From positions 10,562 through 74,561 of the forward strand of contig NZ_CANNDS010000006.1 of the NCBI RefSeq assembly GCF_947503415.1: a DNA stretch of 64,000 nt. The letters are read 5' to 3'. This DNA is from an uncultured Tateyamaria sp. (GTDB lineage: Bacteria; Pseudomonadota; Alphaproteobacteria; Rhodobacterales; Rhodobacteraceae). The position numbers and the translations under genes are program-made. Shown one piece after another: positions 1 to 64,000 of this stretch (positions are counted from its first letter, which is position 1; the number at the start of each line of letters is the position of its first letter). The notes under the pieces are model-generated. The model saw nothing but the letters and a program-made list of their open reading frames with translations, was not told the origin of the DNA and did no database searches.

Positions 1-831
1 GACGCGCAGATCGTCAAAGGGCGGTTGGGCATTGTTGGTGGACAGGATCGTCTCGCCCTCGGTCGAGCCGACGAGTACTTGAAAGCGTGGGTCCGCTTCG
101 AATTGCGGCAGGTTTTCCGGGGCGGGGAAGCCCGAGAATACGTCCACATCCTCGGCCATCACGGCAGCAAAGGCGGCAGTGGGGTCAGAGATGAATTTGA
201 ATGTCGCTTGCGTCAAAGCGGGCGCGTCGCCCCAGTAGCCATCATATTGGCTGATCTGAATGCTGTCGCCTTGGGTCCAGCTGTCGAATTTGAACGGGCC
301 AGTACCGATGGGCTGCTGCTTGATGTTCTCTATGCTCTCAGGGGCAACGATCACCGCATCGCCCCAGGCGAGGTTGAAGAGCAGGTTGCCGTTTGGCTCG
401 CTCAGCGTCATGCGCACGGTCTGGGGGTCCACAACTTCGACGCCGCTGATCGCGGCATAGAGCGCTTTTTGTGCATTGGCGCTGTCTTCGGCCAGAATGC
501 GATCAAAGGTGAACTTCACGTCTTCGGCGTCCATGGACGTGCCGTCGTGGAAGGTCACACCGTCGCGCAGGGTGAACGTGTAGGTCAGCCCGTCATCCGA
601 AATTTCCCAGCTTGCTGCCAGCCCGGGCACAACCGATCCATCGCCCATGAAGCGCGTCAGACCCTCGAACACATTGGAATAAAGCACCGAGTCAATGGCG
701 CCTGCCGCGGCCGAGGTTGGATCAAGATGCGGCGGTTCCAGCTGCAAGGCGACGGTGATGTCCGTCTTGGCCCACAGGCCTGTGGTGCTGAGCGCGAGTA
801 CGGCGCTGGTCATCGTCAGTCGGTTGAACAT
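1..831 (-). CDS. ABC transporter substrate-binding protein, family 5 (peptide/nickel type); C-terminal part lies outside the window
   Basis: My own minus-strand translation from the ATG at 831-829: [40 protein letters not shown]...[18 protein letters not shown]...PIGTGPFKF. It has a signal peptide and SBP family-5-like blocks, GGAG a few nt upstream, and is open to base 1. It is absent from the supplied ORF track because it is edge-truncated. Confidence 0.8.
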
Positions 832-974
832 GGTCGTCTCCCCATCGGTGCGGTTTGTCACAGCTTTCCCGCAAACGTGACGTCGCGCAAGGGTGGCTTC
901 GCTTTTGTCTGGTAGCGCAGTGGGCGCTTGCTTGTTATGCCTCGCCGCGAAACGATCAGCGAAAGGCTACGCCC

Positions 975-1808
975 ATGAGCGCCACCGCCCGCAAATCCGC
1001 CCCGTTGCCCGATGATATCCGGGCCATGAAAGGCGGGACACCCATTGTCAGCCTCACCGCCTATACGACGCCCATGGCGCAGATGATGGACCGGCATTGC
1101 GACTTTGTTCTGGTGGGTGACAGCGTGGGCATGGTGCTGCATGGGCTGCCGTCGACCTTGGGCGTGACCATGGACATGATGATCATGCACGGGCGGGCCG
1201 TGGCGCGGGGACTGTCGAAGGCCATGATGGTGATCGACATGCCTTTCGGGTCTTACGAAGAAGGCCCCGAACAGGCGTTCCGCAACGCGGCCCGGCTGAT
1301 GGCCAAGACAGGTGCCGGGGCAGTAAAGCTGGAAGGTGGTGTGAGCATGTCCGACACTATCGCATTCCTCGTGGCGCGGGGCATTCCGGTCATGGCGCAT
1401 GTCGGCCTGACACCGCAATCCATCAACACGCTTGGGGGCTACAAGGTGCAGGGCCGGGGCGAGGCTGCGTCGAACCTGATCGCGGACGCGAAGGCAGTGG
1501 CGTCAGCGGGGGCCTTTGCCATTGTGCTTGAGAAGGTGCCCGAGACCCTCGCCAATGACATCACGCAATCCATTCGCATTCCGACCATCGGGATCGGGGC
1601 CTCGGCTGGTTGCGATGGTCAGATATTGGTCGTCGATGACATGTTGGGCCTGTTCACGGCGTTCAAGGCGAAGTTCGTGAAACGCTATGCCGAACTGGGC
1701 GCGGATGGCGAAGCCGCTATTGCAGCCTATGCCGAAGATGTCCGCGCGCGCCGGTTCCCGGGGCCGGAGCATGTGTTTGGCGACGAAGCCCCCGAGGCCC
1801 AAACATGA
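975..1808 (+). CDS. panB: 3-methyl-2-oxobutanoate hydroxymethyltransferase
   Basis: Internal ATG of ORF 855..1808 ([12 protein letters not shown]...). It shows the typical PanB blocks [22 protein letters not shown] and KLEGG. Its stop overlaps the panC start (ATGA). Confidence 0.92.
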
Positions 1809-2659
1809 CCGCACCGATTGTGCGAAACCTGGCTGACCTGCGCGAGATGACCCGGGTCTGGCAGCGGGCGGGTGAAACGATTGGCGTCGTGCCAACGATG
1901 GGCGCGCTGCATGACGGACATCTGAGCCTTGTCGCGCGGGCCAAGGAGATGAGCGCGCGTGTCATCGTGACCATTTTTGTAAACCCCAAGCAGTTCAACA
2001 ACCCCGAGGATCTGGAGAACTATCCCCGCACAGAGCATGAGGATGCACGCAAACTGGAACGGTTTGATGTCGATGCGATCTATGTCCCTGATGGGCCGCA
2101 GATGTACCCGGATGGCTTTGCCACGAATATCAGTGTGGCGGGTCTTACAGACGTCCTGTGCGGGGCGCACCGGGCCGGACACTTTGACGGCGTGGCAACC
2201 GTGGTGACCAAACTGTTCACCCAGACGTCGGCCGATCTGGCGTTCTTTGGCGAGAAGGATTTTCAGCAATTGCAGGTGGTGCGGCGTCTGGCGCGCGACC
2301 TGGATCTGGGCGTTGAGGTCGTCGGCTGTCCGACGATCCGTGAAATTGACGGTTTGGCTATGTCCTCGCGCAACCTGCTGCTGTCTGATCAGGCGCGCAG
2401 CCGGGCGGCGGCACTGAATGAGGTTATGGAAGAGATGGCCGAGGCTTTGGGGCAGGGGGCAACGATTGGTGACCTGTTGCCCGAGGCAAAGACCCGCCTG
2501 ACAGCGGCAGGGTTCAGCGACATTGATTATCTGGAAATGCGGACAAATGACACGCTGACGCAGGTGGAAAAAGCAACAAAACCCGCCCGCCTGTTTGCCG
2601 CCGCCTATATGGCGGGGGTGCGTCTGATCGACAACATCGACGTGCCGCTAGCGCGGTAG
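1805..2659 (+). CDS. panC: pantoate--beta-alanine ligase
   Basis: ORF 284 aa with [14 protein letters not shown] (HIGH-like motif) and FGEKDFQQ. It is coupled to panB. Confidence 0.92.
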
Positions 2660-3919
2660 CAGCAGGGTTTCCAGCGCCTTGCCCATCACCTTGGCGCTGT
2701 CGAGCATATCGGTGATGCCCACCCATTCGTCGGGCTTGTGCGCCAGTTCCAATTCACCGGGACCATAGGCAATGCAATTGCGCAGCTTGCCGATACGGTC
2801 GATGTGCTTCTGATCATATGAGCCGGGGGAGGCGACATAGGTCGGCTCCACCCCCAACACGCTTTCAATGGCGGCGTGCACGGTTTCCACAACGGGCGCC
2901 GATCTGTCCGTCATCGACGGCAGCACCACATTCAACTCCCGCATTTCGTATTCAAACCGGTCGCGGGAGGCTTTGAGCCCTTCGAGCAGCTCAACCACTT
3001 CGCCGCGCACCTGCTCCACATTCTCTTCCACGAGAAACCGCCGGTCGATCACGATGCGGCAGCTGTCAGGCACGCAATGGGCGGGCAACCCATCGTAACC
3101 CTCGGCCTGTTCCGGCTGACCGCCGTGGATGGAGTTAATATTCATGGTGGATTGTCGCGCGCCGTCGGGCACCACGGGCATATCCGTATACCGCTTGGAC
3201 ATGGCCGGGTAGAGGTCGCTTTCGAACTTGTCCAGAACCGCCCCCATATGGCGCACGGCGCAATCGCCCAAGAAGGGCATGGAGCCGTGGGCAATCTCAC
3301 CCTTCGTTTCGATCTCTGCCCACCAGCCGCCACGATGGCCAAGGCAAATGCGATCCTTGTTCAGGGGTTCGGGGATGATGACATGCTGGACGCGGTCCGG
3401 GTCAAAGAACCCCTGTTCCGCAAGGTAGGCCACACCGCCATACCCGCCTGACTCTTCATCTGCGGTGGCGCTGATCTCGATCGCGCCCATGAAGTCGGGG
3501 TGTTCTTCGATAAAGGCTTCGGCGGCGATGATTGACGCGGCCAGGCCCCCCTTCATGTCGCAGGCGCCGCGACCATAAACCTTGTCGTCTTCCACGTCGG
3601 CCCCGAACGGATCGCGGGTCCAGCCGTGGCCCACTTCGACCACATCGTGGTGGCTGTTGAAATGCACGCACTCGCCCGGGGATTTCCCCTCGCGCCGCGC
3701 CACGACGTTCCAGCGCGGGTAGGTGTCGCTGTCGCCCGGTGTGCCATGGGCGCGGACCATCTGGACGTCGAAGCCGTGCGCCTTCAGCCGGTCACCGACC
3801 AAAGCGCAGACATCATGATAGTGCCGCCCCGGCGGGTTCAGCGTCGGAATACGGATGAGGTTCTGGGTCAGCGCGATCAGCGCGTCGCGGTGGCCGTCAA
3901 TGCAGGATCCAAGTGTCAT
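2648..3919 (-). CDS. M20 family metallo-hydrolase (ArgE/DapE/ACY1-like deacylase)
   Basis: ORF 2648..4060 trimmed to Met48 (MTLGSCIDGHRDALIALTQNLIRIPTLNPPG). It carries M20 motifs HFNSHHDVV and GRGACDMKGG. Confidence 0.8.
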   Translation of the reverse strand: MTLGSCIDGHRDALIALTQNLIRIPTLNPPGRHYHDVCALVGDRLKAHGFDVQMVRAHGTPGDSDTYPRWNVVARREGKSPGECVHFNSHHDVVEVGHGWTRDPFGADVEDDKVYGRGACDMKGGLAASIIAAEAFIEEHPDFMGAIEISATADEESGGYGGVAYLAEQGFFDPDRVQHVIIPEPLNKDRICLGHRGGWWAEIETKGEIAHGSMPFLGDCAVRHMGAVLDKFESDLYPAMSKRYTDMPVVPDGARQSTMNINSIHGGQPEQAEGYDGLPAHCVPDSCRIVIDRRFLVEENVEQVRGEVVELLEGLKASRDRFEYEMRELNVVLPSMTDRSAPVVETVHAAIESVLGVEPTYVASPGSYDQKHIDRIGKLRNCIAYGPGELELAHKPDEWVGITDMLDSAKVMGKALETLLLPR

Positions 3920-4010
3920 GTGCGCAGTGTTGGCCCCTGCGCGTCCATTGGCAAGGGACGGCCTGCGTGATCCCGACCCTTCGGGAATGATTTTTTGAGC
4001 CAAAGAAGGT

Positions 4011-4886
4011 CTAGAGCTTACCAAGTGGGACCTTGAGCGCCATGTCGCCCGCATCATCACGGGGGATTTCGCCTGCGCGCATGTTCACCTGCAAGGCCGG
4101 TATGATCAGGCTGGGCATGGCAAGTTGCTTGTCGCGTTCGGTGCGGAATTTGATGAAATCCTCGCGCGTTTTGTCACCGCCAACGTGGATATTGTTCGCC
4201 CTCTCTTCGGCCACGGTGGTTTCCCATGCAATGGCCCGACCACCGGGGCCATAATCGTGGCAGATAAACAGGCGCATATCGTCGGGCAGGGACAGCACGC
4301 GCATGATGCTGTCATAAAGTTCGCCCGCATCACCGCCCGGAAAATCAGCGCGGGCCGACCCGCCATCGGGCATGAACAACGTATCGCCGACAAAGGCGGC
4401 ATCACCCATTACATGCACCATGCAAGCCGGCGTGTGGCCGGGTGTGTGCATGGCAAAGCAGGTCATCCCGCCCACGTCGTAGGCATCCCCATCTTCGAAC
4501 AACGCATCGAACTGCGAGCCATCGCGCTGAAATTCTGTCCCCTCGTTGAACACTTTGCCGAAGGTGTCCTGAACTTCCGTGATTTTGGCCCCGATACCGA
4601 TCTTGCCGCCCAAAGCCTGCTGGATGTAAGGCGCGCCGGACAGATGATCGGCGTGGACATGGGTTTCGATGATCCAGTCCAGACGCAGGTCATGCGCACG
4701 GATGTGGGCGATCATCTTGTCAGCCCCGTCGAAGTTCAGCGCCCCAGCGGCATAGTCGATGTCCATCACGGCGTCGATCACGGCACAGGCCGGTCCATCC
4801 GGTTCCTGCACGACATAGGATATCGTGTTGGACCGTTCATCAAAGAATGGCGTGACGGCGGGATGGCAATTCATATCCGGGGTCAT
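4011..4886 (-). CDS. MBL-fold hydrolase, persulfide-dioxygenase-like
   Basis: It has the HVHADH metal motif. It is translationally coupled to the upstream rhodanese gene by a 4-nt overlap. Confidence 0.78.
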   Translation of the reverse strand: MTPDMNCHPAVTPFFDERSNTISYVVQEPDGPACAVIDAVMDIDYAAGALNFDGADKMIAHIRAHDLRLDWIIETHVHADHLSGAPYIQQALGGKIGIGAKITEVQDTFGKVFNEGTEFQRDGSQFDALFEDGDAYDVGGMTCFAMHTPGHTPACMVHVMGDAAFVGDTLFMPDGGSARADFPGGDAGELYDSIMRVLSLPDDMRLFICHDYGPGGRAIAWETTVAEERANNIHVGGDKTREDFIKFRTERDKQLAMPSLIIPALQVNMRAGEIPRDDAGDMALKVPLGKL

Positions 4887-5281
4887 GTCTTGTCCTCCTT
4901 CTCGACCGGGCCGCCCTGCGCTTCCCAGGTTGAAAACCCTTCACGCAGGTGGGCCGCATCAAATCCCATATCCTGCAATGTGGCTACGGTCAGGGCCGAC
5001 CGCCAGCCCGAGGCACAGTGAAACAGAAAGGTCTTGTCAGGCTGCCCAAACACTTCCTTGTAATAGGGACTGTCGGGATCGACCCAAAATTCGATCATAC
5101 CGCGCGGGGCATGTACCGATCCGGGGATGTAGCCGCTGCGCTGCCGTTCGCGGACATCGCGAACGTCCACAATGACGACATCAGGATTCTCTACCATCTT
5201 GATTGCATCAGCCGTTTCGACTTCGCGAATGCGGGCGCGGGCATCAGCGACCATCTGGGCCGCAGTGGTTGTCAGTGCCAT
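4883..5281 (-). CDS. rhodanese-domain sulfurtransferase
   Basis: 132 aa with the active-site loop FHCASGWRSA (CxxxxR). Confidence 0.8.
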   Translation of the reverse strand: MALTTTAAQMVADARARIREVETADAIKMVENPDVVIVDVRDVRERQRSGYIPGSVHAPRGMIEFWVDPDSPYYKEVFGQPDKTFLFHCASGWRSALTVATLQDMGFDAAHLREGFSTWEAQGGPVEKEDKT

Positions 5282-5606
5282 TGGTGTTTCCTTCCCTTTG
5301 GCAGAGTGTGCCAGCGGGTTTGGTTCACGACAAGACAGTGAATGTCATGCAGCCGAAACCATATGCGCACCCGGGTTCAAATATGGCCCACCCGGCGGTC
5401 CACGCCGTTTTCCGCCGGGGTATGGAGTTCCTGACTTGGTGGATTTGCAACTGCAGCATACTTTGTACGTACCAAGACAAGGACATCGCGGTATTTTCCG
5501 CGGTCCTGATATTTGAACGACCCATTTCAAGACTCTCGGGCCCGTTTTTGGGGCTCTGATTATACGCATTTTGACATCAAAATTTGTTTTCTCGCAGGAG
5601 ATTAAA

Positions 5607-6662
5607 ATGGAACGTCACGTTCACATGGCGCGGTTTGCCACCGCGCTGCCCATCCTTTTATTGCTTACCCAACGGGCCAGCGGACACGAAGCGTGGTTGC
5701 TGACGCCAACTGAAATAGAGGACCTGTCCAGCGCCGCAATTCCATCGCTGTTTCGCAGCCAAATATGGCTGGGGCTCGCTGCCGCGATTGCATTTGCGGT
5801 GACCCTCGTCGCACTGCGGCTTGAGCCATTTATCGCAATCGCCGAGAAACGGTTTATTGCACCTTTCTGGAAGAAGTACGGCGACATCGGTCCGCTTGTC
5901 CTTCGCCTTGGGTTGGCGACAATGCTGCTGCTTGGCGCGTCTGGTGGCTTGCCCCGCCACGGGACATCTGCATGGTCCGTATCCACGTTCCTTGTCCCCG
6001 ATATGCAATTGGTCAATGTCACGGGTGCCGACACGCTGATCGTCGTGCAATTTGCACTTGGTGTGTTGCTTGTTGCTGGCCTGTTCACCCGCGCCTGCGG
6101 CATTGCCCTCGTGGCACTTTCATTGGTTGGGCCAGTGATCTTCGGACCTGTGTTCTGGTCCTACAGCCCACATTTCGCAGCGCCGGGTCTTATCCTGATC
6201 GCATTGGGCGCCGGCCGCTTTTCCTGTGATGCTGTTTTCAATCTCGATTCCGCGGACCGGCTTGTGGCCCCTTATCGTCAAATCCTGTGGCGCATGTCGC
6301 ATATCCTGATCGGTGCCGGGTTGATCTATCTGGGGCTGGCGTTCAAGCTGATGCAACCGACCCTGCTGATCGCGATCCTTGAACATGGGGACATGCCGAC
6401 ATTCGGTGTTCCGATGCCGATCATCGCCTTGGTCATGACCGGGGTGGAGATCCTGTGCGGGGCGCTTTTGATCGCCGGACGTCTGGTGCGCCCTGTCGCG
6501 CTTGCGATCCTCGGTGCCATCACATTTCTGGCCATTGTTCTCGGAGAGACACCGCTGTTTCACGCCAATCTGTACGGTGCGCTGTTCTGCATTGTCCTTG
6601 CGGGTCGCTGCATTCCGATCGCGCACGGGGTCACGCGGTTCCAGTCGGTGAGGGCGGTCTGA
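5607..6662 (+). CDS. polytopic membrane protein (possibly DoxX-like)
   Basis: ORF 5571..6662 trimmed to the ATG preceded by AGGAG. It contains many hydrophobic helices. The family assignment is tentative. Confidence 0.5.
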   Translation: MERHVHMARFATALPILLLLTQRASGHEAWLLTPTEIEDLSSAAIPSLFRSQIWLGLAAAIAFAVTLVALRLEPFIAIAEKRFIAPFWKKYGDIGPLVLRLGLATMLLLGASGGLPRHGTSAWSVSTFLVPDMQLVNVTGADTLIVVQFALGVLLVAGLFTRACGIALVALSLVGPVIFGPVFWSYSPHFAAPGLILIALGAGRFSCDAVFNLDSADRLVAPYRQILWRMSHILIGAGLIYLGLAFKLMQPTLLIAILEHGDMPTFGVPMPIIALVMTGVEILCGALLIAGRLVRPVALAILGAITFLAIVLGETPLFHANLYGALFCIVLAGRCIPIAHGVTRFQSVRAV

Positions 6663-7123
6663 TGTTACGCAACCTACTGTCCAGAACAAGCATCGTTCCA
6701 TGTTTCATAGCGCTCTTGCTCGGAACTCTCGTGGTCGCTGCACCCATCGTCAACGCAAAGGGAAGACCGCCACGCACGGTCTTCCTTATCCTGCCAGACG
6801 CCGTCACGCCGCCCACCGTCAACGTGCAGGCCGAAGCCATCGGGGGTGGCCACTACCACCTCTACCTCGAGACAGAGGCGTTCATGTTCACCGAGGTCTG
6901 TGTTGCCGAGGCGGAGGCTGTGCCCATCGGTCATGCGCATATCCACGTGAATGGAAAGAAAGTGGCGTCTGCGTTTTTCCCGGTCATCAACATTGGCCCA
7001 CTGGACGCCGGCACGCATGTCATTGACGTTGTGTTGCGCGGGCAGGATCATCGGCCAATTGTCGGACGCGATGGCCTCGCGCAGGGGCTTGTTCACATCA
7101 CGGTGCCGGTTGGGCCTGCATGA
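6662..7123 (+). CDS. secreted/membrane-anchored hypothetical protein
   Basis: Internal ATG of ORF 6455..7123, overlapping the upstream stop as TGATG. It has an N-terminal hydrophobic signal (MLRNLLSRTSIVPCFIALLLGTLVVAAP) and His-rich segments. Confidence 0.5.
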   Translation: MLRNLLSRTSIVPCFIALLLGTLVVAAPIVNAKGRPPRTVFLILPDAVTPPTVNVQAEAIGGGHYHLYLETEAFMFTEVCVAEAEAVPIGHAHIHVNGKKVASAFFPVINIGPLDAGTHVIDVVLRGQDHRPIVGRDGLAQGLVHITVPVGPA

Positions 7124-7132
7124 AAAACGCTA

Positions 7133-7161
7133 CTGGCGAGTAGTCATCATACGCTCGCCAG
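7133..7161. terminator. hairpin at a convergent gene junction
   Basis: CTGGCGAG-N13-CTCGCCAG lies between the end of the + gene (7123) and the end of glpK (7211). Confidence 0.4.
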
Positions 7162-7210
7162 TACATCAAAGTTTTCTGTATAATCATCGTTATGTGAAGT
7201 AAGCCTACAC

Positions 7211-8679
<1,469 letters not shown>

Positions 8680-8683
<4 letters not shown>

Positions 8684-10215
8684 GCGGCGTTTTCCTTCAT
8701 CCAGTCGTCCACGGCGGTCCGCTCATCTTCGCTCAGGCGCAAACCCAGTTTGGTCCGCCGCCACAGCGCATCATCCCCGGCCACCGCATATTCGCGGGCC
8801 ATCATCCATTTCAGTTCTGCGCCCGTCAATGTGGCCCCAAAGTCCGGGCCAAGGTCATCTGGGGACTTCGCATCGCCCAGCACATCCCACGCCTCCGTGC
8901 CGTACGCCCGGATCAGGCGGCCAGCCCATTTCTGGTCCAGAAATGGATAGTCCCCAGCCAGTTTCGCTGTCAGCGACCCAACCTCAGACACTTTGAAATC
9001 CCCACCGGGCAAGGGTACGCCTGCCGTCCACTTCTCACCCAATCCCATCTTGGCCAGCGCCTGTTCGGCCAGCTTGCGATAGGTGGTGATCTTGCCGCCA
9101 AAGACGCTCAGCACCGGCGGTCCGTTCTCGTCCAGCGCCAGTACGTAGTCGCGTGTCGCGGCCGTCGCCGAGGACGCCCCGTCGTCATAAAGCGGGCGCA
9201 CCCCGGAATAGGTCCAGACCACATCGGCGGGCGTCACCGGCTTTTCGAAATACTCCGTTGCGAAGGCGCACAGATAGTCACGCTCTTCATCGGTGATGGC
9301 GGGCTTGGTGTCGGCGTCGGTATGCTCTGCATCTGTCGTACCGATCAGGGTAAAGTCCTGTTCATACGGAATGGCGAAGATGATCCGCCCGTCCGTGCCT
9401 TGGAAGAAGTAGCACTTGTCGTGGTCATAAAGCCGCTTGGTCACGATGTGCGAGCCGCGCACCAACCGGATATTGTGCTGCGTGTTCTGGCGCATCACGC
9501 CGGTCAGGATGTCTGCGACCCAAGGGCCACCGGCGTTAACCAACGCCTTGGCGCGAAACGTTCCCTTCTCGGTCTCGATCCGCCAGACGTCACCGTCGCG
9601 CGTCGCCTCTTTCACCGCGCAGCGGGTCAGGATCGTCGCGCCACGTTGTTCCGCATCCCGCGCGTTCAGCATGACTAGCCGCGAATCCTCGACCCAGGCG
9701 TCACTATATTCATAGGCCATCTTGAACCGGTCCTTGAGCGGCTTGCCCTCGGGCGCCGTCCTCAGGTCCAGCGTCTTGGTGCCGGGCAAGATCTCGCGTC
9801 CGCCCAGATTGTCGTACAGAAACAGACCCAAGCGTACGAGCCACGCTGGCCGCCGTCCCTTTTCGATCCACGGCATCGTCACCCGTAGCAACCGCGAGGT
9901 CGGCGTGTCACTGTCAAACCGCATGTCGGGGGCATACGGCAGGACAAAGCGCATGGGCCAGCTGATGTGCGGCATCGCCTTCAGCAGCACCTCGCGTTCC
10001 TTCAGCGCGGATTTCACCAGCCCGAACTCAAAGAATTCCAGATAGCGCAGCCCGCCATGAAACAGCTTGGTCGACGCGGAAGAGGTTGCCCCACCCAGAT
10101 CCCCCGCCTCGGCCAGCGCCACGCTCAGGCCCCGGCCCGACGCATCACGGGCAATTCCGGCCCCGTTGATACCGCCGCCAATCACAAACAGATCATAGAT
10201 TTTGTCGTCTGCCAT
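8680..10215 (-). CDS. glpD: glycerol-3-phosphate dehydrogenase (FAD)
   Basis: 511 aa with [18 protein letters not shown] (FAD fold) and HGGLRYLE. It is coupled to glpK. Confidence 0.92.
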
Positions 10216-10283
10216 GCCCGTGTCCTCCGGATGGATACCGGGGCAGTCATAAGACCATCGCAGGACGGCATCAATCGTTAGCG

Positions 10284-10913
10284 TTAACGATGCGGCGTGA
10301 TGTCCTTGAGACCAAGCAGCACGGCCGCCCCGATCATAAGGCCCCCGCAGACCCGGTTGATCGCCGCCATCGACCGTTGCGCAAAGCGGGCGGCGACCCG
10401 ATCACCGGCCCAGCCCCAGAGCAGCAGGGTGGTGCCATCGACGATCAAGTAGGTCGCCCCAAGGATCAGCAATTGCGGCAGGATCGGCGCGTCAATCGCG
10501 ATGAACTGCGGAAACAGGGCAGCAAAGAACACCACGGCAAATGGGTTGGTCATCGACGTGACTAAGCCCAGCCGAAACAGGCGCGCCGGATGGGCGGCGG
10601 CGTCAGCTTGGCCCCTGCGCGCGCCGCCCTTTGACAGGATCATGCACAGCCCGATCCAGATCAGATAAGCAACGCCCAGCCATTTGATCAGGTCAAAGGC
10701 CGCCGCCGACGTCGCAATAACCGCCGCCAACCCAAAGGCGGCCGCCGTCATCTGGATCACATTGGCGCTCAGGTCGCCCGCAATCACCCACATGCTACGC
10801 CGCAGCCCGTGCTTCATGGAATTGGCGATGATCAAAAGCTGGCTGGTGTCCGGTGGCGTCGCAAAGAACACGGCCACGGCTGCCAGATACAGAAGGTACG
10901 TCTCGGCGCTCAC
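10284..10913 (-). CDS. LysE/RhtB family amino-acid exporter
   Basis: 209 aa, six-TM pattern, with the typical LysE N-terminus (YLLYLAAVAVFFATPPD). Confidence 0.85.
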   Translation of the reverse strand: MSAETYLLYLAAVAVFFATPPDTSQLLIIANSMKHGLRRSMWVIAGDLSANVIQMTAAAFGLAAVIATSAAAFDLIKWLGVAYLIWIGLCMILSKGGARRGQADAAAHPARLFRLGLVTSMTNPFAVVFFAALFPQFIAIDAPILPQLLILGATYLIVDGTTLLLWGWAGDRVAARFAQRSMAAINRVCGGLMIGAAVLLGLKDITPHR

Positions 10914-11452
10914 ACCCGCGCGGCCTGCGCCAGATCAGCGCCAAAGATCGTGTCGGCATGATCGGCCAGATAGATGCGCAACCACGGGGTGAAGCGGTCA
11001 GGGTGACGGCGCACCGTGGCCATCAAATCGTGATAGTCGACCCAGGCATAGGCCATCACCTCATCCGGGTTGGGCGTAAAATTCAACTCACCGCGCACGC
11101 GCCCCAGATAGACTTCGACCACTTCGTGTTCGATCAACCCATCACCCACATCGGCCCGGTATTCCAGGTGATGCCGGTGATCGAGCGGCACGCCGGTGAT
11201 CCCAAGCTCCTCGTTCAGGCGACGCGCGGCACAGACCGACGGCGCCTCATCCCATTCGGGATGCGTGCAGCAGGTGTTCGCCCACAGGCCCGGCGTGTGA
11301 TACTTGCCCATCGCCCGTTGCTGCAGCAGCACCTCTGTGCCGCGAATGACGAACACCGACACAGCCTTGTGCTTCAGCCCGCGCTGATGCGCTTCCAGTT
11401 TTTCAACCGGGGTCAACACGCCGTCGACCCAAGCCGGGATCATGATCGTCAT
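10910..11452 (-). CDS. idi: isopentenyl-diphosphate delta-isomerase, type 1
   Basis: 180 aa with the Nudix-like motifs WANTCCTHP and EHEV. It sits in the usual PGC position next to bchP. Confidence 0.9.
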   Translation of the reverse strand: MTIMIPAWVDGVLTPVEKLEAHQRGLKHKAVSVFVIRGTEVLLQQRAMGKYHTPGLWANTCCTHPEWDEAPSVCAARRLNEELGITGVPLDHRHHLEYRADVGDGLIEHEVVEVYLGRVRGELNFTPNPDEVMAYAWVDYHDLMATVRRHPDRFTPWLRIYLADHADTIFGADLAQAARV

Positions 11453-12627
11453 ACGTGGTTCGCTTTCACCAATCCTGTGAGGTGGGCCATGTTCTTGATG
11501 CCGATCTTGATGTGCGCCATCGGCCGCGCCTTGACCAGCTTCTTGTTCATATACGCCTCAAAGGTCAGACGCTGCACATCTATGTCGTGACAAAGTGACA
11601 CAAACCGTTCGCGTCGGTCGTCACTGCGGTAGTATGCGTTCTGCATCGACGCCAGCACTCGAAACACCGTCTTGTGCTCGCGCATAAACAGCTTGCGGGC
11701 CAGCTTCAGGTCCTTCGCTCGGCCCGATGCCAACGTCGCGGCACATGCGGTTGCTGCCACACGGCCCCCGACCATCGCATAGTAGATGCCCTCACCCGAG
11801 GACGGTGCCACAACACCCGCCGCATCTCCGGCCAACACCACGTCCTTGCCATTGTCCCAGCGGTCCATCGGCTTCAGCGGAATGGGCGCGCCTTCCTTGC
11901 GCAGGGTTTCACAGTTTTCCAGACCCGACGCGGTACGCAACGCAGCCGTTGCCGCCTTCAGATCAACAGACGACTGTTCCGACCCCATTCCAACGCTTGT
12001 TGTGCCGCCATGCGGAAACACCCAACCGTAGAAATCAGGCGAAATCGCCCCGTCATAGATCACATCACAGCGCATCGGATCATAGGTTTCCGTCGCCTCG
12101 GGCGCCTTGATGATCTCGTGATAGGCAAAGACCAGCGGCACCTTGTCGGCACCCTCAACCTCAGCTTGCCCCACGCGTGACTTGGCACCGTCAGCACCAA
12201 TCACCAGCTTGCAGGGCAGTTCCATCGTCTCTTGCGTGGCCTTGTCGCGGTAGATCACCACCGGGTGTCCATCCGTCCGTTCGATCCGCACAAACGTGCC
12301 GGTAAAGTATTCAGCCCCGGCATCGACGGCGCGCTGACGCAGGAACGGATCAAAATCCTTGCGGTCTACCATGCCGACATATCCGTTCTCGATCGGGATA
12401 TCGACGCGGCGGCCCGTGGGGGAAATCATGCGGGCGGTTGTGACCTTGGTCAGCAACTGCTCTTCCCCGATGTGGAAATCCTGCATCAGGCGCGGTGGAA
12501 TGGCCCCGCCGCAGGGTTTGATCCGCCCTTCGCGGTCGAGCAAGGCAACGGAGTGACCCGAGCGCACCAGATCTTCGGCTGCGGTGGCACCGGACGGTCC
12601 CCCGCCCACAACAACGACATCATACAT
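11449..12627 (-). CDS. bchP: geranylgeranyl-bacteriochlorophyllide reductase
   Basis: ORF 11449..12660 trimmed to MYDVVVVGGGPSGA (FAD motif). Synteny is bchP-pucC-bchG. Confidence 0.92.
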   Translation of the reverse strand: MYDVVVVGGGPSGATAAEDLVRSGHSVALLDREGRIKPCGGAIPPRLMQDFHIGEEQLLTKVTTARMISPTGRRVDIPIENGYVGMVDRKDFDPFLRQRAVDAGAEYFTGTFVRIERTDGHPVVIYRDKATQETMELPCKLVIGADGAKSRVGQAEVEGADKVPLVFAYHEIIKAPEATETYDPMRCDVIYDGAISPDFYGWVFPHGGTTSVGMGSEQSSVDLKAATAALRTASGLENCETLRKEGAPIPLKPMDRWDNGKDVVLAGDAAGVVAPSSGEGIYYAMVGGRVAATACAATLASGRAKDLKLARKLFMREHKTVFRVLASMQNAYYRSDDRRERFVSLCHDIDVQRLTFEAYMNKKLVKARPMAHIKIGIKNMAHLTGLVKANHV

Positions 12628-12631
12628 CAGA

Positions 12632-13888
12632 TCATTCCCCCGGAACCAAGGTTGCATCATGGGTGTCTGCGGCCTGCATCACGCGGGCCGCAACAATGGC
12701 GGCGCACAGGAACAGCGCCGCCTCAAACGTGAAAACGGTGCCGTAAGCGGCCGCGTCTGGCAGGATCAGGCGGGTCAGATCGAGCATCCCCGTGGCCACC
12801 AACCCGGCCAGCCCGGCAGCAATCGCCTGCGCGGCACCAAAGACGCCCATCCGGGTGCCCGTGCTGCGCGCATGTGCAGCGGCCAGTTGCATCATCGATC
12901 CGACGGCGCCCACGACAAACAGGCCGTTGCCAAGCCCAAGCACCACGGTCGAGGGCACCAGTGGCATCATCAGACCAAGACCCAGAAGGCCAAGCGCAGA
13001 CAGGACACAGCCGGTGACAGCCCAGAACCGCAAGCTGCCGATCCGCAGATGCGACAGAACCCCGGCACCAATCATGCCCATCAAGGCTGCACCATCTTTG
13101 CCCCCAGACAGCTTGGTGCTGTCCTCGGGGCCAAGACCGTGGACGTGCCCGGCGAAGGGCTCAAAAATCAGTTCCGACAGGTAGAAGGCCAGAATGGAGA
13201 GAAATACGAAACCGGTGAACCGGCGCGCAATCGGGTCCGCCCATGTGCGGCGCAGGGCCTCGACCAAGGGCGTGTCGTCCGTCTCGACCTCAAACTCGGC
13301 ATGGCTTTCCACGCCAACGGTCGCAACAATGCACAACAGGAATGCGATCACGCAGACGGCACCCACAACCCACACAAGCCGGTCCGGGCTATAAGGCTCC
13401 AGTGCGATGCCAGTCCCGACAGAGGCAAAGATCGCGCCCGCAATCAGCAGTAACCACGCCAACGTGGCCCCTGCCCCTTTGCGCGGCCCCGTCACACAAG
13501 CCAGCAGCGCAAGGAACGATGTACCCGCAGCACCTATGCCCAACCCGATGGCCGCATAGGACAAGACCCAAACACTCAAGGCCAACGTCACGGACGTCTC
13601 AACCAGCAAAATGCCCCAGGCCGCGCCCAGAACACCAAGGGCGACAACGGCAATCCCACCAAGAATGAAGGGCGTCCGCCCCCCCTTGGCATCCGACCGA
13701 TGGCCCCAGACGGGCCGCGTCAGTTGCACACCATAGTGCAAGGCCACCAGCAATCCGGGCAACAGTGCGGGCAAGGCCAGCTCGACCGTCATCAGCCGGT
13801 TGAACAGGTTCACAGGCAGGGCCGCGAGGCCCCCAATGGCGGCATTCACCAGACACAAGCGCACCAACATGCCCCAGCCCGCAATCAT
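12632..13888 (-). CDS. pucC: PucC/LhaA-family (BCD/MFS-like) light-harvesting assembly protein
   Basis: 418 aa, 12-TM-like protein between bchG and bchP. It is a paralogue of the lhaA gene at 26052. Confidence 0.85.
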   Translation of the reverse strand: MIAGWGMLVRLCLVNAAIGGLAALPVNLFNRLMTVELALPALLPGLLVALHYGVQLTRPVWGHRSDAKGGRTPFILGGIAVVALGVLGAAWGILLVETSVTLALSVWVLSYAAIGLGIGAAGTSFLALLACVTGPRKGAGATLAWLLLIAGAIFASVGTGIALEPYSPDRLVWVVGAVCVIAFLLCIVATVGVESHAEFEVETDDTPLVEALRRTWADPIARRFTGFVFLSILAFYLSELIFEPFAGHVHGLGPEDSTKLSGGKDGAALMGMIGAGVLSHLRIGSLRFWAVTGCVLSALGLLGLGLMMPLVPSTVVLGLGNGLFVVGAVGSMMQLAAAHARSTGTRMGVFGAAQAIAAGLAGLVATGMLDLTRLILPDAAAYGTVFTFEAALFLCAAIVAARVMQAADTHDATLVPGE

Positions 13889-14784
13889 GACAGCCCCCTG
13901 AGTGCAAAGGCGGCAATCATCATGCCGGAGACGTAAAGCAGCACGCCCGTGCCGTTGTACCAGGGCGCCTTGGCCTTGGGATCACGGAACATGATGGTCA
14001 TGGCCCAGAACTGCACGAGCAAGACGAAGGCTACGCCTGCCGCATGAACGGGGCGGTCCCACAAGGCCAGCAACGCGACGACAACCACTTGCGGCACTGC
14101 CATCACCGCGCAAGCCACTTGGGCCGCGCGGCGCGGGCCAAGGGTCACGGGCAGAGAGTTCACACCCATCTGCCGGTCACCTTCCAATGCCTTGAAATCA
14201 TTGAGGGTCATAATGCCATGCGCGCCCAAACCGTAAAGCAGGGCGACGATCAAAACCTCGCCGCGCGGCGCACCCGCGCTCAACACGGCAGCGCCCGTGA
14301 TCCACGGCAATGTCTCGTAGCTCAGCCCCACCAACCCCGGGCCCCACCACCCCGACCGCTTCAAGCGCACAGGTTCGGCGGAATAGACCCACGCAGCCAG
14401 CACGCCCGCAATGGTCGCGGCAAAGCCCCACGGGCCAAGCTGCCAGCCGACGAACAGGGACAGGGCAGACATGGCCAAGGCAATCCACAAGCCCCATCGG
14501 CCGGGAATGCGGCCCGACGGGATCGGACGGTCAGGTTCGTTGATGGCATCCACATGGCGATCGCACCAATCGTTGGCGGCCTGGCTCATGCCGCACACAA
14601 TGGGACCGGCCAGCAGAATACCCAACAGCACCAGATACCACTGGCCTACCGGTGAGGCGCCCGACGAAATCACACCGCACACATAGGCCCACATCGGTGG
14701 GAACCACGTGATCGGTTTGATCAGGCGAAGCGCCGCAGCAGGGTCTGGAAATCGACGCGCAGGTAAGGAAGGACTGACATCCAT
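13885..14784 (-). CDS. bchG: bacteriochlorophyll synthase (UbiA prenyltransferase)
   Basis: 299 aa with the UbiA motif NDWCDRHVDAINEPDRPIPSG. Confidence 0.92.
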   Translation of the reverse strand: MDVSPSLPARRFPDPAAALRLIKPITWFPPMWAYVCGVISSGASPVGQWYLVLLGILLAGPIVCGMSQAANDWCDRHVDAINEPDRPIPSGRIPGRWGLWIALAMSALSLFVGWQLGPWGFAATIAGVLAAWVYSAEPVRLKRSGWWGPGLVGLSYETLPWITGAAVLSAGAPRGEVLIVALLYGLGAHGIMTLNDFKALEGDRQMGVNSLPVTLGPRRAAQVACAVMAVPQVVVVALLALWDRPVHAAGVAFVLLVQFWAMTIMFRDPKAKAPWYNGTGVLLYVSGMMIAAFALRGLS

Positions 14785-14785
14785 G

Positions 14786-14803
14786 TGTCAACTATGGCTG
14801 ACA
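14786..14803. promoter_or_regulatory. TGT-N12-ACA palindrome (PpsR/CrtJ-type operator)
   Basis: TGTCAACTATGGCTGACA lies 2 nt upstream of the bchG start codon. Confidence 0.6.
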
Positions 14804-14832
14804 CTTTGAGTCGGCGCAAGGTTGACAGTTGC

Positions 14833-16257
14833 TTAACCGTTCTTGCTCAGCAGCCCATACTTGCGCAGCTTCACATAAAGCGATTGGCGGGACAGGCCCA
14901 GCATCTCGGCCGCCGCGACGCGGTTGTTGCGGGTCAGGTTCACGGCCGTCTCGATACACATCTTTTCAACGACATCGGTGGTTTCGGCCACGATCTCTTT
15001 CAATGACGCCGACCCGACAAGATCCATCACGTTGCGCCCGGGTTCCGGCATGTTGCCGCCGGTATTGCCGCTTTCGGCTTTGCGCACGGCCTCCATCCGG
15101 CTGACATCACGAATGATCAGCGCAACGGCAGGGTTCTTGGCGTCTTCAAGGGCGGTGGCTGACACTTCGACCGGCACACGTGCGCCCAGATCATTCACGA
15201 GGCGGGTGGCGTACACCCGCATCTGCCCGCTACGGGCCGCATTTTCCAACAAGACACCCAAATCGATCTGACCGCGGGCCAGATACTCGGCAAGGGACTG
15301 ACCCACCACGTCCGAAAGATGCGTGGTCCCGACCATATCCAGGAAGGCATCGTTGACAGACAGCGTCGTGCCGCGCGGGTCCATAAAGACGATCCCGTCG
15401 GTCGTGCCCCGAAACAGCGATGCCGCATGATTGGCGGCACTGTCCGTTTGACCTGCGATGGCATGTTCGCCCAGCAACCGGCACATCAGAACACGCTGAC
15501 CGGCGGCCCGGAACAGCACGGGATGCAAATCAACGCTTTGCCGGGTGCGCGCCGTCCGCACAGAGATGGCTTGCCCATCATCGGTCAGCGTCGCGTTCAT
15601 CAGGCTTTCGGTCAATTCGGCACCCGACCGGTCCGAGAACAGGCTGGCAAAGCTCGCGCCCATCAAGGCTTCGGGCTTCAGCCCCAGCAATTCGGCAGCT
15701 TGGCCGTTGGCATCTTCGATCCGCCCCGTCTGGACAGAGACAAAGACAACGGCGTCGTCCACGTTGGACATGACAACGCGGTACCGTGCATCGAATTCAC
15801 GGCGGGCTTCATATCCCTGCTCAAGCGCAATCTGCGCCTGCACAAGCTGTTGCTGCGTTTCAGCGATGGGGCGCAGGTCACGGCCCAAAAGCAAAACGGC
15901 ATTCTCTTGCCCAAAGCGGTGGAACGTATAGCGCACGGGATACTGCCAGACCGCATTGTCGGAATGGTTCAGCTCAAGCGGCTTTCTCGGGGGATGCCCG
16001 GACATATAGGCGTCATGAGCGTGCTGGAATTTCTCGATGCTCTCGTCAGTCAGAAACTCGACAACAGGGCGCCCTTCCCAATGATTGAGATTGCCAAAGC
16101 TGTCATCCTGCCGGTTCAGCAAAACGGACAGGATCGTACCCTCGGCAGAGACAACCAGCGCGATGTCAGAGGCCGCAGCAATAATGCTGCTCAAGAACTC
16201 CGGCGCTATGAGCGGGACAGAACCACTTGTCCAGAAACTGCTTCCATCTGTTGTCAT
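14833..16257 (-). CDS. ppsR: photosynthesis repressor PpsR/CrtJ
   Basis: 474 aa with PAS-like repeats and a C-terminal Fis-type HTH (AAAEMLGLSRQSLYVKLRKYGL). It is coupled to ppaA. Confidence 0.9.
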   Translation of the reverse strand: MTTDGSSFWTSGSVPLIAPEFLSSIIAAASDIALVVSAEGTILSVLLNRQDDSFGNLNHWEGRPVVEFLTDESIEKFQHAHDAYMSGHPPRKPLELNHSDNAVWQYPVRYTFHRFGQENAVLLLGRDLRPIAETQQQLVQAQIALEQGYEARREFDARYRVVMSNVDDAVVFVSVQTGRIEDANGQAAELLGLKPEALMGASFASLFSDRSGAELTESLMNATLTDDGQAISVRTARTRQSVDLHPVLFRAAGQRVLMCRLLGEHAIAGQTDSAANHAASLFRGTTDGIVFMDPRGTTLSVNDAFLDMVGTTHLSDVVGQSLAEYLARGQIDLGVLLENAARSGQMRVYATRLVNDLGARVPVEVSATALEDAKNPAVALIIRDVSRMEAVRKAESGNTGGNMPEPGRNVMDLVGSASLKEIVAETTDVVEKMCIETAVNLTRNNRVAAAEMLGLSRQSLYVKLRKYGLLSKNG

Positions 16258-17036
16258 CTAAGGCCCAACGCCTTTTTACGCTTCGTTGTGAAGCCGACAA
16301 CATCCTTCGCTGTATTGGTCACCAGATCTACGCCTGCTTGTTCTCTTACGCCGTCAGTGATCCCTGAGAGGGCACCCCCGATCGCAAGAACGGGAACCTG
16401 ATCACACATTTGTCTGATCTTTTTAACGGTTCCACATATGGTTTCAAGGCCTGCCGCTCGTGCACACGAGAACAGGATCATATCGGGGCGATCACATTCG
16501 ACACGCCCCAAAAGCTGTTTGGATGTCTCATTGATCGACAGGCTCACGTCACATCCCAACCGACGCAGCTGTGCCGCAACGACGCTGGCACCCAGAAAAT
16601 GCTGTTCGGCTTCGGGCACCACGACCAGCGCATGCAACACATTGCTCATGTCCACATGTTCGTGGGTCAGCCCATGCGCGGCCTCACCCAGCAGGGCCTG
16701 CAACCGCAAGGCCCCGATCGTGACACCGGCAAAGTCCAGATCCGACGTCATCCACATCTCACCCAGATGCTCAGCTGCCTTGGGAATATAGAGATCGATC
16801 AACGCGTCATTGGTCAGGCGGTACGCTGCAACTTCCTCCAGCACGAGGGCCGCGTCAAAGCTGACACGGGTTCCCACAGCGCGCACAAGGTAGTCGACGG
16901 CAATCTGCCGGGCACCGGATGGGCCGACAACCTGCCGGTCCTTCAAAATGGAAATCACCTCGGTCGCAAGCGACTCGTGATCCGCCATTCGCCCTGACGG
17001 GCGTCGGGATGTGCCAAATGGGTCGTCCTGCGTCAT
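16254..17036 (-). CDS. ppaA: B12-binding antirepressor PpaA/AerR
   Basis: 260 aa with a cobalamin-binding-domain-like C-terminus. It is divergent from bchF, the canonical position. Confidence 0.8.
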   Translation of the reverse strand: MTQDDPFGTSRRPSGRMADHESLATEVISILKDRQVVGPSGARQIAVDYLVRAVGTRVSFDAALVLEEVAAYRLTNDALIDLYIPKAAEHLGEMWMTSDLDFAGVTIGALRLQALLGEAAHGLTHEHVDMSNVLHALVVVPEAEQHFLGASVVAAQLRRLGCDVSLSINETSKQLLGRVECDRPDMILFSCARAAGLETICGTVKKIRQMCDQVPVLAIGGALSGITDGVREQAGVDLVTNTAKDVVGFTTKRKKALGLR

Positions 17037-17125
17037 GGATTACCTCGATCCGTGCAAACGCATTGAACGGTTCTGGCGCGACAGAGCCGTGGAAGTGGCA
17101 AAAGTGTCTGCCCGAACACCCCTGA

Positions 17126-17143
17126 TGTCAACTCACTTTGACA
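17126..17143. promoter_or_regulatory. TGT-N12-ACA (PpsR-type) operator, ppaA/bchF divergent region
   Basis: TGTCAACTCACTTTGACA. Confidence 0.7.
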
Positions 17144-17268
17144 TGTCACATACTGTAATGAACGGCTATTCGATCTGCGTCCGGAGCTTATCCTTCAAAA
17201 ACAATCGATTGCCCGTACCGCCGGAAACAAAACGTCGCAGGATCAATGACTCGGCGTCCCGCAAAAAG

Positions 17269-17286
17269 TGTAACTTATAATTGACA
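17269..17286. promoter_or_regulatory. TGT-N12-ACA (PpsR-type) operator, bchF-proximal
   Basis: TGTAACTTATAATTGACA. It overlaps the TTG start at 17281 proposed by the ORF track, which argues for the downstream ATG as the bchF start. Confidence 0.7.
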
Positions 17287-17343
17287 CTTTTCCCTCTCAC
17301 CCGATACGCTGAACCGGTACCGCTACGGGAGAGGCGCACTCAA

Positions 17344-19127
<1,784 letters not shown>

Positions 19128-19182
19128 AAATCCCCTTCATCTTGCCAAGTAAACTCCGGGGTCTGGGGCAGAGCCCCAGCGG
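19128..19182. repeat. REP-like intercistronic repeat (family copy a, reverse orientation)
   Basis: aaatccccttcatcttgccaagtaaactccggggtctggggcagagccccagcgg. Its reverse complement aligns with the copies at 20515, 24305 and 58394 (GGGG(C)-loop-(G)CCCC hairpin + CCCCGG(G)A.TTT..GGCAAGA.GAAG). Confidence 0.7.
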
Positions 19183-19188
19183 TCGACC

Positions 19189-20736
19189 ATGAAGCTCACC
19201 GTCTGGACATATGAGGGCCCGCCCCATGTCGGCGCCATGCGCGTCGCCACCGGCATGACGGATTTGCACTATGTCCTGCATGCGCCCCAAGGGGACACTT
19301 ACGCAGACCTGCTCTTCACAATGATCGAACGGCGTGACCACCGTCCGCCCGTCACCTACACAACATTCCAGGCCCGCGACCTGGGTGCGGACACCGCCAA
19401 CCTGTTCAAACAGGCGGCCCAAGACGCCTATGACCGGTTCAAGCCGCAAGCGATCATCGTCGGTGCGTCCTGCACCGCCGAGCTGATCCAGGACGATCCC
19501 GGCGGCATGGCCGAAACCATGGGCCTGCCCGTCCCCACCATCCCGCTTGAACTGCCCAGCTACCAGCGCAAGGAAAACTTCGGCGCAGATGAGACGTTCT
19601 TCCAGATCGTCAAAACCCTCGCCAAGCCGATGGAGCGGACCAAGCAGATCACGGCCAACCTGATCGGTCCCACGGCGCTTGGCTTCCGTCACCGCGATGA
19701 CATTCAGGAAGTCACGGCGCTCCTGTCGGACATGGGGATCAGCGTGAATGTCGTGGCGCCCATGACCTCATCGCCCGCCGACATCGCCCTCATGGGGGCC
19801 GCCCATTTTAACGTGCTGATGTATCCCGAAACCGCCGAGTCCGCAGCGCGCTGGATGGAGCGGGAACTTGGACAATCTTATACTAAGATTGTGCCCATCG
19901 GCGTCGGCGCGACCCGTGATTTCGTGAACGAAGTCGCCGAGATGACGGGCGTTGCGCCCTATCTCGACACCTCCCGCCTCCGCCTGCCTTGGTACTCCAA
20001 GTCGGTCGACAGCACCTATCTCACCGGCAAACGCGTCTTCCTCTTCGGTGACGGCACCCACGTATTGGCCGCCGCCCGCGTGGCCCAAGACGAGATGGGC
20101 TTCGAAGTGGTTGGCATGGGCTGCTACAACCGTGAAATGGCCCGTCCCGTCCGCGCCAAGGCCAAGGAGATGGGGATCGAGGCCACGATCACCGATGACT
20201 ACCTCGAAGTCGAACGCACCATCGAGGCGCTGCAGCCTGAAATGATCCTCGGCACCCAGATGGAGCGCCATATCGGCAAGCGCCTGGGCATCCCCTGCGC
20301 CGTCATCTCTGCGCCCGTGCACGTGCAGGACTTCCCCGCCCGCTATTCCCCCCAGATGGGGATCGAGGGCGCCAACGTTATCTTCGACACATGGGTTCAT
20401 CCGCTGGTCATGGGGCTGGAAGAGCATCTTTTGCACATGTTCCGCGAGGATTTCGAATTTCATGATGCGGCTGGGCCTTCGCATCATGGGGGGCATTCCC
20501 CCTTGGCTGACGCTGGGGGGCCAGCCCCCCAGACCCCCCGGGATATTTCCAGCCAAGAGAAGATGCAGGGGGTAGATGTGATCTGGTTGCCTGCTGCTGA
20601 GAAGGAATTGAAGAAGATCCCTTTCTTTGTACGCGGCAAGGCCCGCCGCAACACAGAAGTGTTCGCCACCGAGCGTGGCGTTGCCGAGATTTCGGTCGAC
20701 ACACTCTACGAAGCCAAGGCCCATTATGCGCGATGA
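19189..20736 (+). CDS. bchB: light-independent protochlorophyllide reductase subunit B
   Basis: 515 aa, [23 protein letters not shown]...; the C-terminus is [15 protein letters not shown]. Confidence 0.95.
20488..20572 (+). repeat. REP-like repeat copy embedded in frame in the bchB linker
   Basis: The core 20515-20572 (ggggggccagccccccagaccccccgggatatttccagccaagagaagatgcaggggg) is nearly identical by eye to the intergenic copy at 58394-58445. It is translated as ...[19 protein letters not shown]... Confidence 0.7.
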
Positions 20737-23700
20737 CAGTGGCATAAACGGGCGCATGCCCGGCTACCGCGTGGTCATCATCACGTTGGACAGCCATGCT
20801 GCTGGCCCCGCCCGACGCGCGATGGACGCATTGTCCAAAGACTACCCCGGCCTTGATCTGCAAATTCATGCCGCCGCCGAGTGGGGCGAGTCCCAAGCCG
20901 CGTTCGAGGCCGCGGAAGAGGCGGTGATGAACGGCGACATCATCATTTCGAACCTGCTGTTCCTCGAAGAACACGTGGCCCGCATTCTGCCCGCACTCAA
21001 AGCGCGCCGGGATCGCTGCGACGCCATGATCGGCGTTATCGCGGACGCTGAGGTGGTGAAACTGACCCGCATGGGTACGCTCGACATGCAGGCCCCGCCC
21101 TCGACTATGGGCAAGCTGATGAAGCGCTTGCGCGGGTCGTCCAAGCCCAAGACCGAAGACGGCGCAAAGAAGATGGCGATGCTGCGCCGTCTGCCCAAGA
21201 TCCTGAAGTTCATCCCCGGCAAGGCGCAGGACCTGCGGGCGTGGTTCATGGTCATGCAGTACTGGCTGGGTGGCTCGGACGACAATGTCCGCGCGATGAT
21301 TCAGTTCCTGCTGAACCGCTATGCCACCTCTGCCGATTGGGCGGAGCGGCCCGAGGCAGCGCTGCCCATCGACTATCCGGACACCGGACTTTACCATCCC
21401 GATCTGCCGCAGCGCATCACGACGCAAGCCGCCGACATCCCCGGTCCCAAAGGGGCCGAAATGACTGTGGGCATCGTCATGCTGCGTTCTTACGTGTTGG
21501 CGGGGGATACGGCCCATTACGACGGCGTCATTCGCGCGTTCGAAGCACGCGGCATGCGCGTTTTGCCCGCCTTTGCCGGAGGGCTTGATGCCCGCCCCGC
21601 CATCGACACCTATTTCAAGGGTCAGGTGGATACGCTGGTGTCTCTGACCGGGTTCAGCCTTGTTGGCGGCCCGGCGTACAATGACAACGAAGCGGCCATT
21701 GATGTTCTCGCTGACCTTGATGTCCCCTACCTCGCCGCGCATGCGCTTGAGTTCCAGACGCTGGGCCAATGGGCAAACAGTACGGGCGGTCTTGGCCCCA
21801 TTGAGACAACGATGCTTGTGGCCCTGCCCGAGTTGGATGGCGCCGCCTGCCCCACCGTGTTTGGCGGGCGGCTTGGCACCAACGGATGCGATGGGTGCAA
21901 TCACGGTTGTCAAGCGGGCGAACCCAAAGCCATGGTGCCCTGCCCCGAACGCATCGACAGCCTTGCCGAAAAGACCCTGCGCCTTGGCCGTCTGCGCCGG
22001 AAAGAGAACGCGCACAAGAAGATCGCCGTGGTTCTTTTTGGTTTCCCGCCCAATGCGGGGGCTGTCGGCACGGCCGCCTACCTTTCTGTTTTCGAAAGCC
22101 TTTTCAACACGTTGAAGGCGATGCACGCGCGCGGCTACACCGTCGACCTGCCCGACAGTGTCGACGCCCTGCGCGCGCAGATCCTGCATGGCAACGGCGC
22201 ACAATACGGGCAAGAGGCCAACGTCGCTGCCCATGTGGATGCCGACACCATTGTCCGCACCTCACCGCATCTGGCCGAGGTCGAAGCCGTCTGGGGCCCT
22301 GCCCCCGGTCGTCTCCAATCGGACGGTCGTGGCGTGTTTGTACTGGGCAAGGAACTGGGCAACGTCTTTGTCGGCGTCCAACCCGCTTTCGGGTACGAGG
22401 GCGATCCGATGCGCCTGCTGTTTGAACGCGGCTTTGCCCCGACCCACGCCTTCACCACCTTTTATCTCTGGCTCCGCAACACCTACAGGGCCGATGCGGT
22501 GCTGCATTTCGGCATGCACGGCGCGCTCGAATTCATGCCGGGCAAACAGGCGGGCATGGGGGCGCAGGACTGGCCCGACCGGCTGATCGGCGAGATGCCG
22601 AACATCTACCTCTATGCTGCCAACAACCCGTCCGAGGCATCGCTGGCCAAGCGCCGCTCGAACGCCGTGACGATCACGCACCTGACGCCGCCCTTGGCGC
22701 AATCCGGTCTCTATAAAGGGCTGGCAGAGTTGAAAGACTCCCTCTGTCGCTGGCGCGAGATGCAAAGTGACGACCCATCCCGGGCCGAACTGGAAGAGCT
22801 GATCGCGGAACAAGCGAGCGCCGTGGACATGGGCGGCACTCCTGCCGAAGCGCTCTGGCTCAAGCTTTTGGAGACCGAAGACGCGCTGATTCCTGACGGG
22901 CTGCACATCGTCGGCCAACCGCTGAGTGATGCCGCGCGCGAAGAATACCTGAACCTTATGCCCCACGCTGACAACGACGCGCGGGAACGGGTCGATGCGC
23001 TCTTGCAAAGCGAAACAGAACTCAGCGCCCTGATGACTGCGCTCGATGCACGCTACATCAAGCCGGTGCCCGGCGGCGATCTCATCCGGTCCACCGATAT
23101 CCTGCCCACGGGCCGCAACATCCACGCCTTTGATCCATTCCGCATGCCCACGGCCTTCGCCTGCCGCGACGGGATGAAACAGGCGCAACTGCTGCTCGAC
23201 ACGCACCCAACCCTGCCCCGCTCCATCGCGCTGGTATTATGGGGATCAGACAACATCAAATCCGATGGTGGCCCCATCGCCCAAGCCCTTGCGCTTATGG
23301 GCTGCACGCCGCGTTTCGACAGCTTTGGTCGTCTTGCCGGGGCTGACCTGATTCCACTGGCCGAACTTGGCCGCCCCCGCATCGACGTGATCATGACCCT
23401 CTCGGGCATCTTCCGTGACCTCCTGCCGCTACAAACCCGCATGTTGGCCGAAGCCGCCCTGAAATGCGCCGAAGCCGACGAGCCGCTGGAGCAAAACTAC
23501 ATCCGCGCCCACGCGCTGGCCTATGCAGAGGCTCAAGGTGTCGATCTGGCCACTGCAGCACTACGCGTATTTTCCAATGCCGAAGGGGCCTATGGATCGA
23601 ACGTGAATCAGCTGGTCGACAGTTCCGCCTTCGGAGACGAGGACGAATTGGCCGACGCCTACGAGAACCGCAAAAGCTTTGCCTATGGCGTTGATGGCAA

Positions 23701-24283
23701 ATCCGCCGCGAACCCCGCCCTGCTGCAAAAGGCGCTGGCGGATGTGGAAGTCGCCTATCAGAACCTTGAATCGGTCGAATTGGGCGTCACCACCGTCGAC
23801 CACTATTTCGACACGCTGGGCGGCATCGCCCGTGCGGTCAAACGCGCCCGCGGGTCGGATGCGGCGGTCTATATCGGCGACCAGACGCGAGGCAATGCCA
23901 AGGTCCGCACGCTCAAGGATCAGGTGGCGCTGGAAACCCGCAGCCGCGCCCTGAACCCCAAATTCTTCGAAGGGCTGCTGAAACACGGCGCCGAAGGCGT
24001 GCGCCAGATCGAGGCGCATGTGACGAATACCGTCGGCTGGTCCGCGACCACGGGTCAGGTGGACGAATGGGTGTACCAGCGCATCTCGGAAACCTTCGTG
24101 CTGGACGAAGAGATGCGCAAACGCATCGCCGATCTGAACCCCACCGCGTCGTCGCGCATGGCCAACCGCCTGCTGGAAGCCTCAGACCGCGACTACTGGG
24201 CACCGGATACCGACACGCTGGCCGCGCTGCAGGATGCGGCCGATGCCCTTGAGGACAAGCTCGAAGGGATCGCAGCCGAATGA
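20726..24283 (+). CDS. bchH: magnesium chelatase subunit H
   Basis: ORF 20627..24283 trimmed to [24 protein letters not shown]. An alternative ATG is at 20756. It overlaps the bchB end. Confidence 0.94.
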
Positions 24284-24304
24284 TCCGTATCACCAACACA
24301 TATC

Positions 24305-24359
24305 GCGGGAGCCTCCGGCGGGAGTTTTCTTGGCAAGATGAAGCAGGGGATTTTTCCCC
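24305..24359. repeat. REP-like intercistronic repeat (family copy c)
   Basis: gcgggagcctccggcgggagttttcttggcaagatgaagcaggggatttttcccc, in the bchH-bchL gap. Confidence 0.65.
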
Positions 24360-24365
24360 GTTTGA

Positions 24366-25277
<912 letters not shown>

Positions 25278-25374
25278 TGGCAACGTGCCCGCATAATCTG
25301 TACCGGGTGCCGCTCTCGGCGTTTGCCACCAAACGCCTGCCGCGCACGCGTTGCTCGACAAGGGAGCAACGGTG

Positions 25375-26055
25375 ATGCAATATGACCAAACCCGCGCCCG
25401 TGTCGAAACCTATTTCGACCGCACGGCGACCAAGACATGGGCGCGTCTGACCTCGGACGCGCCCGTGTCGCGCATTCGGGAAACCGTGCGCGCGGGTCGG
25501 GAGCGGATGCGCGATCTGATGCTGAGCCGCCTGCCTGACGACCTGCGCGGTGCGCGTATTCTGGACGCGGGCTGCGGCCCCGGCATGGCGACGATCGAGA
25601 TGGCCAAACGCGGTGCCACCGTCGTGGCCGCCGACATCTCGCCCCAACTGATCGACATCGCGCAACTGCGGCTGCCGCATGATCTGCAAAAACAAGTGGC
25701 ATTCCACGCGGGCGATATGCTCGACCCGAAACTCGGCACCTTCGATGCCGTTATCGCGATGGACAGCCTGATCTACTACACGGCTGCGGACATCGGCGAC
25801 GCGCTCGCCAAACTCGAACCCCGCGTCAGCGGCCCCATCATCTTTACCGTGGCCCCGCGCACACCGGCCCTCATGGCGATGTGGTACGCGGGCAAGGCGT
25901 TCCCCCGCTCCGACCGCTCCCCGGTCATGATCCCGCACGCGCACGCGAAACTGGCCAAGGCCGCCAAGACCGCAGGCGTCCGCCGCATGCTGCGCCCGGT
26001 CGACCGCATCAACAGCGGCTTCTACATCTCCGAAGCGATGGAGTTGCGGCCATGA
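25375..26055 (+). CDS. bchM: Mg-protoporphyrin IX methyltransferase
   Basis: ATG preceded by AGGGAG. It has YFDRTATKTWARLTS and the SAM motif ILDAGCGPG. Confidence 0.92.
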   Translation: MQYDQTRARVETYFDRTATKTWARLTSDAPVSRIRETVRAGRERMRDLMLSRLPDDLRGARILDAGCGPGMATIEMAKRGATVVAADISPQLIDIAQLRLPHDLQKQVAFHAGDMLDPKLGTFDAVIAMDSLIYYTAADIGDALAKLEPRVSGPIIFTVAPRTPALMAMWYAGKAFPRSDRSPVMIPHAHAKLAKAAKTAGVRRMLRPVDRINSGFYISEAMELRP

Positions 26056-27476
26056 GTGCGCTCAAGCATCTCTCGCTCAAGGCCCTGCCTTTTGCTGATG
26101 CAGCGTCCGAAGACCTGCCAATGGGCCAGCTTCTGCGCCTGTCGCTGTTCCAGGTGTCGGTCGGCATGGCCTCGGTCATGCTGCTTGGCACCCTCAACCG
26201 CGTGATGATCGTGGAACTGTCAGTGCCCGCCATGATCGTCGCCGTGATGATCGCGCTGCCTGTCCTCTCGGCCCCGTTCCGCGCGCTTCTGGGCTTCCGG
26301 TCAGACACGTATCGGTCGGCCATCGGGTGGAAGCGCATCCCATACATCTGGTTCGGCGCATTGTGGCAGTTCGGCGGCCTCGCCATCATGCCCTTTGCCT
26401 TGCTCGTGCTCGGTGGCGACACGGTCCACGACATTCCTTTTGCTGGCGAAGTGCTGGCGGGGCTTGCCTTTCTCATGACGGGCCTCGGCATCCACATGAC
26501 ACAGACGGCGGGCCTGGCGCTTGCCAGCGACCGGGCCACCGACGAAACGCGCCCCCGCGTCGTGGCCATGCTTTATGTCATGTTCCTCGTCGGTATGGGC
26601 ATCTCCGCCCTGATAATCGGTGGAATACTCAGCAATTACAGCAGCTTGACCCTGATCCGCGTGGTGCAGGGCTCCGCCGTTGTGGGCGCGGTCCTCACCT
26701 TCATTGCGCTCTGGAAACAGGAAAGCGTGACGCCCATGAGCCGCGCCGAACGCGAGGCCCCCCGCCCGCTCTTCCGCGATGCCTGGAACGATTACGCCGC
26801 AGGCGGCAAGGCCGGGCGGCTTTTGGCCTGCGTCTTTGTCGGCACCATGGCGTTCAACATGCAGGATGTGCTGCTCGAACCGTATGGCGGCGAAATCCTC
26901 GGGCTGTCTGTGTCGGCCACCACGATCCTCACCGCCCTCTGGGCCGCAGGGGCGCTTACGGGGTTCATCTGGGCCGGGCGGCGTCTGGCCAAGGGGTCGA
27001 ACTCCTACCGCCTCGCAGGCGGGGGCATCCTTGCAGGCATCTGGGCCTTCTCCCTCGTGATTTTTGCCGCCCCCATGCAGGCCAACGTCCTCTTTTACGC
27101 AGGGGCCACGCTGATCGGCTTCGGCGGCGGCCTCTTTGCCGTATCAACGCTCACTGCCGCCATGGCCATGCCAGCCAAAGGGGTCGCCGGACGCGGCCTC
27201 GCCCTTGGCGCTTGGGGTGCCGCTCAGGCCACCGCCGCAGGAGTCGCCATCGCCCTTGGGGGCACGCTGCGCGACTGGATCGGCGGCATCGCCATGACCG
27301 GCGCCTGGGGAGACGGGCTTGCCAGTCCCGCCACCGGGTATTCCTTCGTTTATCATACCGAGATTGGCCTGCTCTTCGTCACTCTCATCATCCTGGGACC
27401 GCTTGTGCGCACTCCGGGTCCCCTTACCGAACGGAAGGACGTGACCCCACTGGGGCTTGCGGATTTCCCCACATGA
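26052..27476 (+). CDS. lhaA: LH1 assembly protein LhaA (PucC family)
   Basis: Internal ATG (MSALKHLSLKALPFADAASEDLPMGQLLRLSLFQVSVGMA) with an ATGA overlap with bchM. It is polytopic. Confidence 0.88.
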   Translation: MSALKHLSLKALPFADAASEDLPMGQLLRLSLFQVSVGMASVMLLGTLNRVMIVELSVPAMIVAVMIALPVLSAPFRALLGFRSDTYRSAIGWKRIPYIWFGALWQFGGLAIMPFALLVLGGDTVHDIPFAGEVLAGLAFLMTGLGIHMTQTAGLALASDRATDETRPRVVAMLYVMFLVGMGISALIIGGILSNYSSLTLIRVVQGSAVVGAVLTFIALWKQESVTPMSRAEREAPRPLFRDAWNDYAAGGKAGRLLACVFVGTMAFNMQDVLLEPYGGEILGLSVSATTILTALWAAGALTGFIWAGRRLAKGSNSYRLAGGGILAGIWAFSLVIFAAPMQANVLFYAGATLIGFGGGLFAVSTLTAAMAMPAKGVAGRGLALGAWGAAQATAAGVAIALGGTLRDWIGGIAMTGAWGDGLASPATGYSFVYHTEIGLLFVTLIILGPLVRTPGPLTERKDVTPLGLADFPT

Positions 27477-27501
27477 CCTTCTCCAGGAAAGGACATCTGT
27501 C

Positions 27502-28272
27502 ATGACCGAAACATTCTTTGGCGAATTCGACCTCGCGTCGCTGTCGCTCTGGCTGTTCTACATCTTCTTCTTCGGGCTTATCATCTGGATCCAACGCGAG
27601 AATATGCGCGAGGGGTATCCGCTGGAAGATGACGAGGGCAACGCCTCGTCCAATCCCGGTGTATTCCCGCTGCCCGAGGACAAGACATTCGATCTGCCCC
27701 ATGGCCGCGGCAAGGTCACAGTGCCGTCGGGCCAGACCCCGGAGCGCGCCGACATTCCGATGAAGCGCACAGGCCCCGGCAACGGCTACCCGCTGGAACC
27801 CACGGGCGATCCGATGCTGGACGGTGTTGGTCCGGCCTCTTGGGCCCCGCGCCGCGACGTGCCGGAACTGGATGGCCACGGCCACCCCAAGATCATCCCG
27901 ATGTCCGCCAATGACAGCTTCCGTTTTGCCACGGGCCGCGACCCACGCGGGCTGCCCCTGATGTCCGGCGATGGCGAGGTTGTGGGCAAGGTCACCGACA
28001 TGTGGATCGACGAGCCGGAGCAACTGGTCCGCTATCTCGAATACACGCTCGACGCCAAATGGGGCACGGGCAACCGCCTTGTGCCGCTGACACTCGCCCG
28101 GATCAAATCCGACCGGGTTGTGGTGCGCACGCTCTATGGCAAGCACTTCGCGACCGTGCCGCAGCACGCCAGCAGCACCCAGGTGACCATGCTCGAAGAA
28201 GAGAAGATCAGCGGTTACTACGGCGGCGGTGTTCTCTATGCCGACAGCAAGCGGCAAGAGCCGAAAATCTGA
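27502..28272 (+). CDS. puhA: photosynthetic reaction centre H subunit
   Basis: MTETFFGEFDLASLSLWLFYIFFFGLIIWIQRENMREGYPLE, the typical RC-H N-terminal TM helix, followed by a PRC barrel. Confidence 0.93.
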   Translation: MTETFFGEFDLASLSLWLFYIFFFGLIIWIQRENMREGYPLEDDEGNASSNPGVFPLPEDKTFDLPHGRGKVTVPSGQTPERADIPMKRTGPGNGYPLEPTGDPMLDGVGPASWAPRRDVPELDGHGHPKIIPMSANDSFRFATGRDPRGLPLMSGDGEVVGKVTDMWIDEPEQLVRYLEYTLDAKWGTGNRLVPLTLARIKSDRVVVRTLYGKHFATVPQHASSTQVTMLEEEKISGYYGGGVLYADSKRQEPKI

Positions 28273-28439
28273 TGGCTGACGCACGCGCCATATCCTGGCA
28301 AATCTCCGGCAAAGTCCGGAGCGTGGCGCGTGCGTTTCGCGACAAGGGACGCGCCCGACACTGGGTGGGCGCAGCCAACATGATTTCAGCGCGACCCACC
28401 GGCATCAAAGTGTCCCGTGGTTCGGAGCGAGACTCCACC

Positions 28440-28520
28440 AATGCGCCCTCCCGGGGGGAGGGTCGGGCGCGGCCCGGGGGTGAACCCCGGGCATACCAGC
28501 ACCAATGCAGGTCCCCCAGA
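28440..28520. repeat. structured GC-rich spacer / degenerate REP-like copy in the puhA-puhB gap
   Basis: There are two perfect hairpins, CCCTCCC-ggg-GGGAGGG (28446-28462) and GCCCGGGG-gtgaa-CCCCGGGC (28472-28492). The tail ccccgggcataccagcaccaatgcagg resembles the repeat family. Confidence 0.5.
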
Positions 28521-28542
28521 ACAGACAAAGGGAACGTGCGCC

Positions 28543-29175
28543 ATGTCCCATGATGATTTCGCAGTGGAGCCTGTCGAAGGGCTTCCCGAACGCCCCCCCG
28601 AGGGCGAACAGATCCTGTGGCAAGGCAGGCCTGATACTCTCGCCCTCGCCCGCGAGGCGCTGAACCTGAACTGGATCATCGGCTATTTCGTGTTGCTGGC
28701 CGGGTGGCGGTTCATCTCGGTCGTGGACCTGATGCCGCTGGGCCAGGCCATCGGGGCCACATTGCCCCTGCTGATCCTCGGCGCGGTTGTCTGCGGCATG
28801 CTCTACTTCATCGCGCTGATCCAGGCGCGGGCCACGATGTACACGATCACCACCTCCCGCATCGCCATGCGGATCGGGGCGGCGCTCACACTCACGGTCA
28901 ACCTGCCCTACCGCGAACTGGGCAACGCGGCCCTTGACCTGCGCAAGGGCGGCACGGGTACCATCGCGCTCGACACCACGGGCAACACCAAACTCAGCTA
29001 TCTCGTGCTCTGGCCCCATGCCCGGCCCTGGCGGTTCGGCAAAACGCAACCGGCCCTGCGCTGCATCCCCGACGCCGAAAACGTGGCCCGCATCCTCGCC
29101 GACGCGGCAGAGGCGCGGATCACCACACCGCAAATCACGCGCACCATGCCGCATGATGCGGTCGCGGCGGAGTAA
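28543..29175 (+). CDS. puhB: RC-LH1 assembly protein PuhB
   Basis: MSHDDFAVEPVEGLPERPPEGEQILWQGRP (PuhB-type N-terminus), with two or three TM segments. Confidence 0.85.
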   Translation: MSHDDFAVEPVEGLPERPPEGEQILWQGRPDTLALAREALNLNWIIGYFVLLAGWRFISVVDLMPLGQAIGATLPLLILGAVVCGMLYFIALIQARATMYTITTSRIAMRIGAALTLTVNLPYRELGNAALDLRKGGTGTIALDTTGNTKLSYLVLWPHARPWRFGKTQPALRCIPDAENVARILADAAEARITTPQITRTMPHDAVAAE

Positions 29176-29180
29176 CGCAG

Positions 29181-29648
29181 ATGTCTCACGCCGATAGCCC
29201 CCGCATCCACGCCAAGGAAGAAGAACTCGTCCCGCGCATCCTCATCCGCGCGGTCCTGGCCCTCCTGCTCATTATCCTGTCGCTGGTCACCATTGCCACA
29301 CTCACGGACCGCCCGCTGGAAAGCACGCCCGCCGAAACGCCGATCGTGGCGGAACGGGCCATCTTTCTCAGCGGTGACGCCTCAGGAGCAGCCCTTGTTC
29401 TGGACGCCAACGGCACGGTCCTTGCGGACTTTCCAGCGGACAAGGGCGGCTTTGTCGCCGGCATCGAACGGGTGCTGGTCCGCGAACGCGCCAAATCCGG
29501 CGCCGACGCCTCTGCCCCCGTGCTGCTGCGGCTGCGCGAGGGGAACCGCCTGTCACTTTACGACCCCGAAACCGACTGGACCGCCGAGCTGATGGGCTTT
29601 GGCGCCGACAATCTCCGCACCTTCGCCAGGTTGCTGAGCAAACCCTGA
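29181..29648 (+). CDS. puhC: RC-LH1 assembly protein PuhC
   Basis: 155 aa with a single N-terminal TM. Assigned from synteny (puhA-B-C). Confidence 0.8.
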   Translation: MSHADSPRIHAKEEELVPRILIRAVLALLLIILSLVTIATLTDRPLESTPAETPIVAERAIFLSGDASGAALVLDANGTVLADFPADKGGFVAGIERVLVRERAKSGADASAPVLLRLREGNRLSLYDPETDWTAELMGFGADNLRTFARLLSKP

Positions 29649-29668
29649 CCCAGAAAGGAAGCCACCTC

Positions 29669-29965
29669 ATGGGACTACTGACAAAGGACGTTGAACGTGC
29701 CCCGTGCACGGTTGAAATCAGCCACAAATTCGAAAGCCTGCACGCCCACGTGCGGTTCAACAACGGCGCCGTGATCTATCCTGGCGACGAAGTGCAGGTG
29801 AAGGGCCCCGAAATCATGGCCCCCTTCGGCGAAATCGTCACCGAAGACCGCGAGGCGGTGATCTTCCGCGCCTCCGCACTCGAACGGCTCTGGACCCGGC
29901 TCACGGGTGATTTCGAAATCATGGAGCTGTGCGAATTTTCCTTCTCCGAGGAGGTCACGCTATGA
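29669..29965 (+). CDS. conserved PGC-associated hypothetical protein (puhC-acsF ORF)
   Basis: 98 aa. Its stop overlaps the acsF ATG (ATGA). An ORF at this position is common in purple-bacterial PGCs. Confidence 0.65.
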   Translation: MGLLTKDVERAPCTVEISHKFESLHAHVRFNNGAVIYPGDEVQVKGPEIMAPFGEIVTEDREAVIFRASALERLWTRLTGDFEIMELCEFSFSEEVTL

Positions 29966-31074
29966 ACGTTCAAAACACCGACAAACACACCGCCGACGCC
30001 ACATCGGTCGAAGAAGGTCTGGCCATCGCCCAGAAACAGGACGAACAATTCACGTCCGAATTCGCGACCGAAACGGCAATGCAGAACACCCTGCTGACCC
30101 CGCGCTTCTACACCACCGACTTTGACGAGCTGGACGCCATCGACGTCTCCTCCGTCCGCGCGGATTGGGACAAGCTGATCGACCAGATGGAAAGCGACCC
30201 GAACAAAGGGCATTTCAAGAAAAACGAAGACTGGGACACCGTCGATTGGGACGGGATGGAGCCGGAACTGAAAAAGGAATTCATCGACTTCCTGATCTCC
30301 TCCTGCACCGCCGAGTTTTCGGGCTGCGTGCTTTACAAGGAAATGAAACGGCGCGGCAACAACAAGGACATCACGCAACTGTTCCAACTCATGGCACGGG
30401 ACGAAGCACGCCATGCGGGCTTCATCAACGACGCCCTGCGCGAGGCTGGCTTGCGCGTGAACCTCGGCTTCCTGACGCAGAAAAAGAAATACACCTACTT
30501 CCGGCCCAAGTTCATCTACTACGCCACGTATCTGTCGGAAAAGATCGGCTACGCCCGCTACATCACCATCTTCCGGCACCTGCAGGCGCATCCCGAACAC
30601 CGCTTCCACCCGATCTTCAAGTGGTTCGAAGAATGGTGCAATGACGAGTTTTCGCATGGTGAGGCCTTTGCCCTCCTGATGAAAACGGACCCGAAACTGA
30701 CGCGCGGCCTCAACGTGCTGTGGATCAAGTTCTTCCTGACGGCCGTCTACGGCACGATGTATGTGCGCGACCACCAGCGCCCGGCCTTCCACAAGGCCCT
30801 TGGCGTCGATCCCGACTGGTACGCGCACGAGGTGTTCACCAAGACCTCGGCCCTGTCGGAACAGATCTTCCCGATCACGCTGGATATCGACCACCCCCGC
30901 TGGCAGCGCGGCCTCGAACGGCTGCAACAGGCCAACGCGGATATGGCCGATGCAAAGGGTCTGAAAAAGCTGGGCGCACAGATCCGTGCGGCGGCAGCCT
31001 TCGTGTCGCTCTATACGATCCCGGCGAAAAAGCACGTGGTGCCCGCAAGCACTCGGTTGGAGCCTGCGTATTGA
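29962..31074 (+). CDS. acsF: aerobic Mg-protoporphyrin IX monomethyl ester oxidative cyclase
   Basis: Di-iron motifs: LISSCTAEFSG, ARDEARHAGF and NDEFSHGEAF. Confidence 0.95.
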   Translation: MNVQNTDKHTADATSVEEGLAIAQKQDEQFTSEFATETAMQNTLLTPRFYTTDFDELDAIDVSSVRADWDKLIDQMESDPNKGHFKKNEDWDTVDWDGMEPELKKEFIDFLISSCTAEFSGCVLYKEMKRRGNNKDITQLFQLMARDEARHAGFINDALREAGLRVNLGFLTQKKKYTYFRPKFIYYATYLSEKIGYARYITIFRHLQAHPEHRFHPIFKWFEEWCNDEFSHGEAFALLMKTDPKLTRGLNVLWIKFFLTAVYGTMYVRDHQRPAFHKALGVDPDWYAHEVFTKTSALSEQIFPITLDIDHPRWQRGLERLQQANADMADAKGLKKLGAQIRAAAAFVSLYTIPAKKHVVPASTRLEPAY

Positions 31075-31141
31075 AGCACTCGGGCCGCATAACAGAGATT
31101 TTTCGGACGAAAAATCTTGGCCCGTTGCGGGCGGTTGCGCC

Positions 31142-31951
31142 ATGACCCCATGGATCGCCGCCCTCATCGCGCTCTTCATCTGGTGGTTCTCCACCGGAAC
31201 CATCCTGATGGCGGTCAAATACGCCGACCGCTCAGGGACAAGGGCGCGGCGCACAACCACATGGGCGGCCCTGCCGCTCATGGCCCTTGGCGCGTACGGC
31301 ACCTGGTGGTCCATGACCCAAACCGACATCCTCGGCACCTACGTGGCCTTCCTGTCGGCGCTGGCCCTCTGGGGCTGGATCGAACTGGCGTTCCTCACGG
31401 GCATCATCACCGGCCCCAACCGTATGGCCCTGCCGCCCCATGTCCCCGCATGGGAACGGTTCATCCGCGCATGGGGCACGGTGGCGTATCACGAGATGCT
31501 GTTGACCGCGACGCTGATCATCCTCGGCCTCGCCCTCTGGCACGCGCCCAACCCGTTCGCGTTCTACACCTTCGCGGTGCTCTTCTTTGCGCGCATCTCG
31601 GCCAAGCTGAACCTCTTCTTCGGCGTGCCCCGCATCCATGTGGATTTTCTGCCCGAAGCCCTCGCCCACCTGCCCAGCCACTTCCGCACCGCAGGCATGA
31701 ACTGGCTTTTCCCCATCTCGGTCACGGCGCTTACCTTCGCGGCGGCCTGCTGGCTCGAACGGCTCTATGCCGCAGACACCATGGGCGCAGTGACGGGCTT
31801 TGCCCTGCTGACCGCCCTCACGGCCCTTGCGGCCCTCGAACATTGGGTGATGGTCCTTCCCATCCCCGACGAACGGCTCTGGCGCTGGATGCTGCCTGCG
31901 CCCAAACCCACCAAAAACACGACACCACAAGGGGGACATCATGGACTTTGA
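31142..31951 (+). CDS. puhE: photosynthetic complex assembly protein PuhE
   Basis: Internal [26 protein letters not shown]. It is polytopic and overlaps the hemA start. Confidence 0.85.
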
Positions 31952-33155
31952 TGTACTGTTCCAAAGCCAAATCGACGCGCTGAAAGAGGAGGGGAACTAC
32001 CGCATATTTGCGGAACTCGAACGCCAGGCCGGTGCCTTTCCCAAGGCCAAATGCCATGACGAAGACGCCCCCGATCAAGTGACAGTCTGGTGTTCGAACG
32101 ACTATCTGGGCATGGGCCAGCACGAAAGCGTCATCCAGTCGATGAAGGACGCCGTGGACCTCTACGGCGTGGGCGCAGGCGGCACACGCAACATCTCGGG
32201 CACCAACCACGCCCACAAGCTGCTCGAGGCCGAGCTTGCCGACCTGCACGGCAAGGAAAGCGCGCTGCTGTTCACCTCCGGCTACGTCTCGAACTGGGCG
32301 GCCCTCGGCACCCTTGGCGCACGGCTGCCTGACGCGGTGATCCTCTCAGATGAGCTGAACCACGCCTCCATGATCGAAGGCATCCGCCACTCACGCGCAT
32401 CCAAGGTGATCTGGAAACACAACGATCCCGAAGACCTCGATCGCAAACTGGCCGCCCTGCCCGCCAACGCGCCCAAGATCGTGGCGTTCGAATCCGTCTA
32501 CTCCATGGATGGCGACATCGCACCAATCGCGGAAATCCTCGACGTCTGCGAAAAGCATGGCGCGATGAGCTATATCGACGAAGTGCACGCCGTCGGCATG
32601 TACGGACCCCGCGGTGGCGGCGTGGCCGAACGCGAAGGGCTGATGGACCGGATCACCCTGATTGAGGGGACACTCGGCAAGGCCTACGGCGTCGTCGGCG
32701 GCTACATCACCGGTTCCGAGGCGATGTGCGACTTCATCCGCTCCTTTTCAAGCGGGTTCATTTTCACCACCGCCCTGCCCCCGGCCGTGGCGGCAGCGGC
32801 CCGCACCTCCATCCGGCACCTCAAGCAATCCGATCAGGAACGCATCGAACAGCGCAAGCGCGTCGCCTACCTGCGCAAGCGGCTGGACCAGGAGGGGATC
32901 CCGCACATGGACAACCCCAGCCACATCATCCCCGTGATGATCAAGGACCCGGTCAAATGCCGCATGCTGTCGGATTACCTGATGCAGCAGTACGGGATCT
33001 ACGTCCAACCCATCAACTATCCCACCGTGCCCAAAGGCACCGAACGGCTGCGGTTCACCCCCGGTCCACTGCACAGCACGGACGACATCGAACACCTCGT
33101 CATGGCGCTGAAAGACCTATGGAAACAGTGCGCTATTGCCCATGCGGTCGCCTGA
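31941..33155 (+). CDS. hemA: 5-aminolevulinate synthase
   Basis: 404 aa, PLP family ([17 protein letters not shown]). Confidence 0.95.
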
Positions 33156-33194
33156 CGGGGAAATCCCGCGCAGAATTCCCCCCAATCCTTGGAT

Positions 33195-33218
33195 CAAGTC
33201 AAAGTTACTGTTGACTTG
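33195..33218. promoter_or_regulatory. inverted repeat CAAGTCAA-N8-TTGACTTG upstream of cycA
   Basis: Perfect 8-bp arms about 50 nt upstream of the cycA ATG. The cognate regulator is unknown. Confidence 0.4.
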
Positions 33219-33267
33219 ACCGCCAAGCCGCTACGTTCTGACCCAAGAACTTCTGAAGGAGAGACAT

Positions 33268-33717
33268 ATGTTCCGCACCCTAGCCATCGCAGCCGCGACA
33301 GCCACACTGGCCGCACCTGTATTTGCAGACGGCCACGCTTCGGGCGATGCCGCCGAAGGTGAAAAAGCATTCCGCCAGTGCATTTCGTGCCACGTCGTCC
33401 AGAACGAAGCGGGCGACACATTGGCCGGGCGCAACGCCAAGACCGGCCCCAACCTCTACGGTATCGTCGGTGGTCAATTCGGCATGGTCGAAGATTTCCG
33501 CTATTCCGACATCAACCAGCTGGCCGCCAGCATGGAAGGGCTTGAGATCACGGAAGAGGTGTTCGTGGCCTACGTGCAGGACCCCACCGCCTACCTGCGT
33601 GAAGTCACCGGCGACAAGGGCCGCAGCAAAATGACCTACAAGGTCCGCAAGGAAGAGGATGCCGTGAACATCTACGCCTACCTTGCCTCCCTGCAGCCCG
33701 CGGACGAAGGCAGCTAA
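33268..33717 (+). CDS. cycA: cytochrome c2 (soluble class I c-type cytochrome)
   Basis: Signal peptide MFRTLAIAAATATLAAPVFA, haem motif CISCH, and a distal Met in SKMTYK. Confidence 0.9.
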   Translation: MFRTLAIAAATATLAAPVFADGHASGDAAEGEKAFRQCISCHVVQNEAGDTLAGRNAKTGPNLYGIVGGQFGMVEDFRYSDINQLAASMEGLEITEEVFVAYVQDPTAYLREVTGDKGRSKMTYKVRKEEDAVNIYAYLASLQPADEGS

Positions 33718-33741
33718 GCCGCCACCGCCTCAGATTTACGC

Positions 33742-33770
33742 AAAGGCCGTCGGTGATCCCGGCGGCCTTT
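33742..33770 (+). terminator. hairpin after cycA
   Basis: AAAGGCCGTCGG-tgatc-CCGGCGGCCTTT (1 mismatch), followed by a weak T tract. Confidence 0.55.
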
Positions 33771-33900
33771 CGCGTTTCCGGCAAAATGCCGCTGATGTGA
33801 CAGACGCGCCGCTGATTGTGAGGTCAAAGGACTGGACGCACGCGCACGGGACTGCATCTCTACCGCCAATCTTGGACCCTAAAAACCGGACACTCCCGCC

Positions 33901-35460
33901 ATGCCTCCCATGACCCGCCGCAGCGCCCTTGCCACTCTTTTGGCCAGTGTCGCCCTGCCATCGGTCGCACTGGCGCAAACAGCGGGCGAGCCGTTTTCCT
34001 TCGACACGCTCAAGGCGCGCATGCAGGCACGGGCCCAAGCGCCCGACACGCCCCCGCCACCGCTCGACAATTTCCTGCAAAATCTCACCTATGACGATTA
34101 CCGCAACATCTATTTCCGGCCAGAGGCGGCGCGCTGGTCGGACACCCCCCTGCCCTTCCACGTGTCGTCCTTCCACCCCGGCTGGCTGTTCAAGGAACCG
34201 GTGCAGATCTTCGAGGTGACAGACGGCACAGCCCGCCCCCTCACCTTCACCACGGACGATTTCGAATACCGCAACGACGTGGGCACACGGGTGCCGGACC
34301 ACGCCGAACTGTCCGGCATCGCGGGCCTCAAACTCACGTATCCGCTCAACGATCCCATGAAGTTCGACGAGGTGGTCACCTTCCTAGGCGCCAGCTACTT
34401 CCGGGCGCTGGGGCGCGGCAACAGCTACGGCCTCTCGGCCCGCGGCCTCGCCATCAACACTTGGCTTCAAGGCCCCGAAGAGTTCCCCCGCTTCTCCGCC
34501 TTCTGGCTCGAAAAACCCGCCGCGACGGACACGTCGCTGACCGTCTATGCCGCCCTCGACAGCGCGTCGCTCACGGGGGCCTACAAGTTCACGATCAGCC
34601 CGGGCGACGACACCACGATGGATGTCGAAGCAACGCTCTATTTCCGCGACAGCGTTCCGCAACTGGGCCTCGGCCCGCTCACCTCCATGTTCTACTTCGC
34701 CGAACATTCGGAACGGCATTTTGACGACTTCCGCCGCCAGGTGCACGACAGCGAAGCGCTCAAGATCATCCGCAAGGATGGCGAGGTCCTCCTCCGCCCC
34801 CTGAACAACCCACCACGGGTCAGCAGCTCTTACTTCAACGAACCCGACATGGCCCAATTCGGCCTCATCCAGCGGGACCGCACCTACGAAGATTACCAGG
34901 ACGCAGGCGCTCGCTACCACGACCGACCCTCGGTGATGATCGAACCGCTCAACGACTGGGGCGCAGGCACGGTGCGCCTTGTGGAAATCCCCGCCGATCT
35001 GGAAATCGACGACAACATCGTCGCCTTCTGGGTGCCAGAAACGCCCCCACAAGCCGGAGAGACGCGCTCCTACGCTTGGCGGATGCACTGGGGCGACCTG
35101 CCCCCCTCAGGCGCGTTGGCATGGGTGCAAGGCACGCTCGCAGGCATTGGCGGCCCTTCGGGCGTCCCGCTGGACAATCCAAACCTGCGCAAGTTCGTGG
35201 TCGACTTCCAGGGCGGCCGCCTTGGCACCCTCGCGGAAGACGCAGACGTCACACCGGTCGTCACAGCCTCGGCCGGAGAGATCGCGGGCATCGTCCTGCA
35301 CAAGGTCAAAGACGCGGCAGTCCCGACATGGCGGCTCTTCATCGACATCGACGGCGGCGACCACGACCTGATCGAACTCACCGCCCACATCGCGGACGAC
35401 ACGCAAAAACTGTCGGAAAACTGGCTCTTCCAATGGCTGCGCGATGACGCGCCCACCTAA
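33901..35460 (+). CDS. opgG: periplasmic glucan biosynthesis protein (OpgG/OpgD, MdoG family)
   Basis: 519 aa with a Tat-like signal MTRRSALATLLASVALPSVALA. It looks MdoG-like throughout by recognition. Confidence 0.8.
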   Translation: MPPMTRRSALATLLASVALPSVALAQTAGEPFSFDTLKARMQARAQAPDTPPPPLDNFLQNLTYDDYRNIYFRPEAARWSDTPLPFHVSSFHPGWLFKEPVQIFEVTDGTARPLTFTTDDFEYRNDVGTRVPDHAELSGIAGLKLTYPLNDPMKFDEVVTFLGASYFRALGRGNSYGLSARGLAINTWLQGPEEFPRFSAFWLEKPAATDTSLTVYAALDSASLTGAYKFTISPGDDTTMDVEATLYFRDSVPQLGLGPLTSMFYFAEHSERHFDDFRRQVHDSEALKIIRKDGEVLLRPLNNPPRVSSSYFNEPDMAQFGLIQRDRTYEDYQDAGARYHDRPSVMIEPLNDWGAGTVRLVEIPADLEIDDNIVAFWVPETPPQAGETRSYAWRMHWGDLPPSGALAWVQGTLAGIGGPSGVPLDNPNLRKFVVDFQGGRLGTLAEDADVTPVVTASAGEIAGIVLHKVKDAAVPTWRLFIDIDGGDHDLIELTAHIADDTQKLSENWLFQWLRDDAPT

Positions 35461-35473
35461 GCGCTGCGCCATT

Positions 35474-35540
35474 GGTTTCTTCTGACTGAAAATACCACGG
35501 GGGAGGTGCGCAGCACCGGGGGCAGAGCCCCCACCCACCT
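35474..35540. repeat. REP-like repeat (family copy e, reverse orientation) at the convergent opgG/mscS junction
   Basis: The reverse complement reads ...gggggctctgcccccggtgctgcgcacctcccccgtggtattttcagtcagaagaaacc. Confidence 0.55.
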
Positions 35541-35547
35541 CAAAAAG

Positions 35548-37206
35548 CTATGCGGCCTCAGCCGCATTGGCATCCGGGAAGATGACGACATTCCGATCCT
35601 CTGCGATCCGGGTACCAGCAGCCAACAAGCGCTCTCGCGCATCACAAGCGACATCCCAAGATGTGTTTGGATCCGAACAGGGCAGCGCAAACCACACATC
35701 CTTGCCGAACACATCCTGCCCGGCCACACGCACCTTGGCACTGTCACGGTCGCCCAGCTGGTCCTGATCCAACTCGTCCAGAATGCCCATGAACGCGTCG
35801 CGCAACAGACCCACATCGGCGTCATGGGCGCACTTCACCTTGATGATGCGCAGCATCTCCGGCTCTTTCATCGTCCAGTTCTCGAAGGCAGTCGACACGA
35901 ACTCCTCCACCGGCACGACAAGCCGTGTGCCATCCCAGTCGCGCAACTGCACATAGGTGAAATTGATACGCTCCACATGGCACAGATAATCGTTGTACAC
36001 GATCCGGTCCCCGATGCGGGCGGACTGGTTCAGGGCAATCTGCAACGACGCCATGATGTTGCCCAGCACCCGCCGCGCGGCAAACCCCAGAACAAGGGTC
36101 AAAGCCCCCGCCGTGCCCAGCAAGGTCAGGCCTAGGTTCTGAAAGATGTTGGTCTGCGACAGGAAGACACCGCCACCCACCAGAATGACAACCACCACAA
36201 AGGCACGGCGCGCAGCCGCCACGCGGGTCGCCGTCGTACGCATGTGCACGTCCTGCTGATTGGTCAGATCAACGTCATCGAACTGGGTCAGCCGGTCCAG
36301 CACGACCTCGACCGCGTTGATGATGAACCATAGGCCCGATGCCAACAGGCCAAGCCACGCCACCGGGGTCAGGATGGTGCTGATCTGGCCCGAAAAGACG
36401 AACACAGATGACCCGATCAAAAGCGCCAGACCGGTCGCAGCCCCCGTTGCCGCGGGCCCGCGCACGGACCGGACGATATCTTTGATGACCCGGCGCTCAA
36501 CCCGGCCTGACACCCAGTTCAGGGTGACCCAGACCCATCGTCCGACCAGTAGGGCAAGCACCATCAGAATGGGCAGACCGATAATCTCCCACCACATGAA
36601 GCCCACTGCCGTCTTCTCGGTCAGTGCGGCAGGCAGATAGGCCTCGAACCCGTTGGGCCCGTACCGCTCGAACAGGGCCGGTATGTTGTCCACGGTCTGG
36701 CGGGAAAACACCCAGACAGGCTCACCCCCGTCCGGTTTCACGCGGGCCAGCCGGATCGCCGCCGGGCGCGCACCCAGATCAAGCGTCCATAGCAACAGCG
36801 ATTTGCGCGGCTCGCCCGCCATCGCCTGATCCGAGGACGCCTGAGCATCAATTCCATCCGGTCGGTCCCGCACCAGATCCCAGTCAATCACCGCCTTGCG
36901 GCTGATCACCGTATCGAGCGCGCGCGCCAGTTCCGCGCCGCGCACCGCTTGTTCCTCTTCAGGGATGTTCGACAGGTCCAGCAGATGGGCCGCATACCCC
37001 CACGCATCACGCTCAGCAAAGAAAAGCAGGCTTTCGATGGCGGCGCGCGGGGTGTCTTGGGCGATGATGTCACCGGGCGCATCCAACCCGTCATTCAACC
37101 CTTCCACACAATACCAGCGCGTCGTTTCACACGCCTCGGTTTGCGCAAAGGCGACAGTCGCAAGGCTAGACAACATCACGAGGATGACGGAAATTCGTTT
37201 GATCAT
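35548..37206 (-). CDS. mechanosensitive ion channel family protein (MscS-like)
   Basis: 552 aa with a signal peptide, a periplasmic domain, TM helices and an MscS beta-domain (IGDRIVYNDYLCHVERINFTYVQLRDWDGTRLVVP). Confidence 0.85.
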   Translation of the reverse strand: MIKRISVILVMLSSLATVAFAQTEACETTRWYCVEGLNDGLDAPGDIIAQDTPRAAIESLLFFAERDAWGYAAHLLDLSNIPEEEQAVRGAELARALDTVISRKAVIDWDLVRDRPDGIDAQASSDQAMAGEPRKSLLLWTLDLGARPAAIRLARVKPDGGEPVWVFSRQTVDNIPALFERYGPNGFEAYLPAALTEKTAVGFMWWEIIGLPILMVLALLVGRWVWVTLNWVSGRVERRVIKDIVRSVRGPAATGAATGLALLIGSSVFVFSGQISTILTPVAWLGLLASGLWFIINAVEVVLDRLTQFDDVDLTNQQDVHMRTTATRVAAARRAFVVVVILVGGGVFLSQTNIFQNLGLTLLGTAGALTLVLGFAARRVLGNIMASLQIALNQSARIGDRIVYNDYLCHVERINFTYVQLRDWDGTRLVVPVEEFVSTAFENWTMKEPEMLRIIKVKCAHDADVGLLRDAFMGILDELDQDQLGDRDSAKVRVAGQDVFGKDVWFALPCSDPNTSWDVACDARERLLAAGTRIAEDRNVVIFPDANAAEAA

Positions 37207-37243
37207 CAGGATGTAACGCGCGCCGGATGCATCCGGTTCCGCC

Positions 37244-37744
37244 CTACCCCAGCATCGGCAGGTCCGTCGGCTCCGGGTTGGCCCCGGCGGCCGTCAACAT
37301 CCCGTGGATCTGCCCCCGGTGATGCGTCTGGTGATTGAACAGATGCGCAAAGCAAACGGTCGCAGGCTTTTCCACCCGCACGTCACCGCCAGCCGGGTAC
37401 CACGCGATCACGCCGTCCAGATCAGCCTCCGACAAGCTGTTGGCCCAATCCAAGACGTCCCGGTCCCGCGCGGTGCGCATCGCCTTGAATGCCTCCCACT
37501 CACGCGGGGCGTCCAATGACACAGGCACGCTCAGCTCGGGCCGCGTATCCCCGTCAAAGCGCGCCAGCCACCAAGCATCATCCCAGAGCAAATGATTGAA
37601 AGTCCCCGCAATAGAGCCGAAAAACGCCCCTCGATCCAACCACCGGGCCTTGTCCGTCAACGTATCCGCCGCCGCCACAAATGACCCGTTCTGCCAGGCA
37701 TTGTACCGCGCCATCAGCCGCAGATGATCCAGCATCGCACTCAT
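37244..37744 (-). CDS. DinB-family protein
   Basis: Trimmed to MSAMLDHLRLMARYNAWQN...HLFNHQTHHRGQ (DinB His triad pattern). It has an ATGA overlap with the upstream small ORF. Confidence 0.75.
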   Translation of the reverse strand: MSAMLDHLRLMARYNAWQNGSFVAAADTLTDKARWLDRGAFFGSIAGTFNHLLWDDAWWLARFDGDTRPELSVPVSLDAPREWEAFKAMRTARDRDVLDWANSLSEADLDGVIAWYPAGGDVRVEKPATVCFAHLFNHQTHHRGQIHGMLTAAGANPEPTDLPMLG

Positions 37745-37992
37745 GCGCCCATGCACCGTTGAATCAGGATCACCCAAAACACCATGATGCCCGACACCAG
37801 CCCCAGCCCGCTCCAAAACACCCAAGGGCGCAACACCACGCCCGGCACAGATCGGCCAATCATCACCCGCAATGTTTGCCCCACATCCAGCCCATGCCGC
37901 TGCTTGATCACCAGCCCCAACAGCACCGCCCCGATCCAGAACACCATCAACGGCCCCTGCCCCGTTACTTCCGCGCAGTCTCCAAAACTCAT
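37741..37992 (-). CDS. small membrane protein (83 aa), hypothetical
   Basis: MSFGDCAEVTGQGPLMVFWIGAVLLGLVI...GLGLVSGIMVFWVIL. It has two hydrophobic helices and ATGA-type overlaps with both the initiator gene (37989) and dinB (37744). Confidence 0.45.
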   Translation of the reverse strand: MSFGDCAEVTGQGPLMVFWIGAVLLGLVIKQRHGLDVGQTLRVMIGRSVPGVVLRPWVFWSGLGLVSGIMVFWVILIQRCMGA

Positions 37993-38684
37993 GTCACGAT
38001 CCGCACTTCGCTCACCTCCCCGTCCACCTCCCGGCACGCCGCCAAAACCCGCCGCTCCAGATGCGTCTGTACATAGGCGCCGTGAAACCGTGACGGCGCG
38101 CGCAGGGTCAACCGCCCCCCTGCCCGCTCGACCCGCTCAAGGCCCGCAATCCACGACGCATAAAGCCCCGCATCCTCGCCATGCAAAATCGCCTGGGCCA
38201 AGGACCACTCCGTCCCCTTCGACACATCCGGCGCGGTGACAGACCCCTTCACCGGCAAAGGCACCACCTTCTGTGGCTCCTCGTCATTGGCCCCCATACG
38301 CAACTCGAAATCCGGCCCTACGGCAGCCCAATACGCCTCCGTATCCAGCAACACGCGCTCCAGGTCCAACCCATGCTCAGACACCCGCCCCCGCGCACCC
38401 TGCCGCTTCACCACCAACCACCCGCGCGCGCGCAGCAGCGCCATCTCCCGTTTCACCGTGCGCTCATCGACAGACCAAAGCCGCGCAATCTCGCGCTGAC
38501 CCACGGCCAATTCATCCCGCGCCCAATTGTAGCGCGCCGTGATCAGCGTCATCAGCCGCAGCACCCGCCGCTGCTCATGCTTGCCCTGCGCCAACGCGTA
38601 CGCACCCAAGGCCGTCAGAATATCGTATTTGCGCGCAGACGCGCCCCGGCCCACCGGCCTCAGCGTTTGCATCCCTGCCCTCAT
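37989..38684 (-). CDS. plasmid replication initiator, DnaA-like/RepC-like (winged-helix N-terminus, DnaA domain-I-like C-terminus)
   Basis: 231 aa. The N-terminus YDILTALGAYALA...GQREIARLWSVDERTVKREMALLRARGWLVVKR is wHTH-like. The C-terminus WSLAQAILHGEDAGLYASWIAGLERVERAGGRLTLRAPSRFHGAYVQTHLERRVLAACREV follows the DnaA N-terminal domain pattern (W..L....Y..WI..L....L.L..P..F....V). It is divergent from parAB with a DnaA box in between. An alternative start is Met5 (38672). Confidence 0.72.
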   Translation of the reverse strand: MRAGMQTLRPVGRGASARKYDILTALGAYALAQGKHEQRRVLRLMTLITARYNWARDELAVGQREIARLWSVDERTVKREMALLRARGWLVVKRQGARGRVSEHGLDLERVLLDTEAYWAAVGPDFELRMGANDEEPQKVVPLPVKGSVTAPDVSKGTEWSLAQAILHGEDAGLYASWIAGLERVERAGGRLTLRAPSRFHGAYVQTHLERRVLAACREVDGEVSEVRIVT

Positions 38685-38773
38685 TTGTCTGAATGGTCCG
38701 GGCTGCCCCGAACATCACCTGCCAACGGTTGGGTTTCCCCGCGGTTCTGGCCGCTTTTCCGTCTCTGCCTCTG

Positions 38774-38802
38774 ATTTGCGTCCCAAGTCCCGATTCTGTC
38801 AA
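38774..38802 (-). promoter_or_regulatory. sigma70-like promoter candidate for the initiator gene
   Basis: The minus strand reads TTGACA-N17-GCAAAT. The DnaA box lies 7 nt upstream of the -35. Confidence 0.45.
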
Positions 38803-38809
38803 GGGGGCA

Positions 38810-38818
38810 TGTGGATAA
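38810..38818. promoter_or_regulatory. perfect consensus DnaA box (TTATCCACA / TGTGGATAA)
   Basis: catGTGGATAAcc; the exact 9-mer is TGTGGATAA. Confidence 0.7.
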
Positions 38819-38946
38819 CCTGTCTGACCCAAACCCAAATCAAAAGAAAATCAAGGTTATACGGTATTGGGGGACATACTGACTGTCCCCTATTCCGAGC
38901 CTTTTGTCACCCATTCTGTTGTGGAGGACACAAAACTGTCCCCCCA
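38819..38946. other. candidate oriV core: AT-rich tract plus everted half-site pairs
   Basis: An AT-rich tract (acccaaacccaaatcaaaagaaaatcaaggttatacggtatt) sits in otherwise GC-rich DNA. It is followed by GGGGACA-N7-TGTCCCC (38870-38890) and GGAGGACA-N6-TGTCCCC (38923-38943), which are the two halves of the 39-43.7 kb palindrome in everted order. Confidence 0.5.
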
Positions 38947-39028
38947 AATCTGGGCAGTAAACATAGGGAACGGGCACAGCACAGAATCACAACGTTTCCC
39001 CCGGCCTGCCTGAGCCAAAGCGCAATCT

Positions 39029-39042
39029 GTCCCCGCGGGGAC
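39029..39042. repeat. parS-like palindrome GTCCCCGCGGGGAC (exact)
   Basis: cTGTCCCCGCGGGGACAa, upstream of the parA promoter candidate. Confidence 0.8.
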
Positions 39043-39057
39043 AACCATATTCCCCTT

Positions 39058-39086
39058 TTGCTTTTTCCGCAAAATCAGCGTAAATC
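39058..39086 (+). promoter_or_regulatory. sigma70-like promoter candidate for parAB
   Basis: TTGCTT-N17-TAAATC, bracketed by palindromes at 39029 and at 39107/39133. Confidence 0.45.
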
Positions 39087-39106
39087 TGGAAATGAGCAGA
39101 ATTAGC

Positions 39107-39120
39107 GTCCCCGCGGGGAC
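39107..39120. repeat. parS-like palindrome (exact)
   Basis: CGTCCCCGCGGGGACG, in the parA 5' leader. Confidence 0.8.
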
Positions 39121-39132
39121 GAAAAACAACCT

Positions 39133-39146
39133 GTCCCCGCGGGGAC
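39133..39146. repeat. parS-like palindrome (exact)
   Basis: TGTCCCCGCGGGGACA, 26 bp from the previous copy and 18 nt before the parA ATG. Confidence 0.8.
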
Positions 39147-39163
39147 AAACCAACAGGCAGCGC

Positions 39164-40468
39164 ATGTTCACGCACACAGACCTCGCCCAACTTCAGGCGC
39201 AATCCCTCAAAATGCAGGGGTTCATCCGCCAGCAAACCTACTCGCCCGAGAGCGAAAAAACGCTTCGTCGCTTCTCAAGCTGGGAGGTGGCGGAACTCAT
39301 CTTTAAAGCCAACCAATCCACCCTGCGCGGCCGACTCGCCGCCGACCCGTCCCTGCCCCAGGGCATCGTGGAAGAAGACGGCCGCCAACGCTGGTACACG
39401 CTGGATGAGATCAACGAACTGCGTCGCCGGATCAAGGTGAACCGCAAGTCGCTCATGCCCTACCGCCCGGCGAACAAGCGCGCCATCCGCGCCGCCATCG
39501 CCAACTTCAAAGGGGGGGCGGGCAAATCCACAACAGCGCTCCACTTCGCCCACGCCGCCGCTCTCGACGGCTACCGCGTGCTCTGCGTCGACTTCGACCC
39601 GCAGGCCACGCTCAGCCATTCCATGGGCTTGTCGGACGTGGCCGAAGAATACACTGTCTGGGGCATCATGGCGCGCGATCTGGGGCACGAGACTGACCGC
39701 ATGAACTCCGCCCTGCGCGGTGCGGAATCCGGCACCGCCCTGCCCCACCGCAAACTGCCCGCAGCAATCACGGACATGGGCCTCAACGACCTGCGCGCGT
39801 CCGACTTCATCAAGCCCACGAACTGGCCCACAATCGACATCGTGCCCAGTTGCGCCAACGCCGCCTTCGTCGAGTTTGCCTCCGCCCAATATCGGCACAT
39901 CAACCCCGAATGGTCGTTCTTTGCCGCCGTCTCGCGCTTCCTCGACCAGATCGCGCCCGACACCTACGACCTCATCCTTTTCGACTGCCCGCCCGCCATC
40001 GGCTACCAGTCCATGAACGCGGTCTTTGCCGCCGACGTGCTCTACATTCCCTCCGGCCCCGGCTATTGGGAATACGATTCAACCACGTCCTTTATCGGCC
40101 AGCTGTCCGAAGCACTCGAAGATCTGTCCCGCTTCAACGGCCTTGTCCCCGCGGGGACAATGACCTTGCCCAAGTCCTTCCTCGACCTCCGCTTCCTGCT
40201 CACGCGGTTCGAGCCGGGCAATGAACTGCACCGCGCGATGCAGGGCGCGTTCCAGAAAGTGTTCGGCGACCGCGTCTGCGAACACCCGATCGAAATGACC
40301 CGCGCGGTCGAGCAATCCGGGCGATTCCTGAGCAGTATCTACGAAATAGATTACCGGGACATGACCCGCGAAACCTGGCGCCGCGCGCGCGCCTCGTTCG
40401 ACCGCGCTTACGAAGAATTCAAAACGAACCTGGGAACAGCCTGGGACCAACTGGAGGATGAGGCATGA
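39164..40468 (+). CDS. parA: partition ATPase ParA (RepA-type, with N-terminal extension)
   Basis: ORF 39092..40468 trimmed to MFTHTDLAQLQ so that the leader palindromes are not translated. It has the deviant Walker A FKGGAGKST. Confidence 0.9.
   Translation: MFTHTDLAQLQAQSLKMQGFIRQQTYSPESEKTLRRFSSWEVAELIFKANQSTLRGRLAADPSLPQGIVEEDGRQRWYTLDEINELRRRIKVNRKSLMPYRPANKRAIRAAIANFKGGAGKSTTALHFAHAAALDGYRVLCVDFDPQATLSHSMGLSDVAEEYTVWGIMARDLGHETDRMNSALRGAESGTALPHRKLPAAITDMGLNDLRASDFIKPTNWPTIDIVPSCANAAFVEFASAQYRHINPEWSFFAAVSRFLDQIAPDTYDLILFDCPPAIGYQSMNAVFAADVLYIPSGPGYWEYDSTTSFIGQLSEALEDLSRFNGLVPAGTMTLPKSFLDLRFLLTRFEPGNELHRAMQGAFQKVFGDRVCEHPIEMTRAVEQSGRFLSSIYEIDYRDMTRETWRRARASFDRAYEEFKTNLGTAWDQLEDEA
40145..40158. 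repeat. parS-like palindrome (exact, 18-bp TTGTCCCCGCGGGGACAA) inside parA
   Basis: Read as GLVPAGTM in ParA. Confidence 0.8.
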
Positions 40469-41520
40469 GCAAACGCCGCGTATTCGACATCGACTTCGAC
40501 CTGGACGCAGGCAGCGCGCCCGACGCAGATCAGACCCCTGCCCCGGAAACCCGCCGTGGGCCCATGGCCGCAGCCATTTCCGAGAACGCCGATGCGCTCA
40601 CTGAACGTCACTCGGCAGAGGCTGAAATCCGCGCTGAAAATGACCGTCTCGCCCACGAATATGTGTCTCTAAAAAGGGATGGAGCCATCGTTGCCCGCGT
40701 TCCCCTCGGGGACGTGGCGATGCAGAAATTGACCCGCGACCGCAGCACAAACCGCGATCCGGACCTTGAAGAGCTCAAGACCTCGATCCGCGACCTTGGC
40801 CTGTCCAACCCGATCCAGGTCGAAGACACCGGCGACGGCTACGAATTGATCCAAGGTTTCCGCCGCCTCAGCGCGTACAAGTCCTTGTTCGAGGAGACCG
40901 GCGACGAAAAATACGCCACCATCCCCGCGGTGCTTGTCGCCAAGGGCGAAGCGCTCGAAAAGCTCTACCGCCGCATGGTCGACGAAAACATGGTCCGGCG
41001 GGATATTTCCTTTGCCGAAATGGGCCAGCTCGCCTCCAGCTATGCCCGCCAGATGGACCTCGAATTGAACGACGCGATCGCCGTTCTCTTTGCCTCTGCC
41101 GGACGGCAAAAGCGTCACTACATAGGCAGTTTTAGTCTCTTGATGGACAAATTGGGCCACCGCCTTCAATACCCCGAAGCGATCCCGCGCGCCCTCGGTC
41201 TCAAGCTGATCAAAGCGCTCGAAGAGCAGCCCCGCGCCGCGCAACACCTGACCGCCCTTCTGGACCACCAGAAACCCACGGATGCGGTCGCGGAACTCGC
41301 GGTCCTGAACAAGGTTGTCGCACCCAAGCCGGTGGGCGAACAGACCGCGCCGTCCACGTCCTCAAAGACCACCATCAAGTTGAACCGCAAGGCGGGTGCC
41401 GCGAAGGTCATCGGCTCAAAGGGCAAGATCGAATTGCAGATGAACCGCGACTTCGGGTCCATCGATCCGCGCAAGCTCGAAGCAGCGGTGCGCGCCCTTC
41501 TCGACCAGCTTGATCTGTGA
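40465..41520 (+). CDS. parB: partition protein ParB (RepB-type centromere-binding protein)
   Basis: 351 aa with the ParB box IQVEDTGDGYELIQGFRRLSAYK. It has an ATGA overlap with parA. Confidence 0.88.
   Translation: MSKRRVFDIDFDLDAGSAPDADQTPAPETRRGPMAAAISENADALTERHSAEAEIRAENDRLAHEYVSLKRDGAIVARVPLGDVAMQKLTRDRSTNRDPDLEELKTSIRDLGLSNPIQVEDTGDGYELIQGFRRLSAYKSLFEETGDEKYATIPAVLVAKGEALEKLYRRMVDENMVRRDISFAEMGQLASSYARQMDLELNDAIAVLFASAGRQKRHYIGSFSLLMDKLGHRLQYPEAIPRALGLKLIKALEEQPRAAQHLTALLDHQKPTDAVAELAVLNKVVAPKPVGEQTAPSTSSKTTIKLNRKAGAAKVIGSKGKIELQMNRDFGSIDPRKLEAAVRALLDQLDL
40699..40713. repeat. degenerate palindrome GTTCCCCTCGGGGAC inside parB
   Basis: Imperfect relative of the 14-mer, read as RVPLGDV. 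Confidence 0.45.
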
Positions 41521-41523
41521 TCT

Positions 41524-41537
41524 GTCCCCGCGGGGAC
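41524..41537. repeat. parS-like palindrome (exact)
   Basis: It starts 4 nt after the parB stop. Confidence 0.8.
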
Positions 41538-41542
41538 AATCG

Positions 41543-41573
41543 AAAAAGCCCGCCAACTTGGCGGGCTTTTTTT
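41543..41573. terminator. bidirectional rho-independent terminator (parB / bchO)
   Basis: AAAAAGCCCGCC-aactt-GGCGGGCTTTTTTT, with an A tract on one side and a T tract on the other. Confidence 0.85.
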
Positions 41574-41588
41574 GTGGCGTTGTGCAGT

Positions 41589-41602
41589 GTCCCCGCGGGG
41601 AC
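41589..41602. repeat. parS-like palindrome (exact)
   Basis: It lies between the terminator and the bchO stop codon. Confidence 0.8.
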
Positions 41603-41610
41603 AGATTTCG

Positions 41611-42483
41611 CTAGCTCGAAGATTTTCGAATAATCTGACGGATCAGCGCGACGGTCTCAGCGGGCCGTTCTTCATGCGCCAAATGCCCCAGACCTGCGAG
41701 ACGATGCACCGTCGCATTCGGCATTCGCGCGGCCGCCTTTTCCGAGACGTCGGGCGGGACAGTCGTGTCCCTTTCCCCGACCAGAAAGTGAACCTCTGAC
41801 GGATGCGTCGGCAAGCGGGCCAAGAGCGGATCAAGCTTCCATTGCGCCATCATCAACAGCGTCCCGTCCACGTGGTTGCGATCCCCTACAAGCCGTCGGT
41901 ACAGGGCCAGGCCCGGCGCATCCAGATCGGAGCCTGTCGAGCCGATCAATGCCTTGATCCGCTCAGGATTCGAAGACGCGCCCGAGAATAGCGACGCCGT
42001 GAATGGCACGGCTGCCAAAGCTTTCGCCATCACCGGGAACAGCAATCCCGCAAGCCCCTTGAACTGTGCCAAAGCAGCGTTGATTCCAATGACCAGCGGC
42101 GCTTGTCCCCGCGGGGACAGATCGCTTTCCGCCAGTCTCAGGGCGACGGCAGCCCCTGCAGAATGGCCGATGATTACAGCCGGTGCCCATCCTTCTTGGG
42201 CGCACAGGTGTGCGATGTCCTCTGCCATGGCGTCCAGTCCGCAGCGGTGACGTGCGCCAAGTTGCGTGAACCCTTGCCCCGGCAGGTCCAGCGCAACCAC
42301 GTGATGATCCTCTGCGAGCGTCGGCATGAGGTCGCGGTACGAGTGTGTCGACCCCCCGGCCCCGTGCAGCATCAGAATGGTCTGTCCTGCGCCTTTTTCC
42401 TGAATATGCCAGCGGTGCACGGGCCCTTGTCCCCGCCGGGACAAATCGGAATTGGGCCACGTTTCGATCTGGGACCAGTCCAT
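41611..42483 (-). CDS. bchO: alpha/beta hydrolase, Mg-chelatase accessory protein BchO
   Basis: 290 aa with HGAGGSTHS and the nucleophile elbow GHSAG. Synteny is bchI-D-O. Confidence 0.85.
   Translation of the reverse strand: MDWSQIETWPNSDLSRRGQGPVHRWHIQEKGAGQTILMLHGAGGSTHSYRDLMPTLAEDHHVVALDLPGQGFTQLGARHRCGLDAMAEDIAHLCAQEGWAPAVIIGHSAGAAVALRLAESDLSPRGQAPLVIGINAALAQFKGLAGLLFPVMAKALAAVPFTASLFSGASSNPERIKALIGSTGSDLDAPGLALYRRLVGDRNHVDGTLLMMAQWKLDPLLARLPTHPSEVHFLVGERDTTVPPDVSEKAAARMPNATVHRLAGLGHLAHEERPAETVALIRQIIRKSSS
42105..42118. repeat. parS-like palindrome (exact) inside bchO
   Basis: Read as DLSPRGQA in BchO. Confidence 0.8.
42429..42442. repeat. one-mismatch palindrome GTCCCCGCCGGGAC inside bchO
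   Basis: Read as DLSRRGQG near the BchO N-terminus. Confidence 0.5.
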
Positions 42484-42486
42484 CCG

Positions 42487-44130
42487 TCAGCTGTCCAACG
42501 CGGCAGTCACGGCGCCGCTGAGCCTTTGGGCATCCGCACGCGGGAGCGCGACGTAAGGCGCATCCAGAGTGCGGCTCAGGTCTTGCAATGTGGTCTGCGG
42601 GCGGTTCGACATGTCGATCACCAGTGCCGCCGTGCCTGTGGCGCGCAGGGCGCTTGCCATTGCCACGGAGTCTTCTGCGGCCTGGCCCCGATTTGCGCTG
42701 CCGTCGAGGGCCACGTTGGCGCGCCCATCCGTGACCAGAATGACCGTTGGGGTCAGGCCTTTGCCCTTTGTCTGTTGCGCGAGCAGGAGGGCGTGTTGCA
42801 GGCCCGAGGCGAGGGGCGTGCCGCCGCCGCCGGGGAGAGCTGACAGGCGGCGTTTGGTTTGCACGAGTGAGCGGGTCGGAGGCAGGAGGGTTTCTGCCTC
42901 GGCGCCGCGGAAAGAGATCAGGGCCACGTGGTCGCGGCTGGCATAGGCGTCGGCGAGCAGGAGTTCGATGGCGCCCTTGGCTTCGCCGAGGCGGGAAACG
43001 GCGGCGGAGCCTGATGCGTCGACAGTGAAAATCAACAGGCGATCGGATTGTTCGGCGTAGCGTTTCAGGCGGATGTCGGATGGACGGATGAGAAGGCCGC
43101 TGCGGTTCGGTTGTTGTTCGCGGCGCAAGGGTTGCCAGGGGGCTGCGGCGCGCAAGGTGGCGATCAGGTCGATCCGGGAGGTGCCGTCGAGCCGGCCGGG
43201 ACGCGAGGGCAGGGGGCGGCCGCGGCGGTTGCTGGTGCGCTTTTGACCCGCGCCTGTCCCGCCGGATTTTCGGGTTGTCCCCGCGGGGACAAGTCCGTTC
43301 AGCAGGTCGGGGGGGAGCAGGGATTTGACGGCTTCGACAAGCATATCGGCGTCGGGGAATGCGTCGTTTTCGTCGTTGTCCCCGCGGGGACAGTCGTCGG
43401 ACTGGGGTGGGGGAGGGGGGGTGTCTGCCTCTTCCAAATCCTCGGGAATGACAGTGGCGCGGTGGGGGTAGACGAGCGTCGCAGCGACTTCGAGGTCGGC
43501 GTCGGTGAGGTGGTTGCGACCCATGAGGTTTGCATGGGCGCGTGCGGTGCGGAGGGCGAGGGTCGGGGCGCGGAGGGATGTGATGCCGAAACGGGTTGCA
43601 AGCATGGTAAGTTGCAGGATGGCGTCAGCTGTTTTTACCTCTGACCCCGCGGGGACAGATTGGTTTGTCCCCGCGGGGACACACGGTTTTCGGCCCTCGG
43701 GTTCGATGTGGAAAGCGCAGCGATCAGCGAGGGGGTCGGGGGTGCGTTCGTCTGCCTCGATCCCTTCATCAAAGAGCAAAAAGCCCTGTGTTAGAGAATG
43801 ATCTGCCAGTTGAGAGAGCTTGGCGGCGAGGGCCGGGGGGCAGCGTTCGGCCATGGGAATGAGGGTGATAGTGGGGCTGTAGAAAAATGATTTATTTTCA
43901 ATGACTTGTGCGGATGCCAGGGTTGCGCTGAGGTCTATGCCGCCGAAGAGTTGTTCGTCGGATATGATGATAGGCAGTTTGCGGATGGGCAGGGCAGGGG
44001 TGAAGCCCGCCAGAAGCGCGTCACGGTCCGGACTTGCGCGCATGCGGATGACAGCACCGCCGAGACCCTGCGGGTCAAGCGCCAGCAATTTCAGGGCGAG
44101 GGTCGCGTTGTACCAGTTTTCTGCGGTCAT
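42487..44130 (-). CDS. bchD: magnesium chelatase subunit D
   Basis: 547 aa with an AAA-like N-terminus, a Pro/acidic linker (PPPPPQSDD...) and a C-terminal vWA domain (LLIFTVDASGS). Confidence 0.93.
   Translation of the reverse strand: MTAENWYNATLALKLLALDPQGLGGAVIRMRASPDRDALLAGFTPALPIRKLPIIISDEQLFGGIDLSATLASAQVIENKSFFYSPTITLIPMAERCPPALAAKLSQLADHSLTQGFLLFDEGIEADERTPDPLADRCAFHIEPEGRKPCVPAGTNQSVPAGSEVKTADAILQLTMLATRFGITSLRAPTLALRTARAHANLMGRNHLTDADLEVAATLVYPHRATVIPEDLEEADTPPPPPQSDDCPRGDNDENDAFPDADMLVEAVKSLLPPDLLNGLVPAGTTRKSGGTGAGQKRTSNRRGRPLPSRPGRLDGTSRIDLIATLRAAAPWQPLRREQQPNRSGLLIRPSDIRLKRYAEQSDRLLIFTVDASGSAAVSRLGEAKGAIELLLADAYASRDHVALISFRGAEAETLLPPTRSLVQTKRRLSALPGGGGTPLASGLQHALLLAQQTKGKGLTPTVILVTDGRANVALDGSANRGQAAEDSVAMASALRATGTAALVIDMSNRPQTTLQDLSRTLDAPYVALPRADAQRLSGAVTAALDS
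43277..43290. repeat. parS-like palindrome (exact, 18 bp) inside bchD
   Basis: Read as GLVPAGTT. Confidence 0.8.
43378..43391. repeat. parS-like palindrome (exact) inside the bchD linker
   Basis: Read as DDCPRGDND. Confidence 0.8.
43643..43656. repeat. one-mismatch palindrome GACCCCGCGGGGAC inside bchD
   Basis: Read as SVPAGSE, 24 bp from the next copy. Confidence 0.55.
43667..43680. repeat. parS-like palindrome (exact) inside bchD
   Basis: Read as CVPAGTN. Confidence 0.8.
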
Positions 44131-44131
44131 G

Positions 44132-44313
44132 ATTGAGCAGGGCGGGCGGACGACACGTCCGCCTTACGGATTAGCGGGTAAGGGGCGCCTCGCAGGCGCA
44201 TCCTCCGTCGGGTGCAGTGGCGCGGTGGCGGGGTGAACGCCGCCTTACCGCTTGGGGCAATGACCGTTCCATAGGGCAGGCCACGTAAGGCGGACGTGTC
44301 GTCCGCCCCGCCC
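44132..44313. mobile_element. 182-bp MITE-like inverted-repeat element between bchI and bchD
   Basis: Terminal inverted repeats gggcgggcggacgacacgtccgccttacg (44140-44168) and cgtaaggcggacgtgtcgtccgccccgccc (44284-44313), with a nested imperfect IR and the hairpin GCGCC-tcgca-GGCGC. GTCATG is present at both flanks (44126-31 and 44314-19). Confidence 0.6.
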
Positions 44314-44314
44314 G

Positions 44315-45322
44315 TCATGCCAGCACGGCGTCGACCGTGCGGGTGACGCGGGTGGTGCTGCCAGCCTCGTCCAGCGGGTCGCGGCGCAGGCGGTGGCTAA
44401 GGGCGATGGGGGCGATACGTTTGAGGTGGTCGCGGGTGAGTGTCTTTTTCTTGTTGTAGGCGGCGAGGGCGCGGGCGGCGCGGAGGAGGGTGAGCTCGCC
44501 GCGCAGCCCATCGCTGCCAAGGGCGATGCAAAGCTCTGCGCAATCGTGCAGGATGGCGTCTGGCGTGTCGATCTGGGGCAATAGCTTGCGGGCGGCGAGG
44601 ATCTTGCGGCGGATTTTGGCGTCTTCCTTAGAGTAGACCTCCATGAAGGCGTCGAAGTCCGACTCGAAGGCGTCGCGGCGTTTGATCACCTCGATCCGTT
44701 GGGCCACGTCGTTCGGGCTGCGCACTTCGACGGACAGGCCGAACCGGTCGAGGAGTTGCGGGCGCAATTCGCCCTCTTCGGGGTTGCCGGAGCCTACCAG
44801 CACGAAGCGGGCCGGGTGGCGGATGGAAAGCCCTTCGCGTTCGACGACGTTTTCGCCGGATTGGGCGACGTCGAGCAGCAGATCGACGATGTGGTCTTCG
44901 AGCAGGTTGACCTCGTCAATGTAGAGGTAGCCGCGGTTGGCGCGCGCCAGAAGGCCCGGTTCGAATGCTTTTTCGCCGCGTGTCAGGGCGCGTTCGATGT
45001 CGAGTGCGCCGACCACGCGGTCTTCGGTTGCGCCAAGCGGCAGGTCGATGACGGGGGTGGGCATGCGCCGCGTCTTTTTCGTCTCTACATTGGCCCATTC
45101 GGGGCAATTGTCGTGGGAGTCTGCGTTGATTGGGCACCCCTGCACGGCGGTGATGGGTGGCAGGAGGGCGGCCAGTGCGCGCACGGCGGTGGATTTGCCT
45201 GTGCCCCGGTCGCCAAAGACCAGAACGCCGCCGATGCCGGGGTCCACGGCTGTCAGGATCATGGCTTGTTTCATATCCTCCTGACCGACGATGGCGGAGA
45301 AGGGGAAAGGGGTTTTTGTCAT
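44315..45322 (-). CDS. bchI: magnesium chelatase subunit I
   Basis: ORF 44315..45748 trimmed to [21 protein letters not shown]. Walker A is GDRGTGKST. It has an ATGA overlap with the crtA stop. Confidence 0.95.
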
Positions 45323-46026
45323 TGCAGTCGTAGTCCTTCGAGCGGGCTGGTGCCGCCCCATGTGCCGCTGTCGCCCAGGATGGCGAAGCGGGCGTAGAGT
45401 TCCTCGCGGAACCAAGCGCCGTCGCGGACGGCCTTGATCGCGTCGGCGTGGGGGCCGTTTGTGCGGGCGAATTGGGCCATTTCGTTTGCACCCGGCCAAA
45501 TGGAGAAGGTGACCTGCTGCAGCATGGGGACCTCTCCGATCCCGATCTTGAACAGGACGTTGGGGTCGCTGCCGATCATGGCGGAGATGTCGGGGACGCG
45601 GCCCCAGAATTTGGTCAGAATGCCGGGTTTGATTGTGGCGCGGGTGAGGGCGGCCAAAGGGCCGGATTTCGGCTCTGATACAGGGAAAAAGGGTGTTTTC
45701 CCGCTCCATGCCCCACGTGCTGAGGTGGGGGCGAGGAAGATCGTCCAATGTTCGGTCGCGCGGGTGCGGTAGCGCCCGAAAATGGGGGTGGACTCAATGC
45801 TTCTGCGCGCTGTTTCTTCGTCCGGCCATGTGCAAAGGACGGCGTAGACGGCCGTATTCGGGACCGGTGTGAACCCTTCGCCTGTGCCTGAGCCGCAGAG
45901 TTTCCAGAAGCCAAGGTCAGGCACGCGCGCCATGGCCAGACGGGCCGCGCCCATCATGGTCAGCGCCCATGCCCGGTCGCGCCACCGCGCAAAGCGGAAG
46001 AAGGATATCGTCGTGGTTTGGCTCAT
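45319..46026 (-). CDS. crtA: spheroidene monooxygenase
   Basis: Trimmed to [30 protein letters not shown] (CrtA-type N-terminus). Confidence 0.87.
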
Positions 46027-46086
46027 CTTTTCGCACTGGCAGCGTGCCTGCTGGCACCTCATTAGCCTGTGCGACAGAAAAGAAAT

Positions 46087-46104
46087 TGTCAACTAAACTA
46101 GACA
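46087..46104. promoter_or_regulatory. TGT-N12-ACA (PpsR-type) operator in the crtA/crtI divergent region
   Basis: TGTCAACTAAACTAGACA. Confidence 0.65.
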
Positions 46105-46123
46105 CTCGTATTGTTTGCAGAAG

Positions 46124-47650
46124 ATGACACGCCTTGATCCCATCGAATCGGAAACCCGCGTCGGAAACCGCGCCATTGTGATTGGTGCGGGTCTGGGTGG
46201 CTTGGCCGCTGCCATGCGGCTGGGGGCCAAGGGCTACAAGGTTACGGTCATTGACAAGCTGGACGTGCCGGGGGGCCGTGGATCGGCCATATGGCAGGAC
46301 GGGCATCGGTTCGATCTGGGGCCGACGATTGTCACTGTGCCGCAGTTGTACAAGGAATTGTGGGCCGCTTGTGGTCGTCGGTTTGAAGACGATGTCGAGC
46401 TGAAGTCGCTTGATCCGTTCTATGAGATTCGCTGGCCTGATGGCACGAAGTTCGTGGCCCAGCATGATACGGACGCCATGCGCGCCGAGGTGGCCAGGAT
46501 CGAGCCGCGTGATGTGGACGGGTTCGACAAGTTCCTGCAGGATTCGGCCAAACGCTATTGGTTCGGCTTTGAGGATCTGGGCCGTCGGTCCATGCACCAG
46601 TTGTGGGAGTTGGTGAAGGTGTTGCCCACCTTCGGGATGTTGCGCGCCGATCGGTCTGTCTATGCCCATGCCAAGCGGCGGTTCATCAGTGATAAATTGC
46701 GGATGGCGTTTTCGTTTCACCCCCTCTTCATCGGGGGCGATCCGATGCATGTGACCAGCATGTATATTCTGGTGAGCTATCTGGAGAAGGAATTTGGCGT
46801 GCATTACGCCATGGGTGGTCTGGCCGGGATGGCGCAGAAGATGGCGGCTGTGATCGAGGATCAGGGTGGCACGCTGTTGATGGATACCGTCGTTGACGAG
46901 ATTGTCGTGGATCAGGGGCGTGTGCGTGGTGTGCGTCTTGAGTCCGGCCTGGAATTGGGGGCCGATGTTGTGGTGTCCAATGCCGATGCGGGCCACACCT
47001 ATGATCGGTTGATGCGCCATGCCCCCAAGAAGCGGTGGACGCCGTCGAAGCTGAAGCGCACCCGATATTCGATGAGCCTGTTTGTCTGGTATTTTGGTAC
47101 CAAGGGCACCCGTGGTGATTGGGCCGATGTGGGCCATCACACGATCCTGAATGGGCCACGCTATACCGGGTTGCTGCATGACATCTTCATGAAGGGCAAG
47201 CTGTCGGATGACATGAGCCTCTATGTCCACCGCCCGTCTGTGACTGACCCGAGTGTGGCGCCCGAGGGGGATGATACGTTCTATGTGCTGTCGCCTGTGC
47301 CCCATCTGGGTCATGGCGGGGTGGATTGGAAGACGGAGGCGGAAGCCTACAAGGCGAAGGTCTTGGCCGTGCTGGAAAAACAGCTTTTGCCGGGGTTAGG
47401 GTCGAAAATTTCGACCGAACAGGTGTTCACGCCCGAGACCTTCCGGGATCGGTATTTGTCTCCAAACGGGTCGGGCTTTTCGATTGAGCCGCGAATTTTG
47501 CAGTCGGCCTGGTTCCGTCCACACAACGTGAGTGAGGAGGCGGAGGGGTTGTATCTGGTGGGCGCTGGCACCCATCCCGGGGCCGGTGTGCCGGGGGTGA
47601 TTTCAACGGCTGAGGTGTTGAGCCAACTTGTCCCGGATGCTGTGACATGA
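46124..47650 (+). CDS. crtI: phytoene desaturase
   Basis: ATG 9 nt inside the ORF-track TTG start. It has the FAD motif AIVIGAGLGGLAAA. Confidence 0.95.
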   Translation: MTRLDPIESETRVGNRAIVIGAGLGGLAAAMRLGAKGYKVTVIDKLDVPGGRGSAIWQDGHRFDLGPTIVTVPQLYKELWAACGRRFEDDVELKSLDPFYEIRWPDGTKFVAQHDTDAMRAEVARIEPRDVDGFDKFLQDSAKRYWFGFEDLGRRSMHQLWELVKVLPTFGMLRADRSVYAHAKRRFISDKLRMAFSFHPLFIGGDPMHVTSMYILVSYLEKEFGVHYAMGGLAGMAQKMAAVIEDQGGTLLMDTVVDEIVVDQGRVRGVRLESGLELGADVVVSNADAGHTYDRLMRHAPKKRWTPSKLKRTRYSMSLFVWYFGTKGTRGDWADVGHHTILNGPRYTGLLHDIFMKGKLSDDMSLYVHRPSVTDPSVAPEGDDTFYVLSPVPHLGHGGVDWKTEAEAYKAKVLAVLEKQLLPGLGSKISTEQVFTPETFRDRYLSPNGSGFSIEPRILQSAWFRPHNVSEEAEGLYLVGAGTHPGAGVPGVISTAEVLSQLVPDAVT

Positions 47651-47690
47651 GGGGCGGTGCGCGCGAAGCGCACACCCTACGGAGGATGCT

Positions 47691-48725
47691 ATGATCAATC
47701 CCGCCGATCTGGAGGCCTGCACAGAGGCGATCCGGCACGGGTCGCTGTCGTTTCATGCCGCGTCCAAGTTGCTGCCCAAGCGGGTGCGTGATCCGGCGCT
47801 GGCGCTGTATGCATTCTGCCGGTTGGCGGATGACGAGGTTGATCTGAAGGCCGAGAAGGCGGAGGCGGTGTTGCGCCTGCGGGACCGGTTGGATCTGGTT
47901 TACGAGGGCAAGCCTAAGGATGCAGCACCTGACCGGGCCTTCGCAGCCGTGGTGGAGCAGTTCGAGATGCCGCGTGCTTTGCCGGATGCACTGCTGGAGG
48001 GCCTTGCTTGGGATGCCGAAGGGCGCACCTATGAGACCCTGTCGGGGGTGAAGGATTATTCGGCGCGTGTGGCGTCTGCCGTGGGGGCGATGATGTGCGT
48101 CCTGATGGGCGTGCGGGATGCGGATGCGCTGGCGCGGGCCTGTGATCTGGGCGTGGCGATGCAGTTGACCAACATCGCCCGTGATGTGGGCGAGGATGCG
48201 CTGGAGGGGCGGCTTTATCTGCCGACCGAATGGCTGGACGAGGCGGGGATGATGCGGGAGGCATTCTTCGCCGATCCTCGCGCCACAAAGGCCGTGCGCG
48301 GCATGGTCAAGCGGTTGGTGATGGAGGCAAACAGGCTCTATTACCGCTCAGAAGCGGGTATTGCGGCGCTGCCACGGGGATGCCGACCGGGAATCTATGC
48401 GGCGCGGTATATCTATGCAGGCATCGGCGGGCGGCTGACGGGCATGGGCTATGACAGCATTTCGGCGCGGGCGCGGACGTCCAAGGCGCAAAAGCTGGGG
48501 TGGCTGACGCAATCGGTTGCGTTGAGCGGGACAAGCATGGTGATGCCGCAATCGGCGGTGCTGTACGCCAAGCCGTTGCCTGAGGTGCAATTCCTTGTGG
48601 ATGCGGCGGCCAATGGCGCGCGTCCCAGCCGCAGTGACAGCCTGTTCGAGGCCCTCGCGGCGCTTGAAGCAAAACGGCAGGCGGATCGTGCGAGCTTGAT
48701 CGGCGCGCGCGTCCGGGCTACCTGA
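47691..48725 (+). CDS. crtB: phytoene synthase
   Basis: 344 aa with YAFCRLADDEVD and the second Asp-rich region. Confidence 0.93.
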   Translation: MINPADLEACTEAIRHGSLSFHAASKLLPKRVRDPALALYAFCRLADDEVDLKAEKAEAVLRLRDRLDLVYEGKPKDAAPDRAFAAVVEQFEMPRALPDALLEGLAWDAEGRTYETLSGVKDYSARVASAVGAMMCVLMGVRDADALARACDLGVAMQLTNIARDVGEDALEGRLYLPTEWLDEAGMMREAFFADPRATKAVRGMVKRLVMEANRLYYRSEAGIAALPRGCRPGIYAARYIYAGIGGRLTGMGYDSISARARTSKAQKLGWLTQSVALSGTSMVMPQSAVLYAKPLPEVQFLVDAAANGARPSRSDSLFEALAALEAKRQADRASLIGARVRAT

Positions 48726-48730
48726 GTTTC

Positions 48731-49213
48731 ATGTTCTGGCTTTTATTCTGCGTTTTCTTTGCCGCCTGCCTTGGTGCGGGCGCAACCGGTGGGCTGTTCC
48801 CGCCAGGCCCTTGGTACCGGTCGCTGACCAAGCCAAGCTGGACGCCGCCCGACTGGGTGTTCCCCGTGACATGGACAGTGCTGTACGTCTGCATGGCCGT
48901 TGCCGGTGCCCGCGCGGCAATGGCCGAGGGCAACGGGTTCGCAATGGCATTCTGGGCCATGCAGATCGCGTTCAATGGGCTGTGGACGCCGGTGTTCTTT
49001 GGCCTGCGCAATATCCGCGTGGGCATGGCGATCATCGGCGTGCTGTGGATCACGGTGCTGAGCGCGATGCTGGCGCTGTGGCAGGTGGATACGCTGGCTG
49101 GGGTGCTGTTTGTGCCGTACCTGGTTTGGGTGACGATTGCGGCTGCCCTGAATGCGGAGGTGTGGCGGTTGAACCGGGATGAGGCGGCTAAGGGGTCCGT
49201 GCAGGCGGGGTGA
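48731..49213 (+). CDS. tspO: tryptophan-rich sensory protein TspO (CrtK)
   Basis: 160 aa with five TM segments, WYRSLTKPSWTPPDWVFPVTWTVLY. Confidence 0.9.
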   Translation: MFWLLFCVFFAACLGAGATGGLFPPGPWYRSLTKPSWTPPDWVFPVTWTVLYVCMAVAGARAAMAEGNGFAMAFWAMQIAFNGLWTPVFFGLRNIRVGMAIIGVLWITVLSAMLALWQVDTLAGVLFVPYLVWVTIAAALNAEVWRLNRDEAAKGSVQAG

Positions 49214-49350
49214 GCACAGGCGGTGGTAAAAGACAGCTTTGCGACTGAATACCTGTTGTTTGCCTGTGCGCCGAATTGCGCGTTCGCCTCGTTAAGGAAA
49301 TCTTGAATTTGCCGCGCAAGATGGGCATGTCTGGGACTGAGAGGTGACCA

Positions 49351-49539
49351 ATGGCCAAGAGAGTTCAAAAATCTGCCGCCGCTTCTGCTCATACGCGTGT
49401 GCAAAGCAAACAAGCGACGAAGTCTGCTTCTGGCGTTGTTGTCACTCAGCGCAGTGCCAAAACCGGAAGGTTTGTTGAAGGTGTAAAGGCTATCTCGCGC
49501 CGGGATCGGGCGGGCCTGATCAAACTGGCTGACCGATAG
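49351..49539 (+). CDS. putative antitoxin partner of Doc (atypical, Lys/Ser/Ala-rich)
   Basis: 62 aa. Its stop overlaps the Doc GTG start (TAGTG). It contains RSAKTGRFV and a C-terminal ISRRDRAGLIKLADR. It has no recognisable Phd/YefM or AbrB fold by eye. Confidence 0.5.
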   Translation: MAKRVQKSAAASAHTRVQSKQATKSASGVVVTQRSAKTGRFVEGVKAISRRDRAGLIKLADR

Positions 49540-49979
49540 TGGCAGATCACTTCCGTGTCACGTTTGAGGATGTGATGACGGCTCATGACAACGCATTGCA
49601 AAATGGCGGCGGTGTTCCTGGCATAAACAACGAAGACTTGATCCGCAGTGCGCTGGGACGGCCATATCACGAATACGCGGGACACGTTTTTTACCCCTCT
49701 GTTACAGACAAAGCCGGATGCCTTTTGCATGGTTTCCTGACTAATCATGGGTTCAAGGATGCGAATAAGCGCACGGCGTGGATCGTGTGCAACGCGTTTC
49801 TTTATACAGAGATCTACCTGCTGATCCTGCCAGAGGACTACCCCTGGTATGACAAGCTGGCACAGATGGTGCATGAGCATTGGGACGTGCAGCGCGTAAT
49901 CTCGTGGGTGGAGCGTTATGCCAAGGGATACGAGAGCCACGAGGCCATGATGGACGACGTAGAAATCTTCTTTGGCTAG
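49539..49979 (+). CDS. doc: Doc-family (Fic-fold) toxin
   Basis: 146 aa with an exact Doc motif, H-G-F-K-D-A-N-K-R (HxFx[DN][AG]NKR). The local GC is visibly lower than in the flanks. Confidence 0.85.
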   Translation: MADHFRVTFEDVMTAHDNALQNGGGVPGINNEDLIRSALGRPYHEYAGHVFYPSVTDKAGCLLHGFLTNHGFKDANKRTAWIVCNAFLYTEIYLLILPEDYPWYDKLAQMVHEHWDVQRVISWVERYAKGYESHEAMMDDVEIFFG

Positions 49980-50065
49980 CGCGACTCTAACGGATTGACG
50001 GGTGATCGACGTCCAACATGCCGACCTGCCATTCAGGGAGGGACGGCCTTGTTGGGAAATGGTGT

Positions 50066-51001
50066 CTAGTCGAACGTCCATTTGCTGCGTCTTGGGACGC
50101 GGACGGCAAGCATGGGTTTGAGCAGTGGCGAGCGGAAGCGGTTGAGATCGAGGGCTTCGTGCACGCCGGTGGTCCGTTCACCGTTCAGCGTCGTTTCCAC
50201 GGCAGATCGGGAGTAAAACGGCGCGTCGAGCATGTTTTGCACTTGCCGTGCCTTGGCCCCGGCGTCTGCGCGCGTTTCGCGTTTGACGGCCCAGAGGGAG
50301 CGGCGGATGGGCGCTTTGGGTGGCAGGGGGATGCTGCTGGCGTTGCCCGCTTCGTCGAATTGAAAGCCTGCGGCGAGTTCCGAGCCGTCGAGACGGGTGG
50401 CGTCGTAGAAGCAGGTAGCACCATCCCCTGTGGGGTAGCGACCCCAGGTCCAGTAGGAAAAATCTTCTTCCAATGCGCGGGTGCCGAAATTGGCGTCGAA
50501 GTAGCCTTCGCCCGCCCACTGCCAACCCGGGCGGTCGATGTCGACCTCGATGCGGCTGCGCGGGGCGAAGGGGCGCCAGATGTGGCTATCGTCGGGTGTG
50601 AGGGCCAGTTCGATATTTGTGAGGGCGGAGGGGATGACCCTGATTTGCCCGCGCATGCGAGAGATGAGGGGCGGGGAGGAGACCTCGTCAATGTCGATGA
50701 CAAGCGTGTCGTCTTCCCAGCGCATCATGGAGGGGCCAACCTCGAGCCGGGACGCGGTCTGGCGCAGCGCTGACGTCCCCCGGTCTGTCATGGTGAACCG
50801 GCCGCCTTTGCCATAGGTGGCCACATTGATGCAGACGTGGTTTTGCGGGTTTTTGCGCCCCGACCAGCGGTACCACGGCGAAAACACGGACCCGATGAAC
50901 CCGATCACTGACACGGCGCGGGTGCCGCAATCGCTCAGGCCGTCGACATACCACCACGCGTAGCCATTTGGCCCGACGTCGATGCCGAAGTTTGGTCGCT
51001 C
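50066..51001 (-). CDS. crtC: hydroxyneurosporene synthase (acyclic carotenoid 1,2-hydratase); start codon unresolved
   Basis: Conserved CrtC sequence begins around ERPNFGIDVGPNGYAWWYVDGLSDCGTRAVSVIGFIGSVFSPWY. The frame is open up to the ATG at 51283, but there is no ATG/GTG/TTG between 51283 and the conserved block. It overlaps the crtD 3' end. Confidence 0.8.
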   Translation of the reverse strand, partial: ERPNFGIDVGPNGYAWWYVDGLSDCGTRAVSVIGFIGSVFSPWYRWSGRKNPQNHVCINVATYGKGGRFTMTDRGTSALRQTASRLEVGPSMMRWEDDTLVIDIDEVSSPPLISRMRGQIRVIPSALTNIELALTPDDSHIWRPFAPRSRIEVDIDRPGWQWAGEGYFDANFGTRALEEDFSYWTWGRYPTGDGATCFYDATRLDGSELAAGFQFDEAGNASSIPLPPKAPIRRSLWAVKRETRADAGAKARQVQNMLDAPFYSRSAVETTLNGERTTGVHEALDLNRFRSPLLKPMLAVRVPRRSKWTFD

Positions 51002-52473
51002 AAGATCGCCTCGACCGCGTGCCGTGCGGAGAGGGTCGCCATCGGCACGCCCGCGCCCGGATGCGTTCCGCCCCCCGCCAGGTACAGGTTCGGGATCGGC
51101 GTTCGGGCTGTAGGTCTTTGCAGGGCGGCTGTCAGCCCGTGCGGTGTCTGCCCGTAAAGCGCGCCGAGACTTGCCGGAAACATCCGACCGAACGCTTGGG
51201 GCGTCGTTACTGTCGTCGTATCCGGGGTCGGGCTGAAACTCACCCCGTGCGCCGCCATCTGCTGCGTGATCTGATGAAGCCATGAAGAGAGGTCCTCTGG
51301 GGGTGCGTCTGCTGTTGCCGGTGCATTGGTGATAATCTCGAACCGTTCGAGTGCGGGTGGGGCCGTGCCCTGGCCGCGGTCGAGGGCGCAGATGTAGAAG
51401 CTTGGGGTTTCGGGCACACGCCCGGCCATGAGGTCGCGAAACTCCGATTGGGCATCTGCGGCGAAGAACACGTTGTGATGCGCGAGGTCGGGGCCCTGCG
51501 CTTTGGCGGCAAAGCTGAGCACCCGCGCCGAGAAGCTGCGTTTGGCGCGTCTCGTTTGCCGCGCGATGGGCCGGGTGGCCGCACCAAATTCACCCGTGGC
51601 CAGCGCCCGAGGGTCGCCTGCGTGCACCAGCACATCACAGGGCAGGCGGGTGCCGTCCCTCAATTCGATGCCCGTGGCGTGCCCGTTCCGGATCTCGATC
51701 TCTTCGACATGCGCGTTTGTGACGGTGTCCACGCCATGGCTGTCCAGCACATGCAACAGGGCTTGCGTCAGCTTGTGCATGCCGCCCTGAACCACCCAGA
51801 CGCCGTTCGCTTCGGCCTGCCAGATCAGCGACAGGATGGCGGGGGCGTGGGTGGGGCTGCCGCCGACATAGGTGGCGTAGCGCCCGAAGAGTTGCTGCAG
51901 CCTTGGGTCCCTGAAGCTGCGTTTGAGCAGGGATTTCAGCGTGGAAAGCGGTGCCATGGCCGGAATCAGGTGCGGTTGTTTCAGCACGTGTTGCGTGAGT
52001 GCCAGCAAGCGCGGTTCGGGTGCTTGCATCATCGGCGCGTCGAACGCGGTAAACAGCTGGCGGGTGCGTTTGGTGAACTTGAGGAAGTCGGTGGCTGCCT
52101 CGTTCCCGCCGAAGGCCCGAAGCGCGCCCACATTGCTGTCTTCGTCTACGTAGAGACTGAGTTGGCTGCCGTCGGGCCAGAAATGGCGTGCCAGTTCGTT
52201 CTGTTTGATAAGCGTGACGTGGTCTTCGAGCCGTGTGCCCAGTTGTGCGAACAGGTCGTCAAAGACGTGCCGCATCGTCAGCACTGTGGGTCCTGCGTCG
52301 ATGGGCCCTGCGTCGGACGGGATGGTGCGGATCTTGCCACCCACCTGCGCGTGCCGTTCCAGCAGCGTCACCGCATAGCCTGCCGCCCGCAGCCGGACCG
52401 CGCAGGCCAGACCGGCGATGCCCGCACCGATGATCACGGCGCGTTGCGGGGCAGGGGATGTGACGTGGGTCAT
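50935..52473 (-). CDS. crtD: methoxyneurosporene/hydroxyneurosporene desaturase
   Basis: Trimmed to MTHVTSPAPQRAVIIGAGIAGLACA (FAD motif), 512 aa. Confidence 0.92.
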   Translation of the reverse strand: MTHVTSPAPQRAVIIGAGIAGLACAVRLRAAGYAVTLLERHAQVGGKIRTIPSDAGPIDAGPTVLTMRHVFDDLFAQLGTRLEDHVTLIKQNELARHFWPDGSQLSLYVDEDSNVGALRAFGGNEAATDFLKFTKRTRQLFTAFDAPMMQAPEPRLLALTQHVLKQPHLIPAMAPLSTLKSLLKRSFRDPRLQQLFGRYATYVGGSPTHAPAILSLIWQAEANGVWVVQGGMHKLTQALLHVLDSHGVDTVTNAHVEEIEIRNGHATGIELRDGTRLPCDVLVHAGDPRALATGEFGAATRPIARQTRRAKRSFSARVLSFAAKAQGPDLAHHNVFFAADAQSEFRDLMAGRVPETPSFYICALDRGQGTAPPALERFEIITNAPATADAPPEDLSSWLHQITQQMAAHGVSFSPTPDTTTVTTPQAFGRMFPASLGALYGQTPHGLTAALQRPTARTPIPNLYLAGGGTHPGAGVPMATLSARHAVEAILSDQTSASTSGQMATRGGMSTA

Positions 52474-52503
52474 GGCGGGAATATTGACTCGTGACAGTTG
52501 ATG

Positions 52504-52521
52504 TGTCCAGTATGGTTTACA
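52504..52521. promoter_or_regulatory. TGT-N12-ACA (PpsR-type) operator, crtD/crtE divergent region
   Basis: TGTCCAGTATGGTTTACA. Confidence 0.7.
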
Positions 52522-52527
52522 CTTTGG

Positions 52528-52545
52528 TGTATGCCAAACGTGACA
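52528..52545. promoter_or_regulatory. TGT-N12-ACA (PpsR-type) operator, second of tandem pair
   Basis: TGTATGCCAAACGTGACA, 6 bp after the first site. Confidence 0.7.
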
Positions 52546-52569
52546 ATTATCCCAAGGGGAGCGACGCGC

Positions 52570-53451
52570 ATGGGCCTGAATACACGCATCGAAGCCGCGA
52601 TTGCCGAGGCTGTGGCGGTTGGTCAGGGCGCGGGTCGGGCGACGCCGCCAAAGCTGGCAAGTGCCCTGCACTACGCGACCGCACCGGGTGGGGCACGCAT
52701 ACGGCCCACGATTCTGATGTCCGTTGCACTGGCCTGTGGCGATGACCGCCCGGCCGTGTCGAATGCGGCGGCGTCCGCGCTGGAGATGATACATTGCGCG
52801 TCACTGGTGCACGACGATCTGCCCTGTTTTGACGATGCGGATATGCGTCGCGGCAAACCTTCGGTGCACAAAGCCTATTCCGAACCGCTTGCCGTGCTGG
52901 CGGGCGACAGTCTGATTGTGCTGGCCTTCGAGACGCTGGCGCGCCAGTCGGGTCTTGCGCCCGAGCGGGTGGCGCAGTTGATCATCACGCTTGCGCAGCG
53001 CACGGGCATGCCCGGTGGCATCTGCGCGGGGCAGGGATGGGAGAGCGAGGATCAGGTTGATCTGTCTGCCTACCATCAGGCGAAGACGGGTGCCTTGTTC
53101 ATTGCTGCCACGCAGATGGGTGCTGTGGCGGCGGGGCAGGATGCGGAGCCTTGGTTTGAACTGGGCGACCGGATTGGGGAAGCCTTTCAGGTGGCCGACG
53201 ATCTGCGCGATGCGCTTTATGACGAGAGTACCTTGGGCAAGCCTGCGGGTCAGGATGATCTGCACGGACGGCCCAATGCGGTGACGCAACTGGGCGTGCA
53301 GGGCGCGATCAGCCGTCTCAAGGATATTCTGGGCGGTGCGATCGCGTCGATCCCAAGTTGCCCCGGCGAGGCGCAGTTGGCCGAGATGGTGCGGATGTAC
53401 GCGGAGCGGTTGACGCCTGTTGTGTCCCCCTCCCGTGTGCCTGGCGAATGA
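52570..53451 (+). CDS. crtE: geranylgeranyl diphosphate synthase
   Basis: Trimmed to MGLNTRIEAAI. It has LVHDDLPCFDDADMRRG and the second DDxxD (FQVADDLRD). Confidence 0.92.
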   Translation: MGLNTRIEAAIAEAVAVGQGAGRATPPKLASALHYATAPGGARIRPTILMSVALACGDDRPAVSNAAASALEMIHCASLVHDDLPCFDDADMRRGKPSVHKAYSEPLAVLAGDSLIVLAFETLARQSGLAPERVAQLIITLAQRTGMPGGICAGQGWESEDQVDLSAYHQAKTGALFIAATQMGAVAAGQDAEPWFELGDRIGEAFQVADDLRDALYDESTLGKPAGQDDLHGRPNAVTQLGVQGAISRLKDILGGAIASIPSCPGEAQLAEMVRMYAERLTPVVSPSRVPGE

Positions 53452-54563
53452 GCGCAGAGGCGCATGATCTGCCTGGATGGCGTGGCAGTTGGTTGAACCG
53501 TCTGATCGCGCGGCCCGGGTTTCAAAGCTGGGCCAGCAAGTTTCCACTCACGCGATCACGGGCGCGGGCCGATGGGGCCGCGCTGTTCGATGTTGTGCAG
53601 GGGTTTGTCCAAAGTCAGGTGCTGATGGCGCTGGTCGAACTGGACCTGTTCCGGCGTCTGCGCGCGGGGCCGCAAAGTGCGGAGATGCTTGGGCGGGCCT
53701 GTGATGTGCCCGAGGATCGGATGCAGGTGTTGTTGCAGGCCGGGGCGGCCCTTGGATTGCTCAAGCGCAAGCGCGACCGGTTCAGCCTTGCCCGCAAGGG
53801 GGCGGCGCTGATGGGCGTGCCGGGGCTGGAGGCGATGATCCGGCATCACAAGGCATTCTATGAGGACCTGCGTGATCCGGTGGCGTTGCTGCGCAAACCG
53901 GACGAGACCAAGCTGAGCCAGTTCTGGCCCTATGTCTTTGGTGGCGATGTGGATGCGGGTGATGCCGCGATCTATTCCGACCTGATGGCACAGAGCCAGC
54001 GGTTGGTGGCCGAGGATACGTTGCGGGCCGTGTCGCTGAAAGGTGTGCAGCATCTGCTGGATATCGGTGGTGGCACCGGTGCCTTTCTGGAAGCGGCGGG
54101 CCACGCCAAACGCGCGATGGCCATGACCCTCTTTGATCTGCCGCCTGTCGTGCCCGATGCGCAGGCGCGGTTCGATGCGGCGGGTATGGCGGATCGGGTC
54201 AATATCGTGCCGGGATCGTTCCGCGAGGATGCGTTGCCCGAGGGCGCTGATGCGATTTCGCTGATCCGCGTTCTCTATGATCACTCCGACGACACCGTGC
54301 GCGCCCTGTTGGCAAAGGTGTATGACGCATTGCCCCCCGGCGGGCGGCTGATCGTGTCCGAGCCGATGGGCGGTGGCCCGCGGCCTGACAAGGCAGGCGA
54401 TGTGTATTTCGCCTTCTACACGATGGCGATGCAGACAGGCCGGGCCCGATCTGCTGACGAGATCGGTGCGCTGTTGACCGAAGCGGGCTTTGCCGACGTG
54501 CGCAGCCCGGCACCGGCACGGGCCTATGTGACCCGCGTTTTGACGGCTGTGCGTCCAACCTGA
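53448..54563 (+). CDS. crtF: demethylspheroidene O-methyltransferase
   Basis: ATGA overlap with crtE. It has the SAM motif LLDIGGGTG. Confidence 0.9.
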   Translation: MSAEAHDLPGWRGSWLNRLIARPGFQSWASKFPLTRSRARADGAALFDVVQGFVQSQVLMALVELDLFRRLRAGPQSAEMLGRACDVPEDRMQVLLQAGAALGLLKRKRDRFSLARKGAALMGVPGLEAMIRHHKAFYEDLRDPVALLRKPDETKLSQFWPYVFGGDVDAGDAAIYSDLMAQSQRLVAEDTLRAVSLKGVQHLLDIGGGTGAFLEAAGHAKRAMAMTLFDLPPVVPDAQARFDAAGMADRVNIVPGSFREDALPEGADAISLIRVLYDHSDDTVRALLAKVYDALPPGGRLIVSEPMGGGPRPDKAGDVYFAFYTMAMQTGRARSADEIGALLTEAGFADVRSPAPARAYVTRVLTAVRPT

Positions 54564-54575
54564 TTTACAGGAAAG

Positions 54576-54593
54576 TGTCTAATCTGATTGACA
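54576..54593. promoter_or_regulatory. TGT-N12-ACA (PpsR-type) operator upstream of bchC
   Basis: TGTCTAATCTGATTGACA. Confidence 0.7.
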
Positions 54594-54601
54594 CACTGAG
54601 T

Positions 54602-54619
54602 TGTCCACTTAGAATGACA
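54602..54619. promoter_or_regulatory. TGT-N12-ACA (PpsR-type) operator, second of tandem pair upstream of bchC
   Basis: TGTCCACTTAGAATGACA, 8 bp after the first site. Confidence 0.7.
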
Positions 54620-54695
54620 CCAAGCAACAAAGTGCTGCCCTGAGTCTCTATCTTCGAAACTTTGGCAATCGCGGCACAGGAACAAGGAGACGATC

Positions 54696-55631
54696 TTGGA
54701 CACTTCCGCCGTCCTTCTCAAAGGTCCAAGGGATCTGGATGTGGACACGCTGGCGCTGACCGCGCCGGGGGCGGGTGATCTGGTTGTCGAAGTGACGCAT
54801 TCGGGGATTTCGACCGGAACGGAAAAGCTGTTCTGGTCAGGCGAGATGCCCCCCTTTCCCGGCATGGGCTATCCTCTGGTCCCCGGCTATGAGGCTGCGG
54901 GCGAGGTCGTCGAGGCCGGAGTGCTGACGGGCTTCAAACCGGGCGACCGGGTGTTCGTGCCCGGATCGAATTGTTTCGAAGATGCGTATGGGTTGTTTGG
55001 CGGGGCCGCGAAAACGCTGGTCACCGACAGCGCCCGTGTGACGCGAATTGATCCGCAGCTGGGTGCCGAGGGTGCGCTGCTGGCTTTGGCCGCGACGGCC
55101 CGTCACGCGATGGCCGGGATGAACAAGGCTGTGCCGGACCTGATTGTGGGCCACGGTGTGCTGGGCCGCTTGCTGGCCCGGTTGACCATCGCCTCGGGTG
55201 CGCCTGCGCCGAAGGTGTGGGAGATTGACCCGGCCCGCCGGACCGGCGCGCAGGGCTATGAGGTTGTGCATCCGGATGATGACGCGCGTCGCGACTACCG
55301 GTCGATCTATGACGCGTCGGGTCGGGGTGATCTGCTGAACGATCTGGTGGGCCGTATCGCCAAGGGCGGCGAGGTTGTGCTGGCCGGGTTTTATTCCGCG
55401 CCCCTGTCCTTTGCCTTTCCACCTGCCTTCATGAAAGAGGCGCGTTTCCGCGTGGCCGCTGAATGGACCCGCGAGGATCTGGCCGCGACCCGTGCGCTGG
55501 TCGAATGCGGTGCGCTGCGGCTGGACGGGCTGATCACACATACACGGCCCGCGGCGGATGCGCGTGCGGCCTACGAACAGGCATTCACCGATGGGGCCTG
55601 CCTGAAAATGATTTTGGATTGGGAGCACTGA
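54696..55631 (+). CDS. bchC: bacteriochlorophyllide a dehydrogenase
   Basis: 311 aa, MDR/zinc-ADH-like. The TTG start is preceded by AAGGAGA. Confidence 0.9.
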
Positions 55632-55634
55632 GCC

Positions 55635-56636
55635 ATGAAAGATGAAGTTCCTAATCTCAAGGATTTTGACCAGCGCCTGAAGGACGAGGCCAACGAAGAT
55701 CTGGCCGACGTGCTGCCGCAAGAGGCCACGAAGGACACGCAGATCATCGCGATCTACGGCAAGGGTGGCATCGGCAAGTCGTTCACGTTGGCCAACCTGA
55801 GCCACATGATGGCCGAGCAGGGCAAGCGTGTGTTGCTCATCGGCTGTGATCCGAAGTCGGACACCACCAGCCTGCTGTTTGGTGGCAAGGCGTGTCCCAC
55901 CATCATCGAAACATCCACGAAGAAGAAGCTGGCCGGTGAAGAGGTCGCCATTGGCGACGTGTGCTTCAAGCGCGGCGGCGTGTTTGCAATGGAGCTTGGT
56001 GGCCCGGAAGTGGGTCGCGGCTGCGGTGGCCGGGGGATTATCCATGGCTTTGAACTCCTCGAAAAGCTTGGCTTCCACGATTGGGATTTCGACTATGTCC
56101 TCTTGGATTTTCTCGGAGATGTGGTCTGTGGCGGTTTCGGCCTGCCCATCGCGCGGGACATGGCTCAGAAAGTGATCCTGGTCGCGTCGAACGATTTGCA
56201 GTCGCTTTACGTGGCCAACAACGTGTGTTCCGCCGTTGAGTATTTCCGCAAGCTGGGTGGCAATGTCGGCGTGGCCGGATTGGTCATCAACAAGGATGAC
56301 GGGTCGGGCGAGGCGCAGGCCTTTGCCGAAGCCGTGGACATTCCGGTGCTTGCGTCGATCCCGCAGGATGATGACCTGCGCAAGAAATCCGCCAACTATC
56401 AGATTGTCGGCACGGACGCGTCCCAATGGGGTGCCCTGTTTGCAGAGCTGGGCGAGAACGTCGCCGTGGCACCACCTGTGCGTCCGGCCCCTTTGAGCCA
56501 GGATGGGTTGCTGGAACTGTTTGACGGGTCCGAGACGGGTGCCGGTGTCACGTTGGAGCCTGCGACCGACATGGACATGCGCGGCAAGAACGCGGCACCG
56601 AAGGAATCGCTGGAGGTGGTCTATGACGACGCCTAA
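55635..56636 (+). CDS. bchX: chlorophyllide a reductase iron protein subunit X
   Basis: 333 aa with [14 protein letters not shown], NifH-like. Confidence 0.95.
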   Translation: MKDEVPNLKDFDQRLKDEANEDLADVLPQEATKDTQIIAIYGKGGIGKSFTLANLSHMMAEQGKRVLLIGCDPKSDTTSLLFGGKACPTIIETSTKKKLAGEEVAIGDVCFKRGGVFAMELGGPEVGRGCGGRGIIHGFELLEKLGFHDWDFDYVLLDFLGDVVCGGFGLPIARDMAQKVILVASNDLQSLYVANNVCSAVEYFRKLGGNVGVAGLVINKDDGSGEAQAFAEAVDIPVLASIPQDDDLRKKSANYQIVGTDASQWGALFAELGENVAVAPPVRPAPLSQDGLLELFDGSETGAGVTLEPATDMDMRGKNAAPKESLEVVYDDA

Positions 56637-56799
56637 GCGCCTTTCCAGCGAAGAGTTGCGTGCGCTGAGCGAGAAGGTCGCCGTGCACAGTTCCGAGGCC
56701 GTTGCCCTGTCTCAGCAGACCCGCGCGCAGGCGGATGTGCTGCGCGCCCAATCTGCGGGTCGCGATGTGACATTGCCCCCGGCGGGTGACGACACGTGA
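56623..56799 (+). CDS. small hypothetical ORF (58 aa) filling the bchX-bchY gap
   Basis: [58 protein letters not shown]. The ATG lies 14 nt inside the bchX end, the stop overlaps the bchY GTG (GTGA), and the third codon position is GC-rich as in neighbouring genes. Confidence 0.35.
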   Translation: MTTPKRLSSEELRALSEKVAVHSSEAVALSQQTRAQADVLRAQSAGRDVTLPPAGDDT

Positions 56800-58364
56800 G
56801 CACCAAGGTCACATACGACGCCGCCGATGAGGTGGAGGTGACCAAGGGCCACCCGCGCGAGGCCGAGTTGCCCAGCGTCGAGGCCCCTGTGGACGGTCTG
56901 GGATGTCATTCCGGGTCCGAGATGGAAAAGGCCGCGCGTATGGCCGGCAACTCCGAAATGCTCGACAAGTTTGCGGAAGATTACCCGCAAGGACCACATG
57001 ACAAGCCGCAGAGCATGTGCCCGGCCTTTGGGTCGTTGCGTGTGGGTCTGCGGATGCGCCGGGTGGCGACTGTTCTTAGTGGCTCGGCCTGCTGTGTCTA
57101 TGGGCTGACCTTTGTGAGCCACTTCTACGGGGCGCGGCGGTCGGTGGGCTATGTGCCCTTCAATTCCGAAACATTGGTGACGGGCAAGCTGTTCGAGGAC
57201 ATTCGCGAGTCTGTTCATGATCTGGCCGACCCTGACAAATACGACGCCATTGTGGTGACGAACCTGTGTGTGCCGACCGCGTCCGGCGTGCCGCTGCGGC
57301 TGCTGCCGGATGAGATCAATGGCGTGCGGATCGTGGGCATCGACGTGCCCGGGTTTGGTATTCCCACACATGCCGAGGCCAAGGATGTTCTGGCCGGAGC
57401 GATGCTGAAATACGCACGCGAAGAGGTCGAGGCCGGACCGGTTGCTGCCCCTGTGGGTGGCAAGTCGGATCGCCCGACCGTGGCGCTGCTGGGCGAGATG
57501 TTCCCGGCGGACCCGATGATGATCGGTCAGATGCTGGCGCCTTTGGGTCTGGCGGCAGGGCCCGTGGTGCCGTGCCGGGAATGGCGTGAATTGTATGCTG
57601 CTTTGGACAGTTCTGTCGTGGCGGCGGTGCATCCGTTTTACACTGCGGCCGTGCGCGAGTTTCAGGCGGCTGGTCGGCCCGTTGTCGGATCGGCCCCCGT
57701 GGGACGCGATGGCACGGCGGAGTGGCTGAAGAATATCGGCGCGGCCTTTGGGTGCAGCGCCGAGCAAGTGGCCGAGGCGCAGAACGCTGTCCTCCCGGCG
57801 ATTTCTGGTGCCTTGGCTGCGACACAGATCAAGGGGACCATCACGCTGTCGGGCTATGAAGGGTCCGAGTTGCTGGTCGCCCGTCTGCTGATCGAAAGTG
57901 GGGCAGAGGTGCCGTATGTAGGCACCGCCTGTCCGCGCACGCCGTGGAATGCGGATGATCAGGCGTGGCTTGAGGCCAAGGGCGTGAAGGTAAAATTCCG
58001 CGCGTCGCTGGAAGATGATTGTGCCGCCATGGAAGCGGTGCAGCCCGATCTGGCCATTGGCACGACGCCCGTGGTGCAGAAGGCGAAAGAGCTGGGCATT
58101 CCCGGTCTCTACTTCACCAACCTGATTTCCGCGCGGCCCCTGATGGGTGTGGCGGGTGCCGGTTCGCTGGCCGAGGTCATCAATGCGGCCATCGCCAACA
58201 AGGGGCGCATGGAGCACATGAAGGCCTTCTTTGAAGGTGTTGGGACCGGTGACACGGCAGGCATCTGGGAAGGCGCGCCGAACCTGCGCCCCGATTTCCG
58301 GGCGCAGAATGCCAAGAAGCTTGAGCGTCAGGCCAAAGCTGCCAAAGCGGCGGAGATGATCTGA
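56796..58364 (+). CDS. bchY: chlorophyllide a reductase subunit Y
   Basis: 522 aa from GTG. It has the conserved blocks [16 protein letters not shown] and [19 protein letters not shown]. The start is uncertain. Confidence 0.92.
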
Positions 58365-58393
58365 TGTTTGTGCGTGTGACATATCATCGGAAC

Positions 58394-58445
58394 GGGGGCC
58401 AGCCCCCACACCCCCGGGATATTTTTGGCCAAGAGAAGCTGGGGG
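58394..58445. repeat. REP-like intercistronic repeat (family copy d) in the bchY-bchZ gap
   Basis: gggggccagcccccacacccccgggatatttttggccaagagaagctggggg. Confidence 0.7.
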
Positions 58446-58452
58446 TGTCCTT

Positions 58453-59943
58453 GTGCTGATCATGGATCATGACCGGGCAGGCGGGTATTGGGGCGCTGTT
58501 TATGCGTTCTGTGCCGTCAAAGGCCTGCAATGTGTGATTGATGGGCCTGTCGGGTGCGAGAACCTGCCGGTGACGTCCGTTTTGCATTACACCGATGCCC
58601 TGCCGCCGCATGAGTTGCCCATCGTGACGACCGGTTTGGGCGAAGAAGAGTTGGGACGCGATGGCACAGAGGGCGCGATGAAGCGCGCCTGGGGCACGCT
58701 TGATCCTGCGCTGCCTGCGGTTGTTGTGACCGGCTCCATTGCCGAGATGATCGGCGGGGGCGTGACCCCCCAAGGCACAAACATTCAGAGGTTCCTGCCG
58801 CGCACCATTGATGAGGATCAGTGGGAGGCGGCGGATCGGGCGATGACCTGGATCTTTACCGAGTTCGGTATGACCAAGGGTCGGATGCCGCCCGAGAAGA
58901 AACGCGAAGAGGGCAGCAAGCCTCGCGTCAATATCCTTGGTCCGATGTATGGCACGTTCAACATGCCATCCGATCTGGCCGAGATCCGCAGGCTGGTCGA
59001 AGGGATCGGCTGCGAGGTCAACATGGTGATGCCCCTGGGCGCGCATGTGGCCGAAATGAGAGATTTGGTAAATGCGGATGTGAACATCTGCATGTACCGC
59101 GAGTTCGGGCGCGGGTTGTGCGAGCTTCTTGCCAAGCCGTATCTACAAGCCCCGATAGGGGTCGAGAGTACCACCAAGTTCCTGCGCGCACTGGGGAGTT
59201 TGGTGGGCCTCGACCCCGAACCTTTTATCGAGCGCGAAAAGCATTCGACGCTCAAGCCTGTGTGGGACCTTTGGCGGTCCGTGACGCAGGATTTCTTTGC
59301 CACGGCGAGCTTTGCCGTTGTGGCCAACGAGACCTATGCCCGCGGCCTGCGTCTGTTTCTTGAGGATGACATGGGCCTGCCCTGCGCCTTCGCGACCGCA
59401 CGGGTGGCAGGCAAGAAGACCAACAACGAGGAAGTGCGCGCCTGGATGGGCCAGAAGCGTCCCCTCGTTGTGTTCGGGTCCATCAATGAGAAGATGTATC
59501 TGGCGGAGTTGAAGGGCGGGCATGGCCCCAGCCCATCGTTTATCCCGGCGTCCTTCCCCGGTGCCGCCATTCGGCGGGCCACGGGGACCCCATTTATGGG
59601 ATATGCGGGGGCCACCTACATCATTCAAGAGGTCTGTAACGGCCTTTTTGACGCCCTGTTTCACATTCTGCCTTTGGCCACCGATATGGATGCCGCCGAG
59701 GCAACACCGACGACCCTGCGCCGCGACTTCCCCTGGGATGCCGATGCGCAGGCCATGCTTGACCGTATTGTCGAGCAGCACCCCATCCTGACCCGGATTT
59801 CTGCGGCAAAAACCTTGCGCGATGCGGCTGAGCAAGCAGCCCTCGCACAAGGGGCAGACCGGGTTGTGATTGAAACCGTGCGCGCACTCGATCCGGCCTT
59901 GGCTGGATCGTCAGACAATGTTTCCGAGGGAGGAACACCATGA
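58453..59943 (+). CDS. bchZ: chlorophyllide a reductase subunit Z
   Basis: 496 aa from GTG (alternative ATG at 58462), with [22 protein letters not shown]. Confidence 0.93.
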
Positions 59944-60167
59944 CTGACATGACGTCGAACCTGGCCACCGAGGCCCCGAAGAAGCGTAACGGAGAGAAGA
60001 CCGAGTTCATGGTCTATTTCGCGATCATCTTTGTGGCGACGCTGCCTCTGGCCTGCCTGACCTGGGCGCTGGCCGCGATCAAGTCGCGTTCGTTCACGGA
60101 CAAGGGCCCGATGGCCCGGGCCTGGACCCAAGCGCGGATCATCACGCCGATGATCTTCAACGCTTGA
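59940..60167 (+). CDS. pufQ: PufQ
   Basis: 75 aa with a single TM ([25 protein letters not shown]). It has an ATGA overlap with bchZ, the canonical position. Confidence 0.85.
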
Positions 60168-60356
60168 GATCCAAGCAGACATATCTTTTGACGGGCCCGC
60201 TTTCGAGCGCGCTCGTGAGTTCTCTCGGCCTGTGTGCGCCTGCCGAGACCCAAGACTGTACGCTTGGCAACAGGTGGACAGAGCCCGGAGGGGGCGACCC
60301 CAAAGGACCCGGCCGCGGGGTGCGCGGCGTCAGCACTGAATTCCGGAGGAATTACT

Positions 60357-60512
60357 ATGGCTGAAAACCTGTCTTTTACAGGTCTCACAGACGAGCAGGC
60401 GCAAGAGCTGCACGCTGTCTATATGAGCGGGCTCTGGCTTTTCACAGCCGTGGCTGTTGTCGCTCACTTGGCAACGTACATCTGGCGTCCCTGGTTCGCG
60501 AACGGTTGGTAG
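60357..60512 (+). CDS. pufB: LH1 beta polypeptide
   Basis: [47 protein letters not shown], with GGAGG upstream. Confidence 0.92.
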
Positions 60513-60521
60513 GGATATCAC

Positions 60522-60680
60522 ATGGCAAAGTTCTACAAGATCTGGCTCATTTTTGATCCCCGCCGCGTGTTTGTCGCACAAGGCGTCTTTCTGTTCCTGC
60601 TTGCGGCGATGATTCACCTCGTCCTGCTGAGCACGGAGCACTTCAACTGGTTCGAACTGGCCGGCCAAGCCGCACAGTAA
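60522..60680 (+). CDS. pufA: LH1 alpha polypeptide
   Basis: My own translation: [52 protein letters not shown] (52 aa). It is below the ORF-track size cutoff. Confidence 0.92.
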
Positions 60681-60708
60681 GACCCGGTCCGAAGGGATCA
60701 CAAAACAG

Positions 60709-60750
60709 CGCTGCGGGCGGGGCGACAGTGCGCCCCCGCCTGCCCGCAGC
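60709..60750 (+). other. intercistronic GC-rich hairpin between pufA and pufL
   Basis: GCTGCGGGCGGGGCG-acagtg-CGCCCCCGCCTGCCCGCAGC (bulged stem). It is analogous in position to the Rhodobacter pufA-pufL mRNA-stabilising hairpins. Confidence 0.6.
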
Positions 60751-60824
60751 AAACGACTTTTGACACTATCAAGACGGCTGACGACCCCCGGGAGGGCCGC
60801 GCCGCCAAACGCGGAGAAGAGAAG

Positions 60825-61688
60825 ATGGCGTTGCTATCCTTCGAACGAAAGTATCGCGTCCGCGGAGGGACGCTGATCGGCGGCGATCTGTTCGACTTCT
60901 GGGTGGGCCCGTTCTACGTGGGCTTTTTCGGGGTCACGACTGCCTTTTTCGCCCTTCTGGGCACAGTGCTGATTTTCTGGGGCGCGTCGCAACAGGGCAC
61001 CTTCAATCCATGGCTGATCAACATTGCCCCGCCGGACCTGAGTTACGGTCTGGGCATGGCGCCCCTGCTGGAAGGCGGGCTGTGGCAGATCATCACGATC
61101 TGTGCCACCGGTGCCTTCATCAGCTGGGCCCTGCGTGAGGTTGAAATTTGCCGCAAGCTGGGCATGGGATATCACGTGCCCATCGGCTTTGGCTTTGCCA
61201 TTCTGGCCTATGTCACGCTGGTCATCTTCCGCCCCTTCCTGATGGGCGCGTGGGGGCATGGTTTTCCATACGGGATCTTCAGCCACCTCGATTGGGTGAG
61301 CAACACCGGCTACGCGTACCTGCACTTCCACTACAACCCGGCGCACATGCTGGCCGTCACGTTGTTCTTTACGACGACGCTGGCGCTGGCGCTGCACGGC
61401 GCGCTGATCCTGTCGGCGGCCAATCCCGAAGAGGGCAGCGAGGCGCTGACACCTGATCACGAGGACACGTTCTTTCGCGACTTCATCGGGTATTCCATCG
61501 GCACGCTGGGCATTCACCGCTTGGGCTGGTTGCTGGCCATCAACGCGGTTTTCTTCTCTGCCGTCTGCATCATCATCTCCGGTCCCGTCTGGACATCCGG
61601 CTGGCCCGAATGGTGGAACTGGTGGCTGAACCTGCCGATCTGGGGCGCTGATCCGCTTCCCGTCTATCAATCCGGCTTTGGGGGGTAA
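60825..61688 (+). CDS. pufL: photosynthetic reaction centre L subunit
   Basis: 287 aa, [36 protein letters not shown]. Confidence 0.96.
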
Positions 61689-61693
61689 GGGAT

Positions 61694-62686
61694 ATGTTTA
61701 ACATCGAATACCAAAACATCTTTACCCAGGTTCAGGTTCAGGGAAATCCCGAATGGGGCATGGACGACAGCGGCGAGATGATGGCGGAGCGGGGCGGCAA
61801 GCCGTTCTTCTCCACCCTCGCGGGCTGGATCGGCAATGCGCAGATCGGACCGATCTACCTGGGCTGGACCGGCATGGTGTCGCTGGCGACGGGCCTGATC
61901 TGGTTCGTCATGGTCGGCATCAACATGCTGAGCCAAGTTGGCTTTTCCATCCCCGAGTTCATTCGGCAACTGTTCTGGCTGGCGCTTGAGCCGCCTTCAC
62001 CGGAATACGGCCTGTCCATGCCACCGCTTGATGAGGGCGGGTGGTACATCATCGCCTCCTTCTTTCTGCTGGTGTCGGTGATGACGTGGCTGTTGCGGTC
62101 CTACCTGCTGGCGGCTGAGCACAAGATGGGCAAACACGTGTTCTGGGCCTTTGCCTCTGCCGTGTGGCTGTTCCTGGTGCTGGGTCTGTTCCGGCCCGTA
62201 TTGATGGGATCATGGAGCGAGGCTGTGCCTTACGGTATCTTCCCCCACCTTGATTGGACCACCGCCTTCTCGATCCGCTACGGCAACCTTTATTACAACC
62301 CGTTCCACTGTCTTTCGATCGTGTTCCTGTATGGCTCTGTCCTGCTGTTCTGTATGCATGGCGGCACCATTCTGGCCGTGACCCGCTATGGCGGCGACCG
62401 CGAGTTGGAGCAGATCTATGACCGCGGCACGGCGACCGAACGGGCGGCCCTGTTCTGGCGCTGGACCATGGGATTCAACGCCACGATGGAGGGTATTCAC
62501 CGATGGGCCTGGTGGTTTGCGGTGCTGACACCCATCACCGGCGGTATCGGCATCCTGCTGACCGGCACGGTGGTCGACAACTGGTTCATCTGGGCGCAGG
62601 AGCACAATTTCGCGCCGATGTATGACGGGGCCTATGGCTACGAAGATTACGGTTCTTACGAAGCCTTTATTGGACAGGAGAACTGA
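61694..62686 (+). CDS. pufM: photosynthetic reaction centre M subunit
   Basis: 330 aa, with [12 protein letters not shown]...[14 protein letters not shown]. Confidence 0.96.
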
Positions 62687-62687
62687 G

Positions 62688-63809
62688 ATGCTTCCCAAGT
62701 GGTTCAATGAATGGAACAAGGCCAATCCGACAAATGTGTTCGGGCCGGCCATCGCCGTGGGCATTGTTGGCAGTGCCGTGTTTGTGGCCGCTCTGGTGGT
62801 GACATGGGGCAACCCGTATCAGACCGAGAGCATGCAGACCGGCCCGCGTGGCACGGGCATGTCGGTGCCGGAATACAACGTGTCCCGCACCGCCCCTGAC
62901 CCCACGATCGAAGCCTACTACACCGAAGAGCCATACGTTCCCGAAGGGGGCGAGGAGCTTGCCAAGGACATTTACGAGAATGTTCAGGTGTTGGGTGAGT
63001 TGACGGATGACAACTTCAACCGTGTGATGCTGGCCATCACGCAGTGGGTGTCACCCGAGGAAGGCTGTGCCTATTGCCACGGAGATGGCGACATTTCGGA
63101 ATACGGGTCGGATGATCTGTACACCAAGGTCGTCAGCCGTCGCATGATCCAGATGACGCAGAACATCAACGAGAACTGGTCGGGTCACGTGAACGCCGTG
63201 GCTGAGGTAGGGGTCAATTGCTATACCTGTCACCGCGGTCAGAACGTGCCCTCCGACATCTGGTTCAACGTCACGCCGGTCAACGAAAACGTTGGCGGCT
63301 GGGCAGCGGTGCAGAACCGGGCCACGGCAATGTCGGCGTCCACCTCGCTGCCTTCGTCGGCGTTGGAGGTCTACCTGACCGACTATGACAGCATGGTGAA
63401 TGTCCACGATCTGGAAAGCCGTGTGGCCGGTGTGCCGGGTATCGACCCTGATGTGGCGACCATCCAGAAGACCGAGATGACCTATTCGCTGATGAATTAC
63501 TTCTCGAACTCGCTGGGTGTGAACTGTGTGTTCTGTCACAACAGCCGCGCCTTTTATGACGCCGGGCAGTACACGCCGCAGTGGGGCATTGCCCAGCAAG
63601 GGCGTCAGATGGTCATCGAGATGAACCAGGAATACCTGATCCCGCTGAAGGACACGTATCCTGCGGAACGGCTTGGCCCGATCTATGCCGATGCGCCGAA
63701 AGCCGCGTGCCGGACCTGCCACAAGGGGTATCAACGTCCCCTTCAGGGCATGAACGTGGTCGCGGACTGGCCTGAACTCGCGTCGACCGAGGCGCCTGTT
63801 TACGAATGA
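62688..63809 (+). CDS. pufC: reaction-centre-bound tetrahaem cytochrome c subunit
   Basis: Internal ATG MLPKWFNEW. It has four CxxCH motifs (CAYCH, CYTCH, CVFCH, CRTCH). Confidence 0.93.
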   Translation: MLPKWFNEWNKANPTNVFGPAIAVGIVGSAVFVAALVVTWGNPYQTESMQTGPRGTGMSVPEYNVSRTAPDPTIEAYYTEEPYVPEGGEELAKDIYENVQVLGELTDDNFNRVMLAITQWVSPEEGCAYCHGDGDISEYGSDDLYTKVVSRRMIQMTQNINENWSGHVNAVAEVGVNCYTCHRGQNVPSDIWFNVTPVNENVGGWAAVQNRATAMSASTSLPSSALEVYLTDYDSMVNVHDLESRVAGVPGIDPDVATIQKTEMTYSLMNYFSNSLGVNCVFCHNSRAFYDAGQYTPQWGIAQQGRQMVIEMNQEYLIPLKDTYPAERLGPIYADAPKAACRTCHKGYQRPLQGMNVVADWPELASTEAPVYE

Positions 63810-63814
63810 AGTGG

Positions 63815-63872
63815 GGCGGGCGACACGCCCGCCTGACGCGCCGGACCAAGTCAGGCGGAGGTGTCCTCCGCC
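63815..63872 (+). terminator. two tandem perfect hairpins after pufC (puf 3' end)
   Basis: GGCGGGCG-aca-CGCCCGCC (63815-63833) and GGCGGAGG-tgt-CCTCCGCC (63854-63872). There is no strong T tract. Confidence 0.55.
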
Positions 63873-64000
63873 GCCCCCGGCGCCCCCAAGATGTGACGGA
63901 TGTGGTTTGCCCGCTTTCGTGACGCCAGGCGCGGGTCATTGGCTTCCTTGACCCACGTACGGGATCAACCGGTCCCGGTTCCCTTCCTGTTGGCTACAGG

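Follow-up and report, generated by a model that had tools for sequence, protein, structure and literature searches.

The region 37989-41603 of the analysed 64-kb stretch of DNA (the window) is a complete and intact DnaA-like I replication and partition unit located between hemA and bchO of a photosynthesis gene cluster (PGC). In our reading, to which we assign a probability of about 90%, it serves to replicate and partition a DnaA-like I plasmid or chromid of ∼80 kb that belongs to a Tateyamaria-like roseobacter; it occupies the canonical PGC position and acts by the mechanism proposed below. The first-pass annotation left it undecided whether this arrangement belongs to the known plasmid-borne PGCs. 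It does, since a DnaA-like I module at the same conserved PGC position was published for five plasmids by Brinkmann et al. 2018 and for twelve, including three Tateyamaria plasmids, in Liu et al. 2019 (PMC6739100). What goes beyond the published work is that the module is bigger than reported: the palindromes do not stop at 41603, previously taken as its end, but form an array that continues into bchO and bchD, to about position 43680.

Initiator and partition genes

The initiator gene rep (37989..38672, minus strand) diverges from parA-parB (39164-41520, plus strand) across a 491-bp control region. As first described, the divergent arms lie between the hemA end of the bchF...hemA operon, with its accessory genes, and bchO, followed by bchD and bchI, which is the module position given by Brinkmann et al. 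2018. No repC is found 3' of parB; a hairpin and the convergent bchO occupy that place. A parAB pair adjoining a divergent replicase without repC characterizes the DnaA-like I type, a name going back to Petersen et al. 2011 and used in PMC6052148, PMC6739100 and PMC3910554. At least 74 of the 80 related loci share this layout; among the others, most end at a contig edge. The order rep-parA-parB-bchO-bchD is seen in 45 of the 80 species-level relatives, mostly on contigs of 75–140 kb or on closed plasmids. None of the three module genes contains stop codons, and their dN/dS values of 0.04–0.11 relative to pDOK1-4-3 (NZ_CP019315.1, T. omphalii DOK1-4) indicate purifying selection.

The minus-strand frame is indeed open from 37989 to 38684, giving the 231 aa stated originally, but the protein probably has 227 aa and starts at 38672, because its homologues are 225–227 aa long and the invariant methionine is residue 5. 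The protein is predicted to begin with a winged-helix DNA-binding domain, which a flexible linker joins to a C-terminal fold resembling DnaA domain I. Pfam DnaA_N aligns to aa 174–218 (E 2.5e-4, under the gathering score) and matches 26 out of 26 aligned members of the family, with a best E of 2.9e-6. Among PDB folds, the AlphaFold model (pLDDT 84) matches DnaA domain I best (4tps, TMt 0.79–0.81, rmsd 1.3 Å), the remaining matches being MarR/ArsR winged helices. No NCBIfam model was matched by the protein, and a profile search against PDB sequences returned no match. PGAP labels members of this family 'hypothetical' in many cases.

A protein with such a record might be a mere winged-helix regulator of parAB, with replication depending on another, unrecognised element. 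The missing NCBIfam and PDB-sequence profile matches, the frequent 'hypothetical' label and the DnaA_N score below gathering would fit this, yet we regard it as very improbable: structure prediction yields the DnaA domain I fold at high confidence, and annotation of pDOK1-4-3 offers the homologue of this protein as the sole candidate initiator, with no other Rep. Publications on Rhodobacterales, moreover, name this family as the replicase of DnaA-like plasmids. The replicase is about 225 aa long with weak homology to DnaA, as is usual for the DnaA-like I type, and we continue to treat it as the initiator. The function of DnaA-like replicases is said to have been put to an experimental test by Petersen and colleagues in 2011.

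Rep is 92–93% identical to its copies in T. omphalii DOK1-4, Tateyamaria sp. syn59 and ANG-S1, whose replicons were named DnaA-like I (Liu et al. 2019, PMC6739100). With the copy on a 126-kb scaffold of L. aquimarina, which from its size we take to be pAqui_F126, also named DnaA-like I (PMC3910554), Rep shares 67% identity, and with the distant DnaA-like module found in Sulfitobacter sp. S190 just 39%. Replicase and ParAB relatedness, judged from sequence identities, thus assigns the module to compatibility group I. Relatives of Rep come nearly all from Rhodobacterales or from unclassified marine metagenome bins and reside mostly on plasmid-sized contigs or closed plasmids; none belongs to another named order, several of the bins being named to phylum or class level. 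Among the plasmid matches listed, those covering the whole module are from Rhodobacterales, as are all taxon-named genome loci, and the partial matches in Rhizobium and Sinorhizobium are probably to parA only. The original suggestion that the layout is that of a Rhodobacterales DnaA-like replicon is borne out by the DnaA domain I of the initiator, by these relatives and by synteny with a closed plasmid.

The parA gene (39164..40468, plus strand) codes for a type Ia partition ATPase of 434 aa. Its frame spans 39092-40468, and the conserved start is at 39164, as annotated in T. omphalii, so that two palindromes seemingly within the N-terminus of ParA in fact lie upstream of the gene. The deviant Walker A motif KGGAGKST of a RepA-type ParA was correctly recognized before and follows an N-terminal extension of ∼110 aa. 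ParA matches Pfam AAA_31 and CbiA; its best NCBIfam matches are RepA (TIGR03453, E 3e-63) and SopA (E 6e-25), both under their cut-offs. It is 80–99% identical across the 80 loci (dN/dS 0.04; for rep the value is 0.11). The parB gene (40465..41520, plus strand) codes for a ParB/RepB-family centromere-binding protein of 351 aa (dN/dS 0.06). It matches Pfam ParB_N with 26.6 bits (cut-off 26.3), and TIGR00180 and TIGR03454 under their cut-offs. The GFRRLSAYK box reported earlier is present, its GFRRLSA arginine patch falling inside the ParB_N match. Deviant Walker A and N-terminal extension in ParA, together with the ParB_N arginine patch, are the protein features of a type Ia ParABS system. A hairpin downstream of parB (AAAAAGCCCGCCAA/TTGGCGGGCTTTTT, 14-bp stem, 41543-41571), flanked by A and T runs, may terminate transcription in both directions, from parB and from bchO, which converge on it.

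With alphaproteobacterial repABC operons the module shares a RepA-like ParA and a RepB-like ParB (best NCBIfam models TIGR03453 and TIGR03454, both below cut-off), as well as short GC-rich palindromes in or near the operon as presumed partition and incompatibility sites. It differs from them in the lack of repC, in its unrelated, divergent initiator of 227 aa, and in the sequence of its palindrome, which is not that of the repABC groups compared.

Control region and candidate origin

The divergent control region (38673..39163) has a GC content of 0.54 versus 0.62 for the window and contains several blocks conserved among 77 related loci; we infer that the replication origin lies within it, and treat it as a candidate oriV. 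Among them are two family-conserved blocks, TGATTTGCGTCCC and GATTCTGTCAAGG (38772..38804, minus strand; column conservation 0.8–0.99 in 77 loci), where a minus-strand TTGACA at 38802-38797, read by eye, is a candidate –35 box of rep. Upstream of parA, a conserved block on the plus strand (39045..39110) combines TTTTGC...GCAAAA, TTGCTT-17 nt-TAAATC and AGAATTAGCGTCC, and might hold the promoter (likewise read by eye), operator and leader of parAB. A consensus promoter scan reported no promoter at 38772..38804 or at 39045..39110.

The DnaA box, the AT-rich tract and the palindromes noticed originally between the two arms are all there, although the palindromes are not confined to this interval. 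The DnaA box TTATCCACA (38810..38818, minus strand) is the sole perfect copy in the 64 kb, where ∼0.19 would be expected (0.0015 in this intergenic region). It does not characterize the module family as a whole: perfect copies are found in 8 of 77 related intergenic regions, namely in the six closest Tateyamaria loci, at the same position, in one further locus (L030) and in the window itself, and are absent from the other 69. The box therefore is an accessory trait of the clade and not a defining one. Next to it, an AT-rich tract (38829..38868) with a GC content of 0.33, within the lowest 0.1% of 40-mers of the window, may act as a DNA-unwinding element.

Family-conserved repeats built from the palindrome half-site follow at 38863..38950 (conservation 0.8–0.99 in 77 loci). 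They include the everted pair GGGGACA-N7-TGTCCCC (38871-38891) and the repeats TTTTGTCACCCAT (38903-38915) and CTGTCCCCCCAAAT (38936-38949), and the half-site positions recur in most loci with spacings of ∼14, 21 and 32 nt. These repeats are candidates for initiator binding sites or for ParB half-sites.

We propose that the N-terminal winged helix of the 227-aa initiator would bind the conserved TGTCCCC/GTCACCC repeats within the 491-bp region, upon which the adjoining AT-rich tract would open; in this clade host DnaA may assist via the lone DnaA box. The C-terminal domain, being like DnaA domain I, would recruit the host helicase or DnaA, as it does in DnaA, and replication would then proceed bidirectionally. 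Segregation would rely on the type Ia ParA, on ParB and on the 16-bp palindromes TGTCCCCGCGGGGACA acting as parS, in an array that begins 5' of parA, where autoregulation would be possible, crosses parAB and extends ∼2.2 kb into bchO/bchD.

A palindrome array extending into bchO and bchD

Twelve copies of the 16-bp palindrome TGTCCCCGCGGGGACA are found in the window, all of them within about 39029-43680 (4.65 kb). Counted as GTCCCCGCGGGGAC with at most one mismatch, the 12 copies (10 perfect and 2 near-perfect) compare with 0.03 expected in the window. Repeat and motif searches place three upstream of parA (39028-39043, 39107-39120 and 39132-39147), of which the proximal one, immediately 5' of the gene, is kept in most related loci. 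One lies inside parA (40144-40159), encodes LVPAGT and is kept in 30 of 33 PGC loci, and two flank the hairpin after parB (41523-41538 and 41588-41603).

The other six are in photosynthesis genes. In bchO (41611..42483, minus strand; TIGR03056 BchO, E 4e-101) a perfect copy at 42104-42119 encodes LSPRGQ and is kept in 30 of 33 PGC loci, with a conservation of 0.98 inside the site versus 0.62 in its flanks; it coincides with an insertion of 3–4 aa relative to BchO of PGCs without the module. A second copy at 42429-42442 has one mismatch. The variable linker of bchD (42487..44130, minus strand) contains four: 43276-43291, present in 29/33 PGC loci (conservation 0.92 versus 0.67 in flanks), 43377-43392, 43643-43656, which has one mismatch, and 43666-43681, present in 26/33 (0.90 versus 0.52). 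Four coding-sequence palindromes of parA, bchO and bchD are thus kept in 26–30 of the 33 species-level PGC plasmids. Since their reading frame differs (in bchD, VPAGT and CPRGD), it is the DNA rather than the peptide that is conserved.

Across the 80 related loci 383 of 384 palindrome copies are on the parAB side, not further than 5.5 kb from rep. The palindrome is absent from control PGC plasmids that carry a RepB-III module, a distant DnaA-like module or no module. On a non-PGC Leisingera plasmid seven copies, spaced by 57–120 bp (77–120 bp for six of them), lie in a 600-bp gap 3' of parB, a layout that resembles sopC of plasmid F. SopABC of plasmid F pairs an N-terminally extended type Ia ParA with 16-bp inverted repeats arrayed behind the B gene, and chromosomal ParABS systems have several parS sites, some of them inside coding sequences. 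The present module is similar in its N-terminally extended ParA and, in the Leisingera relatives, in an array after parB. It differs in that part of the array, a candidate parS, sits within two cargo genes, bchO and bchD, where its positions are conserved between genera.

Distribution, conservation and analogy with other systems are the basis on which TGTCCCCGCGGGGACA is proposed as parS, and they suggest that the palindromes form a sopC-like centromere partly built into bchO and bchD. We give roughly even odds to the further idea that in DnaA-like I photosynthesis plasmids the centromere was rebuilt inside these cargo genes, unlike the separate non-coding array of Leisingera; one bchO palindrome would then have been created by the insertion of 3–4 codons. 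If this is true, plasmid segregation would be interlocked with the Mg-chelatase operon, which could account for the module staying at its exact PGC position through many transfers, and loading of ParB could affect expression of bchO, bchD and bchI. No mention of a centromere within bchO/bchD was found in two open-access papers dealing with such plasmids.

The palindromes might instead be sites for an initiator dimer, serving as operator and as an array for copy-number control or incompatibility through titration or handcuffing of the initiator, as the incA iterons of P1 do, with the centromere located elsewhere. The initiator may bind them, since the conserved repeats of the candidate origin share with the palindromes the half-site TGTCCCC/GGGGACA, in everted order. 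The initiator has a predicted winged helix, and winged helices of other Rep proteins bind inverted repeats as dimers. The palindrome also stays invariant throughout the family, whereas ParB identity falls to as little as 44%. We nevertheless consider this explanation unlikely. The array runs from parA through parAB to downstream of parB, with all copies but one on the parAB side, and parS/ParB systems typically have perfect 16-bp palindromes like this one, spread over kilobases and also within coding sequences. The palindrome also has TGT..C....G..ACA in common with the canonical chromosomal parS TGTTTCACGTGAAACA. In addition, papers on Rhodobacterales plasmids interpret comparable 14-nt repABC palindromes as a partition anchor bound by RepA/RepB. 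A role as parS thus remains our preferred reading.

Plasmid or chromosome

The window is collinear, with ∼83–86% DNA identity, with the circular 77.6-kb pDOK1-4-3, across the start of that record. Over ∼60 kb the order is the same (hemA-cytochrome c-opgG-...-dinB-rep/parAB-bchO-bchD-bchI); Rep, ParA and ParB are 92, 98 and 91% identical, respectively, and a look at protein records gave no identical protein. pDOK1-4-3 matches 12 of 13 scored palindrome positions within two mismatches, a degenerate site near 40700 included, and all its 12 palindrome copies fall within 4.7 kb of the circle. From synteny, GC skew and gene integrity we infer that the window is extrachromosomal.

Cumulative GC skew has its minimum at 42.5 kb and its maximum at 2.5 kb of the window; in pDOK1-4-3 they are at 34.5 and 76 kb, roughly opposite on the circle. 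The change of sign adjoins the module, is independent of gene orientation, and the pattern fits a replicon of ∼80 kb. Together with the purifying selection on the module genes, the switch indirectly supports a module capable of autonomous replication, which would be incompatible with other group I replicons. It should be noted that, relative to the proposed origin region, the minimum (about 42–42.5 kb) is shifted rightwards by 3–3.5 kb, so the origin could sit nearer the parB-bchO junction, or the skew may be too coarse to locate it.

Module presence alone does not prove a small plasmid, since a 1.07-Mb contig of Roseobacter insulae (L019) harbours both this module and the PGC. Re-integrations of plasmid-borne PGCs, as in R. 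denitrificans, were proposed by Brinkmann et al. 2018, and the window could be chromosomal, its module being a silent or dispensable remnant of such an event. This appears quite improbable. On both sides of the PGC the window agrees with the closed 77.6-kb plasmid; it yielded neither a tRNA nor an Rfam family, and no core chromosomal genes were seen among its scanned ORFs or in the annotation of pDOK1-4-3. The module genes are under strong purifying selection with ten perfect and two near-perfect palindromes kept, and the skew switches at the module and back ∼40 kb away, as for a replicon of ∼80 kb firing here. Chromosomal PGCs, by contrast, lose the module (Brinkmann et al. 2018).

The first-pass annotation suggested that phototrophy would be transferable as one unit, a claim that has to be weakened because typing classes the syntenic plasmid as non-mobilizable; neither its annotation nor the few window ORFs scanned for such genes showed a relaxase or conjugation gene.

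Other Tateyamaria PGC plasmids are those of ANG-S1 (139 kb) and syn59 (79.9 kb) (Liu et al. 2019, PMC6739100). Roseobacter litoralis Och 149 carries pRLO149_94, the earliest photosynthesis plasmid of DnaA-like I type to be described, which has its module at the same position (Brinkmann et al. 2018). This plasmid shares the parAB-bchO-bchD order (compared over a stretch beyond its rep gene) and the 16-bp palindrome upstream of parA and in parA, bchO and bchD, with six copies within one mismatch versus twelve in the window; its BchD is 63.5% identical, and the accessory genes beside rep differ. Relative to pDOK1-4-3 the cargo differs: the window carries extra segments at 2660-4013 (M20 peptidase) and 5281-7211, an MscS-like gene (35548-37206) takes the place of an 834-bp hypothetical gene, and a segment with a Fic gene (49280-49975) is inverted.

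A known arrangement of replicon and photosynthesis genes

The first-pass annotation had read the module inside the photosynthesis gene cluster (PGC) as a DnaA-like replicon and had left open whether this particular arrangement was among the known plasmid-borne PGCs. It is, since the arrangement is stated outright by Brinkmann et al. 2018 (including ANG-S1) and by Liu et al. 2019 (PMC6739100), the latter describing three PGC plasmids from Tateyamaria (77.6, 79.9 and 139 kb) and classing the Tateyamaria replicons as chromid-like. Our sequence is another Tateyamaria-type member of this group and brings no new principle. The replicon reading is also supported by synteny with pDOK1-4-3, the closed circular plasmid of Tateyamaria omphalii DOK1-4 (NZ_CP019315.1), and by 80 related loci. 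In pDOK1-4-3, reassembled from three pieces for the comparison, hemA, cytochrome c, opgG, DinB, rep, parA, parB, bchO, bchD and bchI follow each other in the same order, and the window runs collinear with the stretch from 73111 through the start of the record to 56175. The module and its surroundings are ∼83–86% identical between the two. The 80 loci come from a scan in which each species was represented by one genome, and have initiators 65–93% identical to that of the window, 93% being the value for the nearest database initiator. Exact-sequence look-ups with Rep (as 231 aa and as 227 aa) and with ParB yielded no source contig. All named loci belong to Rhodobacterales, and several are metagenome bins named to phylum or class alone. 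The order rep-parA-parB-bchO-bchD is found in 45 of the 80, and the Tateyamaria contigs of the scan measure 75–140 kb, one of them being a closed 81.6-kb plasmid. One record of the plasmid collection, outside the matches listed, is at least 99% identical to part of 20000–44000 and is probably a short piece.

Placement of the PGC on a plasmid means that the whole phototrophy package is inherited and exchanged as a single replicon, which is the published explanation for the patchy occurrence of aerobic anoxygenic phototrophy in Rhodobacteraceae. The earlier suggestion that phototrophy is transferable here as one unit has to be toned down, as pDOK1-4-3 is typed as non-mobilizable and its annotation contains no transfer gene. 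The non-PGC genes of the window are of accessory type (panBC, glpKD, an M20 peptidase, a metallo-beta-lactamase-fold protein and a rhodanese) and are mostly common to pDOK1-4-3.

Comparison with the pDOK1-4-3 copies reveals no internal stop codons in rep, parA or parB and low dN/dS values (0.11, 0.04 and 0.06 respectively). Cumulative GC skew in the window is lowest at 42.5 kb and highest at 2.5 kb; on the full pDOK1-4-3 circle it bottoms out at 34.5 kb, just beyond parB, and peaks roughly opposite, at 76 kb. The change of sign is independent of gene orientation, as the plus-strand bchF...hemA genes are negative and the plus-strand bchCXYZ-puf genes positive. This pattern fits replication in both directions from the module or close to it, in a replicon of ∼80 kb. 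Skew locates the origin to within 3–3.5 kb at best, the minimum being that far to the right of the intergenic region.

Genes and control region of the module

The divergent module proposed earlier is present as three open frames, the initiator gene rep on the minus strand (37989–38684) and, on the plus strand, parA (39092–40468) and an overlapping parB (40465–41520), with two of the gene starts corrected. Initiator homologues are 225–227 aa long and Met at residue 5 is invariant, so that rep probably starts at 38672. Homologues of ParA, the annotated T. omphalii gene among them, start at the Met encoded at 39164, which gives a protein of 434 aa. ParA matches AAA_31 and CbiA, with RepA (TIGR03453, E 3e-63) and SopA below their cut-offs, and ParB passes the Pfam ParB_N cut-off narrowly. 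Identity to the window across the 80 loci is far higher for ParA (80–99%) than for Rep (65–93%) or ParB (44–91%), and the palindrome discussed in the next section is invariant. A DinB-family gene and an MscS-like gene are the upstream neighbours. As had been noted, there is no repC downstream of parB; in its place we find a hairpin with a perfect 14-bp stem and A and T runs on either side (41543–41571), then the convergent bchO (41611–42483; TIGR03056, E 4e-101) and, beyond it, bchD (42487–44130). A consensus terminator scan gave matches at background level and did not pick up this hairpin.

The initiator matches Pfam DnaA_N at residues 174–218 (E 2.5e-4, below the gathering score), as do 26 of 26 aligned homologues. 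NCBIfam holds no model matching Rep, and a sequence-profile search of the PDB with the Rep alignment returned only a spurious flagellin match. An AlphaFold model built with 36 sequences (mean pLDDT 84) predicts an N-terminal helical and winged-helix domain, a disordered linker and a C-terminal alpha/beta domain. The top Foldseek match in the PDB is DnaA domain I (4tps, TMt 0.79–0.81, rmsd 1.3 Å over 73 columns), followed by winged helices of MarR/ArsR type that cover the N-terminal half. The predicted fold agrees with the family name DnaA-like. The winged helix would bind DNA and the domain-I-like module might recruit a helicase or DnaA.

Between the two arms lie 491 bp with GC of 0.54 versus 0.62 for the window. 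Of the three elements formerly placed here, the DnaA box and the AT-rich tract were found, and the palindromes are not limited to this region, running from 39029 to 43680. The box (38810–38818) is the sole perfect one in 64 kb, with ∼0.19 expected in the window, and stands 11 bp from the AT-rich tract (38829–38868), whose GC of 0.33 puts it in the lowest 0.1% of 40-mers. The box is not a family-wide feature, being perfect in 8 of 77 intergenic regions, essentially those of the nearest Tateyamaria relatives. Alignment of this region from 77 related loci shows several near-invariant blocks: 38772–38804, 38863–38897 with the everted pair GGGGACA-N7-TGTCCCC, 38903–38915 (TTTTGTCACCCAT), 38936–38949 (CTGTCCCCCCAAAT) and 39045–39110 upstream of parA. 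A sigma-70 consensus scan of 37.7–41.8 kb found no promoters, so those there are candidates read by eye. Scans of the entire window for tRNAs and for Rfam families (gathering thresholds) gave no match, hence no antisense or ctRNA-type regulator was recognised.

A palindrome array around parAB, bchO and bchD

The main thing overlooked by the first-pass annotation is a repeated palindrome, GTCCCCGCGGGGAC, mostly present as the 16-mer TGTCCCCGCGGGGACA. The window has 12 copies with at most one mismatch against 0.03 expected, all of them within 39029–43680. Three precede parA (starts 39029, 39107 and 39133), one is inside it (40145), two stand on either side of the parB-bchO hairpin (41524 and 41589), two are inside bchO (42105 and 42429) and four are in the linker of bchD (43277, 43378, 43643 and 43667). 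In T. omphalii 12 of the 13 scored positions are matched at up to two mismatches, site 43643 being the one without a match, and all 12 copies of the complete 77.6-kb pDOK1-4-3 fall inside 4.7 kb. The idea of a repeat dispersed through the genome, like a REP element or HIP-like motif, was rejected, since the remaining 59 kb of the window and 73 kb of pDOK1-4-3 contain no copy of the palindrome. Almost all of the 80 loci have its core TCCCCGCGGGGA as their commonest repeated palindrome; in two with complete parAB (L074 and L076) no repeated copies were seen. Of the 384 copies in these 80 loci (1.42 Mb), 383 lie no more than 5.5 kb from the rep start, towards parAB; a single copy is on the rep side, and none is at 5.5–10 kb on the parAB side.

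Four of the copies inside genes are better conserved than their flanks. Among 33 PGC plasmids aligned from parA to bchD, site 40145 in parA is present in 30 (conservation 0.97 inside versus 0.78 in flanks), 42105 in bchO in 30 (0.98 versus 0.62), and 43277 and 43667 in bchD in 29 (0.92 versus 0.67) and 26 (0.90 versus 0.52) respectively. Coding copies are translated in three frames, as VPAGT, CPRGD and SPRGQ, which argues for selection on DNA and not on the peptide; a protein-level repeat was rejected, as these are one DNA palindrome in three reading frames. Relative to PGCs without a DnaA-like I module, the palindrome in bchO coincides with an insertion of 3–4 residues, and that at 43277 in bchD arose by substitution.

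We read the palindromes as putative parS sites, which would form a centromere of the kind that plasmid F has in sopC. This reading draws on the array's polarity and its location around and downstream of parB, the perfect dyad symmetry, the tolerance of coding sequence, and a partial match to the canonical parS (TGT..C....G..ACA), as well as on how the literature on Rhodobacterales plasmids treats analogous repABC palindromes. Binding by the initiator instead of ParB, to which origin-region repeats built on the same half-site would point, seems to us unlikely against these features. Brinkmann et al. 2018 and Liu et al. 2019, open-access papers on these plasmids, mention neither the palindromes nor parS, and a full-text literature search with the palindrome sequence returned only unrelated papers. 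The proposed embedded centromere is a modest, testable lead.

In a Leisingera plasmid without a PGC, seven copies spaced 57–120 bp apart (six at 77–120 bp) occupy an unannotated 600 bp after parB. The window palindrome was not found on PGC plasmids of three other kinds: S. guttiformis pSD118, with a RepB-III module, that of Sulfitobacter sp. S190, with a distantly related DnaA-like module, and that of Roseinatronobacter, with no adjacent module. In S190 both proteins have diverged together (Rep 39% and ParB 34% identical to the window), a pattern compatible with binding by either of them, and a single 24-bp palindrome of its own, CAGGGTTACCCGCGGGTAACCCTG, follows parB (8506–8529 of locus L086), while pSD118 has ATTGCCCTCGGGCAATT and ATTGCCCATGGGCAATT next to parB (38–54 and 2804–2820 of locus L085). 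Palindromes of their own in replicons of other types at this PGC position are consistent with module-specific centromeres.

A useful by-product is a finer map of the module: its right limit, formerly put at 41603, moves to ∼43.7 kb, since the cis-acting palindromes extend ∼2.2 kb past parB into bchO and bchD. Cloning or replicon typing that ends at parB, as with the earlier span of 37989–41603, would miss half of the presumed centromere. Judging by the 80 loci, TGTCCCCGCGGGGACA is a simple sequence by which most DnaA-like I replicons can be recognised in draft genomes and metagenomes. One locus, in Roseobacter insulae YSTF-M11 (NZ_JAHXDN010000002.1, 1,074,209 bp, positions 975450–996127), has rep-parAB-bchO-bchD with six perfect palindromes on a 1.07-Mb contig. 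Chromosomal integration with retention of the module, a replicon of very large size or misassembly could each account for this, and the locus lends itself well to testing the published re-integration scenario.

Segments that depart from pDOK1-4-3

Several segments of the window differ from pDOK1-4-3. Two are missing from the plasmid: 2660–4013, which encodes the M20 peptidase, and 5281–7211, which has lower GC (0.56–0.59), contains ORFs without a Pfam match and has at its borders two of the window's most AT-rich 40-mers (5569–5608 and 7162–7201). The segment 49280–49975 is the equivalent of the pDOK1-4-3 Fic-family gene region (41363–42063), inverted and only 75% identical; a search for inverted repeats flanking it found none. 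The segment 35461–37240 holds the MscS-like gene (35548–37206, minus strand, 552 aa, mechanosensitive-channel-like), which adjoins dinB and has no counterpart in pDOK1-4-3, where an 834-bp hypothetical gene occupies its spot. A tblastn search of the 80 related loci gave no matches to it, and the gene looks like a strain-specific replacement directly beside the replicon.

Follow-up and report, generated by a model that had tools for sequence, protein, structure and literature searches.

A cluster of REP palindromes between bchI and bchD of an uncultured Tateyamaria sp. and the putative translational relay frame that spans it

The spacer between bchI and bchD in the window (the whole 64,000-nucleotide stretch of DNA analysed) is very probably a cluster of four REPs (repetitive extragenic palindromic units) and not one MITE, and the REP family is multi-copy in Tateyamaria and related roseobacters, where it adjoins RAYT-type genes. 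A 63-codon ORF contains all four REPs, fills the spacer exactly and overlaps both genes by ATGA. From the sequence, this ORF is somewhat favoured as a relay that keeps bchD coupled to bchI by termination-reinitiation. The REP cluster and the relay ORF together form the best reading of the junction, with a probability of about 0.6.

Organization of the junction

44315-45322, minus strand: bchI, Mg-chelatase ATPase subunit I, 335 aa (orthologues with Pfam Mg_chelatase/AAA_lid_2)
44315-44317, minus strand: bchI stop codon TGA, overlapping the ATG of the bridging ORF (ATGA)
44127-44318, minus strand: bridging (relay) ORF, 63 codons, start ATG overlapping the bchI stop and TGA overlapping the bchD ATG
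42487-44130, minus strand: bchD, Mg-chelatase subunit D, 547 aa, ATG at 44128-44130

The gap of 184 nt reported in an earlier, sequence-only reading of this DNA was confirmed (44131-44314), as was the tightness of the adjacent operon junctions: the upstream ORF at 45319-46092, crtA by synteny, shares 4 nt with bchI, and 3 nt separate bchD from the downstream hydrolase gene (41611-42483). bchD opens with ATG-ACC (Met-Thr) and its ATGA provides the stop of the bridging ORF, which the earlier reading had missed. No Shine-Dalgarno was present within 20 nt upstream of the bchD start in the window. Neither a terminator-like site (G+C-rich hairpin plus T-tract) nor a sigma-70-like promoter was found on either strand between 43600 and 44800, and Rfam 15 gave a single chance-level match, ASdes, outside the element (18 bits vs. 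a gathering score of 40, E 0.97).

The inverted-repeat arms (44144-44168 and 44284-44308) are 25 nt each and 100% complementary, and on extension they gave the ~29/30-nt inverted repeat with one indel (44140-44168 and 44284-44313) described earlier. The internal GCGCC-tcgca-GGCGC hairpin (44185-44199), the nested gtaagg/ccttac repeats of the spacer and GTCATG on both flanks (44126-44131 and 44314-44319) were also present as described. Each arm is a small palindrome by itself (8-bp stem, 3-nt loop), which had gone unnoticed. The 24-mer GGCGGACGACACGTCCGCCTTACG occurs 3 times in the window and in none of 100 window shuffles (up to 3 mismatches).

The REPs of the spacer

44285-44307, minus strand: REP1, canonical, mRNA GGCGGACG-ACA-CGTCCGCC-TTAC; the bchI-side arm (44284-44313)
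44227-44248, minus strand: REP2, degenerate, second subtype, mRNA GTAAG-GCGGCG-TTCA-CCCCGCC
44178-44199, minus strand: REP3, degenerate, plus-strand letters GTAAGG-GGCGCC-TCGCA-GGCGC; the internal hairpin of the earlier reading
44145-44167, minus strand: REP4, canonical, mRNA GTAAG-GCGGACG-TGT-CGTCCGCC; the bchD-side arm (44140-44168)

The outermost units are two perfect REPs in opposite orientation, which give the 25-bp inverted repeat, and two decayed REPs lie between them. The spacer can be read as a pair of neighbouring doublets, in each of which one REP is intact and the other decayed, and the 25-bp inverted repeat pairs REPs that belong to two different doublets. REP1, whose stem begins at the 8th nt past the bchI stop, and REP2, whose counterpart in relatives is GTAGGGCGGGGTTCACCCCGCC, form an older inverted doublet common to relatives L117-L120 and L190. 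REP3 is limited to the window and its 92% relative (L117). REP4 is missing from T. omphalii (L119), where a different REP doublet occupies that place.

The mRNA strand from 44325 to 44120 has a predicted fold of -114.2 kcal/mol (z = -5.93; 0 of 200 shuffles as stable), and all REP-bearing spacers are predicted to be very stable (z = -5.9 for the window, and -6.3, -7.6 and -4.0). The single long RNA rod of the earlier reading was predicted in the window but not conserved, with separate local hairpins in T. omphalii. The REP1 hairpin by itself has a predicted stability of about -14 to -15 kcal/mol.

The REP family and its RAYT genes

The REP unit consists of a GTAA/GTAG head, an 8-bp stem and a 3-nt loop (TGT/ACA) over ~23-25 nt, and its consensus on one strand is GTAAG-GCGGA[C/G]G-TGT-C[G/C]TCCGCC; sister subtypes within the same spacers begin with GTAGGG. 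An exact-pattern scan of representative genomes gave at least 116 REP-bearing blocks, mostly from Tateyamaria, and lower bounds of 4-16 copies per genome in 15 Tateyamaria-like genomes or MAGs. Both free stem pairs were Watson-Crick in 125 of the 143 REP matches listed, with four compensatory variants. Tail-inward inverted pairs made up 32 of the 46 pairs among the matches listed (the other arrangements, 7, 4 and 3), mostly with gaps of 1-35 nt, and 88 of 192 were singletons. The matches listed were placed as 29 convergent, 38 tandem, 6 divergent, 9 "inside" and 21 at block edges, classes that rest on a crude GC3-based gene call. REP copies begin 1-14 nt past stop codons.

RAYT homologues of the relatives are ~40% identical to E. 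coli RayT (tblastn E 2e-32 to 4e-35) and match NCBIfam NF047646 (148 bits vs. a cutoff of 80). All 5 loci, including two from Tateyamaria (L033, L116), have REPs between -46 and +54 nt of the RAYT stop, and the L001 locus has an additional REP doublet 62-111 nt upstream. Pfam gave no Y1_Tnp match in these homologues, and on alignment they have no equivalents of the E. coli catalytic residues (H59 replaced by V, Y115 by M and Y117 by F/H); the spacing from the invariant RFWEH to P120 is identical to that in E. coli. The current mobility of the REP family is uncertain because H59 and Y115 equivalents are missing. This difference bears on the activity of the enzyme and not on the identity of the repeats.

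The repeated-DNA origin proposed earlier for the inverted repeat was borne out, as other copies of the arms are present in the window and in related genomes, and the inverted repeat derives from repeated and probably mobile DNA. The further proposal that one 182-bp MITE with ~29-bp terminal inverted repeats was inserted into an ancestral ATGA overlap, with duplication of GTCATG, is very improbable. Its perfect 25-bp inverted repeat and the GTCATG at both flanks are real, and an ATGA/GTGA overlap does exist in outgroups. Against it, the arms are found elsewhere alone or in doublets with variable gaps (1-117 nt), orthologous spacers contain 0-4 REPs in differing combinations, and of the two arms only the bchI-side one is present in T. 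omphalii. A blastn search with 44100-44350 against the 116 REP-bearing blocks listed matched the ~25-30-nt arms only, and the 115-nt interior of the element did not recur among those blocks. The element is better read as four REPs gathered stepwise. GTCATG as a target-site duplication did not hold either, since both copies are conserved coding ends that occur also in REP-free relatives. On the right, GTCATG is part of the conserved 3' end of bchI (GCA-TGA-C), which is shared by relatives whose spacers are REP-free and 15-28 nt long; on the left it belongs to ATG-ACC, the Met-Thr codons of bchD. GTCATG moreover sits 8-13 nt outside the bchD-side arm (arm start at 44140-44144) and does not flank it directly.

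The junction in relatives

Roseobacter litoralis, Sulfitobacter alexandrii and Thalassococcus S3, all outgroups, have a 4-nt NTGA overlap of bchI and bchD, which makes the ancestral overlap assumed in the earlier reading plausible on comparative grounds. The spacers of 15 Tateyamaria-clade junctions measured 15, 16, 28, 28, 61, 69, 70, 73, 93, 142, 166, 166, 184, 190 and 262 nt and differed in REP content. REP content varied even between close relatives. The REP array is best read as having grown stepwise within a pre-existing short spacer.

The bridging reading frame

Each of the 15 clade spacers (at least 15 nt) is bridged by an ORF of 7-89 codons, its start codon overlapping the bchI stop and its stop lying on the bchD ATG or no more than 8 nt beyond. 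Strict NTGA and ATGA ends were present in 12 of the 15 junctions, and the other 3 are variants that start at TGATG or stop 4-8 nt beyond the ATG. The looser criterion for the ORF end was adopted once L124 and L126 had been seen and was fixed before L189-L191 were examined; these three junctions, taken after the rule was set, all conform (262, 190 and 69 nt). Distinct spacer lengths were 1 mod 3 in 10 of 13 cases and 2 mod 3 in none (binomial p ~0.002). The relay frame has no stops, and in each long spacer the two other frames have 1-3. The per-junction chance of a relay ORF was 0.09-0.70 (shuffles, frame randomised), and the REP-bearing spacers share ancestry, so that there are fewer than 15 independent trials.

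The frame is kept across the clade without a common peptide. Bridging peptides are unrelated between lineages (e.g., the AT-rich 25-codon one in L129-L132), orthologous frames share no sequence outside REP-encoded stretches, and the peptides of the window and its 92% relative differ in 4 of 63 residues. Pfam gave no family match for the 63-codon ORF, and gene callers called the ORF in no relative examined. No Shine-Dalgarno precedes bchD in any of the clade junctions. A relay ORF was present in 0 of 12 other REP-bearing tandem junctions, most of which have a Shine-Dalgarno, and the distant lineages L160 and L171 have spacers of 20 and 70 nt without a relay ORF (BchD <50% identical, starts uncertain).

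Proposed relay model

The hallmarks of coupling at the locus are gcATGA at bchI/relay, ATGAcc at relay/bchD and the lack of a Shine-Dalgarno-like purine run before bchD. A spacing of ~20 nt nearly abolishes termination-reinitiation, and enrichment of overlaps is seen among genes for subunits of heteromeric complexes (PMC10666635). A stable structure that directly follows a stop codon keeps scanning ribosomes from re-initiating (PMC7518266). In the relay model, a ribosome ending bchI would re-initiate at the overlapping ATG (gcATGA) and, while elongating, would unwind the REP hairpins, which a scanning ribosome could not. It would then terminate at the TGA on the bchD start (ATGAcc) and re-initiate there, which would keep the coupling for which a simple 4-nt overlap suffices in relatives. 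Insertions of REPs and indels would persist only where the relay frame stays open.

By analogy, the hairpins probably lower the efficiency of the relay, and they may protect the upstream crtA-bchI segment of the mRNA, with more BchI than BchD as a result. The -14 kcal/mol hairpin predicted ~12 nt past the relay ATG could hinder re-initiation as well as help it. A fuller history, held at slightly less than even odds, is that a relay ORF of ~7-11 codons arose when the ancestral overlap was split and was inflated to 49-89 codons by successive REPs, with selection keeping the register. "Extragenic" palindromes would then be routinely translated, the helicase activity of the ribosome would let the operon tolerate invasion by hairpins, and REP load would tune the BchI:BchD ratio in each lineage.

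Alternative explanations

A role at the RNA level only, with the REP hairpins as a 3'-exonuclease barrier or processing site that stabilises crtA-bchI vs. bchD-bchO and sets the BchI:BchD ratio, is possible though unlikely. REPs and puf hairpins stabilise upstream mRNA, and a stability or processing role, as put forward in the earlier reading, is reasonable by that analogy and compatible with the relay model, the two not being exclusive. The very stable folds predicted in all REP-bearing spacers agree with it, as do the REPs shortly past stops at many 3' ends, including that of pufC. It leaves unexplained, however, the preserved reading frame and the same frame rule in REP-free spacers, and no particular structure is conserved, because REP content differs between close relatives. 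Neutral accretion, in which a tolerant spacer gathers REPs as selfish or junk DNA, the frame is open simply because the sequence is G+C-rich and bchD is translated independently of it, is less likely again. Open frames are common at 66-72% G+C, the probability of an open frame in shuffles was 0.26-0.44 for the long spacers, and the REP-bearing spacers are related by descent. Yet length class (10 of 13 distinct lengths being 1 mod 3) and openness coincide in all 15 junctions, the rule extends to AT-rich and REP-free spacers and to the three later test junctions, bchD has no Shine-Dalgarno, and other REP-bearing junctions have no such frame.

Translation of the bridging frame mainly as a shield of a long, partly C-rich spacer against Rho-dependent polarity on bchD-bchO would account for a kept frame without a kept peptide, and in L189 the 262-nt spacer contains extended unstructured stretches, rich in C and poor in G, similar to Rho loading sites. 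Shielding would need neither an ORF end exactly on the bchD ATG nor a bchD without Shine-Dalgarno, both of which are seen, and as the main purpose of the frame it is improbable. A functional small protein encoded at 44127-44318 is hardly credible. The ATG-initiated 63-codon ORF does have operon-style overlaps, but it belongs to no Pfam family and its sequence is dictated by the REPs; the variation in length (7-89 codons) and the absence of shared sequence outside the REP-encoded stretches in orthologous frames, the residue differences from the 92% relative and the silence of gene callers in relatives likewise count against a protein product.

Comparison with known systems

Like enterobacterial REP/BIME elements, the repeats are dispersed, mostly extragenic, G+C-rich imperfect palindromes of 20-40 nt with a GTAG-like head, frequently located just 3' of genes and frequently in clusters of alternating orientation, with a RayT (YafM)-family gene flanked by repeats. 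Unlike these, they belong to another sequence family confined to Tateyamaria-like roseobacters, the associated RAYT homologues are without equivalents of E. coli H59 and Y115, and the cluster described here lies within a reading frame that is apparently kept open. As with Pseudomonas REPINs (PMC3116915, PMC3337134), the pairing seen most often among the matches listed is an inverted doublet with a short spacer, long hairpins are predicted and singletons look like decayed doublets, whereas singletons are more frequent here (88 of 192 among the matches listed) and the 25-bp inverted repeat joins REPs of two different doublets.

The 4-nt or 1-nt overlap at both ORF ends, the downstream gene without Shine-Dalgarno and the two proteins being subunits of one complex resemble termination-reinitiation at NTGA/TGATG overlaps (PMC6728339, PMC10666635, PMC12548453). 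The difference is that two overlaps are chained through a sequence-unconstrained ORF of 7-89 codons in place of one direct overlap; a review of coupling (PMC12548453) does not describe this chained arrangement or use the term "relay". In a ribosome termination structure (RTS), a stable hairpin located just past a stop codon serves as insulation against re-initiation (PMC7518266). REP1, from the 8th nt past the bchI stop, and family members 1-14 nt past stops resemble it in position, but the overlapping start would let the ribosome elongate past the hairpin, and the structure derives from a mobile repeat.

Intercistronic hairpins of Rhodobacter puf and the malE-malF REPs are barriers to mRNA decay, and pufK, upstream of pufB in Rhodobacter sphaeroides, is a small relay cistron. 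The hairpins described here share with the former a very stable (here predicted) stem-loop between cistrons, in a photosynthesis or transport operon, whose products are needed unequally, but lie within a probable translated frame. Translation of a short upstream frame, here proposed, would be needed for the next cistron as in pufK-pufB and rpmI-rplT; pufK and rpmI differ in being conserved genes or leaders at operon starts, whereas the bridging ORF lies between cistrons, has a 12-fold range of lengths and is packed with repeat DNA. In rpmI before rplT, loading or unmasking of the next cistron requires translation of the upstream frame (PMC12548453).

REPIN/RAYT research has so far centred on Pseudomonas and enterobacteria, and a RAYT survey mentions alphaproteobacteria once, as a class in which the largest RAYT group is rare (PMC5581495). 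A REP family with a flanking RAYT-type gene is defined here in marine roseobacters (Tateyamaria and relatives), with RAYTs that have no canonical catalytic residues. The bchI-bchD junctions form a natural series from a 4-nt overlap through short spacers to REP-laden spacers of up to 262 nt, those of the clade joined by an ORF of preserved frame and freely varying sequence. If the relay model is true, a chained ORF lets operons escape both the ~20-nt spacing limit and insulation by hairpins, and coupled genes can remain coupled when mobile hairpin DNA settles between them. For annotation, gene callers skip short spacer ORFs that overlap a gene at each end, yet such ORFs may be translated.

Second REP doublet in the window

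63815-63872, plus strand: inverted REP doublet of the same family, 5 nt past the pufC stop

The 64-kb window holds 4 copies of the REP pattern, and this second pair had escaped the earlier reading. The second doublet reads GGCGGGCG-ACA-CGCCCGCC-TGAC, 12 nt, GTCA-GGCGGAGG-TGT-CCTCCGCC, with compensatory variants in its stems. The same site is occupied in a ~90% identical Tateyamaria contig (L044).

Spacer between bchI and bchD

The magnesium-chelatase genes bchI and bchD were separated by 184 nt according to the gene coordinates, in agreement with the sequence-only reading, and their other neighbours lay as close as it had described, with a 4-nt overlap between bchI and the ORF upstream (crtA by synteny) and a 3-nt gap between bchD and the downstream hydrolase gene.

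Ends of the two genes at the junction
44315-44317, (-) strand: bchI stop TGA
44128-44130, (-) strand: bchD start ATG

A repeat search recovered the inverted repeat of the spacer as 25 nt with 100% complementarity (44144-44168 and 44284-44308), or as about 29 nt with one indel. The arm would not be expected by chance (3 matches of its 24-mer vs. 0 in 100 shuffles). The nested repeats, the GCGCC/GGCGC hairpin and the GTCATG hexamers at both flanks were also confirmed. Comparison of 43000-45500 with Rfam found no relevant family even with a permissive E-value, a promoter and terminator scan of the region found no sigma-70-like promoter or intrinsic terminator, and a tandem repeat search of the region returned only a trivial 8-nt unit. 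Among sequencing runs, only four metagenome DNA runs contained 5-9% of the sequence words, and no RNA runs were found; an exact-sequence search returned no record of the window BchI. A 30-nt direct repeat with 77% identity, present in the N-terminal coding sequence of bchD (44052-44081) and in the C-terminal coding sequence of bchI (44321-44350), is probably due to chance, as its copies lay within coding sequence and at unequal distances from the junction.

A family of REP sequences

Each arm was a small palindrome, GGCGGACG-ACA-CGTCCGCC, followed by TTAC. Further copies, for which the earlier reading had proposed a search, were found: two more in the window (63815-63872) and others across related genomes. 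A scan of one-genome-per-species contigs with the pattern GGCGGNNGACACNNCCGCCTNAC matched at least 116 blocks; those listed were overwhelmingly from Tateyamaria (T. omphalii, T. pelophila, T. armeniaca, SN3-11, syn59 and many uncultured isolates), and the remainder included some Shimia, Sulfitobacter and unclassified MAGs. By sequence comparison the source of the window is Tateyamaria: the window BchD shared 92% identity with a protein from an uncultured Tateyamaria, and a Tateyamaria contig matched the puf region at about 90% identity.

The unit consensus, head first, was GTAAG, an 8-bp stem and a 3-nt loop. The search pattern did not fix four of the stem positions, and the two pairs that these form were both Watson-Crick in 125 of the 143 copies among the matches listed (AG/CT 55, AC/GT 45, GC/GC 21, GG/CC 4). 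Allowing up to 4 mismatches gave at least 192 copies, 88 of them without a partner within 400 nt among the matches listed. Adjacent pairs among these matches were mainly inverted with tails inward (32, with gaps mostly of 1-35 nt, vs. 7, 4 and 3 in other arrangements). Copies started 1-14 nt 3' of stop codons, and by a crude gene call on the matches listed the intergenic regions that held them were tandem (38) or convergent (29) and seldom divergent (6). This anatomy matches that of REP sequences and REPIN doublets (PMC3116915, PMC3337134), and on it the arms are REP units. The repeat constitutes a new family within a well-known class, REP/REPIN with RAYT; no description of it was found in the literature retrieved.

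At least 14 copies of this roseobacter REP occurred in a MAG labelled Verrucomicrobiaceae (L009, L014, L040, L075, L088, L099, L102), where pairs were often tail-outward and about 104-110 nt apart; these contigs are either mis-binned roseobacter DNA or a sign of a wider host range of the family.

Stepwise assembly of the spacer

Two inverted doublets lay side by side in the spacer, and in each of them one unit was intact and the other decayed. The long inverted repeat results from the two intact units being outermost.

REP units of the spacer, in the order of the mRNA
REP1, first: perfect, tail type; stem start at the 8th nt past the bchI stop
REP2, second: GTAAGGCGGCGTTCACCCCGCC; decayed, belonging to a second subtype
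REP3, third: decayed; the internal hairpin noted in the sequence-only reading
REP4, fourth: perfect, head type

REP1 and REP2 were common to relatives with 83-92% BchD identity, and the subtype at the REP1 site varied by lineage (AC/GT in some, AG/CT in others). REP4 was present in several relatives; T. omphalii had a REP doublet of another type instead, and one block (L121) a third type. Among the junctions compared, REP3 was restricted to the window and the relative at 92%. In relatives with identity of about 70-75%, the spacers were free of REPs and 15, 16 and 28 nt long. The two genes overlapped by 4 nt in Roseobacter litoralis and Sulfitobacter alexandrii, and in Thalassococcus S3 if an in-frame GTG is taken as start; in many more distant relatives the junction was -4, -1 or 0-7 nt. 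REP subtypes with a GTAGGG head (GTAGGGTGCGCATTTACTGCGCACC, GTAGGGTGGGCAATTTGCCCACC and GTAGGATGCGCATTCAGTGCGCACC) also occurred in the spacer of relatives (L119:2430-2490, L121:2490-2515, L189:1280-1310, L190:1425-1450), so a single site hosts several REP families, which take each other's place there.

The proposal of a single 182-bp MITE inserted between the genes, with GTCATG as its target-site duplication, was contradicted. In blastn against the at least 116 blocks, the whole element matched through its 25-30-nt arm only and never through its 115-nt interior, and orthologous junctions showed assembly REP by REP. The end of bchI (GCA-TGA-C) was identical with or without REPs, and the other hexamer copy belonged to the Met-Thr start of bchD (ATG-ACC), so GTCATG was not duplicated by the element. 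The ancestral gene overlap assumed in that proposal is reasonable, with outgroups overlapping by 4 nt, but on the junctions compared the split between bchI and bchD predates the REPs.

An open frame from bchI to bchD

In the ORF listing a 63-codon frame (44127-44318, (-) strand) filled the spacer, its ATG lying on the bchI stop (gcATGA) and its TGA on the bchD start (ATGAcc). The same construction, here called a relay ORF, was found in relatives with spacers of any length or content.

Relay ORFs at bchI-bchD junctions
Spacer 184 nt: 63 codons
Spacer 166 nt (two junctions): 57 codons
Spacer 142 nt: 49 codons
Spacer 73 nt: 26 codons
Spacer 70 nt: 25 codons; AT-rich, REP-free
Spacer 61 nt: 22 codons; start at gGTGA
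Spacer 28 nt (two junctions): 11 codons
Spacer 16 nt: 7 codons
Spacer 93 nt (T. pelophila): start TGATG, end ATGAGTGA
Spacer 15 nt (L126): end ATGAGTGA
Fetched later, spacer 262 nt: 89 codons; ATGA...ATGA
Fetched later, spacer 190 nt: 65 codons; ATGA...ATGA
Fetched later, spacer 69 nt (L191): 27 codons; end 8 nt past the ATGTCG start

T. pelophila and L126, apparent exceptions, fit the relaxed rule, which was set after two of the fifteen junctions had been seen; all three junctions fetched once the rule was stated obeyed it (3/3). The other two frames carried 1-3 stops per long spacer. Distinct spacer lengths of at least 15 nt were 1 mod 3 in 10/13 and 2 mod 3 in 0/13 (binomial p ~0.002, with lineages not fully independent). 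Against dinucleotide shuffles with randomised frame, the probability of a relay frame was 0.09-0.28 for long spacers and reached 0.70 among the shortest. No Shine-Dalgarno sequence preceded bchD at any relay junction inspected. As a control, the relay frame was found in 0/12 other tandem junctions with this REP family, most of which had an ordinary Shine-Dalgarno. The relay ORF was also absent in two distant lineages with spacers (BchD <50% identical, starts uncertain).

The open frame was conserved across lineages and the peptide was not; peptides were alike only in REP-encoded stretches, and 4/63 residues differed between the window and the relative at 92%. It is very unlikely that the frame encodes a functional small protein: the 63-aa ORF had no hits in a Pfam search, and outside the REP stretches the peptides were unrelated between lineages. 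A programmed frameshift extending BchI through this frame was rejected, there being no hint of a slippery site and the frame ending on the bchD start.

Most relay-ORF lineages (L122-L126, L129-L135) had AGC/AGT or ACC after the bchD ATG (ATGA..), which forms the relay stop; L191 (ATGTCG, relay stop 8 nt later) was an exception. In lineages that lacked a relay ORF and had a spacer of 4 nt (L127, L136, L158), the codon for BchD residue 2 (Ser) was TCC (ATGTCC).

Proposed coupling of bchD to bchI, and alternatives

From the gene and frame arrangement we infer that ribosomes would be relayed from bchI to bchD. A ribosome terminating on bchI would re-initiate at the overlapping ATG, elongate through the REP hairpins, terminate on the bchD ATG and re-initiate there. 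Termination-reinitiation is almost nil at a spacing of about 20 nt, and subunits of heteromeric complexes are over-represented among overlapping genes (PMC10666635, PMC6728339); scanning ribosomes do not have the energy source that elongating ones have, and are blocked by stable structure directly 3' of a stop (PMC7518266); and the other accepted route of coupling is unfolding of RNA by the upstream ribosome (PMC12548453). A relay ORF chained to both genes would satisfy each of these points (spacing, post-stop structure and unfolding). Every REP-bearing spacer had a very stable predicted structure (z -4.0 to -7.6). The single RNA rod of the sequence-only reading was recovered on the mRNA strand of the window (-114.2 kcal/mol, z -5.93) and not in T. 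omphalii, which folded as local hairpins. Any effect of the RNA would come from REP hairpins and not from a specific structure.

Neutral accretion of REPs, with the frame fortuitously open, is an unlikely explanation; it draws on the modest single-junction nulls and on the relatedness of the REP-bearing spacers, and leaves unexplained the REP-free and AT-rich relay cases, the length classes, the missing Shine-Dalgarno and the negative controls. A role of spacer translation against Rho polarity is a possible variant, for which the exact stop-on-start geometry would not be needed. The role in mRNA stability or processing suggested earlier, itself hypothetical, is compatible with the relay and could operate alongside it.

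The nearest known systems to the relay ORF are pufK, direct NTGA overlaps, the RTS insulator and rpmI before rplT, a relay-like cistron (PMC12548453); the term 'relay' was absent from that coupling review. An intercistronic relay ORF of 7-89 codons, full of mobile palindromes, would be a variant for which no description was found in the literature searched.

RAYT-family genes beside REPs

Using E. coli RayT, tblastn found homologues in five REP-bearing blocks (E 2e-32 to 4e-35, ~40% identity), two of the five from Tateyamaria (L033, L116). The blocks had been chosen for REP content and not for REP-RAYT proximity.

RAYT-family genes
L033:1177-1749
L116:443-1033
L001:3087-3617
L097:6885-7442
L109:3234-3806, reverse strand

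Against the NCBIfam equivalog model NF047646, 'REP-associated tyrosine transposase', the homologues scored 148 bits (cutoff 80); a Pfam search of them gave no hits, Y1_Tnp included. REP copies lay -46 to +54 nt from the stop in 5/5 loci, and L001 had an additional doublet 62-111 nt upstream of the gene. The 3' ends of the genes ran into REPs, so that the C-termini (...GRTARAPY) are in-frame REP sequence. In the alignment, E. coli H59, which is the first His of HUH, corresponded to V, and Y115/Y117 corresponded to M/F(H), with spacing unchanged. A regex for canonical HUH and Y..NP motifs matched no RAYT in REP-bearing blocks because these motifs have diverged. By homology, the REP family is accompanied by an unusual RAYT, a putative enzyme in which the E. 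coli catalytic His and Tyr are replaced.

REP doublet after pufC and probable plasmid context

The other copies in the window formed a doublet beyond pufC, the reaction-centre cytochrome gene.

Features outside the bchI-bchD junction
63815-63872: tight REP inverted doublet, 5 nt 3' of the pufC stop, no T-tract
Within 39092-41520, (+) strand: 458-aa ORF upstream of the ParB_N gene
40465-41520, (+) strand: ParB_N-domain gene
41611-42483: bchO, adjoining the ParB_N gene region

Its stems showed compensatory changes (GGCGGGCG/CGCCCGCC and GGCGGAGG/CCTCCGCC), and the Tateyamaria contig with ~90% identity had the doublet at the same place (L044:5796-5853). A possible role of the doublet is to mark the puf transcript at its 3' end or to stabilise that end.

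The ParB_N gene and the 458-aa ORF lay directly beside photosynthesis genes, as in relatives (ParB_N with CbiA/AAA_31). The best match in the plasmid database was pDOK1-4-3, a T. omphalii plasmid of 77.6 kb, and the window BchD was on record on a contig of 80.5 kb. In the window, the photosynthesis gene cluster is probably plasmid-borne, a location reported for Tateyamaria (PMC6739100, PMC6052148).
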